DNA from: Antedon mediterranea
Lineage: Eukaryota; Animalia; Echinodermata
Reading direction: 5' to 3'
DNA length: 64,000 nt
Assembly: GCF_964355755.1 (NCBI RefSeq)
Contig: NC_092678.1
Location: forward strand, 14,844,371 to 14,908,370
How positions within the stretch are numbered: the stretch's first letter is position 1; each line of letters begins with the position of its first letter. The notes beneath the pieces are model-generated. The model searched no databases and was not told where the DNA came from. It saw only the letters and a program-made list of their open reading frames with translations. Positions 1 through 64,000 of this stretch are shown one piece after another. Both the position numbers and the translations under genes were made by a program.

Positions 1-486
1 TATACTGTTACATACAGCTGACTGTTAGAGTACATTTCAGAGATGACGATGACGCATAGAAAACAGCCCTAAGAAATGAAAAAAAATCCGCCTGTGACGT
101 CACAACCGGAAACTTTTGTACAGGAGGAGATAGGAATTTTTGGGTTAATCGTCCACTGCGCCAAAACTATTTCGATATTAACTTATCCGCTTTACAGTTT
201 CATTCTTAAATCATTAATACATCGTAAATCGTTGAAATTATGGAATATTTCCTTCATTTTTTTTATATAAATTGATTTTTAATTTCGTTTTTCACGCTCA
301 TTTTCTCCGAAACATTCAGTCAAACCCTACACAAGCTAGGTACACGAACCGATAATACGCATGCGTCAGATACACTTTCTCGACTCGTTCGTTTGTTGTG
401 TATGGACGCCATTTATTTTTTCAATCGCTAGATAGCTTTACGTTTTATTTCTACTATATACTATCTAATGTTTACAATAATTTTAA

Positions 487-1733
487 ATGGATAGCGATAT
501 GTCGTCCTTATCGTCCTCGGCATCAGCCGAAGATGAGCATGATATTGTTGAAGTGAATTGGAGAGGAGTGTTTGAAAACGATCCAAGGGTGCCCGCTGGT
601 GGAGCGGAGGGAGAAGTGGGCCTACTCGGCGGCGATGCTGCACACCACCGAGATCGGGCTAGAGCACATGGATTCGCAGCGATGGGCCTACCACAAAATC
701 TTTATTTGAGACAAGGACGAGATTGGTAGGTATATTTATTTGTAAGTAAGTAAAGTGGTAGTCTAGGTTTGGGGATAAAAGTACTGTATAATTAATAAGG
801 CCTAAAACTATATATAGGCCTAGCCTAGCTAGTAGTAGGCCTAGCTAGTATTAATAATAATATCCTAGGCCTCCTAGTACTAGGCCTAGACTCTAGAGTA
901 CTACTAGGCTAGGGAGTCCCTAGGCTAGTAGGCCTAGCTAGTAGGCCTAGCTAGTATAGTAATATATAAATGCTTTATTTTAGGGCTAGTAAGTAGTAGA
1001 GTAGGCGTACTACTAACTAGTCTACTAGCCTAGCTAGGCCTAGACCTTCATATTTTAAGAAGTGAGACATTCTAACAACATAATCATATTCCTTCTTTTT
1101 CTACTACAGGTGTGGGTGTGGAAACTGTGTTGTAGAGGAGATGTGGGAAAATAGATATTGTTGTCAAGAAGTAAGCAGTGTTAAATTATGTTTTAAAATA
1201 AAATTGCTCCATATTAAAACTGTCATAACCATACATTTTTTATGATTGATAGTAAATAAATTCCATTAGTGAAAATATCACTTTTTTTTTAAATAAACAG
1301 GTAGAGAAAATAATGGATAAAAATAAGGAAAATGAACATAATGGATGTATCACCACCCATCCCTGGTTCCAAGCTGCCATTCTTAATCCGGCAACCCTCC
1401 AAATTGCGTATTGGCAGTATGCATCTCAATATGATGAACTCGTTGTGGAAGGAAGAAAAGAAAGGTAAACACCATGTTTTTGCAGTATAGTAATTTGTAA
1501 CTGATTTGCCTTTATTTTTATTCAAAAAATCATTTTCTACAAGGTATTTTTGTTTGCACACGAAATACAGGTATACAGCGTATCGACAGTTTGTGCGTTG
1601 GTGTTGGAGGTATCTTGGGCGAGACAGGCGTGTCCCAATTACATCCTGTGTAATAAATAAAATCAGAGAAGCTTTTCCTGACCCTGAACAAAATTATACA
1701 GGATTTACATATCCTCGATTGGATGAAGACTAG
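487..1733 (+). CDS. KolX-type accessory protein of a Kolobok transposon (P2X7 C-terminal 'ballast'/Nanor-like Cys-rich domain); 4 exons 487-725, 1110-1170, 1301-1464, 1544-1733, ~217 aa
   Basis: GT-AG exons splice in frame to WCGCGNC...CCQE...CITTHPWF...RYTAYRQFVRWCWRYLGRDRRVPITSCVINKIREAFP...YTGF; convergent with a THAP-DDE transposase. Confidence 0.85.
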
Positions 1734-2912
1734 TTTAGTTTATTTTATGAATTAACACTCCATATAAATACAAATCTATGTACAGTAGTTCCTGCCGTAT
1801 AAAAATAAATGTACAGTAGTTACCTTATGAATAAATACCTGTTTTTTTTTTGTGAACAACAAAAGCATGCATGTCAAAATACAATGAACTAAAACAAAGG
1901 AATAAATTAACAACTAAACAATTCTTTTTCTCCGAGATATAAAATCAGTGATCAAGGTAGTGATAAAATAAAAATATTCTAAATTTATGACACAAGTTCT
2001 GTGAAGCAGTGTAAAGTTAATGCTTAAATCTAGAGATTAACTTTGCAACAAAGTCTGTCTTGTCTGGTTTTGGCAGTTTTTCTGTAATTGTACCAGGATC
2101 ACACATCATTTCTGCCGTGTAATATGATCCTTTTGTATTAGTTTTGGCCATATACATCGCCATTTCAATGGTGTTGATGGCATAAACTGCAAAGACAAAA
2201 ATATTACTGTTTAATGTAATAGGATATTTAACTATTTTATAAATTAGCAAAATGTGGGATCAACAAGATGTTTTTTGGCCACCCAGTCCTTTTTTGCCCG
2301 GGAATACCACAAAGAGTGTTCTGTGTCCCCTTTTTTGTTGACCCTTTGTGGCCTGCCAACATTCTCATTGCAATGCAAGGCTGCAAGGTAGGTTCTGAAG
2401 TAAATGCACAATATAGAATTACAACACATTACATTGATTGTTAAAGGCTTCAGGCTTAATTAGTGTAAATCATAGATTATAAAGACCTTACTTAATTGGT
2501 TCTCTATCATTAAATTATACAATATGCTATTCTATCAAATTATACCTTGCAAGCATGCCCTTAAACCGGAAATGGTGCATTTTTGGCGCAAAATGATTAA
2601 TAATTTGATGAAACGATTCATTTGAATAAGTCTGGATAGTCGGTGACAACTGCTTAATAGATCTCAACAAATAAGGTGAATTCAGGATGTTTGAAACTAC
2701 TTCTTCGGCTTTTGAATCTGGAAAAAAAAAATATAAATTTTAGCAAAATAAAAAAAAACTGTCGATAATCTTCACCAAAATCAATACTACAACTTACTTG
2801 GTTGAATGTAGTCTCGAGGTTCCAGCTCTCCATGAAGGCATTTGGGATATAGTGTGATTTCGTGATTATGAATACCCCGTATGTGATTATATATGCTTTG
2901 GAATTTTTGCTT

Positions 2913-3321
2913 CCTCTACCTTTTTTGTAACAGTGAAGGGGCCTTGCCATTTACTGTCTAACTTACTATTTCCTACTGGAAGGAATATCAACACTTTGTC
3001 CCCTTCTACAAATTATCTATCAATAGCATTCTTGTTATATTTGTGGGACATAATTTCTTGTTGTTCAAGTTTGTTTACATTAGCATCTTTCATTAATTCC
3101 TCAATTTTTTCTCTTATTTGTAACATGTATTTGATAATATCAGTAGATGTTTCTTCATCTTCTACCCAATTACTTTTGAGTAAACTCAAGGGTCCCCTCA
3201 CCTCTCTACCATAAAGCAATTTAAAAGGTGAATGGCCCGTCGCTTTACTAGGAACTTCTCTGTATGCAAACAGAAAGGGGGTATGTAGTTATCCCAATTT
3301 TTTCTTTGCTTAACTGTAAGT
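2913..3321 (-). pseudogene. C-terminal part of the Gypsy integrase
   Basis: Removing the insertion restores IRTLTVKQRKNWDNYIP / FLFAYREVP...GHSPFKLLYGREVRGPL...GDKVLIFLP...KWQGPF, with a frameshift and a stop. Confidence 0.85.
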
Positions 3322-5991
3322 AGGTATCCCAATAAAAAAATTCAGATTAATTTTTTTACATTTTCTTTCAGTTAACCATAAAGAACTTAATGTAATTAGC
3401 ATTTTGCGATTTAAATGATTGAAATCCGATTACCCGTTCTAAAGTTATGGTTATTTAAAGTGGTAAAAAAATATACGATTTTTTGCCTAAAAATGGTGTT
3501 TTTTGCAGTTGAAATTGGAAGCATTTTTAAAAGGTTATAACTTTTACAATAATTAGTTAAAAGTTTTGAATTTTGTTAAACCTATAGATATCACAGAGTT
3601 GTACAACTCTATTTTTTTTGGAGCCTCAACGAAACCTATTTTTTAAATTATTGGTCCGCAAAGTGGTAGGAAAGCATTTAACGCCCATTTTTGCTGGAAT
3701 TCCCTAAAAAATGAAAAAACTGCAATTTTTCAATGATCTGTAACTTTTGAACTACTGTACTAATTCATTTAATTTTTTTTGTACTTGTTAGAATGTAGTG
3801 TATATTTCATTAATAAATATATTTTAGATGTGTATATGAAAAAAAAAAATTTTTTTAATGGTGAAATTTAAAATTATAAAAAGAAAAAATGAAAAAGTAT
3901 GTTAAAAACGGTGTGTACTGTTTCCTTTCTTTTACACTAATTTTCGGTAAGTATAATTATTAGAATATTTTAATATACTTTATATTTATAATTTCAATCA
4001 TAAATACTATTATATATAACTTTTGAATACGTAAAACAAGATTTTAGGCCCATATGATTATGACACCAAATCTAAGCTAAGTAAGATATGCTCTTTTTAA
4101 CGCACAATATGGGTCAAAATAAACTCATTTAAAATAATCAATGTTAATTAAAACAATTAATTGTTTACCTGAATAGTATATATAACATTATAAAAATTGT
4201 TTTCTTTTCGTATTACGTTATTAAATTGAAATACGGAGCTAAAGTTTAGGCCAAGTCACGGCTTACTCGCGATCAGTAGTCGCTCCGTTAAAGTATTTCG
4301 GTCGCAGTTAATGACTTTCGGCCGCCGTATACAGAGTCAAATTTAACGTTGGTAAATTAGCTTAATAAATTTCCTCGGTACATTTTAACCTAACGCATTT
4401 GCATTGTATACTTGCATAATAAATCTTCCGCACATTACATCAATTTTAAGTTGTTAAATTAATGTGTAAAACCAGATATTCTACGACGGAAAAGGACCAC
4501 GGCTGTTTCATAGCGACATAAAGTAGTGAGCCCTCAGGCGGCGAAATTGAAATATTTTTTAAATTGGGGGCGCTATACGCACGTGGGCGCACGTTGTTTT
4601 TTTCCGCGAAAATATATTACATCATCTTTCATGAACGAATCAGACGCCTTATTTGCTTAAATCGTTGAGATTTTTCATGAATATTCATTAGAGTGACCTG
4701 GATTTTGTAGGAATCGATTTTGTGGGACGTGCAGTTTGAAGCATGTGATGGTGGTGAGTAGTTGAAATTGGTTGAGTATTTTTATGTTTTTTTGTTGTTT
4801 TTTTTAATGGTTATGGCAAAAATGGCACTGCGTGTCTATTGAATTTTTTTAAGATGCAAAGTGTACATTTTTTGATACATGAATAGTAAAAGGAACCAAC
4901 AGTATTAAAATTGTTTTAACGGCAAAGCTAGTTCTAGTTCACCAACGCCTCAAGAACCACTATCCTATAGCTATAAAAAAACCACGTGTGGCCGCCTAGG
5001 CTATAATGATGGATTCTGTATTTTAAGAAAAGTTGATAAGACATTACAATAACAATACAAGTATAAACCATTAAAATCAACTGCACTGTGGCCTGCCTAG
5101 CCTCTATCTAGCTATAGGCCTTTTTAGGCCTAGGCCTACAGTAGGTCTAGCATTTTTAGGCATACTAGGCCTATTATTAACTAAGCCTAGGCCTAGCCTT
5201 TTTAGGCCTAGGTCTAGCAATGTTAGGCCTAGTTAGCCTAGTACTTACTACTTAGTCTTTTTTAGGCTAATTTTTTTTTGTGGCGTTAACCACTATTTAT
5301 TCATTTCATCTTCAACAGATTAATACAATTATTTCTAATAATAACTATTTCATTTTTATTCTTACTTTTGTTTGGTTTATATATATATTATTACAGAACA
5401 TTGATATTTCTTTTTCTGTTAGCCACCTTTTTTCATAACTTTCTAATATTTTTTTTTGTTCTATAATTCTCAACCTCTAAAAACACATAACTAATAAATG
5501 TAGAGTATACATTTACTAATGTTATATAATTATTTTCGGTTTTTTGATTATACCCTATATACAGACTATACATAATTTTAAAATAAATATGAATATAAAA
5601 AATAACAAAAATATTAAAAATGCTTTTCTTACTCCTGTGTCTAGTTTATGTCTCATGGTTATATTTGTTTGCATATCTTCTCGTGCGTTACTTATGTTGC
5701 GTTGCGTTTCTTTTTTGTTTCAATATTAATTTATACAATTTTGTAAATTCATACAAGATAAAATGAAATCGCCTATGGGTATTATACAACAATATTATGT
5801 AAATGTCTATTTTTAGGCTAATTACTATCAACAGTTAAACCTGCATCCTTGCCAAGTACTCCTCAGTTTACTCTTCAACATCTATGTATTTAAAAAAAAT
5901 ATAGTGAAATAAAATTAATTTAGTGTTTCTTACACTTACAGGTATAATTGAACTGTCACAAATCTGTTATTTAATCAAAACAATTATTAAA

Positions 5992-8900
5992 TCAAGTTAA
6001 AATTATTTTCATACCTTTTTTTTTCCTTTTAGGTTGAACAACTTTCGCTTGGACGTCTGGCTGACAGAATGTTATATGTGATTTCATCACTGATAAGGCT
6101 TGGGCAAGGCCACTTCTCATGCCACCAACTACTCTCTTTCTCCTGTTGAATGATGCATGGATGAGCTCACCGCCCTGTTCACTATGCAAGCCAAGACCGA
6201 CTTTCAAACGCCGCAACTGGTCAACAACATGATGTTCCAACATGTGAAGTTTTGGAGTTATAGAAAATCCATTTTCACGATAAGTTTTTAAAAATTCTTG
6301 GATGTTTAATTCTTGAAAAACAAAAAGCAATGTATTGTTTTTTTTTATCTCTTTATTGGTTCATAACAAGAACAGGAGAATTTGAGTGGAGTAAGAATGT
6401 AAGAAAAAGAACGCTGAAAATAGTAATATGGTCACCTGTTCCGTTTAAATAAAAACACACCATCTAAGATCGCACTCGAAGAGGCTCAGAGAAAGAGAAT
6501 AGATGGCAATTGATGACATACTGAGTGGCGAACACAAGTGAGTCGTGCAATGTTTAACAACGTTTAGCATTTAAGATGATGATGATGATTGGTTCATCAA
6601 TGTTGGTCATCTATTTTAATGGTTACGGCAAAAATGGCACTGTGTGTCTATTGAATTTTTTTTCTATTGATCATCTATTTTTTTAAACTTACCAACATTG
6701 TTGATTTCATCATCGGTCATGGATTGTGTGTGATTAATATTTCCATGAATGTTGGCGAATTGTGTAAATAATGAACAAAATTTGAACTTGGCTGTTTTTG
6801 CCTTTTCTTCTAGACGCTTTACATGGGCGATGGGAATGTCAAACTCGGTTTCTGCTAGTTGTCTGACCGGCTCTTCAACCAACTGATGGATAACTTTTTC
6901 CTGTAAGTAAATCAATAACACTTAAGCTTCACAATATATTATAATTTTTGTTATTATTATTATTATCACACTTATGTTTTATCATTTCTCTTTTCTTTAT
7001 GGCATTTAATAAGACAGCAACACAATTTCCCAAGTTGGGATGAATAAAGTTTCCTTGTATCCTTGTATAATAATAAAATAACATGAAAAAAAGGAAAACT
7101 TCCAATGTAATAACTGTACCTTGCAGCATTTATGGACATGGTTTCCAATAAAACTCTTCCCATTGTATGCCTGTCTGGCTACACCATGCTGGCCTAAAAC
7201 ATTATCAAGTCCAGCAACAAGTGGCCCACATCCATATTTCAATCCAGTGTTCAAATTTTTTTCCTATAATTAAAAACACAACATATACAAAATAAATATA
7301 CAGTACATATAGAATATGTTGTACACTGGCCTGTAAATGTTAACCTATATAAAGTAATTTAAAAAAAAAGAACCTACAAGAGCTTTGATTTCTTCCTTAA
7401 GTTTAGCAAGTTCTTTTAATTTCCTTTCGATGTCTTCAGTCATGGTAGCATTTTGCCTAATGAATGCCAAAGGCAGATTTTCTTCAAGGTCAATGATTTG
7501 TTTCTTCTTTGCCTCAATCTTTACCTTGGTGTCCACTTTTAAGTTTGCAGCTGCCTCAATGTCTTGCTCAAATTTTGTGGTTCCATCACTAAGGTTTCCT
7601 TGTGACAGCTCAAAAATTTCATGGTCTATTGCATTGATTTCCGCCTCATACATATCGAATAATTTCTTGTAGACACCAAGGGAAATATGCAAACTTGGTA
7701 CAGAAACCTGTGCATACAAAATAATAGTTTATAAAATATTTTAAATTATTATATGTTACTCGGATATAATGGATAATTCATTTTTAAAACTTACATGGTC
7801 AATTTCAATTCTTAAAAGAGACTTTCGGTTAACACTGTGTGAAATCTCCTTGGCTAACTCCTCCACCTCCCCATGCTCTACAAAGTTGGAATAGTCCTTA
7901 TCGAGACTAAGCAAGGTTCTGCTTTCACATTTTCCATCTGTTTGCATTTCCTGTTTTGTACTGTGACAGAAAAGGCAGCAATAGCGAGCTAAAAAGTTAA
8001 AATATATAACTAGTTAGATCAAATTTGTTTGTATCTAATTTTTTGTTTCTTTTTTTTTCAGCGAAAATAATTCTAAAGGAGGAAGAAGAACGAATTATTC
8101 AAAAGAAAGAAGTTTCCGTATGTACATACCATTTGCTCCTTTCACACCATAAATTTTCGTTAGGAATTCATAGTCCCCAAAAGCGAATAAACGAATTGGA
8201 AACCCCCTAAAATCAAACAATAATTTCATTTATTCAACAAATTTAATCAAATATGTAAACAAACTTATTATTATACAGTACAGTACAGTATACAGTAGTA
8301 TACATACCTCCATGTATCTCCACTTAGTTGCATGATTTTGTTTGCAACACTCGGCAAAGTTAAATTTATGTTGTGCATCGTATCCGGTCCTTCAAACAAG
8401 AGAACAACAATGATGTTCTTTACTGCATTTGGACTGCAGACATTGCAGATTTGAATTTCAAATTTGGTGGAGCCGCCACCTTTATCCCCTCCAAATTTCA
8501 ACCATATTTCACCCACATCTAGGTTTAGATTGTTTAGGCTAAAATGAAAAGACACATTTATAAATTACAGAGATTATTGACAGTTATAGTTTTCAACTAA
8601 TGCAGCCAAAAAAAATGTATATATACCTGTAATGTTGGTCCAGTTGCGAAAAAATTAATTTTCTAATATCGGATACCTGAACAACAGGACTGTCTTTGAT
8701 TAAAAATCCATCTACGGAATTGGGGGAAGTACTTGAAAAAAAAAGTGGCTCGAGTCTTCCCTCCAAGTTGCCGTCGATCAGTTGTTGTTGGCGTAAGCGC
8801 ATCTTTCTTTCGGATACGAGCACATTGTTGCCAATGTATCTAGCACAAATGACAAATTAAAAAACATTTTTAAAAATTGCAAAACCGTTTATTTGCAGTA

Positions 8901-10121
8901 TATATTTACTAATACTTCTTTATAATTATTACCTTCTTAGTTTCCGAAGCTGGTCCCAAGCCAGATGGCAATCTCCGAGAATGGCAAGGCACTCATCAAC
9001 ATCAGGTCGACTGTTACATGAAGCTGTGTCCAGTAAAGATGCATCAGTACATTGCAGTTCATGTAACTGTTGCGCCTTACTTCCACCTTTGCTCACTCTG
9101 TTTCTATTTGTTGCTATTTCTCTGGTGCGTCGTTGGAGAGTTCGTTGGCCAACTTCATCGCTATTCTTGGTTGGGTTAGTTGCGACTGAAACTCTTAATG
9201 GCTGTAGTGACGATAATTATATGAAGTTAAGTTCAAATGTTTAGCTATAATACAGAAATAAATTATTACTAATTATTATAATAACACAATTCTTACCCTT
9301 CCTGGAGTAGATATCAAAGTTTCGCCATCGTTTTCTTTAAGAGTTCTCCACAGAACCTTGTCGGCTAACCGCTGTACATTTTCAGGTATTGGTCCACATT
9401 GTATTTCATTATTAATTATGTCAATGGCATTAGTTAAGGACTGGTGTGCTGTAACTTGCTTACCTCTGCAGACATGGTTTAGAGCATCGTTTTTAAAAAC
9501 TTGTTCACAGTTGATGCAAATAAATTCCAAAGATTGTAAGGCATTTTTAGCAATTAAGGTAGGCTTTTTAAGTTCGTTTAGCCTGAAAGGTGACATGCAA
9601 ACAATACACAAACATGAATCTACCTGAAGAGTACAAAACAGGTTGGACAGACATTTAACACAGAAGTGATGTCCACAAGGTGTTACCAGATTGTCTAATG
9701 AAATAATTGATTGACAAAGGTAGCATTTGTAAATATTTCCAAATGTGTCATCTTTTAATTCAAATTCATTTTCATTTGTAATTTCATTGGTAATGAATAG
9801 ATCATTAAAAATAATTTTTTTCTGTTTTCTACCAGGTCGCTGTTGTTGTGTATATATGTAGCATGTGTAGCATGCTTCATCAGTATGTTGTTGCCAATTA
9901 TGAAATATTTTTATTGGTTGCAATTTGTACGATAGAGTTTGACAAGTATTGCACATAAATTGGGGATGAGTATCTTCTTTCTCTAAATTTGGATTAATTT
10001 GAATGAACTTTAGTATTTCTGATTTTAAATTTGACACTGGATAGCGAATTAATGTTTTTGATTTTAATTTTCTTCCACAGATTCTACATAACTGCGAAAG
10101 TGCAGTAGTGTGGTACTCCAT
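5992..10121 (-). CDS. Chapaev-type transposase with RAG1-like N-terminal Zn domain and RING finger; exons 10121-9297, 9201-8933, 8839-8627, 8538-8308, 8206-8130, 7988-7795, 7707-7378, 7263-7120, 6900-6693, 6311-5992; ~936 aa
   Basis: All GT-AG junctions are phase-compatible with no stop seen. H-x7-CRICG...HP...CNTC...WQQH...CYTC; C3HC4 RING; core motifs FGGDKGGG, FGDYEF, CCLFC, LHISLG, TPKLHMLEHH, SEQGGELIH. Confidence 0.88.
6365..6587 (+). mobile_element. 5'-truncated RTE-like LINE fragment in the last Chapaev intron
   Basis: 10-bp TSD ATTGGTTCAT (6355-6364, 6588-6597); (GAT)n tail; degenerate peptide WSKNVRKR...YGHLFRL..TPSKIALEEA. Confidence 0.7.
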
Positions 10122-11758
10122 AATGTATTAGATTAAGTATTATAATAGCCTAGAGTAGGCCCAGCCAGGCCTAGAATAGGCCTACTTTAGGTATATAAAT
10201 TCAAAAATAATGTTGCTTATATCACAGATAATAAATATAAATTTATGTTTGAAAATAAGGCTAGTGTACTGATGTTTAAATCACAAGAATAATTTTAGTA
10301 AAATGGACAAATGTACTGTAATTAATACACAAAACTATCTATGTAGGCCATAGAGTGGTAATAAAGTTCACAAATTACAATGACACAGGCCGTCACAGTG
10401 ATTAAAACAGCCTTTATATATGCCTAAATTAAAAATATTTTCGGGTTTGCCGTTAATCTGAATTTTGGCAACGTAATACCTGAATAGTTGAAGCTAACGT
10501 TTTGTTGAACAAATCGTCGAAAAAAAATTCGGTGCACTGACTAGCAGACAACAAATATTACAAACTTTGCGCTCTAAAATGAGGGCGCTATTTATTATTG
10601 TTATCGGCGATTTTTTCAAGTATAATGTGTTTAATAAAATAACGATTAATTATGTCTACAGACATAAATGTCGTTATATGCTTATCATTTAATGTTCTTG
10701 ACAACTTAATAAAACAAGTAATAGGAGCAATATTTGATATTTTGTGATTTATTTTTCAATTCAATATACAAATATAACACTGTATTATGCGTTCAGATCG
10801 TGAAGAGAACTGTGTTACGTTGCTAAGGATCGCGACGCGTGGGGGCGTGAGGCGAGAGGCGCGCTAGAAAAAAAAAGGAAAAGCGCGTTGTAAACACTTA
10901 ATGTCGCGCTGTACGTGCATTGAAACAGCCGTGGGACATGTCAATCTCCGACATCGCTGCTGTCACACATCTCGCGTCGAGCCGGTCGAACTCGAGCGAG
11001 GAAAACTAAACAACGTGTTCAAAATATGGAACGTACCATTCGCTGATAGGGTGCATTAATGTATTTAACGGAAAACGCCACAACAAACACGCGCGTATTT
11101 TAGAGTACAATATTTTACTCACTACAATATTCACCGGATTATAATGGTTGGATCTTTAAAATTTTGAACGGGATTTACGCCTCATGCACCATTTTAAAAT
11201 GTAGTTCGCTCAATTACCATACACAATACGTTTGTAAACTATGTTTTATCGATTTCAATGTAGATTTAGCTATAATTTAATACCAAAATCCATAATATTT
11301 TTCCATAAACGGTGAATCAAAATTGGATTTTTGTCACAAAAATTGACTTTTCGTTACGAAAAACCTCTTTATAGAAGACGATTTTCGTATCAAATTAAAG
11401 CTTATTTTAAGCCTGATAACATACAACAAAAATTAATCCGCTAGCTCCAATGGTAATCGTGCGATCGTGTTTTGAAAACTGATGGGGATTTTCCGATGAG
11501 TTTTTCAACGCGCGGAAATCGGCTCGACGGGATTTTAGAACCGTTTTAAAATCGCATTTTCTCGGCAACTAATTCATTAATTTTAATTATAAACACACTT
11601 ATACAAAGATTAAAACAAGTACTTTCAAACAATATAAATTTTGTAAGTATTAATTAAGATTGAATACGATTTATTTAACATCAAAGTCATACTACTTTTT
11701 CGAATTTCGTCAATATTTCAAAAGTGATACCCCTCTGTGCGCTTTCATTGGGATACCT

Positions 11759-14336
11759 ACTGTAAGTGTCCTTATCATATTTTTCAATGTACCGTGAAAT
11801 CTTTCAACAAGCCCATTGCTTTGGGGGTGGTACACTGTAGTCTTTAATTGATTAATCCCCAACATACTACATATAGATTGCATAATTGAAGACATGAAAT
11901 TAGTTCCTTGATCATGTACAATCTCTTCGGGTAATCCTACTCTAGTAAAGACTTCTATTAGAGCCCTGGCTACTGTTTCAGCTCTAACATTGGGTAACGG
12001 GATAGCATCCGGATATCTCGTAGCATAGTCAATTATAGTAAGCATATATTTGTTATTACGGCTTGTTCTAGATAAGGGTCCAACAATGTCTATCGCTATA
12101 CGTTTAAATGGTGTACTTATAATCGGTAATGGTATCAAAGTATGTTTCCTTTTACTTTTACCCTTATCTACCTTTTGGCATTCCTTACAGACTTTACAAT
12201 AGACTACCACATCTTTAAATATACCTGGCCAATAGAATTGGTTCAGGACCCTACTTTTAGTTTTCTCAACACCCATGTGACCTGCAAATGGCACATTATG
12301 ACCTAAGTGTAATACACCCTGTCTACACTGAGTGGGTAATACAATCTGTTCCACTTGGTTATTCTTATCTTTAATACTACTCCAATTTCTCATCAATATA
12401 CCTTGTCTCATAAAGAAACATACCCTATGCTGACCTATTTCTTCTATAGGGACTACCCTGTCAAACACTCCTTTGAGTGAGTCATCCTTAGTTTGCAATT
12501 TGATCAGTTCTTGTTTAGTTAGGTTCAGCTTGTGCTGTTGTTCATAAGTTTTATGTTTGACTGTTTTATCTTTAGCTTTATCCTCATTTTCGTCAAACAA
12601 ATTATTCATTTCTGTTCCATTCATATCATCTAAACACTTAGTTTTATTTACTTTGTTGTAATTTACTACTGTTTTCAACAATTGTACATTAGTTTCTTTA
12701 GGCGGCTCTTCTATCGGCTTAAAGTTACTATCTTTCCCTAACAATATCATTTCGTCTTGTATTCTAACATCATTTTCTATTCTGGCTTGCTCCCTAGTTA
12801 GGACGAACATTTCTTTAGCCATTATTTCCCCACAATTCTGGTCCAAATCATGACCCAACAACATGTCCCTCTGTAATCCTTCGATTACGGCTACAATCAC
12901 TTTTCCTGTCACTATCTTACTTTCTATAGCTACCTCAGCTAAGGGGACGGTAATATCGCCTCCTATACCTCTTAACGTAACCCATTTTCCTGGCAAGTAA
13001 CATTTGTTAGGCACTAGACTTTCCTTAACAGCTGACTGGGTACATCCCGAGTCTCTAAGCATAGTTATATCCTGTCCTTCTAATTTTCCTGGTATTGTAC
13101 ATTTCTCCATTTTATTTTCTACACTATCTATAACTACTTGGGGTCTATCTGATTTTAGTTCTTCACATCTTAAGCCATCTTTCACATTCGGGCCCTTCTT
13201 AGTGTCACTAGTCTTTCCTTTTGCTACCATCTTAGGACAATCCCCTATTTTATGTCCCTTCTCCTTACAATTGAAGCATAGGCCATTAATCCATTCATTT
13301 GAAGGTTCTCTCTGTTGGAAATTTCTACCATAGTTATGGAATTTGCCTCCCCTTCCGCGATACCTATTGTATCCTTGCTGCCTAGCTCCAGGGTTATTCT
13401 GAGTCGTACTATTCTTAGGTTTACTATTTTCTTGGCCCTTATAATACGTAGGCTTATTTTCAGAATTTACGGCATTCCAATAGCCACGGCCACCTCTATT
13501 AGCTATATAATCATCGGCTATCATAGCCATATCATAGCTCTTATTTACTTGTTTATCTCTAAGATAAAGCCTCAGATCTTCAGGCATTTTATCAAGTGCC
13601 TGTTCCATTATAATCATTTCAATAATGCCTGCAGCATCATCTTCTTTTACATTAGCACATTTCATCCAACATTTTAAATAATGGGAGAGCTCATTCAGCC
13701 ATTCCCTGATGGACATATCTTTAACTCTGTTTGAATTTCTAAATTTAAATCTGTAGGTCTCTGCGGACACATCATACTTTTCTAAGATTGCCTTCTTTAA
13801 GGTATCATAATCTACACATTCTTTTACGGTTAAGGATGCATATGCTGTCCTAGCTTTACCAGACAGTTCAGGTGCTAACCTAGCGGACCACGTATTCTTA
13901 TCCCAACCTGTGGCTTCTGCCAAGTGTTCAAATGTTCTAAAATATATATCAATATCATCTGATTCCTTCAAAGTAGGAACCTTTACCTTCATTTCATCTA
14001 CTATATTCCTAGCATTACTGTAGCTAGACCTATTTTCTAATTTCATCATTTTCACTCTTTCTTAACTTGTGATTCAATTTTTCTTTGCTCTATATCTGCT
14101 TCTAATCTTAATTGGTATTCTAACTTTTTGTTTTCGGCCTCGAACTTCATTCGAAAATATTCGAGCATCATATCTTTAGGCATACCGCCGGGTATTTCGG
14201 GCAAATCAATATCCCTAGCCATTTTATCATATATTTCATTGACTTGGTCAACCTCTTCTTGGTCAACCATATCTTCCCTAGTATCTTTGTCTGACATAGT
14301 CTTATCTATATTTTTACCCGATCTTAAAGTTGTCAT
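11759..14336 (-). pseudogene. Gypsy gag (SCAN-like capsid region, CCHC knuckle)-protease-integrase polyprotein; frameshift near 14055, interrupted at 11759
   Basis: CFNCKEKGHKIGDC; LRDSGC protease motif; H-H-C-C zinc finger (GHNVPFAGHMG...CKVCKEC); IAIDIVGP, IVHDQGTNF, YHPQSNGLVERF integrase core. Confidence 0.9.
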
Positions 14337-14870
14337 GCTAATAACAATTTTACTAATGAAATATGTAAACTTATGTATACAAAATATGTTATAAAAGTAT
14401 TTGTATTACCTTGATTCCATTCAGATATGTAAAAATATGAAATCCACATAAATTTTTAAATGCAATACAATATAAGACATTAATTTACTTCAAAGTCACA
14501 AACAACGTTCCAAGTTCGCTCCGTACAAAAATTTACTTTCGAAATAAAAAATAGTTTACAAAGTCAGCTTTGCAAATCTTCTCAAAATTTACTGGGCTTC
14601 CTTCTGTTACTTCAGTCTTCTTCTTTCAGATCTCGGTGAATATATACAGTATCTCCGATGAATACCCAGCAGTCTTGAGCTCAACAGTACTTCTTCTTCG
14701 TTGTAATATCCAAACAACGCACGGTATAAAAACTGTCAGGAATCCAGATCTTCGTAACCATTTAACTTTTTGGTTACTGATTTAACAGGCCCGTAGAGTA
14801 GGCACTGTCACTTCTTCTTTTTCTTCTTCTTCTTGATACTTAAATCATGTATCTTAAACAAAAATTTTCA

Positions 14871-14882
14871 CCGCTGCCACCA
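14871..14882 (-). promoter_or_regulatory. Primer-binding site TGGTGGCAGCGG
   Basis: Begins with TGG immediately 3' of the LTR terminal CA. Confidence 0.75.
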
Positions 14883-16828
14883 TGTAGTGAATTTATCTTA
14901 GTTGGTTCCGAGCTTTCTCAGGCGTATATATAACTCCACGCGACGTACACTGTCACTGAATGATAACTCATACAAAAAGTATATTTAACTCAACTAGAAC
15001 TTTTATTCCTTGTAATTCGATTAACTAGATGGCACGCTCGCTTCGCTCGCGTACCATCTAGGTCGTGCCCACAGATGGTTCTCGAATACACAGTATTTCC
15101 AGCGAGAAAAAAATGGAGATTTCAAATGTACGTACCGCAGGACTATAATACATTGTCGTTTACAGAAACGAATAAATATACACAATGATTTATGTAGTCA
15201 ACCAAAATTAGCACCCTGGGAATTACTTCCGAGAGAGAAACAAAATGAGTCAAATTTTTTTATTTGGACTCATTTAAACAAACCCAATTTGTGTTTTGTA
15301 TGTAACATTAAGGGTTGAGGGATGGGGGAAGAAGATAGGTACAAAGAGGAAACATTTTAAAATATATTCTTATCCACTCAGTAACGAAATATTGTTTTTA
15401 ATGTTTTATAGGCCTATAAATAATATACCACTAAATACAGTAAAACATTTACGATTTAATACGGTACTTTGTTAAAACTCTCACTGTCATAGTCGATTGA
15501 AATAGTAAAGTACATGTAACGATACACCACTATGACGTTTATATATTTTTAAATTATTAATTAATACAAACGTTGAGAAGCAACTGTCAGTAATAACGTT
15601 TATTTATTTGTATATTATATGTTTATAATCTAACAGTAGAACCTACCCACACTCACAGTAATAAAGTTTATTTGTATATATTTTTATATTACATCTAACA
15701 GTACCAACACTCACAGTAAGAAATTTGCGATTCAAATTGCGATCAAAAGTGGTTAATACCTTAACAGTATCGTACAGCATTGCAATACTATTTATGTTTA
15801 TTCTCCAAGGGGGCCCATAAATCTAAATCTATACCTCTATGGTTAAACCAAATAATTTGGAATGTTTATTTGTATATTATATGTTTATAATCTAACAGTA
15901 GGGCCTACCCACACTCACAGTAATAAAGTTTATTTGTATATATTTTTATATTACATCTAACAGTACCAACACTCACAGTAAGAAATTTGCGATTCAAATT
16001 GCGATCAAAAGTGGTTAATACCTTAACAGTATTGTACAGCATTGCAATACTATTTATGTTTATTCTCCAAGGGGGCCCATAAATCTAAATCTATACCTGT
16101 ATGGTTAAACCAAATAATTTGGAATGTTCCATTCATCACAAATCAATACATTTGTAAAAACGTATATTAAATGTATCAAAATAGTATTTTTTAAAGAAAA
16201 TCGGCCTGTCTTCAACATTATGATGCTGTACTCGAACTGTTCAACCGGTTTTCAGCTATTAAAAACAATTATCGTAGGAGGAGATAGGAAAATGCGAAGC
16301 CTCCTCGCATTTTTGTGGCGGGTATTTTTCAAGATGGACATCCATTAGACAGTGTATACCACGATCGGAAAACACCCCTATTTGGGGCAAATCGTTGAAC
16401 CTAAATTCGTTTTAATCGTCAATAACTAATTATCTAACTTAATTTAATTAGTAAACAGGGTTACATCAGGTGGTTAAAATCAGTACCGAAAGTACGAACC
16501 AACTTTATATACCATCGAGTAAAAATTCTAGAAGTAAGGCACGATTTACCGAATTTTGCCCTTACGTAAATTTATATATAGATACATCTTTCTACCACTA
16601 CCAGTCAAGCCTTAATATTTTCCTTATCATCTTTCCGTTTATCTACTCTGATCTTATTCTCTCTTCTCTTCTAATCTCTATTACATTCCACTTTTATACT
16701 GGATATGCACATTTTAGGCTTCAGAGGAGGATAACATTTTCCCTCCAAAAATTATACAATTTTGATTGGCTAATAATAAGGCGGACCTGGTCTAAAGCAT
16801 CCTTCTCTAAACACAGAGAATCACAACA
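14883..16828 (-). repeat. 5' LTR of the Gypsy element, interrupted by a HINE-like insertion
   Basis: TG...CA ends with short inverted termini (tgtagtga / tcacaaca); abuts the PBS on one side and a Kolobok exon on the other. Confidence 0.75.
15023..16583. mobile_element. Helentron/HINE-like non-autonomous element inside the LTR
   Basis: AACTAG end with hairpin ctagatggcacgc...gcgtaccatctag; subterminal inverted repeat tcgtgcc / ggcacga; other end TATATAGAT; internal ~265-bp tandem duplication (~15598-16127). Confidence 0.65.
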
Positions 16829-19800
16829 TTTATATTATGACAGCTGGCTTTTATGCATTTTTTCTTTATTCCTGAATATATATAAAAAAAACAAAATTAC
16901 AGTAAGACGAAAAAAGTCGTACCTTTTTACATCATTTGACATACATTGATTCCTTTTATTTGTGGTAATTTGAGTAAAATAACTATTAAGACATATTACT
17001 TACCCTTGGCAATGTGCCATGCATCAAAGTAATGAATGATGGTTGTGGATTTTAAAAATGCTGCAATACTACTATGGCGATCCGAGACAAGACGCTTGAT
17101 TGTAACACCATAGCCTTGCAGAACAGACAGCGTTCGTTTCAGCCCTTCTAACTCCATAGCTGGTGAATTGGGGCATTCGTCTTTCTATAATAAAAATATT
17201 TAAGTAACAAATTATAAATTATTTATTTTCAAAGCATGTCTAGTTTATGGTGTACTGTATTAGTAAAATTTGTATATAAATGACTTTAAAATTTGTAAGA
17301 AATTGCTGAAAAATGTATGGGTAAAAATGTTGAATAATGAACAAAAATAACATAGATTCTAATAAAGATAAGGGTTAATATAATGTTGCGATATATTTAG
17401 GATTTTTATTTTGAATTTTATATCTGAATTATTATTTTTACCTGTATAACTGTTTACAATTTATTAATTTATAAATTGGACCTATAGCCTTGATGTGCTA
17501 TATATAAAAAACAAATGAAAAAAAAAAAAATACCTGCACAACTTCTACGTGAATAACTTTCTGAGTGTCTGTATCGATAGTTGTGTAGGTACCGAACTTA
17601 GCTGTGAAACCGGGGCTGTCACAACGCATATCGCAAGATACATTCATTTCACTTTTAAAGTGTTTCTCTCTTTGAGCCGCAAATATACACGAAGTGGCTG
17701 GCAGCAAATACCTAAATAATATATTGAAGATAATATTCAGTTAACTATGTCACATATTTAAAAAGAATACACCACTACTCGGTAATATTTTTGTACAGTA
17801 AAATACTTTGTTTGAAGATAAAAATTCAGATAGCAACATATAATTTGTTAACATCAATAGACACCCATTTTTTTCCAAAATTAGATTGCTACATAGACAT
17901 TATTGAAATGTTGAACTTACCATTTTTGATGATAAAAAAATGTCCGATCACTAAAAACAGCGATGTTAATAAATCGGAGTGCCCTCAAAAATGTGGTAAT
18001 ACAACATCCTACAAATTTAAATAAAAGAATTCTTTGTCAATACGATTGAAGTATGTTTTGATTATAAAAAAAAATTATCAAAATAGATTGAATTACAAAA
18101 AAATATTTTTGAAAGTCTTACCCGATACCAAGATTGCAGCGGACAACAAAATGTTGAATAGGAACATATTTGCACTTTTTGGTTGGTTTGACCATTCAAA
18201 AACATGTCTACATGCTCTGTTTGTGCAAGTGGCCATCACCTCCACTGCCGTTCCACATTCTCTTATAATTTTTTTGTCGGCTTGACTTCCACATTCACGA
18301 CATCTGTCGAACAATGTCAGAAGCTCATCCTGACCTACAATATATTTCCTCTGTCCACGAACAGTCTCTCCAGATTCTATGTTATCAGTGCTACAAAAAA
18401 GAAATGTTTGTTTAATAATATAAATGTACAGTATATATTTATTTATATATATCCAAAAAGCTACCACTATAAAAGGTGGTTATTAGGTTTATAAACATCA
18501 CTCAATAAGTTTGCTCAACTTACAGTGATTCTTCATCAGATGATCCTTCATGAGGGATGTAATTTGGATCCGCATCATCATGGTCACTGTCACTGTCCGC
18601 TTCTTTGTATAAATGTATGCCACGTTTATCCCCGTCTTCATTACTGCTTCCCCCAGTTTCTTCGGAACTTGAGGAAACCGAATAAATAAGTTATATAATT
18701 ATAAATTTATATTTATTTTGTGTGTTACCGCTGCGTCGTCTGTTTTTGGTACCATGAAATATGAAAAAGATAATTTAAAAAAAAGGAGTAACGGTGGGGT
18801 TTATGTTCCCTAATAAACTTGCTTAAGTACATGCTCTAAAAAAAAACAAATTATTTGATAAAAATATAAGTAAATGGTATGGTGTTTGTACTGTGTATAA
18901 TTGTTATGATGTAATCATCATGCAAAATAGTTTGCAATAGAAATATGGAAATGATAAACGTCTACTGAACTGCATGCTATTCATGAAAAAAAAGATGGAA
19001 ATTAACAGTAAAATCATGCAAAACAGATCAGAACATGGCTTCAAAAAAAAAATTAACTCCACAAAAACATGCATGAACAAGAACTGATCATTTTAACATG
19101 ACTAAATATTTCTGTATTATTACATAACCAACAAAACAATGACTTTGTTTATTTTTCAACATCTAAATACTATACCTGCTGACTGTGGACACTGTCCTTG
19201 GGCCTGGATTAAAAGTACAACATATCTAGTGACCAGATTATTTTTACTCACCAACATCTGAATTTAATTACTTTATACACAAAGTAGACAACTAATGATT
19301 TCAATTAATGGCTTTAACACACAGAGATTAAAATATTAACAGGTAAACTATTTAAAATATTTCATCATCCATATAATTAATAATAAAAGGTAGACTACAA
19401 CAATTTTGACTAAGGCATTCAATGCGTTATCACATTTTAAAACTGGGACAGGTATAAAAAAAAAATACATACCGATGATGTACCAGGCAATTCTTCTTCA
19501 ATCAGAATCTGAAATCAAATATAAAATGAAAAGTAAGAATACATACGTTGGAAACTTTCCATTCTTTGGTTGGTAACAAAGCTCCTTGATGATAACAAAA
19601 CAGAACTACACAGTATCCAGGTCTAGACTAGGCCAAGCTTCCATGGAGGTACCTCCATGGCTTACCTGGGTATTCTTAGCAATAAGAATTACTAAAATTA
19701 TCAACTGGTGTGACCTAAAAAAATTGTCATACAATTTTATAAATAAACTTTTAAATGTTTTTGTTAAAACTAACATACCAAGCCTGGGGGAACATTCCTT

Positions 19801-22309
19801 GATGATGATGAGGAAACACTAATTGATTAAGGATGTGGGTTTTAGGCCAGTGAAAAAAGAGTACTTAGAGATAGGAAGAAACCACTAGGAATGTTAATAG
19901 ATGGAGTAGGGAGAAATAGTGATTGAAGGGTTGTTGACCTGATGGTCAGAGTGTTACACCAGGACAACTCCCTGGTTACACTAGGCCTAATAGTAATAAT
20001 AGGCCTATGTATAATGGTTCACCAACGAGGACCTATAATAGTTACCTAGATAGTCTGGGCCTCTGGGCCCACAGATTTAAAAGGAAATATTTTAATTTAA
20101 ATATTTTATTATTATTTTCATAAACTAAATCGAACGATTATGATAGTATAATCAGGCTAGGCCTAGATTTGAACGACAACGTTACGTACGTAGGCAACCG
20201 TCCACGCAGGGGATTTTAATTTATAAAAATATTTCTTACCCTTTCAACCTCGCGTCTTCGACACGCCGCAGTCCGAGGCCGCACTTTCCGTTTTTTGGGT
20301 TGGGGTGGTAGGCCTTCTTCCTCACTTACCGGAGCTTTTATGGTGGGGTAAGCATCCGTTTTTAGTCTCGGCTTTACCACCACCCCCGTCTTCTTCATTT
20401 CAGAAATATGGAAAAAATTGTCGATGTCCGCGTTTAAAAAATGGGCGCTACATATTCTGTTAGTCCGCTTCCACACATACCCCTTTCTAGTTAACTTAAC
20501 AAATTCAGTCCATTTATTAAACGTTTCACTGCGTTTTAACTTGTCGGGGAATAAAAAAAAAGAAACATTTGGGTGTGTTGATCCAGTCCGGTTACATCCA
20601 CCGATACAACAAGCACTCGGCATCTTGCGAAAATAATGATGGTGAGATTGTGTCGCACATGTTGTTTTCGTCGTCATGCATGAAACGTCAAGCTCGCTGT
20701 GTCTCTGTCAAAGTGCATAAAATCAACCAATCACGATTCACTGGGTTGAAAAAGAGTAACCAATCACATAACAACGGCTGCCGTGGCTACTACCGCGGGT
20801 ATTTCAAATCAGCTAAGCGATCGAACGTGTGTTTAGAGCGATCGTGAAAACCAATATGGCGTGCAAGTCGGCGACGAAATTTGAGAGCCCCCCAATAAAA
20901 CGACTGACCAGAGGTCATGGTTAATTGTCACAGTCTATTCGTCCTTGTATAGAGGTCAAGTTCAAGTGTCAATTGACACAAGTCTTTTTTCCCATCATGT
21001 TCAGAGTTCAAGTAATTAACCTTATAATTATTAACCCTAGTTTAAAAATAAAATATCCTCTTTTGTAGATTTGTAACCCTTATTGAGTTTGAGCACATTT
21101 GTTAGGTACTGGTACTTAATTAATTTGGGTGGCTCATTAATTGACCTTTTAATGTTGCACGGAACTCTCCCTGTAACCCTAATAAGTAATAAACATTTAG
21201 TTATAGTCTCTCTTTATCTATATTTGTGACGTCAGTATACAGAGAAATATATTACCTTAACCACTAAAGATATGTTATTAATGTAAGAAAGTTATTTTTT
21301 GTTATTGAATACGTATACAGGTCGAATAATAAATGAATTTTAACACAATAAGTGACTATAAACTTATAAAATGGTAACATTTAATTTTTTTCCGGTCTTG
21401 ATCATTTTTCCCCGGTCTGGACCATTTACTCCAAGTCTTGAACAATTCCCCTTGACCATAACTCAAGTTTTAAACAACTTTTATTATTAGAAAACCCTGT
21501 TCCTAAATAGTTTCCAGGCTACTTGTATTTAAACATTGTATCAGAGAGTTGAAAAATAAGTTCCCTTAACATGTTATGCGATGTGGTCATCATAAGTGTG
21601 TAGACCACATTGCTACATTACTAACAAGGATGTCCCAAGCCGTGGAAACAGAAAAGAAGAACAGACGACCGTGTCCACTTTTCAATGTTCAGATGATTTT
21701 CGGTCGATTTTGATGCATGGAAGAGATTATTTTGTGGGTTAGGTTCAGCTTATTTATAGGTATTGATTTTGTAAGAGTTAGTAGGCAGTTTGTTTGTTTT
21801 GGTTTTTTTTTTTCATTATTGACCCTTTCTGATAACCGTAGAAACACGTCCAAAAACACATCGTTCGAATTCTCTTTGGAGAAAGTATCATACAAATGGG
21901 TTTGTTTATTCTTATTTTTGGTAATTAAGTGGTTTTTTTTTATATTATCTTTTATTTATTATTATTATTATTATTTTTATAGGAACTTGTTCTATGTAGT
22001 ACAAAGCGAGGAATTAACAAAGCATGGGACTTCATCGACTGACTAGTAGGCATTTGATGACCTTGCTGGAACGAATTGTTTGGTGACGTAAGATAAATAA
22101 AACATTTAAACAAGGAAGAGGAGAGATTACAATATTTATATTGGATACGATAAAATAAAATTACAGTCACCACTACGTATGTCTTTTGTTGTTGTTGTTA
22201 TCGTCATCGTCTATGTCAATATTAAGAAACAGACAAGTATATATAAACAAGCACAGTGCTTAAATTTATTTCAAATTTCGCATAAAACAAAAAAACTATT
22301 ACTTTACAA

Positions 22310-22750
22310 AAAGATATTTGTTTAATCTACAAAATATGAAACGGTATCGACATAAGAATTCAAATGGAAAAATATTTAAATTAAAATTACAAAAATATTG
22401 CTTAATCTACAAAAATCGACTTAATAAGTATAAAATGTATTAACATTAAAACAGTTATAACAATATTTACTTAATCTACAAAATGAGAAACGGTATCGAC
22501 ATAAGAATTCAAGTGGAAAAATAGTTCAATTAAAATTACAAAATATATTTACTTAATCTACAAAAAGAGAAACGGTATCGACATAAGAATTCAAGTGGAA
22601 AAATATTTAAATTAAAATTACGAAATATAATTATTTACTTTATCTACAAAATCGACTTTATAAAACAGGTATAAAAATTATTTATATTAAAACAGGTATA
22701 AATATATTTACATTAAAACTACAATTATATTTTGCTTAAACTACGAAAAG
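22310..22750. repeat. Imperfect AT-rich tandem repeats (~80-bp units) downstream of the polymerase
   Basis: Recurrent atttacttaatctacaaaa and gaaacggtatcgacataagaattcaa. Confidence 0.75.
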
Positions 22751-22849
22751 GGTGGAACGGTAACAAATTTATAAAGAGTAACAAAACATTATCTATAACA
22801 AAATTTGTTTACATTTTTAAAAAGAAATTTATTGCATTGATTCACCAAA

Positions 22850-25800
22850 CATAACCGTAAGGAACTGTGCGATAATTTTCGATAATAATTCTTTTGTCGT
22901 ACACGATTCGATAGTCTTTAGTCGATGTTTCGTTGACTATCTTTCATGTTCTTGGCTTGCGCGTTATGCGATTCTTCTCAACCGTCCTAATTGTATCGGG
23001 GCCAACACCCCTTACCATATTGGAGAGGGTGTCAAAATTAATTTTCTGAGCGTTTGTAAAGTTAAGGTTAAGTTTAACTTTACAAACGGTCTTCCCCGTA
23101 TCCAATTTATAGGCGTAGTTCTTTTGCCCCCCAGAAACGAAGGACTCGATGAATTTACCATCTTTAGGATCGACCTCGGTCGTTAACTGACCCAAATAAT
23201 CGCCCAGGGGAGGGTCCCAAACGCCGGGTTTTGATACGTAGATTACGCTGTCGGTATCGTAATACAGGACGCGCTCCTGTAATTGCTCCAACAGTTCGTA
23301 CAATTTTAAACGCGCTAACGCTGTGGTAAATGCGGAAATGACAACGTTAACCTTTCGGTTAACTGCAGCAAATTGTTCCTCGTCCTCGTATTTTACCTCC
23401 GCCAGATCATCATTAACAAAATTTATGTCATGAACGGTTATCCCAGGGTTCGATAAAATATCGTAAACCTCGTTAGGATCTTGCGTATATTTAATTCTCG
23501 TGAGATTTTCACGCTGGCCAAATTTACCCCAAAGACTATTTAGCATTAATTTGGCCAGAGATCGAAGCCCAGGATTGTACGCAATGTCGTCATGATTATG
23601 GTCGATACCTTCTACGGTTCGATAGTCCGAAATGTATTTTTGTTTATCTTCGGGCGTTTTACACCATTCAGGCCAACCCGAAGCTTCTTGTTTCAATTTT
23701 AAAAACGTGTTAATGTAAGAGGCAAATAGACCGGACGAGGGAGAATCTGCAGAGAGTGAGAATGGTTAACGGTTGTTAGATACCCTGATGGTGGAAATAG
23801 AGCGATGGTGGATGGTTTTAAAACATTTCTAGAAAATACGTGGTTACACGCTGAGGCAATTGTCATTAAATTATTTGAAAAGAGGTCAGCACCGCCGAGT
23901 AGAGGGTTTTTCTGCGATATAGTTACTTTCAAAAAAAGATGTCTAAAAGTAAGACAACACTTTCTGAGAATATCTACATCGCTGATACAATACTCAACGA
24001 GTTCTTTTTGAAGATCAAATACTTGACTACTTTCAATTTTCTGGTTGTACCATTTAAAGAAAGATTCTCGACATGAAGTAGTCATTTTATCGGGGGAATA
24101 ATTTGAAGAATCGGGGTAAGGACCTACGTAATTTTGATTATCTACAGAATTGAAATAATGAGGAAAGTAACCCTTTTAAAGTTCGGAGATGGCAAAAGTT
24201 TTGGGCAATTTGGATAGAGGCATGGGCAGAAATGAAAGGGAATCGATGAATCGAATGTTCGTTTCTTTAGTCCTAATCGAAATAAGTTTACCACCGCGAG
24301 CAATTACATCCGGTACAATGGAGTTTTTGTACAGGTAGTTGAGCACGAAGTAGCTATCATAACCCTGGAAGTTGTGAGCGATACACGTAATATTATCGTT
24401 ATATTTGTAATCTTTGAATACGTAATTGCAGAAATCTACGCATGCAGACCCCCCGTGAAAACCCATTGATTTCTCCCCATACACGTCACAATCGGCGGAA
24501 TCATTAGCACCGTCGATACAATTAAGACAAGTTTTTTGAAGAACGCATAAATTTGGTTTGTGTTCGCCTGTATCTTGCGTGCATTCGAAATCAAAAAAGA
24601 AATATTTAGTGACAGCTCTGTTACGGGCCTCCTGATTCTTTTTTTCAGTATGCTTAGGGGCTACAACCGGTTCCATGTAGCATTGATGATCGTATGAAAC
24701 GAAAGTCCGACAAATTCTACAAAAATGGTTTTGACAATTGTGATCTTTTTGAACGATCCTATTACAAGTTGAACAATTTTTAATTTTGTCACATACTGAA
24801 ACTTTTTTAGAATCAGGAGATTTTTTATGATTGGTGAAACATTGCGTATCCTTAAAAAATCTATTACATTCTTTACACTCTATTCTACTCTCTCTATTTA
24901 CAAAAGAATTAGAAGAGGGGCAGTCGTTGTGCTTGCACAGCACGCACGTAAATTGACAATTGTGTTGGTACTTGTGATTATACCCCTTAAAACACCTATC
25001 GCAGAAATAATCAATTTTTAGAAAACCTGTCATTGTGGTTATGAGATCGTAATGATTAGAATGATGATAAAGATATATCTGCTTTTTTCGAAAATCGCCG
25101 CTAAAATGACTAAAAATTTAAATTGTCTTTTGAAATGACAATAATTTGATAATTTGGTAATTTTGATTGCATCTTTTTTATTTCCTCGATGCCGCAAGTA
25201 TGCTCCCTAACCCCCGAATCTCTAAGTAAATGAAGGGCGGCTATTTTTTGCTGACCCCTACCTTCTCTAAAGTTATTCCATCTAACCACGTTGTTAATTT
25301 TGTCTTCGAGCATGGAAATAACCGTAACAATTGCGCGTGCGCAGCAGATGGTTTCGTTATCATCATTCTTAATCTTAATTATACTTTGAGTGTTAAGCAG
25401 TATGTCGATACCGTTTCTTCTAATACCCCCTCCCCTAGGCATTCTCATATGGAGAACGTTAAATTTAAACTTGTTATTAAGACAATGTTAATAAAAAATA
25501 TCCGTTTTGGACTGAAGGACCTTCATAATGGCTGCAAAAATAACGTCAGCCGTAAGATGGCCCCTCCGTCCAAAAGGGATAGAGATAGGTGAATCTAACC
25601 CCTCAGCCTGTATGACTATTCGAAGCATGTCGTCGACATGCACGTTAATGCAGAGATTATCGACGACATGCTCGAAAATTCGATACAGTGTGGGCAGAAA
25701 CACCTCTAAACTTAAATGATCAATATTAAAAAAATTAACTAAAAAATCGCTAATAGTCGCGTTAAAACGTTGGTTAAACCTATCAGCTAATTGAACGATT

Positions 25801-26640
25801 CTACAGAAGTGATTCAACTCTACCTCATCAAGATTAAGGTCCTCGTCTTCAACAGTATCAATATCGGCAAATTCTTCTCCGTCTTCGATTCTGAGCCTCT
25901 TTCTATTAACGCCCCTTCCGTATTGTATGGGTACAGGCTGAAAACAAAAAGAGAAAAACGGTAAAAAAAATAAATAAAAGACGTGGTACAACAACAACAA
26001 CAGTAGTAAAGAAAATAAAACGATAGTTACCTCAATAATCGAAGACTCCACTGAATCATTAATCTCGACATTTCCTCTCAATCTCAAACATTTGGTGTGA
26101 GCACCAACACCGTACTATACAGAAAAAAAATAGATAAATTAGAAAGGAAAACGTATATAAACCGTAAACGCAGAAACACTTTGTAAATGCCCCAATTACA
26201 TAAACTACTACTTTATGAGATATACACGGTAAAAAAAAAAATTTAAAAAATAAATAAATAAATTAGAAAGAAACACAAAGAAGCCTTATAAACACACGTT
26301 CGGTTACACACAATCTACTTTTAAGAAATATACACGGTAAAATAAATATTACGTAAAAAATAAAATAAACAAACACTTACTTCTACGTCATCAATACACA
26401 AATTAGTCGATAGCTCCTGCACTATCTCAATAGCATTATTGCAAATATCCGAAAGTGAGAGGCTATCGGCTTCAGAAACACTCTGGCTAACATCCAAATC
26501 AAGATCCTGGTCATTAAATACGAAATCTTCTAGTAGTCCAATATCGGGGATAACATCGTCGGTATCGATATTTTCGACATTATTCCGCGATAAACTAACG
26601 ATAGCTTCAACTGCTCTCTGGCATTCGATAAACAAGCTAT
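22850..26640 (-). pseudogene. Polinton/Maverick-type protein-primed DNA polymerase B, frameshifted and internally deleted, with spliced 5' exons
   Basis: Exonuclease motifs FFDFEC, AHNFQGYD, FIDSLSFLPM, YCISDVDIL; polymerase motifs KQEASGWP, KLMLNSLWGKFGQ, YYDTDS, KNYAY; ends ...TVPYGY; SLYP motif region missing. Confidence 0.88.
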
Positions 26641-26869
26641 CGTTAGAATCGGAAGATGATATATATATAAACTTTATTTAGACACGAGACTGATGTGCAG
26701 TACAACTCGTTCAATCAATATTGATTGTTTTTACACAAGTTCGTGATACTGTATTACAAAACAAAAAAAATCAACACCATATAAATACAACAGAAACGAA
26801 AAAAATTGAAATTGAAAAGAAACAAAATTACAGCAGAATCCCCTTCATCTGACACCTCTATTTAGGGTA

Positions 26870-29800
26870 CACCATACCGGTACTTCCCGTGTAAACGGAA
26901 ACCCTTATCGAAGTGTATAATTCATGGGGATTCAACTGTAATACATAATAAATCTTTTGGATTTCATTGACGTTAAAATAATAGTGATAAAACACACGTT
27001 TTACATAGTATTTAGCCATTTTAAAAGTTGGATGTAGATCGTAGATTACCATACCATTATGTTTTACAATGCATTTTTCAGATACGTTTTAAACACAGCT
27101 GTTCCAGAAATATGAATTAAGTGCAGCGCCCCCAACGTTTCATAGTGTTTTATGGAGTAGCGATTCCGAAAACATATTGTATACAAACCATATGAGGAAC
27201 CCGGAAGCAATCAAGCATAAAACGACTGTTTTTTAATAGCCAATAAAAACAAATAAAGACCGCGAAAGTCAGAAAAATAATGAATATTCATTAGAACAAC
27301 CCTGGATGAAGGTGAAAAACATGTTGTTGTCGTTTTATCACGTGGATTTTAAGAGGTAATGTAATTGAAAATTGTACACCCAACGCCATTTTTTTTCTCA
27401 AGCGATACATTTAAAAAGTAGGTATAAATGTTGTTTTCCATATCAGTTTAAAAATAATTTTTTCTGTTGAATTCTTTGATATAGTTGGATACTTTAGTTA
27501 TCCTTGAATGTTTTAACAAGGATCGTATTCATATTGCCTGACTGGATTTTTTCCTATGCTAGCTTATATAGGCTATGCCCAGGCCCCCTTGCGTGGTTAA
27601 AACTAGCTGTGTAAGACTAATGGCTGTTTATTTTTAACACGTAAACATGTATATTCGGGGGGCCTGAGTGACAGTTGACCTGTTATAAAGCTGATTAATT
27701 ACTTGTTTCTGGTCCTAATTAAAAATTAGGCCTAGTCTAGGCCTAAGCTTTTTTAATAATCATTCATATTGGGAGAGGAGTACAGAATAGGCCAGGCTAC
27801 AGGCCTAGCCTAGCTAGGCCTATATTATATAATAGGCTAGGCTACATCATCAGCAGGTTAAAGGCTAGCAGCCTACCTAGCATGTCTTATTCAAAGATCT
27901 GTAATATATTAATAGAAAGAAGCTATAGAGTACTGTGACATTAGATATTTAATCATAAATGCATTATTTATTTCATATTTGTATTGTATATTTATTATTT
28001 TGATATGCAATCACAATCTAAATCAGTAAATAACATCAATTTCCGTTATCAATAAATAATTATTAATATATAAACCAAATTAAAATAAAATAACTGTTTA
28101 TTTTTAACACGTAAACATGTCTATTCGGGGGCCTGATTGACAGTTGACCTGTTATAAAGCTGATTAATTACTTGTTCCTGGTCCTAATTAAAAATTAGGC
28201 CTAGCCTAGGCCTAAGCTTTTTTAATAATCATTCATATTGGGAGAGAGGAGTACAGAGTAGGCCAGGTTACAGGCCTAGCTAGGCCTATATTATATATAG
28301 GCTAGGCTACATCATCAGCAGCTTAAAGACTAGCAGCCTACCTAGCATGTCTTAGTCAAAGATCTTTAATATATTAATAGAAAGAAGCTATAGAGTACTG
28401 TGACATTAGATATTTAATTATAAATGCATATTTCTTTCATATTTGTATTGTATTATATATGCAATCACAATCTAAATCACTAAATAACATCAATTTCCGT
28501 TATCAATCAAAAATATATATAAACCAAATTAAAATAAAATAGCTTCCAAAAAATTAAATTCAATTACAATTCATATACCATTTGTTAAATATTTACAAAA
28601 TCATTGTTCTAGCAATAACACAAAAAATACTACCATTCATACAGTATACTGTACATAATAATATGCAATACAGTAACAATTAACTGAGAAATAGCAAACT
28701 ATTCCTCAACTTTTCACCACTTAGTTACCGGCTTAGTTACTTCATGCTGGATCTCAGGTGAAATAAACGTCAGATGTGACTTCATGATATCCCACAAAAC
28801 TTTTTCCATGGTACTGCTGTCGAGGAATTTATTTTTTCTAAATACCTCGTCCGTTTTTGTACATAGAGGTCCTGTTTCAAATCTCTTGGTTCATAGTAGT
28901 TCGTTATATAAAATATATAAAAGAAATATGGCATTAATTTTTATAGTATTTGCATGTTTTAGACATAATTTTAAAGGTGTATAATGTAGGACTTTGATCT
29001 CTTGTTCTTTTAGATTTATTCTGTGGCCAGTCTCTGCAATCTTACTATGCTGTTTTGTCACAAGTGACACTGAGAGTTCATTTCTTAAATGCTCAAGATT
29101 CTCTTCTAAAGACTGGATTTTAATCATTGTACTTTGTAGCATGTCGATGTGCTGCAGCTTCTGATTTTCTCTTTCTGCTAGATGATCACCTGAGATTAAA
29201 CAATATGGTCAACCAAATGAATGTCAATCTGCATAAAAAATGAGCATCAACATTATTATATTTTTAAAATGTTAACAACTATTTCTTGTAGCAGATAATG
29301 ATAATATATGGATAATTCATAGGAAAATAAGTTCCAGCCAAAGGTTTGCTTTATTATGCATAAAAATAGGATAAACAATTTTGAAATTCTATGCTCAAAG
29401 GGACAATGTATATTTAAAGAGCAACTTGACCAATTGAGTTATTATGTAATGTCAATGTAAAGTTGAAACAATTTACCAGTCAAGATGTCAGCATCCTGTC
29501 GCATGTTGAATATTATAACATATTGACACCTGGAAAAATAGTTGATTGAGGAAATATTTAATAAAGAAAAGAGGTATATTTATAAATTACTGTAACAATT
29601 GTTTGTTTCGACAGTTATTTTATACTAACATTGTTCTTTAATATGAAGTACAAACACACATTTCATTGTTTGGAATGTGTATTAAACTTTCTAAAGAGGT
29701 GGTTATGATTATTTACCTACCCTGTTTAATTCAATGTCTACCAGGTATGGCCTAACAACGCTGTGCGATATTGTTTTGCTTCTTTTTTTTCACTGCCATG

Positions 29801-32207
29801 GTCTACAAAAGACTTGTAGGCCTTGAGATATCTACAGGCTTGAGGAACATTGTTGGTTCTGATGTCATCTTGATTACAAAAACAATGGATGCAACTGTAC
29901 TTTCCTTTAAAAATAAATCAATTTTTAAATCTACAGTACTTCAGTTTTGTGTCCAAACAAATCCAAACAAGAGAGCTAATAGCCAAAATATTAAACCATT
30001 ATTATGCTGTAAAAATGTATTAATATTAAGGCCTAGCCTAGGCTGTGACTGTCACTTAGTCACACCAGCTAGCCTAAAAATGCACCAGGAAAGCAATAAT
30101 TATTATTATAAACACATGCCATTAATTATTTGGTACCAGTTATAATGATTACATTTAGGTTTAGGGTAATTAAAGGTTTAACTATTACGAATTTTCTATG
30201 TTTCGGCCTAGCTTCATTCTAGGCCCACATTACTGTCACGGTCATCGCGCGCGTCAACGCACTTTCTAAGCCTATCGCCAAACCGTTTTCTCGCCGATAA
30301 CAATAACAATGTATAAAAGGGTTGCAAAATATGCGAGTTTTACTAAAAACTGAACCAGGCTATATTAAAAAAACTAGTATTATTTTGTTTATATAATAGT
30401 GATGGACTATATTCTAGTTCGTTCTTTTTCTAAAAAAATGAATTATATCCAAAAAAAAAGTAAAGAATACAATGATATTTTCTACTTACGATTGTTTACT
30501 ATTTCATTACACAGTTTATCTCAACTTCCTGGTTTATGTGCGGGAGAGTATTTCAGTAAAATGGACAATATCGTCGTTTATTTATTAATTTATAGTAAAG
30601 AAACAATAAAATATTTATTTTTTAATTGAACATACACTTTTTTTAATCGTTTAGTTTTGTATAAAATGTTTTTACAACATAAAAACTCACGATAGCGAAA
30701 TTTAATTTGCCGTTCGCGAAATAATGGTTTGTAAACAAAAATTATATGTCCGCGCGACTCGGAGGAGCCTCGTCTGCTAACACTGAGGGCGCTTGACTTT
30801 TTCTGATATCTTAACACTAGTTGAAACAGCTGTGTAAACAACTTAACTGATTTTGGAAGGGTATCAACATTGAGACTATTCCATATAATTGCTCCACGAT
30901 AAGACAGACTTCGTTTTTTAAAATCTGTTTTTGGCTTTGGGATGAATAGATGTGTATCACTGTTCCTTAGATTATAATTTATATCATTGAATGTAAATAC
31001 ATTATTTAGGTAAGGTGGGGCGTTATCTGTCAAAACCTTATATATAACCATACAACATTCATATCTTTCTTGATAAAATAAAGGTGACCAATTAATTTGC
31101 CTTAGTGCCTCACTACTAGGTGTGTCCCATGTTAGACCACACACGATTCGAGCTGTTCTGTTTTGGATAGTTTGAACTCTTTTCATTAGAGTTTGACTAC
31201 TATTTCTCCAAATTATGTTACAATAGCTCAAGTAAGGTATTACAATAGAGTTTGCAATATGTTTTAATATGTTTTGTGGAAAATAATAGCTACATCGTCT
31301 AAGCATACCCAATCCATTTAGAGCTTTACCTCAAATGTATTCAATCTGATTTTTCCATGATAAATGTTCGTCTATTATGATACCGAGATGTTTGCAATAT
31401 AGAACGCGTGGTACAACATCGTTATCTATATTAACTGATCTATTTTTTTCTTTGGTGGTTGCCAATCGGTTTGTCGATCCGATCAACATGAACTCGGATT
31501 TAGAGACATTTAGACTCAATTTATTATTTTTTAGCCAATCGTCGATTTGTATAAGTTCTTCATTTATACTTTGGTATATTTCATTTTCATTTTTTGAAGA
31601 ACAATAAATTATAGTATCGTCAGCATACATACTTATTTTACATTTGTTTGCAACTTTCGATAGGTCATTTATATATAAGAGGAAAGCAAGTGGGCCCACG
31701 ATTGACCCCTGAGGCACTCCACATTGGATGTGTGTATAGTCAGACAATGTATTATTTACATTTGTGAATTGCTTTCGCTCAGACAGATAGCTCTCGAACC
31801 ATTTTAAAACATATTTACTTAAACCATAAAGTCTCAATTTGCTTAATAGTATGTTATGGTTTACCGTATCAAAGGCCTTTTTAAAATCTAGTAAACAGAT
31901 TCCGACCAGCTTACCCTCGTCTATTGCACTATACCAGTCTTCCGTCACTTTTGTAAGTGCAGTAGATGTTGAGTATGATGGTCGAAAACCTGATTGATTT
32001 ATACATAACAGATTATTATTATTCAAAAAAGCATAAAGTTAATTAAAAACGACTCGTTCAATTATTTTTGAAAGTATAGGTAGGACGGAAATGGGACGAT
32101 AATTATTAGGGTTAGTTTTTTCACCATTCTTAAAAATTGGCGTGACCTTTGCTATTTTCCACGTATTTGGGAATTTACATGTTGTGAAGGAGTGATTTAT
32201 GATTCTT
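26870..32207 (-). mobile_element. 5'-truncated CR1/L2-group LINE, split by a Chapaev derivative
   Basis: RT motifs QSGFR, LLDFKKAFD, GVPQGS, YADD; ORF resumes across the insertion as SVKL-FKTYLKNAL* (27093-27064); in-frame stops; 3' boundary approximate. Confidence 0.85.
27094..30834 (-). mobile_element. Internally deleted Chapaev-type element, copy 1
   Basis: Termini CACAGCTGTTCCA / TGAAACAGCTGTG; TSD TAAA; residual transposase exons (KYSCIHC...SHSV; SLEENL; GPL...RQQYHGKSFVG); internal ~470-bp tandem duplication (~27622-28540). Confidence 0.88.
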
Positions 32208-33207
32208 GTAATGATGATGATGATACGTAATGAGCCATTGTAAAAAAAATCAGTAATAAGTCTTGGATAATCAGTAAGTAAGTGAATGAAAAATTACCCA
32301 CACTTACGTTGTTTTGATACCATCCCATGACACTAATTAAATTAAAAAATATATGCAAACAAAGGTACTTAGAACTTCCTTTAGGAAATGTGTCCGCTAT
32401 TAAGATTGGTCAAACAACCCTTAAATAATTAGGAAGACCTTCCCACAACAGTGACCATTAGATTTAAATAAAACCCTTATAGTTACTATGGACGAATGAA
32501 CTCGACGCAAACAAAGAATATAATTTATTCTATGACGCAACACAATTTCCACCATTGAATTATAATTCCTTTACTTCTAATTTGGCTATAAACATATTTC
32601 TACTGTACTGTAGTGTATAATGTTGTATAATGAAATAAATATTTGAGATTGAGTTCATGTTTTAAACGCTTTATGTAACGTCCACCAACCCATGATCTTT
32701 CTCTATTACTACAGCATCGACGATTCTGAATTCAAAATTGCTAGGTCTAGCCCCGTTAATCATCAGCGCACACATCCATGCAGCCTGGCTCCGTCGATAG
32801 GCAATCGCGATGTGAAAAAAATCCCAATTCCTTATACGATGACGTCATACGCGTACCAGCACCCCATTGGCTGATTATGACGTAATGCAATTTTACCGTC
32901 GGTACCTTTAGTAGACGGAAGTTAGGATACGGTACCGTATCTTTAGCCACGGCGTAATTTTAATTATAATATTTTATGATGGCCTAAAATGGGGGCTGTA
33001 TTTTATTATTTAAATTACAGTATTACTATTATTTTTTAATAATATATGCCTACTACTAGCCTAGGCATATATTCAGCCTACTAAATCAAATAATAAATGA
33101 AAAATAAAATAATAATACTGATTAAAAAAATGATTTGTTTGGGGGGTCAGATCATCAGGCTAGGCCGAACAGTATGGAACGCCTCCTCTGCCTTCAGTTC
33201 ACATTTA

Positions 33208-33489
33208 TCATGCAGTACACACCAATCGTCATGCAGTACACACCAATCGTCATGCAGTACACACCATTGGTCATGCAGTACACACCAAACATCATGCAGT
33301 ACACACCAAACATCATGCAGTACACATCAATCGTCATGCAGTACACACTGAACATCATGCAGTAGACACCAATGGTCATGCAGTACACACCAATCATCAT
33401 GCAGTACACACCAATGGTCATCCAGTACACACCAATGGTCATGTAGTACACACCAATCGTCATGCAGTACACACCAATCGTCATGCAGT
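33208..33489. repeat. 21-bp minisatellite (CATGCAGTACACACCAATCGT), ~13 copies
   Basis: Head-to-tail units with few substitutions and no spacers. Confidence 0.95.
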
Positions 33490-33597
33490 CAAATATTGCG
33501 TAATTTATACCGCCACCTATAGACAAAATCGAATATCACGTGACGTTTATTAGACTATAATTGAGAAGCTTCTCGCTCAACTTAATTTTATTAGGAG

Positions 33598-33960
33598 CAA
33601 CGAATACGAAAGGAAACTTTATAAAGCTTTTTTTCCTCACCTGTTATTACGCTTGTGCGAGAGCAAGTGAAATGGTACGGATCAATAATCCGGAACACGT
33701 CCTAAACTTCGCGACATTACCATATCACACACTAAGGTCACCTTCCATTAATTCCTTCATATTTCAAACCGGAGCTCCACTACTTAAGGAAAAATTAATA
33801 CGTTAAAAGAAGCCGCGTTACACACACCCGGTACAACACACACTTGTTCAGAATCGGAAGGGCCACGCAAATTTGGGACCTGGGCGCAGGTGAACAAGAA
33901 ATTAAAGCTACCGGAAGATGGATAAGCGACGCATATATACGATATATCCGACCCTACTGC
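33598..33960 (+). pseudogene. Tyrosine recombinase relic (DIRS/Ngaro- or Crypton-like)
   Basis: YERKLYKA/FFLTCYYACARASEMV (R box) and YNTHLFRIGRATQIWDLG...IKATGRWISDAYIRYIRP (H-x-x-R, W, Y); frameshifted, middle deleted. Confidence 0.75.
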
Positions 33961-35503
33961 GTAACTCTTAGTAATGACTAATAAAAATCTACATTTGCAT
34001 TATAACTCACTTACATCCATGCGTTTTTTTTTTATTCTTTCAGTATTGTTTATTGGCGATGTGTTAGTACAACTTTGCTCCCATTGCAGTGCACGGTAGT
34101 GGAGACATCGGATTAGCCTTGGGTGGAAGGTGCAGATGCTCAACATACTGCCATGAAGTATCTGCGTATACTTTCATGCAGAGCATGGTTGTATTATTGG
34201 TGATTTTTGTACCTATCAGTCTCTTTGGAGAGTTTCATGTGGGTAAGTGAACATTCTTCCTTGTTTCCTGCACTTTGGTGGGCTGCTCTTGGCGGTCTTC
34301 TTTATTTTCCTTAAATGTTGTGTTCCACAAGTTTCAAATTATTAGTATTACATTACATTCAAATGTCACATTTATATCAACATGCAAAGTATATATTATT
34401 ATTGCATCAAAAGCCATTACTTTATTTTTTTATTATCTATTATCACAGACACAAATCAACCAAACAGCTAAATGAAGACTCAGTATAGCAATTAAGATGT
34501 TGAGGTGAGTTATAAAGTTGAAGAACAACACTATAGGCATACGAATATTAAATACTTTTTTCTAACGAGGCTATAAACAAAGGTATCATTCTTTCGTTAA
34601 TGTATTGATGTAATTCATGCTATATCCGATATCTTTACAATTACAGATTAAAATACGCATTCGAGATTAATAACTTGCAAACAATTAAAGAATTATGTGA
34701 AAGAGAGCAAGATATTTTGAAAACCCAAACACAGGTAAAACAAAGGATAGGTTTTTCATATTATTACTGATAAGAAATTATTGTCATTCAATTAGTTCCA
34801 AGAAGACCATACATTAAGTAAATTGTAAAACGTTAATCATTATGCCTATATTCAAATGTAATGATTACTGTATAATACCCTGGATCAATAACACATGCTT
34901 CATTGACGAATGCTGCAAATTAAATAAATAAACTTAGTGACAATATTAATCACTACTTACTGTTAATGTTTGTCATATAATTATTATAATAATAATAATT
35001 TATTGGAAATTTCACTTTTACAACAGTGGCACACTTTGATGATAAAGGTGCGTCCAAATTATGAGATCGATGTGTACAGTTACTGTAGAGGGTTGGCCGA
35101 TTAGTTAGACGGTCAGAATGAAAGTTTAAAGTCAAGAGCCATTTTTTGTATGTGAAAAAAAAACTTCAAAAACATAATTGAGTTCATGTAAATCCAATCT
35201 AGTAAGACTTTTTCGAAATAATTATACAGATAATTCATAATGGTGACTGGACTCACATTTTTTTGACAATTGGCAATATCAACTATGTATTCACTTTTTT
35301 CACTTATTATTATAGTTATAACAATTATTTACTTCAGGGTTGTACAATAGCTATTTGTTTGTGAGTATAAATGTAACTGATTTTAGTCATGCCATAACAG
35401 TGTTGAATTTACAACAGTTGTCAATGTGACATGAATAAAAAACATGTTTACATTACAGCTGTAATCTATATTTATAAACTACATGATTATGATTTCTTTC
35501 TAG

Positions 35504-38500
35504 TTTGGAAACACTCCACTACATAGTTATTTACGATGTGCCAACCCTACAACAGAAATAGTGGCTTGTCTCATAAAGCACGGCGCATCAGTAACGTCAC
35601 AAAATTTGGTAATGTACCGTACACAAAATAATAATGGTCGTTATGTCGTTATTATGAAAACAGAACGCCTATCTGTTCCAGCAAACACCTCATTTCATTT
35701 ATAATTTGTCATTTATAATTAAAATTAATTATGTAGAATTAAATATTGCAAATTTTAGAAGCAGTTATTGAATGAAACAATAAACGAAGACATGCCATAA
35801 CCGACATGTGTTTTTAGAAACAATGTTACTTTGCATAAAGTAATTTATAACATCATTATAATCGATTGTCATTCACATATTGTATTACAATTAGAGTAGG
35901 ACTTCAATTTATATGTCCAGTTTGTTTAAGTTGGTTTATTATTATTTGCAGATGATGTAGTTTTATTTTCCTATTCTAAAGTTGGTCTACAAAATCAAAT
36001 ACATTTTCTTGCAAAATATTGCACTGTAAATAAGTTAAAAAATAAAGCTATGGTGTTCCGAAATGGTGAAAAATGGTACATAAATGATGTCAATATAGAA
36101 ATAGTAAAAGAATATAAAAATTAAGGTTATTATTTTAACAATAAGGGGATTGGAAAATAAACAGGCGGAAAAGGGTTATGTTCAATGTGAGAAGTAAAAT
36201 GTTAAATTTGGGCTTTTCGTCTGCAAAAATACAGTCTGAGCTTTTTGATAGACAAGTCGTTACAATACTATTGTACGATAGTGAACTTGGGTGGGGGGAG
36301 AATGAATGTAAATGTATTGAAAATGTACTCATAAAAAACAGTGTAAATTTGTTCTGAACGTCCCACAATCATGCCCAGAAAAAGGTGCGCGTAATGAACA
36401 AGGTAGAATTAAGATTAATTACTATCAAATATCGAGAATGATCAAGTATTAGATACAAATTTATAAAATGGAAAATAATAGATAACCAAATATATGCTAC
36501 CAAACTCAAAGATCGTGGGGGGGGGGGGATGGCAACAACTGTTGGGCGTTCGAAATAAAACATGTTCTGGATAATTTCGGTTGTGGTTATATGTGGAATA
36601 GTTTAATCAATGAAAAAATGTTACCTCACAAAGAATTAGGGATGTTGCATTGCAGAAATCAAATGAAAAAAATTAGTAATAATACACGTCTCAATTTTTA
36701 TAAAAATATTAGGTTTGACAATTTTTACGTTTATTATTTTTTAAGTTTTAAGTAGAGAACACAAATATCACGCTTTAGATAATCGTGCCATAATCTGTTG
36801 ATTTAAAGGGGGCGACATTTAAAAATGAATCGAGAGTGTAGAATATATATGTTTTGTGATCAATTAAGTTTAGAAGATGAAAAGCATTTTCTTCTTTACT
36901 GTCCATCTATATAAAAACATTAGGACAAAATATAATGTTAAAGAATATGTTTGTAAACAATGAAACCCAAATAATTAAGTATTTTGCAACCTATTTATGC
37001 AAAGATTATGAAAAGAGAAAAACCTGTATGTCCGAAAATATATAGGTTTTATTATGTGAGGCCATTGTTTTTAAAAAAAAAAAGAAAGAAAGAAAGAATA
37101 ATAAAATAATCAACCCTTGAAATAATTTTATTTGGGTCCTATTTTATATAAAGGCGTACATTTTCTTTTTTTGATTCAATCAAGTACGATAGAAAAGTAC
37201 AAAATAACAAAGTGCTTTACGACGTTTTGCAAGCGTACCGGTTTTCAAGTAGTCTGATTGTTAGTTGCGTTGATGTTTGTTAGTACGGAATGCTATATGT
37301 AACAAGCCAGATGTGTTGTACATAAAGTACGAATGAATGTAGCTGCATTTTATTGGTTTGTACACTCAGAAGATTTTGTCATAAACCTTGGTTTAATCAA
37401 AGTATTAAAAAAATGATTGAGAAAAGACATCGTGCTTATCGAAAGGGTAACCAAACAAGATACCGTCATTTTAGAAGGCTTGTTCGTTCTGAAGTAAGAT
37501 TGGCAAAATCAAACTTCTATAAAGAATCTATATCTTCTCTTAGGAAAATTGAGCCCCAGAAGTGGCACAAGAAAGTGCAGAGGATTGCTGGAAAATCAAA
37601 ACCGCAATCTGCACTTCTTGAACCTGGTTGTGACCCTGATGTTGTTGTAGATGTTGTCAACAAACATTTTGCTAGGATTTGTTCTTTTTTACCTGCATTA
37701 GATTTGCAAAATTTACCTGCCTTTCTTCCTTCTGTTAAGCCCCCTGTTATTTTTCCTGGGCAAGTTTTTAAACTTTTAAAGGGCATTAATGTGAATAAAT
37801 CAAGGCATCCTCGTGATATACCTCTCCGATTAATTAAGGAATTTGCCTTAGAACTTGCCCAACCTCTCGCTAAAATATTGAATTGTTGCCTCCAGGATAA
37901 TAATTTCCCATCTATCTGGAAGAATGCCATCATTACTCCTGTACCCAAAAAGCCAAAGGCTTCTACACCTAATGAACATAGGCCTATATCCATCACGCCT
38001 GTTTTTGGTAGAATTTTTGAGAGCTTCCTTTCTGATTGGATAGCTACTGATTTCAGACCTCTTATGGATTCCCAACAGTTTGGAAATGCGAAGGGTTCAT
38101 CACCGACTCATTACCTTGTTCAACTCTGTAATAGGCTTCTGTCAGGATTAGATAGCTCAGGAATGTATGGTACTATTTGTGCCATAGACTTTAGTAAAGC
38201 CTTTGACCGGGTCAACCATTCAATTCTGATTGACAAATTAATTGGTCTTAATATCATGCCCTCTATCATTCCAACGGTGTGTAGCTTCCTCTCGCAAAGA
38301 AATCAGTGTGTGCGGTTGGGCGGTTCAGTCTCAGCGCCAGAACCAATTTCGTGCGGAGTGCCTCAGGGTACTAAATTAGGCCCAATCCTATTTACTATCA
38401 TGGTTAATGATTTGCTCAACAATGTACCTGATAGATGGAAGTTTGTTGATGACCTGACGATTGGCGAGGTGATTTCAGTACAGAGACCTGAAGATAGTTC

Positions 38501-41500
38501 GATTCAAAGCAACCTTGATGCTCTTTCCAGTTTGTGTGTGGAGAATGATGCAACACCAAATCCTGTAAAGTTTCAAGTGATGCGTGTTCATTTTTTGCGT
38601 AATGTTCCCCAATTTGAGCCGTTACAAATGGATGGTGTTATACTCGAAGAATCCCAGAGTGTGAAACTTCTTGGAGTGCATCTGCAAAGTGACCTCAAGT
38701 GGGACAAGCAGATTAAAGAAGTCGGTTCCAGGGCATCACGTCGTCTATATATGCTATACACTCTGAAGCGTTTTGGAGCCCCAAAGGATGATCTGGTTTT
38801 TACTTTTATAACATACATTCGTCCTTTACTTGAGTATGCCAGTCCTCTTTGGCATAGCTCGATCACCAATAAACAGAGTGATCAACTTGAATTCATCCAA
38901 AAGCGTGTTGTAAAACTTATTATTGGATATCAAAACTATGTTAGTTACGCAAAATCACTTGAAACCCTCAAGTTAAAGACATTGCAGCATAGACGTCAGG
39001 TTCTTCTATATAACTTTGGAAAGGGGCTGCTAAAGTCGGATCGCTTTAAGGAATGGATCCCTGAAAAAGAAAAGCCGACAAGGTGTTTGCGTAAAGTTAA
39101 TAAGTTTGATGTGCCACGATGTCGGACTAAAAGACTTGCTGCATCAACAATTCCAACTGTTATTGGACTCTTAAATAATGAATAGATTTGGACAATTAAC
39201 CTTTAAAGACATTTCGAAGAGTATGTTCTATTGTCTCTTTGTCAAGTGGTTGTTTTATGCTTTAAATTTTTTGTTGTAACTACATATGGGACTATAAAAA
39301 TGTGATTTATAAGATTCAATTTTTTAAATTTGTAAATATAATATAAGAATTTGTAATTATTAATATCATCCTTTGAATTTGAATTTTGTGCAATTTTTAT
39401 TGTACTTTTAGTTTAATGAATTTTACATATATTTTATTGGTGTATAAAAATAATGTGATTATTAATATTAGTCTCTATTTTTTAAAATTGTATATTTTTA
39501 AGAATTTGTGCATTTTTTATAGTAATTTTAAGTTTAACGAATTATACATTAATTATTACTGTTTCATAGGCTTTAATGTGTTTTTTCTTCGTTTAACTTT
39601 GTTTATGTGAATTATCATTTTCATATGTAAGCTCTTCATTTCAACTATGAGTTGTATTTTGAGTATTTTTATACCGATTAAATAAAAAAAAAAAAAAATA
39701 AAAAATAAATAAATAAAAACAATGTAGAATTTACAACCATTATCAATGTGACATGACCGAAAAATATGATTTCATTACATCTGGAATTGATATTTATAAA
39801 CTACATGATTATGCTTTCTTTCTAGTATGGAGACACTCCACTACATAGTTATTTACGATGGCCCAACCCTACAACAGAAATAGTGGCTTGTCTCATACAG
39901 CATGGCGCAGTAGTAACGTCACAAAATAAGGTAACATACAATTATAGTAGGTATTATTATGCCAGTATTAAATAAAACATTACCGGTATCGGTTCAAGCA
40001 AACATCTCTATTCCATTTATGACGTCTCATTTATAATTAATATGAATGTTTTATAATTAGTTTTCACAAATTCAAAAACAGTTATTAAATAAAAAAAATA
40101 ATCAATTAAAACTATATTTTGTAGACATGCCATAAACGACATGTGTTTGTAGAAAAAATATTACATTGTAGACTAAGTGCGTCTCGCTAATTATGACATC
40201 ATATAATTGACTGTCAACCACACATTGTATTACAATTATAGTAGCCCTTCATTGCATCTTTGTATTTTTTTAAAAGCTGGTTAGAATATAATTATTAACT
40301 ATTGAAAACATTTCATTTCGGTCCTAATTTATATGTAGGAGAGCTTTTATTTAATCAAGTACGATATTAAATACGAATTAAAAACGTACTTACTTCGACG
40401 TTTTGCAAGCGTTTCGTTTTTCAAGTAGAATGTGGTTAGTTACGTTGACATTGATCAGTACATGTACGGCATGCTATATGTAACAAGCCAGATGTGTTGT
40501 ATATAAAGTACGAATGAATGTAGCTGAATATTATTGTTTTGTACATTCAGAAGATTTTGTCATGACAATGTAGAATTTACAACCATTATCAATGTGACAT
40601 GACCGAAAAATATGATAGCATTACAGCTGGAATATATATTTATAAACTGCATGATTATGATTTCTTTCTAGCTTGGAAACACTCCACTATATAGTTATTT
40701 ACGATGGTCCAACCCTACAACAGAAATAGTAACTTTTCTCATACAGCATGGCGCAGTAGTAGCGTCACAAAATAAGGTAACGAACAATTATAGTGGGTAT
40801 ATTATGCCATTAATAAATAAAACATTACCGGTATCGGTTCCAGAAAACATTTCTATTCCATTTATGACGTCTCATTTATAATTAATATGAATTATTCGGA
40901 ATTCGTTATTTCAAATTCAAAAACAGTTATTAAATATAATAACAAAATTCGTTAATTAAAACTATATTTTGTAGACATGCCATAAACGACAGGTGTTTGT
41001 AGAAACAATATTACATTGTAGACTAAGTGCGTCTCGCCAATTATGTCATCATATAATTGACTGTCAACCACACATTTGCATTACAATTATAGTAGTCTTT
41101 CATTGCATCTGTGTAATTTTTTAAAACTGGTTAGAATATAATTATTACCTCTTGAAAACATTTAATTTCGGTCCTTATTTTTATGTAGGAGTACATTTTT
41201 TGTTTTGATTTAATCAATCGAGATCGAGAGGGCGCACTAGCGGTGGTTGGTCGTGTTTGTGATTTTGTAGTCTGGAGAACTTTTTACTATCATTATTTTT
41301 ACACTTTTCGATCGCAAGTATTTAAAAAACATAACGCTATTTGCTCTTTAGTATTATTGCTGGACGGATTCATAGAAAATAAGCCTTTTTGTTCAAGGAT
41401 TGTTGTGATTTTTAAAGATGGCTAGTGGAGGCTATATTGGAGGTGGTGGTAGGCCTAAGACAGCTCGTAAGCTTAGGTCGGCGTTTACCCCAGCGGGGGA

Positions 41501-44500
41501 TGATTCGATACCTCATCTAGGCCTATGTGGTAGTTGTAGTAAAGCTGTTGATAATCAATCAGTAACGTGTGGCATGTGTGGGTTTTGTTTTCATTGTTCA
41601 TGTCAAGACGTAGGAAAGTCTTTATTTGATGTTATTTCATCTGGTGAACAGGGCCTTCATTGGTATTGTCGTACCTGTAATAAGTCTGCTTGTGGTTTTT
41701 TGAAAGCGTTGTCGACGATCGGTAAAACACAAGAAAATATTCTCAAAGACATAAAACGTATAGATGAAACTATCACACGAAATTCAAGTGATATTGCTGA
41801 TCTCAAGGCTAAGGATTCAACTGATAAGATTGATTTGTTAACAGCAATAAATGAGAGATTTGAAGATGAAGCTGAGAAGGAAAGAAGAAGGTGTAACCTA
41901 ATGTTATATAATATTGAGGAAAATACAAGTAGTGATCCCATGATCCGCAAACAACATGACTTATCTGTTATCCGTTCTTTTTGTAACGGTTCAGTTGATA
42001 TCGACGCCGAAATGAAAGTTATCTATCGTGTTGGAAAAGCTGAGAAGGATATTAAGAGGCCTTTGAAATTAGTTTTCAGAAAGGAGTCTATTAAACGTCA
42101 AGTTTTTTCTTTAGCAATTCAAAAGGGTTTTGCTGTTAGTAATGATAGAACCATGAAAGAAAGAGAAGCATTCACTAAGTTAAAAGGTGAATTAAACACG
42201 CGATTAGATGCAGGTGAGAAAGACATAGTTATCCGAAGTGGGAAGATTGTGAAGCTTTTTCGTTCCCAATAAAGAAAATAAAAACAGAAAGTTCTCTAAT
42301 TTAAAAGAAAGTACGTTTTCCAATCAGAAATTTAACTTTTGGTACTCAAATTGTGATGGTTTTCTAAATAAGAAGTCAGAGTTACTTTCCCGTTTGGTTT
42401 CAGAAAAAGTTGATTTTATTGCATTGACAGAGATTTTACCAAAGCATTGTTTATACCCGCCACTGATAAATGAATTTCGTGTCCAAGGTTACCAAGCATT
42501 TTTTTCGAATGAGGATTTTACTTCTGGTCGTGGTGTTTTAATTTATGTCAGAAATGGAATTTCAGTTTCTCAAATTTTCTTTAAGAAGAATAAGTTTGTA
42601 GAGTCAGTTTGGGTTAGAGTAAAAGAAGTAAAAACGGATCTTTTATTAGGTTGTGTTTACCGTAGCCCAACTTGTAGTATGGATAATAATATCAAGCTGA
42701 ACTCATTGTTCCGTGAAGTATATAAATCATCTTTTTCTGATTTAATCGTTGTCGGCGATTTTAACTATAAAAGTAATAACTGGGAATTAAATTGTGTGTC
42801 TTCGGAAGATGGAGATTCCAGCAGAAGTTTCTTTGACACCATCAACGATCTATTTTTAATTCAACACGTTATGGAACCTACTAGATACAGAGAAGGCGAA
42901 ACACCCAATGTTTTGGATCTGGTTTTTACAGACAAAGAGAATACTATAAATGGCATTATGCAGTCTCCACCACTGGGTAAAAGCGACCATATGATGTTAC
43001 AATTTTCATTGGATCTTGTAAGAGATGACAGAATTGAACCAAATATTCGAAGTTACAGGCATGGTAACTATGATTTGCTGCGCGAGAAAATTGGTTTGGT
43101 AGATTGGGATGTGGTTTTCAATGACAAATCAGGTATTCAATCGTGGGACGAATTCGAGCATATACTTGCGAAGAATATTGATGAGTGTATCCCGATGAGG
43201 AAGGTTTGCCACGGAAGAAAACCCTTTTGGATGAACAAAAAAATTGAAAAGCAGATTGCCAAAAAGAATAAATGTTGGAAACAGTATGTAAAGGCCAAGA
43301 GAAAACAAAAAGTATGTGTGTCAGCAAAATGGTCGAAGTTTGTCCAAGTAAGAAATCAAACAGTAGATCTGATTCGATGTAGTAAATCTGACTTCGAAAA
43401 TAAAATAGCAATTGAGATCAAATCTAATGAAAAGTCTTTTTGGAGGTATCTCAGTTCTCAAATCAATATAAAGTCTGGTATACCCAACTTTGATAGTAAT
43501 GGAAGGCATGTGTCTGATGACAAGGATAAGGGTGATTTTGCTAAACCCGTTTTTTAGTAGTGTATTTGTCGATGAAAATGTTTCGAATGTACCGGCTGTT
43601 GATGACATTTCAGAGGATTTTTTATCTCAAGTTGACTTTCCTTGTGACAAAATCTTAAATATTTTGAATTTTTTGAATCAACGTTGAATATTAATAAAAC
43701 AGCTGGACCTGATGGTATTCACCCACGCATCTTAGTTGAACTAAAGAATATCATTTGCTACCCCTCTATATTATTTTTACGAAATTGTTTCAAGAAGGAG
43801 CCGTCCCTAATAGTTGGAAACGGGCTACAGTGGTACCGATTTTTAAAAAAGGAGTGAAGTCTGACCCAAGCAACTATAGACCTGTGAGTTTAACTTCGGT
43901 AGTTGGTAAAATTATGGAGAGAATTATCAGGAAGGAATTATTGGACTTTCTTGAACATCACTCACTTATTTGTTATGAGCAATTTGGTTTCCGGCAAGGT
44001 CGTTCCTGTGCTTTACAATTACTTGATGTTCTTGAAAACTGGTTTTCTTATTTTGATAATCAGGATTGTTTTGATTTTATCTACCTTGACTACAAGAAGG
44101 CTTTCGATAGTGTGCCTCATCATAGACTCCTTCTGAAAATGAGTGCATTGGGTATTAGAGGTAAACTTCTAAACTGGTTTCAAGAATTTCTTAACGATAG
44201 ACAACAACGGGTTAGTGTCAATGGATGTGTTTCAGATTGGGCTGATGTTCGTAGTGGTATCCCACAAGGAAGCGTCGTTGGACCTGTTCTTTTCATTATG
44301 TTTATAAATGATTTACCTTCTGTTATTTCTTCCTCTGTACGCATGTTTGCAGATGATACTAAATTGTATAGAGTAGTTAACACTGTGAATGATGCTCAAG
44401 TTCTACAAGAAGATTTAGAGAAAGCATGTGACTGGTCTAACAAATGGCAATTACCTTTTAACGAGGGTAAGTGCCAAGTAATGCACTTTGGGAAGAAAAA

Positions 44501-45637
44501 CAACAAACATCTGTATGCCATGCGTGGTTTCTTATTGAATGAAGTTGATCATGAAAAAGACCTCGGTGTTACTATTGACTCTAAACTTGTTTTTAATGTA
44601 CGTGTGGCAGATGTAGCAATGAGAGCAAATCGGAAGTTGGGCATGGTATATCGAGCTTTCAAGTTTTTAAATATGGATGAGTTTCTTCGTTTATATAAAG
44701 CTATTATTCGTCCGACCTTGGAATACTGCAACGTTGTTTTTAACTCGCTACATTGTAAGGAGGAAGACCTATTGGAAAAAGTTCAAGAACGTGCCACCAA
44801 GCTTATTTTTTCCATTCGTCATTTACCTTATTCAGAAAGGCTGAAAATTCTCAACCTACCTACTCTCGCATACTGAAGGCAAAGAGCTCATTTGATACAG
44901 ATTTTTAAAATTTTACATGGAGTGGATAGTATTTCTGCTGATTCTTTTTTTGAGAGTGATGTTAGAACACGTGGTCATTCATTTAAATTAAAATTTAAGT
45001 TCTCACGCACAAATTGGATGAGGGACTCATTTGGTCGAAAAGCTATTCTATTATGGAATTCGTTATCGGAGGATGTAGTAGCTTCAAGATCAACCAATCA
45101 ATTTAAGTCCGGTCTTGAACGGGCATGGTCCAACCACCCTCTTAAATTTGCGCCATATTCAAGAGTTGATGTAATTATCAAGAAGGGCTTATAGGCATAG
45201 CCTAGCCTCGACTCCGGACCCAGCATTGCTGAGCTCCGGAAACAAGTAAACAAGTAAGTAAGTAAGTACAATATACAAGTACGAAATAAAAACGTACTTA
45301 CTTCGACGTTTTGCAAGCGTTTCGTTTTCCAAGTAGAATGTTGTTGTTAGTTCCGTTGACATTGGTCAGTACATGTACGACATGCTATGTAACAAGCCAG
45401 AATATTATGTGTTGTATATAAAAAAGAATGAATTTGAATTTACAATAATTATCAATGTGACATGACCGAAAAACATGATTACATTACAACTGAAATTAAT
45501 ATTTTGTAAAATACATGAATATGATTTATTTCTAGTTTGGATACACTCCACATACGTATTTACGATATGCCGATCCTACAACAGAAATAGTGACTTGTCT
45601 CATGCAGCATCGCGCATCAGTAACATCACAAAATGTG
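35504..45637 (+). CDS. Four tandemly duplicated ankyrin-repeat exons (35504-35608, 39826-39930, 40672-40776, 45536-45637); gene ends not found
   Basis: Phase-0 AG/GT exons of 105,105,105,102 bp encoding FGNTPLHSYLRCANPTTEIVACLIKHGASVTSQNL and variants; flanking intron sequence is also repeated. Confidence 0.75.
35930..37100 (+). mobile_element. Old degraded LINE fragment
   Basis: LFADDVVLFS RT motif near 35942; C-terminal C..C...EDEKHFLLYC near 36850-36905; A-rich tail. Confidence 0.6.
37383..39718 (+). mobile_element. 5'-truncated CR1/L2-group LINE with an open RT frame (to 39185) and A-rich tail
   Basis: PWF, RPISIT, QFG, IDFSKAFD, GVPQGTKLGP, FVDD motifs; interrupts the ankyrin repeat unit at tttgtcat|gacaatg. 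Confidence 0.9.
41418..42272 (+). CDS. LINE ORF1 (PHD finger, coiled coil, RRM-like region)
   Basis: CGSC...CGMC..FHCSC...WYCRTC; RRRCNLMLYNI; YRVG...RPLKL. Confidence 0.85.
   Translation: MASGGYIGGGGRPKTARKLRSAFTPAGDDSIPHLGLCGSCSKAVDNQSVTCGMCGFCFHCSCQDVGKSLFDVISSGEQGLHWYCRTCNKSACGFLKALSTIGKTQENILKDIKRIDETITRNSSDIADLKAKDSTDKIDLLTAINERFEDEAEKERRRCNLMLYNIEENTSSDPMIRKQHDLSVIRSFCNGSVDIDAEMKVIYRVGKAEKDIKRPLKLVFRKESIKRQVFSLAIQKGFAVSNDRTMKEREAFTKLKGELNTRLDAGEKDIVIRSGKIVKLFRSQ
42310..45194 (+). pseudogene. LINE ORF2 (APE endonuclease + RT) with frameshifts near 43550-43750 and a stop at 44874
   Basis: IALTE, YRSP, VGDFN, LDLVF, SDH; YRPVSLTS, LDYKKAFD, GIPQGS, FADD. Confidence 0.9.
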
Positions 45638-46110
45638 GTAATCCACATTCAATTATTGTAGGTCGTTATGTCGTTATTATGAAAACAATATAGTTAGTAT
45701 TACTTATTTATAATTATTTATTGCGAATTTTAAAAGCAGTTATCGAATGAATGAAAAATTAATGAAGACATGTCATGAACGACATGTGTAGAAACAATTA
45801 TGAAATCATAATAATCGATTGAATCAGCCATTTTTTTAAAATTATTTATTCTAACAAACAATTGATGCAAATATCAACTTACTGTCAAACTAGCCACACG
45901 ATCATTACAGTTCTCTATCCTCAGTATGAGATATGAATATGTAGTAGATAATGACATTATGCTAACCTTCCGATAATCAGTGCAAAAACGATACGATTTA
46001 TCTTGTGTTGGAAGTTATACGAATACACATGGGGAATTCCAAGCACTGTAACTAGGCTCTATGATATCATTTCTAATCATACCGTCACTCGTCACTCGTC
46101 ACACGAACCG

Positions 46111-49100
46111 CACAGCTGTTCCAGAAATATGAATTAAGTGCAGCGCCCCCAACGTTTCATAGCGTTTTATGGAGTAGCGATTCCGAAAACATATTGTATA
46201 CAAACCACACGAGGAACCCGGAAGCAATCAAGCATAAAACGACTGTTTTTTAATAGCAAATAAAAACAAATAAAGACCGCAAAAGTCAGAAAAATAATGA
46301 ATATTCATTAGAACAACCCTGGATGAAGGTGAAAAACATGTTGTCGTCGTTTTATCACGTGGATTTTAAGAGGTAATGTAATTGAAAATTGTACACCCAA
46401 CGCCAGTTTTTTTCTCAAGTGATACCTTTAAAAAGTAGGTATAAATGTTGTTTTCCATATCAGTTTAAAAATATTTTTTTCTGTTGAATTCTTTGATTTA
46501 GTTGAATACTTTAGTTATCCTTGAATGTTTTAACAAGGATCGTATTCATATAGCCTGGCTGGATTTTTTCCTATGCTAGCTTATAATAGGCTATGCCCAG
46601 GCCCCCTTGCGTGGTTAAAACCAGCTGTGTAAGACTAATGGCTGTTTATTTTTAACACGTAAACATGTATATTCGGAGGGCCTGAGTGACAGTTGACCTG
46701 TTATAAAGCTGATTAATTACTTGTTCCTGGTCCTAATTAAAAATTAGGCCTAGTCTAGGCCTAAGCTTTTTTAATAATCATTCATATTGGGAGAGGAGTA
46801 CAGAGTAGGCCAGGCTACAGGCCTAGCTAGGCCTATATTATATATAGGCTAGGCTACATCATCAGCAGGTTAAAGGCTAGCAGCCTACCTAGCATGTCTT
46901 AGTCAAAGATCTGTAATATATTAATAGAAAGAAGCTATAGAGTACTGTGACATTAGATATTTAATCATAAATGCATATTTCTTTCATATTTGCATTGTAT
47001 TATATATGCAATCACAATCTAAATCAGTAAATAACATCAATTTCCGTTATCCCCATGTTGTGACACATGCAATGTTATTGAGAATGATAAACATATGTTA
47101 GTAGAGTGCATAACAGTAAAATGTTTATGGAGAGAGATAAACGAAATAATTAGAGCAGTAAGCATACATATTCCTGTTTTTTCTTTCAAAAGACTTTTAT
47201 TTGAAACTGACAATAATTACGTAAATAAATTATACACTTTAGGAGCATTTTGTATTTATAAAGTAAAGATATTAAGTTTATTGGAAAAAGAAAAAAAAAA
47301 GCAATCTCCTACAAATGTTTAAATCTGAAAAAAAGATAAGAAATATGTAAATCTGCAGGTATACTGTATATGCTCAACCAGATTAAGGAAGAAAATATGT
47401 AAATGAGATACCATGAATGATGAATCTATTATGTTTTTTTTTTTTTTTTTGTTTTTTTTTTTTTTCTACTATACTGTATATTTTGTAAATACAAAATGTG
47501 AAAAGCTTTTTATAGATTGATGATAAAAAAAATGATGAAGGATAAGAAGGTTTAGGTTTAAGTGGTGAAGTGTTTTCATCAAAGCTTTCATATTATATGT
47601 ATATACCGTATATATGTAATTTGCACATTCTTACTGCATGTGGAATTTTGAAATGATAAAATGGTTAAAAAGAAAAAAAAAAATTTCAATTTTTTTTAAT
47701 GGATCATTAAACACAAATGTTGTTAAATGATAATGTATGTATAAAAAAATAATAGAATAAATAATAAGTAAAAAAAAATAATTGAATGAACCCACATAGG
47801 AAAAAAAAAGTTAAATGAAACTTTGATGGGTTATACTGTAGATGCAAAAAAGGATAATCTGTTGGAAATAAATTTTGTAAACATTTAAAGATAAAAAAAA
47901 ATCAATGTTAAAGGATGAGGAAAATATAATGTTAACAGTAAAAAGTTAGTAAGTAATTAGTATAACTGAGAATATGCATTGTTTAAATGAAAATATGTTT
48001 GCATAGATAAATCCAAAGAAAAAAAAATGGGACAAACCCATGGGATGGATTTATTAAACATAAACGTATTATAATTGTATGAAATAAATATGCATGTAGA
48101 TGAAAAAAAAACCAGAAACAACTATGTAAGAAAAAATAAGCTTTGTTAATGAAAATGTGTTATAGATAATATGTATAAAAAGAGGAAACTATGTAATCAA
48201 TGTGGTTAAATGATAATGTATGTATAAACAAAATAATATATGGAAATATTTTTTTTTTTTTAAAGAAAATAAGTAAAAAAAAAAAGTGGAATGAATCCAC
48301 ATAAGAGAAGAAAGTAAAAAAGTTAAATGAAAATTTAAGAAGTTATAGATGCAAAAAAAGATCTGCTGGTTTTGTAAACATTAAAGAACAAAAATATTAA
48401 TATTAATGTTAAAGGATGAGAACAATATTATGTTAACAGTAAACATTTAGTAAGTAATGAGTATAACAGAGAATATGCATTGTTAAATGAAAATGTGGTA
48501 GATGAAAAAAATCAAAAACAACTATGTAAGAAAAAAAATAAGCCTGTTAATGAAAATGTGTTACAGATAATATGTTTAAAAAGAGGAAGCTATGTAATCA
48601 ATGTGATAATATGTAAACAAATGAATAAAACTCTTTAAATAAGTATATGTATACAGATGATTAAACAAACATTGTAAATATAATGATATGTATAGTGTAT
48701 AGTGAAAAATATATGTAAAGAGAACAGTGGTATGGAAATAAAAGTGGGATGAACCCACATAAGATAAAAAAAAAAAAAATTTCCGTTATCAATCAATAAT
48801 ATATATAAACCAAATTAAAATAAAATAACTTCCAAAAAATTAAATTCAATTACAATTCATATACCATTTGTTAAATATTTACAAAATCATTGTTCTAGCA
48901 ATAACACAAACAAATACTACCATTCATACAGTATACTGTACATAATAATATGCAATACTGTAACAATTAACTGAGAAATAGCAAACTATTCCTCAACTTT
49001 TCTGCACTTAGTTACCGGCCTAGTTACTTCATGCTGGATCTCAGGTGAAATAAACGTCAGATGTGACTTCATGATTTCCCACAAAACTTTTTCCATGGTA

Positions 49101-51128
49101 CTGCTGTCGAGGAATTTATTTATACCTCGTCCATTTTTTTACATAGAGGTCCAGTTTCAAATCTCTTGGTTCATAGTAGTTCGCTAAATAAAATATATAA
49201 AAGAAATATGGCATTCATTTTTATAGTATTGCATGTTTTAGACATAATTTTAAAGGTGTATAATGTAGGACTGACTAAATCTTTGACCTCTTGTTCTTTT
49301 AGATTTATTCTGTGGCCAGTCTCTGCAATCTTACTATGCTGTTTTGTCACAAGTGACACTGAGAGTTCATTTCTTAAATGCTCAAGATTCTCTTCTAAAG
49401 ACTGGATTTTAATCATTGTACTTTGTAGCATGTCGATGTGCTACAGCTTCTGATTTTCTCTTTCTTCTAGATGATCACCTGAGATTAAACAATATTGGTC
49501 AACCAAATAAATGTCAATCTGCATCAAAAATGAGCATCAAAATTATTAAATTTTAAAAATGTTAACTATTTCTTGTAGCAGATAATGATAATATATGGAT
49601 AATTCATAGGAAAATAAGTTCCAGCCAAAGGTTTGCTTTATTATGCATAAAATAGGATAAACAATTTTGAAATTCCATGCTCAAAGGGACAATGTATATT
49701 TAAAGGGCAACTTGACCAATTAAGTTATTATGTAATGTAGATGTAAAGATGAAACAACATTTGAATTTACCAGTCAAGATGTCAGCATCCTGTCGCATGT
49801 TGAATATTATAACATATTGACACCTGGAAAAATAGTTGATTGAGGAAATATTTAATAAGGAAAAGAGGTATATTTATAAATTACTGTAACAATTGTTTGT
49901 TTCGACAGTTATTTTATACTAACATTGTTCTTTAATATGAAGTACAAACACACATTTCATTGTTTGGAATGTGTATTAAACTTTCTAAAGAGGTGGTTAT
50001 GATTATTTACCTACCCTGTTTAATTCAATGTCTACCAGGTATGGTCTAACAACGCTGTGCGATATTGTTTTGCTTCTTTTTTTTCACTGCCATTGTCTAC
50101 AAAAGACTTGTAGGCCTTGAGATATCTACAGGCTTGAGGAATATTGTTGGTTCTGATGTCATCTTGATTACAAAAACAATAGATGCAACTGTACTTTCCT
50201 TTAAAAATAAATCAATTTTTAAATCTACAGTACTTCAGTTTTGTGTCCAAACAAATCCAAACAAGAGAGCTAATAGCCAAAATATTAAACCATTATTATG
50301 CTGTAAAAATGTATTATTATTAAGGCCTAGCCTAGGCTGCAACTGTCACTCAGTCACACCAGCTAGCCTAAAAATGCACCAGGAAAGCAATAATTATTAT
50401 TATAAACACATGCCATTAATTATTTGGTAACAGTTATAATGATTACATTTAAGATTAGGGTAATTAAAGGTTTAACTATTACGAATTTTCTATGTTTCGG
50501 CCTAGCTTCATTCTAGGCCCACATTACTGTCACGGTCATCGCGCGCGTCAACGCACTTTCTAAGCCTATCGCCAAACCATTTTCTCGCCGATAACAATAA
50601 CAATGTATAAAAGGGTTGCAAAATATGCGAGTTTTACTAAAAATTGAACCAGGCTATATTGACAAAACTAGTATTATTTTGTTTATATAATAATGTTGGA
50701 CTATATTCTAGTTCGTTCTTTTTCTAAAAAAAATGTATTATGTACAAAAAAAAGTAAAGAATACAATGATATTTTCTACTTACGATTGTTTACTATTTCA
50801 TTACACAGTTTATCTCAACTTCCCGGTTTATGTGCGGGAGAGTATTTCATTAAAATGGACAATATCGTCGTTTATTTATTAATTTATAGTAAAGAAACAA
50901 TAAAATATTTATTTTTTAATTGAACATACACTTTTTTTAATCGTTTAGTTTTGTATAAAATGTTTTTACTACATAAAAACTCACGATAGCGAAATCTAAT
51001 TTAGCGTTCGCGAAATAATGGTTTGTAAACAAAAATTATATGTCCGCGTGACTCGGGGGAGCCTCGTCTGCTAACACTGAGGGCGCTTGATTTTTTCTGA
51101 TATCTTAACACTAGTTGAAACAGCGGCG
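46111..51128 (-). mobile_element. Internally deleted Chapaev-type element, copy 2
   Basis: Colinear and highly similar to 27094-30834; left end CACAGCTGTTCCA; right end degenerate (TGAAACAGCGGCG); no clean TSD. Confidence 0.88.
47052..48777 (+). mobile_element. 5'-truncated L1/Tx1-like LINE 3' end inserted in Chapaev copy 2
   Basis: TSD AATTTCCGTTATC on both sides; poly(A) tail; starts with CDTC...HMLVEC...LW zf-RVT-like peptide; long A-rich 3' UTR with an internal duplication; absent from copy 1. Confidence 0.8.
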
Positions 51129-51520
51129 AATCGTCATTTAGGCGGAACATTTTCTTTTTTTATATTTTGAAAGTATTTATGCTAAAGAACAATTGATGCA
51201 AATATAAATTGCGTATCTTATTTCATTAATTAATTATTTTAATTATAATTTGGCGAATATTGTATGATATTATAATTATTCGTCACACGAACAGTCTTAT
51301 ATCGATTCGTTACTTCATGGGAGGAAAACGCGCATCGCGCACTGTTTACGCGCCTCAATAAACGGCGAATATTGCTGCTAACAAGTGATCTTGTTGGATT
51401 ATTGTGTATCTGGAACAATCCATTATATGATGGCTAATGTTCAGTCGCCCGATGTTAGAGTGAGCATAGTTTATAGATTTTTGAACCGTAATTTACCAAG
51501 TAAAAACTGATTGATGTGGT

Positions 51521-51561
51521 TATTACCTCCGCCAAGGAGATTATTATGTTCACCCCTATAA

Positions 51562-51596
<35 letters not shown>

Positions 51597-53029
51597 AGGG
51601 TGTGTGTATGCGTGTTTGTTTGTTTGTCATCACTCTAGCGCTCACAATTTTGATTCGAATGACTCCAAAATCCGGACCACGGTGCCAATTCTGGACCACT
51701 TTTAAAAATTATTTTCAGACCTGCTAGTGTTAAAAGATAGGACAGAATTATCAAAAGCCGGTGAGCAGTCTTAAATTAACAAGTAAATTTAAATTGCATT
51801 TTCTCGGGAACTACTTGTCCAAAAAACTTCATTTTTGTACAAGAGGCAAGAGTTATAATTTTTGATTTATAATTTTAAAACTGAATTAGATTTAATGCAC
51901 AGGATTTTTAATGCGAATAGTTTAAAAAACCTATTTATTTTCAAATTCACCCGTGTGTTTTTCGCGTTGCTGTTCTATTGTTCGGTTTGTGTGTGTGTTT
52001 GTCATCGCTCTATCGCTCACAATGGTAAATACACATAGGAATCTTTCTTCAAATTTTAGTCAGTTGTGTATGGCTCGGTGGTCTGTGCTAGTGTCTACAG
52101 CATTTAAGTTACCGAGATCGAGTCTCACCTTGGGAAATGAAACGAAATCAGATTTTTTTTTATTATTCGTATTGTTTGTTCAAGTATATTTCTTTGTATA
52201 TAAATTATATGGCTGATTTATAATTAAATCTAGAAAAATTATGTCTCTATTTTCATGTTACATGGGAGGTTTATGACATATACTGAACTTTGATCGGGTT
52301 AAAATCGGTCAACGTCAAGTGTGTTTAGGAGGCCAATTTTGATTTGGCCAAGTATCGCGCTAGCGCGAAGGCTAGTTTGTTTGTTTGTTTGTTTGTCATC
52401 ACTCTAGCGCTCACAGTTTTCATTCGAATGACTCCAAATTACTACCATACATGTTACTTGGTGCAAGGACAACACTGTCCAATTTAGGTTAAAATCTGGA
52501 CCACGGTCCCAATTCTGGACCACTTTTAAAAATTATGTTCAGACCTGCTAGCTATAGTGTTAAAAGATAGGACAGAATTATCAAAAGCCGGTGAGCAGTC
52601 TTAAATTAATAAGTAAACTAAAATTGCATTTTCTCGAGAACTACTTGTCCAAAAAACTTCATTTTAGTACAAGAGGCAAGAGTTATAATTTGTTATTTGT
52701 AATTTTAAAACATAATTTGATTTAATGCACGTTTTTTTATGCGAGTAGTTTAAAAAACCTATTTCTTTTCAAATTCACTCGTTTGATTTTCGCGTTGCTG
52801 TTCTATTGTTAGTCAACTGAAGCTATTGCTAATTGAAAGGCTTGTTACATAACCATTACACCAAACTCGCATATACATGCTTGTAATGAAATTAGCCTAA
52901 ATCACAAACAGCATTAAGACACACACAAATAATTATATATATATATATATATATTTTTTACCGGAGAAATCTTATGTAGGAGAATTTTACAGTAGGCGGA
53001 GGTATGCACTCTCGGAGTGGCTTTCTAGT
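51521..53029 (+). mobile_element. Helentron/HINE-like non-autonomous element
   Basis: TACCTCCGCC / GGCGGAGGTA subterminal inverted repeat, 3' hairpin cactc-tcg-gagtg, CTAGT end, (TG)n and (GTTT)n microsatellites, internal duplication (~51615-51980 vs ~52385-52810). Confidence 0.7.
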
Positions 53030-54482
53030 ATTTAATGTATTATTTTGTTTACCTTGAAATATAAGAAATAAATGTTATTATGAATGAATGGATGTTTAAT
53101 TATAAACGTGACTTTTTACTGTGAAATACATTACTTTGTGATTAGGCCTATTATTTTGCTTCGTTGATATTGTAGTTAACAGAACAGATATTCTGTTTTT
53201 GTAAAATTAAAATTAAAAAAACAAAAAAAAAACAAATCAATAGACACAAAATTACATTTTAATTACTGTAGGCCTAATAACCATATTATAACATCGCCGC
53301 TTATATTTCAATGTGTTTCATTCTGTTTTGTTGTTTTTGTTTTATTTATTTATCGTTATCTTTCTGAAACGTGTTAATATACAATGTATTTATTACCCAT
53401 CGACTATGTTTGACTGCCAAAACAAATAATAAAAATGAAACAATATCTATATATAGAGTTTATTATGTTAAGTTCATCATATTACAAGGAACTATAACAT
53501 AAACACACCTTGTTTTGTCTCTTCTCTTACTTGCTATAAATATTTACTTTAAACCAATTTATAAGGAAACGCTGTAACCACTAAAACACGTGATAGCGTT
53601 GGTTCAATATCCTTACGCGAAAATGATACTTTAATTTTATAAAAAATATATTTCATCATATAAAAAATGTAAAACAAATCTAAAAACATATGCCTGAACT
53701 ACAACAAAAAAACACAATTATTTGTGTAATAACTACTTTAAAATGATGCAATATTAATAAAGAATCGTTTCCTTTGATTTAAGTAAAAGTGAATAATATC
53801 TATTTGTTTTTATGGAAAATTTAAATCAGTGATTGTTTTATTATTCTTTTGTATTTCAAAAAAAGAAACATCAATTATTTGTAGGTATATTTTTGTTTGT
53901 TTTGTTTTCCACTATTTCTCTTTAATTTCGAGCGCATAGAGACAATGTTCATCTGCGCTATATAAATCTATCTATGTATTATTATTATTTTAAATTGGAG
54001 ACGTTTAATAACAATTATCATCAAAACGTCAAATTAATAATTTTATAGAAACACTAATTTTCTAAACCATTGAGGTAGAATTATTTCTAAACTTTCTTAG
54101 GCCTACTAAAAGTGAGGGATTACATGTTTTGTGCTAGTATATATTCATTTATTACAACTATATCTTGCTTCTCCAGATTGGCACGCGTCGCAATTTGTAT
54201 TTTTTTTTGTCCGAATCGTCCAGCAACAGCAGCTGCAAGTTTTCAAAAAATTCCATGCAAACGATACAGCTGACGTGCGTATGTAGGTTTTTGGAGAGAT
54301 GATTGCTGACTATTCCGCGTCGTATTCAAACATGTTTGCAACATTGAAGTGTGTCATGTATTAAAGCATTATGTTATTTTATTATAGACGAACCAAAATA
54401 GATTTTGCAGAATCGATGAGGTAAGTAATATTACATATTCACTTTCTTGAAACAATTATGTCGCGAAGAACACCACCACCAC

Positions 54483-55145
54483 CATGTAAATGAAATATAC
54501 ACCATGTTATATATAACAAGATACATGTAAATGAAATAATATCATACTGCAATATGTTATAAAATAACATTATTCATGTAAATAATATAACACCATTATA
54601 TTGAACAAGATACATGTCAATGAAATAATATCATACTACATTATGTTATAATAACATTATTCATGTAAATAATATAACACCATGTTATATTGAACAAGAT
54701 ACATGTAAATGAAATAATATCATACTGCAGTATGTTATAAAATAACATTATTCATGTAAACAATATAACACCATGTTATATTGAACAAGATACATGTCAA
54801 TGAAATAATATCATAATACATTATGTTATAATAACATGATTCATGTAAATGATATAACACCATGTTATATATAACACGATACATGTCAATGATATCATAC
54901 TACATTATGTTATAATAACATGATGATTCATGTAAATGATATAGCACCATGTTATATATAACAAGATACATGTAAATGAAATGATATCATACTACATTAT
55001 TTTATAACATGATTCATGTAAATGATATAACACCATGTTGTAAATGAAATATACATCATACTACATTATGTAATGATATAAGATGAATCCTGTAAATGAA
55101 ATATACACCAGGCCTATGTTATATATTACAAGATGCATGTAAATT
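54483..55145. repeat. AT-rich minisatellite, ~35-39-bp alternating subunits
   Basis: Recurrent catgtaaat...accatgttata...aacaagata and catactacattatgttata. Confidence 0.9.
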
Positions 55146-55301
55146 ACACATTGTATAATAATTTGGCAGATTACCACTGGCGCAGTAAATGTTATATGTA
55201 TTTCCGCATATAAATATCAGGAAATAGTCGTACTGTAGTTCATTGTTGGACACTGCATGTAAGATTTACCTCCTTCGTGGATATAGTGATAGGCCTACAT
55301 A

Positions 55302-58300
55302 ATGAAAAACGCAAAACAACTGGTATTTCTATTTGTATGCATTTCACATTGCACAGGTAAGACAGTTTCTTATTCTATTATTCGTTGCATATGCGATATT
55401 TAATTCGTATCTCCTCTTTATTTATTTTTTTGGGAATGGTATGGTAACATGTATAACGTATTTATTCGAATAAACGCCTCGCTTTGAATAGATGCCCCAC
55501 AGAAAACGTCTCCCGGCCTTCCCACATATAACATCTTTGGGAATAAACTCCCCCTCCCTCACTTTGAATAACCCTCCCCTCCCCTCCCCTTAAATAAATT
55601 CCCCCATTCAGATAATCGCTCCACGGGCGTTTATTTATTTCCTCGAATAAACGCCCAGCCACATGCACATATACATAATGATTATTTGTAGTAGAATTCA
55701 TTGATTGGCATGATCTACAATTTACCAAACATTTTTATTTGATTATATCATTTCTTTATATTAATTATTGTGTAATTTTTGATAGCCAGTGGTGAGGGAT
55801 ATTTATTTGATTATACATTATTACACACACACAAAAAAAAGAAATTTTGAGCAATTAAACGCCATGTGACGTTTTTTCGAATAAATACTGTAATCTAATA
55901 TATTTCTACTAGTTAAATACAAAATAATTACAACACAATTAATATAAGGAAGTGACAAAATACCATAAACAATGTTGATAAACGGTAGCCTACATCATGG
56001 AAGTCAATGAATTATATTACTAATACAAACGCGTTACAGTACAGAATTGTGTGTACATGCACGTGGAAAAGAAATAATCGACAAACATTTTTCTTAATAA
56101 TTCATATTTTAAAAATGATTTGAATGCTATAAGGTATAATTGTGTCATTATTTTTCTTTAGATAGTTCATTCAATTAAAAGTGTTTGTTTTACAGGTGAC
56201 ATTATGTTTGTGGCCAATAACTATGATCCTCCTGGCATTTACATATCAGATTTAAGTTCCAGTGACAGCGAGTTAAGATTTACTGCAGCAATGCAGAATG
56301 TTAAATTAAACACACCCTACGATGTTGAATATGATTTTACCACATCGACATTATACTGGTCTGACAGGAGAGAGAAAACTATTGAACGTTATTCATTTGT
56401 CACGAACCAACATGAAGTTTTTTTGTCATCAATAGGTAAGTAAAACAAATATTAGTATCATTTTTATTTCTTCTGTTTCTTTATTATGAATAATAATTGA
56501 GTTGTCATTTAATAGTTGAAATTTGGTTGTCTTTTGTCCGAATAATGTAGGCCTACTTTTAATAATTGTTTCCTTTTTAAGCTTCTTAAATTTTATTCAT
56601 TCATAATGCCTTCGGCCTAAATAATAATAAAGGTAACAGATAGAATAAGTACGCACGTACACAATCAGTTAAACAAAATCCTAAACATTGTTTTTTTTTA
56701 ATAATCAGTATCCGTTTTGGTGCATACTAAGGCCAGGTCGTGTCGTTGGAATGTGTATAGTCTAAGTTGTAACACTTTGTGCATAGTTTTAGAGAATAAG
56801 CACAAACAATAATTAAATCCGCCTGATTTTTATAAACAGTTTATCTAAACAATAAGATCGAGTAATGCTTTCTGAATCAATTACAATAAATGCGAGGGTA
56901 TCCCAATATTCCAAATTTACATCAGCGATTATACCATTATAGAGCCTACAGCAGTTTATATAATTCCTACCATAAATCGTAGTCCAGCTCCTACAATTCA
57001 AAACTGTGTTTAGAATAATATTAGCAAAAAGTTAATAAATTTGCACATATGGCGTTTCATACGTATAATACTTTAGGTCACATTTTTCAGAAAAAACCCA
57101 AAACGTCGACTGGTGAACTAACATAATAAAAGACAATTCCTACATACTTGAGGCAAGTCTACATAAATCGTTTACTTCCACATTACCTATCCCGCTTTCA
57201 CAAAAAAAAAGCTCTTTTTTTGTTTCGTGTAGTGTTCTGTGCATCGTGAATTACTTATACATGTATTGTAATTAAACGGGATGCGACGATCTGAATAATA
57301 AACATTTAAGCGTGTCTCTAAAACCGACATATCCTAAAAATAACTTAGGTCAAAACTGTTTCAATCTGCACATGATATTACTCTATCAAAAAATAATGTG
57401 ATATGAAATAGTATGGAGCGTGCGCACCCAGCGCTATATACGGGATCTACCTCTGCCAAATAATGTATATGGTATTGTTATTCTATAGACCTACTGTTCG
57501 TAAGGTATTTTTCAAATGTTCATACCCTCAAACAATACAATAAAGGTTATATATTTATGAATTTATATTGAATATAGGTCTTATGAACGTTTATATGATA
57601 TGTATATGTGGCATACATTATTTTTAGCTTTTTGATTCTTTTACGTTTAATTGTTTTACAGCATTTTGGAATGCTATTAAGTATTTTGTTGATTTTTTTC
57701 GACTTAAAATGTGAATATACACCACATTTACTCCCCATAGGGTAATCTGGAAATGCCTGTGGTTTACTATTTGTTTATAGGATTAACCATTTTATAATAT
57801 TTTGGTCATATGTATCTGTTTCAGCCATCAATCAATTAGCTTTAATTCCTGTTTTAGTAATTAAGTGTATTTTCTTTCTTTTGATAATGATTACAACTTA
57901 ATGTAAATGGTCAAAAAGACCATTCGCAGTCAGAGCCTTAAGTGAGCAACTTCAATAAAGCAATTTCAAACACTTCTATATTTGGTACCTGTGTTTGAGT
58001 ATTTTGTGTTTTGCACGTTGTATAATAGTAAAGGTTACATATACATGTTATAGATTATGGATATTATAATCCATATTATTACATTATACATGACCCTTGT
58101 ATGCGATTTGAGAGGTTGAGCATTAACATTGAGAAAACTAGACATAATAATAATATTATTAATAACAGTCTGTTCTTATATATCGCATATAAGTAGGCTC
58201 TCAATACGCTTCACATCAAAAATAAAAGCAGGAAATGTTAAATTAATGAAAAGCTTGTTGGAAAAGGAAATTTTTGAGTTGAGTCTTAAATGAGTTAAGG

Positions 58301-61300
58301 GAAGTGCACTGTCTAATTGTGATAGGCAGGAAGTTCCACAAAGTTGCCGCTGCCAATGCAAAGGCTCTCTGACCGTATGTAGATGTCCTTGTCCTTGGAA
58401 CCACAATTAGGCATTGCGAACCGGACCTAAGAGATCTAGTGGGTTGGTAACTCTGCACAAGCTCAGATAGGTAGCCAGGCACCAAATTGTTCTGAGCTTT
58501 GTAGGCCAGGATCAACACCTTGTACTGTATCCGTTGTTGTACTGGTAACCAGTGAAGATCTGCAAATATTGGGGAGATGTAGTCAAATTTACGTGTCCTT
58601 GTTGTTATGCGGGCAGCAGTATTGTAGACGCTGCAGAATTTTCAGTCGGAAGACCAATGAAAAGCGCATTACAGTAATCAAGCCTTGATCCGACAAACGC
58701 ATGCACAAATTTATTTGTGCTATGTTGATCGAGGTACTTTCAAAGTCGGCCAATGTATCTAATGGAAGCAGATGCCGATCGAGCAATGGTTTTCAGGTGA
58801 GTATCCATTGTCAAGTGACAATCCAATTGTACACCAAGATTCTTTACCGTCTGCGAAGAAGTGACAGAAACCTGTCCCACTTTGATGTTAACAGGATGTG
58901 GTGGTAGTGGTCGAGTTTTAGATGATAAAGTGATGAAATCAGTATTGCTATCATTGAGCTTAAGCTTGTTCTCTTTCATCCATGTTTTGATGTCACGCAA
59001 GCAGTTCTCAATTCTTGTGAGCGAATCATGCTGCATAGATACATAAATCTGCGTGTCGTCTGCATACGTAGCATACTGTAATTTATGATGTTTTATGATA
59101 TCTCCTAACGGTCTATAAAGAGCTGCAATTGTTTGCCAATCCCTTTCAGCTAACATTTTATTTACTTAAGATTTATTTTTCAATAATATCTAAATCAACA
59201 AAGTATATATTCTACACATGTGGGATAAAACATTGCATTCTACAAGGCTTGTATGACTACTATCTAATGCCATATTTTTAAGAGGTTATATTATGTTTAA
59301 ACGACTAGTTTTAACATTTATGTAAGTAAGGTTCCACAGTATGTGATTACAACATTATGGTTGTTTAATTGCTCATCATTATTTAAGATGCACCGAGTTT
59401 AGCCGTTGATGGAACTGGAAAAAAGCTTTATTGGACATATTCGAGCGAAAACCGAATTGAAGTAATAGATATGGATGGAACGAACAGACAAATTCTGATT
59501 TACACAGGATTAAGACGTCCATTTGGAATTGAGTTAGACACAACTAACGGGTATGATATCACTATCTATATTTGTTTACAGTACAGTATGTCTTGTGTCA
59601 ATCTCAAATCTTAAAATGCACCTTGTACCTTTAAAATACGCAATAAAGAAAGTAATATAGATTATGAAATGAATGACTTAAGTCGGGTTTTATTTCATAA
59701 GATCCCAATGCTAGCTCTGCTCTTATTAGTTGATCTACATTGCAATAGGCTGTGACCTACTACACTACTTTAACATACATTGTACCTATTTAGATACCTG
59801 TACTGGACCTCGATTTATTCTGATAAGGCGAACATAGAGCGAGTGAAGTTAAATGACTTGAGTACAAGAACTGCCTTAGTAAAAACAGAAATGGAAGTCA
59901 CATACAGACTTGTTTTAGCAGCTACAGGTAAGTTTATGAGCCATGATGTATATCAATTGTACAAACTAGTACTAGTAAAATAATACTGTGGGCTACTAAG
60001 TTAAATGTAATTGAGGCCGCATCCCGAATTTCTGAAAAAAGCAGACCAATATGCGTGTATTATAGTTATGTAGGTTGGCAGTCACTGTTTATGTACATAG
60101 TCAGATCTGACAACTAAAATAACACTTTTGAAAGTTGTATTGTAGTTTTCAGATAAGAAAACAGATACATTTTTTGTTGCCACTGTGAATAAAATTTTAT
60201 TTTACGTTTCATGTATCTTGATTAACCTATTTCAATGTTATATAGCATTTAATACATTGTTTGGTAGATGCTAAATATTAAAATTATCCATTTATTGTTT
60301 CATCACGTAATACGTTTACATATTACTATTACCAACTAATCCAATTTTAACATCAATATTTAGATCAGTAAAAAATTGCCTTTTTATTACTGTTTTAAAA
60401 CTGCTCGCGTATAATGCTATGAGAGATAAGCAAGCCTAACGAGCCCGCCTTCAAACTCAAACTTTATTTTGAAGAAAGCTCTAAAGCTATGTCTACATTA
60501 TTAAAATAGTTGTGCCCACATTATGGTAGTAATATTCCCAAATATGGTACTGATATGACATCATCATCCAAAAAGTTCTAAAATTCACAAAAATAATTAA
60601 AAAAATTAATTACAATAAATCAATAAATTAAACCTAATTAAAAACGAGTAGAGAGTAAATAACAAATACAATTTAAATACTTACAGCCAGTACTTAGAAC
60701 AAAGTGGAGAATTTTACAAGACTACTTTATCAGATATTGACATTTTAGGCCTATACCATTATTTATTAATACAAAGATAATTGCACCCTACTGTATATAT
60801 TGTTTTTATGTTAAATCATTATTGTTTTATTAAATATTTAAACAAAAAATAACAATTGTTATATCAATTTTTCCCCTTATAATTATTTTCATTTCATTAA
60901 ATGTTATAATAATTACAATTATGTTTTAATTGTGTATATTTTAGATAAATGTATGGATAAAAACACTTATACTTTTAAGTTAGTAATTTAAGTGGTGGGC
61001 TGTATGGATTCTACATTCAGCAGTTCAGTATAGTTTACAAAGGTTAATTACAATTTTACATTTTTTTCCCAATAGAAATGAATAGAGGTCACCGTGCAAT
61101 ACATGATGTCGGTATTCAACTGTACCATTATTACCATTATTTAAATTTACTTATAGTTCTCTTATTGTTTTCACTATAAGATGGAAAGATGTATTGGTGC
61201 GATAGTTGGAATAAGGTAATTGAGGAAGCTAACCTTAACGGAACTAACAGAACAACGATTGCAACTGGGCTGGATTACCCGTTTAGGATTGATATATATG

Positions 61301-63994
61301 GAAACTATCTGTACTGGACAGATTCGGGTGTTATATATCGAGTTGATATAACAACTGGAGAATCATCAATAGAAAGTAGCGATAGTCGAATTAATAGTCT
61401 AACCGGATTATACATTTTAAAAGGTAAACTATTCTCTTTTGTATTTAAATAAAATTACTATTAATGAAACTATAATTGTAGATTTTTTCTCTATTGAATC
61501 GATGGATGTGGGTGCTAATGAAACAATAAATGTCATTCCATAAAAGTTATAAAAGAAATTGTAATGTATTAAGGATGGTCACACATTGAGTAGTAAACCA
61601 TTTTTAGACAAAAAAAATTTATAAGACGAACCAGGACTGACGCAATTCTTTCCACCCAAATCGGTTTAAAAAAACGGGTTAAGGTCGAATCATGTACTGT
61701 AGGTATAAACATATAATTCATACATCCATGTTGGAATCGGTTCGTGCTTCAATGTATAGCACCATGTAGTACGGTACTTACGCGCCACATTTTTTTTAAA
61801 TTAGTCGATGGAAGTAACCAGTGAATTCATCAGTTATTCAATTGTAAGAAAGTTTCTTTTTTTTTGACATGGAGTTGGTAACATGCGTTTTACATTGTGT
61901 CTACCTATATTCCAGTATTAAGCATAATTTATATATAAAAGCATTATTATAAGCACCGCTTTACATACAGTGGAATGAGTACTTCTATGTTATTCATACT
62001 GTCGTTTTGGGATCTTTTGAATGTTAGCCCTACTATTTAGGGTGTGTAGAAAGCGACGACCTCGAATTGGACGACCCCAACGACCCGGGCGACCTCGAAT
62101 TGAACGACCTCGAATTGAACGACCCATAACACGAAACCGACGACCCCTATAGCCTAGCCTAGCCTAGGCCTAAGTGTGGTATAACATCCCAAAGCCGAAC
62201 ATAGCCAAAGATCTTTAAACTATACCTTATTATATAATACTCGCAAGCAAGCAATTGATTGAAAAAATACAGAAATATCGCCATTTGATACTGATTGTGT
62301 CGACACGAACAAACGAAAGATATGGAACGCCAAGAGTGCATCATTAAAACTGCATTCGACATATTAAAAATAAATTAAAAAGAAATAAATATTATACAAT
62401 ACATGGTTAAACCATGGACGTATAATTACATCTCGTCTTCTTATAACAAACACTATAGGCCTACCAAGCAGCGTAACATGGTTGGTTTTAAACAGAAAAG
62501 GAAAGTAGTCATATTTAATAATTTAATTGTTTTTAATCTTTCAAGGTAAAAATGCAGTGCACTCCATAATATTTTTCTCGCGTGTATGCCTACCACGTAA
62601 AATCACGTTGTCTCTCAGGACTAATAGAGTATTGATATTCTTCGAATGAGGTTAAATAATTATTAATTTTTATTTACTATCTTTTAATATCATATTTTAT
62701 TGAATTTTACAATGTTAATACACAAAATATTTTACTAACAAACGGTGATTTTATGCAATTATTTTACTTCAACTGCCGCCTGAGGGGGCAACATGTTTAC
62801 GTCATTTTTGGCTAAAAACGATCATTTTCGGTCATGTTTTAGGCCTTATATTTTGGAATCTACAAGTCAGATATTCATAATTATTTCTCTTTAATTATAA
62901 TATTTAATAATATATACTAAAAACCGTGATATATAAACTTTGGAATATACATCGTTATATCTAATAATTAATATAAATAGAACTTCTATTAAACAGAAAC
63001 GAGCACCGGCGAAAGTAAGCATTTGGCGTTTCATAGAAAATAACGTTTTTCTGGCGGCGCCTCAACTTGTCGGCGGCTCAACTTGGCCTAATCCTGCATG
63101 GGGAGGGCCATAAGAAAGCTTTACATTTCACACATGCATTGTATACGGTCAAAACATGGAGGTATAACAATATTTTTATACCTCCATGGTCAAACCATGG
63201 AGCTGGTCAAACCATGGAGTACCTCCATGGTCAAACCTTACCTGCCGCTGAAAAAGGGGCCTGGTTTGCCATGTTTATGATATTTCGTGTGCTAATCGAG
63301 TCGAATGCAGTTTTAATCATGCACTCTTGCCGTTCCATATATGTTCGTTTGTTCGTGTCGACACATTCAGTATCAAATGGCAATATTTCTGTATTTTTTC
63401 AATCAATTGCTTGCTTGCGAGTATTATATAAGGTATGGTTTAAAGATCTTTGGTTATGTTCGGCTTCGGGATGTTATACCATACTTAGGCCTAGGCTAGG
63501 CTAGGCTATTATAGGGGTCGTCGGTTTCGTGTTATGGGTCGTCCAATTCTAGGTCGTCCAATTCGAGGTCGCCCGGGTCGTTGGGGTCGTCCAATTCGAG
63601 GTCGTCGCTTTCTACACACCCCTACTATTTATTGTTTATTTATTATTACAGATTATATATGCCTACCATAATTCATTGCAGAGTTATTTATTTCGTCATG
63701 AGTATTTAATTCATTTTAGCAGGGTTATTTACATTGTGATAAGACTCTATAAAATTTGTAGCCGGGATCTATTTGTTACAATTATTACCTTAATTTTACT
63801 ACATTGTACCCTGCTTGACAATTACGGGCCATCATATTGATGAAGTATATGACAACATTTTCTTATAGATTTAAATGAATGCTCTTCTGACCAATGTTCA
63901 ACAAATGGGGTGTGTTATAATCCAATTTCTACCCACTCATGTGAATGTGACACTGGATTCATACGTGAAGTTGGTAGAGGTAGAGGTTGTACTG
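55302..63994 (+). CDS. Host gene, 5' part: signal peptide + YWTD beta-propeller + EGF (LRP/LDLR-related); exons 55302-55356, 56196-56435, 59388-59550, 59794-59927, 61181-61423, 63869-63994; continues past the window
   Basis: Phase-compatible GT-AG exons; MKNAKQLVFLFVCISHCTG; LYWSD, LYWTY, LYWTS, MYWCD, LYWTD; DLNECSSDQCSTNGVC...CECDTGF...C. Confidence 0.88.
55456..55890. mobile_element. Tc1/mariner(pogo)-like MITE
   Basis: Imperfect TIR GTATTTATTCGAA / TTCGAATAAATAC with TA on both flanks. Confidence 0.55.
58150..59117 (-). mobile_element. 5'-truncated L2/CR1-like LINE fragment in an intron
   Basis: YADDTQIY, NKLKLN, VKNLGV, LHWLPV, FKTQLKNFLF motifs; frameshifted. Confidence 0.85.
62040..63621. 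mobile_element. Non-autonomous Mutator-like element with ~320-bp TIRs
   Basis: GGGTGTGTAGAAAGCGACGACC.../...GGTCGTCGCTTTCTACACACCC; TSD CTACTATTTA (62030-62039, 63622-63631). Confidence 0.85.
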
Positions 63995-64000
63995 GTAAGT

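Follow-up and report, generated by a model that had tools for sequence, protein, structure and literature searches.

A Chapaev transposon of Antedon mediterranea with an open ten-exon transposase gene and bipartite ends offset by one helical turn

Introduction

To our knowledge, Chapaev elements are the only other transposons that carry the N-terminal region of RAG1. One such element lies in the window analysed here, by which the whole stretch of 64,000 nucleotides is meant, and it raises the question of whether a RAG1-like transposase without RAG2 works on ends whose geometry resembles that of the 12/23 RSS. The requirement for unequal substrates has been counted among the adaptations that accompanied RAG domestication (10.1101/2023.08.20.553239), whereas in Chapaev the persistence of the same offset of one turn, even through a swap of polarity, suggests an older design.

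With an element that is complete and has matched ends, experiments can address (i) the pairing rule, (ii) the hairpin chemistry, (iii) the function of the Chapa domain, and (iv) the activity of the RING. According to a 2026 preprint, what the Chapa domain does in Chapaev systems still lacks experimental validation (10.64898/2026.01.24.700457), and none of the literature matches listed reports Chapaev activity by title.

Extent of the element and its insertion site

The element is a Chapaev DNA transposon of 6436 bp, spanning 4498-10933, with perfect 13-bp TIRs and the following landmarks.

4494-4497, no strand: left TSD, GGAC, of which the empty site has one
4498-4510, plus strand: TIR of the short, gene-downstream end, reading CACGGCTGTTTCA
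4498-4535, plus strand: terminal 38 bp common to a diverged sister family with a different interior (joint 4535-4659, 38-letter side, runs X1 and X9)
10863-10933, minus strand: terminal 61-71 bp, ungapped, common to related elements with different interiors and flanks
10921-10933, minus strand: TIR of the long, gene-upstream end, exact reverse complement of CACGGCTGTTTCA
10934-10937, no strand: right TSD, GGAC, 4 bp and identical to the left

The first-pass annotation had described perfect 13-bp CAC...GTG TIRs, which are indeed exact reverse complements of each other, and a GGAC TSD. The latter is borne out by an empty site in contigs of all four public runs, where position 4493 is joined to 10934 and four letters fit either side. 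Since this site holds a single GGAC, the ends and the 4-bp TSD are exact and no chance match. A 5-bp TSD was considered and is rejected, the duplication at the empty site being 4 bp.

The element sits in a high-copy repeat, and in contigs the other copies of this repeat have a single GGAC. The right end up to 10933 is joined to other flanks in three X1 contigs and one X9 contig (none in X5 or X6), and so related ends have been inserted at several sites. Contig depth is about 280-420 over the element body and 293-378 for single-insertion junction contigs; these matching depths suggest that full-length copies are very few.

Gene structure

The gene lies on the minus strand and comprises ten exons (2811 nt) separated by nine GT-AG introns of 87-381 bp.

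9297-10121, minus strand: exon 1, Chapa/NZD, C3HC4 RING, and zinc finger
8933-9201, minus strand: exon 2, basic and helical, corresponding to the RAG1 nonamer-binding/dimerisation domain in position only (NBD homology not detected)
8627-8839, minus strand: exon 3, profile match
8308-8538, minus strand: exon 4, catalytic D454 (8484-8486) and a match to Pfam DUF1280
8130-8206, minus strand: exon 5, catalytic D524 (8173-8175)
7795-7988, minus strand: exon 6, zinc ligands C543/C546
7378-7707, minus strand: exon 7, LH motif and a long helical insertion
7120-7263, minus strand: exon 8, codon of N747 (7162-7164)
6693-6900, minus strand: exon 9, profile match
5992-6311, minus strand: exon 10, H853/H858, catalytic E879 (6166-6168), codon of L866 (6205-6207), basic tail, and stop

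All 18 splice sites are intact, and the spliced frame reads 936 aa plus a stop with no internal stops. The ten exons and open frame of about 936 aa proposed at first reading are thereby retained, with homologues aligning across the junctions.

The ten-exon structure is a model that rests on homology, for which several comparisons argue. (i) A profile of 73 homologues, built without any window sequence, matches the ten exon frames in order within the six frames of the window (E 2e-32 to 1.4e-7). (ii) The annotated Antedon mediterranea protein P0154 aligns in one piece to aa 203-928 (42%) and spans all nine junctions, and P0001 aligns to aa 378-928 (46%, 9 gaps); among named proteins, the nearest come from crinoids. 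(iii) In the intron-rich loci L057 and L074 (about 30% identical), the profile breaks at the same nine places, a comparison made at profile resolution. (iv) The predicted N-terminus, with its start methionine and Chapa motif, lines up with that of full-length homologues.

Word-based homologue searches confirmed 0 of 4589 candidates for exon 1 and 1 of 46 for exon 4, and none of 47 pattern matches in viral contigs was confirmed. The short helix of exon 2 was considered as a lesion and rejected, as P0006 aligns there without gaps and P0154 is also short. Run X9 has no splice joints and a depth resembling that of low-coverage DNA; it is uninformative on expression.

Domain architecture of the transposase

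Three Cys/His-rich modules are encoded by exon 1.

aa 4-87 (9861-10112), minus strand: Chapa/NZD with type-I ligand pattern, from sequence
aa 133-175 (9597-9725), minus strand: C3HC4 RING, all eight ligands present
aa 202-218 (9468-9518), minus strand: zinc finger

The conserved positions of the Chapa/NZD are H4, C12, C15, C57, C60, W76, H79, C84, and C87, a ligand pattern that agrees with the type-I Chapa domain as defined in bioRxiv 10.64898/2026.01.24.700457. The family profile matches the RAG1 NZD 21wb with an E of 3e-13, and against the PDB it aligns with mouse RAG1 98-380 (E 3e-27) in an alignment that includes exon 1 and extends from the NZD across the RING to the zinc finger behind it. 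The model obtained for exon 1 (mean pLDDT 82) has 1rmd, the RAG1 dimerisation domain, as its top match (Z 10.9, rmsd 2.8, 106 aligned); LNX2 ties with it within 1, and TRAF6 is matched too. No NZD is among the matches listed in these fold searches, where RING matches occupied the lists. A RAG1-like fold is predicted for the RING and zinc finger. In the last Cys pair of the RING, CIVCM, the Pro and Arg that active RINGs usually carry at this place are missing. By analogy with RAG1, the RING likely serves dimerisation.

Downstream of these modules, a GRP motif (aa 274-276) stands ahead of the exon-2 region, which occupies the place that the nonamer-binding domain has in RAG1, and the helices that follow this region show a weak alignment to the RAG1 dimerisation helices. 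Searched against the PDB as a profile, the region itself retrieves no RAG chain at E up to 10. The dimer prediction for this region (score 0.02, fold uncertain) is counted neither way.

For the core, a model of P0001, the 46% identical homologue, with a pLDDT of 95 stands in for the window protein. It superposes on RAG1 with a Z of 22.6 (rmsd 3.7, 418 aligned), on ProtoRAG with 21.4, on Transib with 20.5, and on the P element with 11.4, and core identity to RAG1 in the structural alignments is 12-15%. An RNase H-fold DDE core with a ZnB as in RAG1/Transib is accordingly a prediction from a homologue model. A sequence search with P0001 alone retrieves no RAG chain from the PDB; in a weak whole-core profile alignment (E 0.002), D524 and E879 fall on the motifs of the RAG1 second Asp and catalytic Glu.

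The catalytic residues and the ligands C543, C546, H853, and H858 are near-invariant among 97 homologues: D454 is kept in 86 of 88, D524 in 95 of 96, E879 in 79 of 82, and both cysteines of C(2)C in 96 of 96. L609/H610 make up the LH motif and H853/H858 the H(4)H motif. The CxxC and HxxxxH zinc ligands recognised in the first-pass annotation are thus present and conserved, and the order it gave (Cys/His domain, C3HC4 RING, zinc finger, DDE core) is matched by RAG1 in profile and fold.

Outside the gene, the longest stop-free frames are 70 and 64 aa, and none of 14 such frames passes the Pfam cut-off. An intact second gene therefore cannot be accommodated within the element, in line with the earlier claim that RAG2 is missing.

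State of this copy

Over seven long pieces, the window differs from same-species contigs of run X1 at 15 of 4651 letters. Among 40 of 268 rows listed, at least eight differences from X1 are coding, and all eight change a residue. Residue 747 is Asn in the window and His in X1 and 81 of 88 homologues, with Asn in none of the 88; residue 866 is Leu in the window and Trp in X1, P0001, and 39 of 84 homologues. At five exon-1 sites, contigs of a second species have the other letter.

The copy is recent but has probably drifted since insertion, and it may be impaired. As regards activity alone, it is nearly, if not quite, an even matter whether the copy is already dead and its frame open merely because the insertion is recent. 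The uniformly residue-changing differences listed, the Asn at 747, and the letters of the second species at the five exon-1 sites point to a dead copy. Against it stand the intact catalytic residues, zinc ligands, and splice sites, as well as the agreement at 75 of 83 family-conserved columns, with P0001 sharing four of the eight departures; moreover, the differences between the window and X1 could be alleles or assembly errors. The description of the element as young and potentially active is hence sustained by its frame and ligands and weakened by N747 and the residue-changing differences.

Bipartite ends of unequal length

Inward of the TIRs, the two ends share a second motif of 12 bp (11 of 12 identical) that begins at base 16 of the 4498 end and at base 27 of the 10933 end. 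Two copies of another Chapaev family, family B, lie in the same window.

4513-4524, plus strand: second end motif, short register (bases 16-27; the family matrix scores -2.3 at base 17 and does not pick it)
10896-10907, minus strand: second end motif, long register (bases 27-38; best site of the family matrix, start 28, score 4.4)
27094-30834, minus strand: family B, internally deleted copy with a TAAA TSD and a 10-bp end offset, its long end lying upstream of what remains of the gene
46111-51128, minus strand: family B, second copy, 96% identical, with one TIR mutated and no TSD match

With all offsets allowed, 37 of 2000 shuffles reach the score of the 11-bp offset; with offsets restricted to 9-12, 3 of 2000 do. 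For the 10-bp offset of family B, the corresponding counts are 6 and 0 of 2000. The family matrix picks neither the family B sites nor the short-end site of the window element. Long and short bipartite ends do not figure in the first-pass annotation.

The family motif was derived from relatives, with the window excluded. Loci were fetched for the best 80 of 191 confirmed relatives, and 75 candidate ends gave 60 past the distance rule and 30 after de-replication at 75%, a level that leaves some members of one family apart. In a position-free search, the motif GGCACTTAG starts at bases 18-20 or 28-30 in 24 of the 30 ends, registers that were named after the data had been seen and in ends that are relatives rather than independent samples, so that a binomial estimate would be too favourable. 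The total score of the search is 272, compared with 174-188 in 6 shuffled sets. Six ends fall outside both registers; among the starts, L055 has 32 and the near-identical L066 has 19, which suggests an offset of 13. In the 14 long ends, the spacer columns are less conserved than the TIR and the motif core. The relatives with the motif at a fixed distance have transposases only about 26-34% identical to that of the window element.

Ten end pairs, hand-chosen as one per family, were compared directly. The best offset is 10-11 in seven of them, as against 5-9% per pair in shuffles; L057 and L002 miss, L039 ties between 9 and 10, and the hit of L001 does no better than shuffles. Among the end pairs that resolve, none is long/long or short/short. 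Fourteen of 19 two-ended relative loci have a 4-bp TSD, some of these being duplicates of one insertion.

The side on which the long end lies varies by lineage, and most pairs keep one end of each length. Loci with a short 5′ and a long 3′ end fall in a single 27-row clade (local support 98) in an unrooted FastTree tree of 76 rows, which leaves out seven near-duplicate loci and in which X-joined rows may group for technical reasons. The opposite polarity occurs outside this clade in the window element, in L024 and L043 (short 3′ ends), and in L001 and L002. L001 has starts at 29 and 18-19, and L002 has a 5′ start at 29 and an unclear 3′ start; neither has matching TSDs. Family B, which stands outside the tree, has the polarity of the window element. 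One swap would explain the difference in polarity. The long/short design appears to be family-wide and apparently undescribed: no description of such ends in Chapaev was found in the literature, Repbase Reports and supplements lying outside the search.

A proposed pairing rule and its alternatives

It is probable that the bipartite ends are recognised at two sites each and that one long end is paired with one short end. The transposase would read each end twice, at the 13-bp terminus and at the second motif, which lies one helical turn further inward at one of the two ends. By analogy with RAG and Transib, a dimer would bind both ends, cut at the CAC termini by means of D454/D524/E879, and insert the element with a 4-bp stagger. 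From its position, the exon-2 region would be the candidate for reading the second motif and absorbing the one-turn difference; which end is the long one would be immaterial, as it varies between lineages. The 12/23 difference is accommodated in RAG by a pivoting of the NBD dimer (10.1101/2023.08.20.553239).

As in 12/23 systems, the ends are bipartite and unequal by one turn, and the distances also correspond. The second motif begins at bases 17-20 and 28-30, within 1-3 bp of the nonamer starts at 20 and 31 that are implied by the 7+12 and 7+23 layout of the RSS (PMC1131882). A resemblance of the motif itself to the nonamer was considered and is rejected, the family consensus GGCACTTAG being unlike it.

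The explanation that competes best, though an unlikely one, is that the transposase does recognise the second motif but binds each end on its own, without any pairing rule, and that an inherited one-turn offset merely keeps it on the same face of the helix. A shift of 10-11 bp preserves the phase of any site, a fair degree of tolerance to TIR asymmetry has been proposed for the invertebrate RAGL-B enzymes (PMC7204232), and one clade holds most of the relatives. Such an offset without pairing fits less well with the lack of long/long and short/short pairs among those resolved and with the retention of the arrangement while polarity varies between lineages. Recognition of the motif by a host factor, such as a DNA-bending protein or a transcription factor, rather than by the transposase is very improbable; the motif is unlike the RSS nonamer and no NBD homology was found, but at either end, the non-promoter one too, its distance from the cut is fixed, and this holds despite the low identity of the transposases.

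Two extensions of the long-with-short pairing reading are more tentative. A strict rule of one long and one short end is plausible but somewhat short of probable. We lean slightly away from the broader proposal that the Chapaev rule operates without RAG2 and that the 12/23 geometry, together with the NZD-RING N-terminus, stems from a common ancestor of Chapaev and RAG1/Transib; if it held, the family would offer a complete element with which to demonstrate an ancestral 12/23 geometry. The window element, in a copy that is possibly impaired, would permit a direct test of a 12/23-like pairing rule outside the RAG lineage.

Relation to other transposons and to RAG1

The element is a Chapaev by every feature tested. 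It has the 5′-CAC...GTG-3′ termini by which Chapaev is defined in PMC4079192, a TSD of 4 bp within the 3- to 4-bp range of the group (3-bp TWA in Chapaev3), an N-terminal Chapa (NZD-like) zinc finger, and a DDE core with C(2)C, LH, and H(4)H. The Chapaev type and 4-bp TSD assigned at first reading are thus upheld. Membership in Chapaev3, which has a 3-bp TWA TSD and a short transposase of one or two exons, is rejected in view of the 4-bp GGAC, the 936 aa, and the ten exons. Near identity to a catalogued family would have removed its novelty, but the closest protein among 2012 matches is P0001 at 46%, and none is near-identical.

Kapitonov and Jurka reportedly described RING-bearing Chapaev transposons in 2007. 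The strict C3HC4 pattern occurs in at least 10 of 33 full-length homologues, and RING fingers are reported in two Chapaev subgroups (PMC4411706); the architecture was therefore already known, and of the RAG1-like architecture claimed initially the domain order holds whereas its newness does not. As far as the available parts of their descriptions go, the RING-bearing Chapaevs share with the window element the CAC...GTG termini, the 4-bp TSD, a single gene, a Chapa domain followed by a RING, C(2)C/LH/H(4)H, and the DDE residues (PMC4411706, PMC4079192, 10.64898/2026.01.24.700457). The window element differs in its intact frame with nine introns and in its long/short ends, which those parts do not describe.

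It is scarcely credible that the element belongs with the RAG1-like (RAGL) or Transib elements and has lost RAG2, for despite the RAG1-type fold and N-terminal domains it lacks the RAG2-like second gene of RAGL/ProtoRAG, its TSD is 4 bp and not 5 (TSD length being reported as labile in some Transibs), its core is 12-15% identical to RAG1 compared with over 30% for RAG1L cores (PMC4411706), and its D-to-E spacing is 355 aa versus 253 and 206-214.

RAG1 has the same order of NZD, RING, zinc finger, and core, with a core fold matched at Z 22.6 by the P0001 model, and the second end element of the 12/23 RSS lies at nearly the same distances, likewise with a one-turn difference. Unlike RAG1 and its RSS, the window element has no RAG2, a TSD of 4 rather than 5 bp, a 13-bp TIR instead of a heptamer, a motif unlike the nonamer, a long helical insertion in the core, and no detected NBD homology.

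RAGL transposons are also bipartite and unequal at their TIRs. ProtoRAG ends are of the 27/31 type (PMC8289069), and PflRAGL-A has a 10-bp end asymmetry (10.1101/2023.08.20.553239). AanRAGL has a 13-bp element and a 4/13 spacer, a layout close to the 13 + 2/13 + 12 of the window element, and unequal ends are also found in subgroup-I Transibs (PMC9435367). In contrast to the window element, whose protein has a basic tail and no Cys/His C-terminal clamp, RAGL transposons carry RAG2L and make 5-bp TSDs.

Transib (HzTransib, PDB 6pqx) is, like the window element, a single-gene transposon with a related core (Z 20.5, P0001 model), but it is without NZD and RING and has a typical TSD of 5 bp and a shorter core. 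Several Transib families have ends that resemble RSS12/RSS23 (PMC1131882).

Insertion site and repeats of the element

The Chapaev element (4498-10933) is nested within a high-copy repeat, seen on either side at 4000-4497 and 10934-11500, which is also present in the other two organisms compared. In the public sequencing run X1, same-species contigs reach a depth of 60,000-85,000 over this flanking repeat versus ~280 in the element body.

More abundant repeats match parts of the 3′ region of the element and of introns 9 and 8 (5255-5757, 6259-6760, and 7012-7262), and the segment 4802-4850 has a second occurrence at 6614-6662 that is 96% identical. A sister family, with a depth ~5-6x that of the element, has both terminal blocks in common with it (4498-4535 with 4659-4768; 10863-10933) and a different interior. 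These relatives are probably non-autonomous elements that employ the same ends.

Other mobile elements in the window

The window also harbors a second Chapaev family, designated family B, together with elements of other classes:

11710-14061, minus strand: 783-aa ORF with matches to SCAN, protease, and integrase
20216-20707, minus strand: THAP-domain ORF
22944-25117, minus strand: protein-primed type B DNA polymerase, three fragments
27094-30834, transposase remnants on the minus strand: family B Chapaev copy, internally deleted, TSD TAAA
46111-51128, transposase remnants on the minus strand: family B Chapaev copy, internally deleted, 96% identical to the copy at 27094-30834
30590-32038 (minus), 37326-39185 (plus), and 41409-44876 (plus): LINE-like elements, reverse-transcriptase and endonuclease ORFs

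Family B ends are CACAGCTGTT, with an offset of 10 bp between ends in the start of the second end motif. Judged by its domain matches, which include none to RT, the 783-aa ORF is a piece of a Gypsy-like retroelement. The THAP ORF and the polymerase fragments probably represent a decayed Polinton/Maverick-like element.

Related Chapaev families at other loci

Among the loci with Chapaev homologues, L013, L019, and L073 represent several intron-rich families, in which an additional intron separates the N-terminal Chapa zinc-finger domain from the RING. Long contigs hold multiple copies that are complete in extent, and the 4-bp TSDs differ among copies. The Chapaev frames of L001-L004 and L047 are intronless or nearly so, while other lineages share nine introns; this juxtaposition implies wholesale intron loss or gain. 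At L072:5288, an end is followed by the second motif in tandem copies, and at L078/L080:11501 a TIR segment is duplicated at the end.
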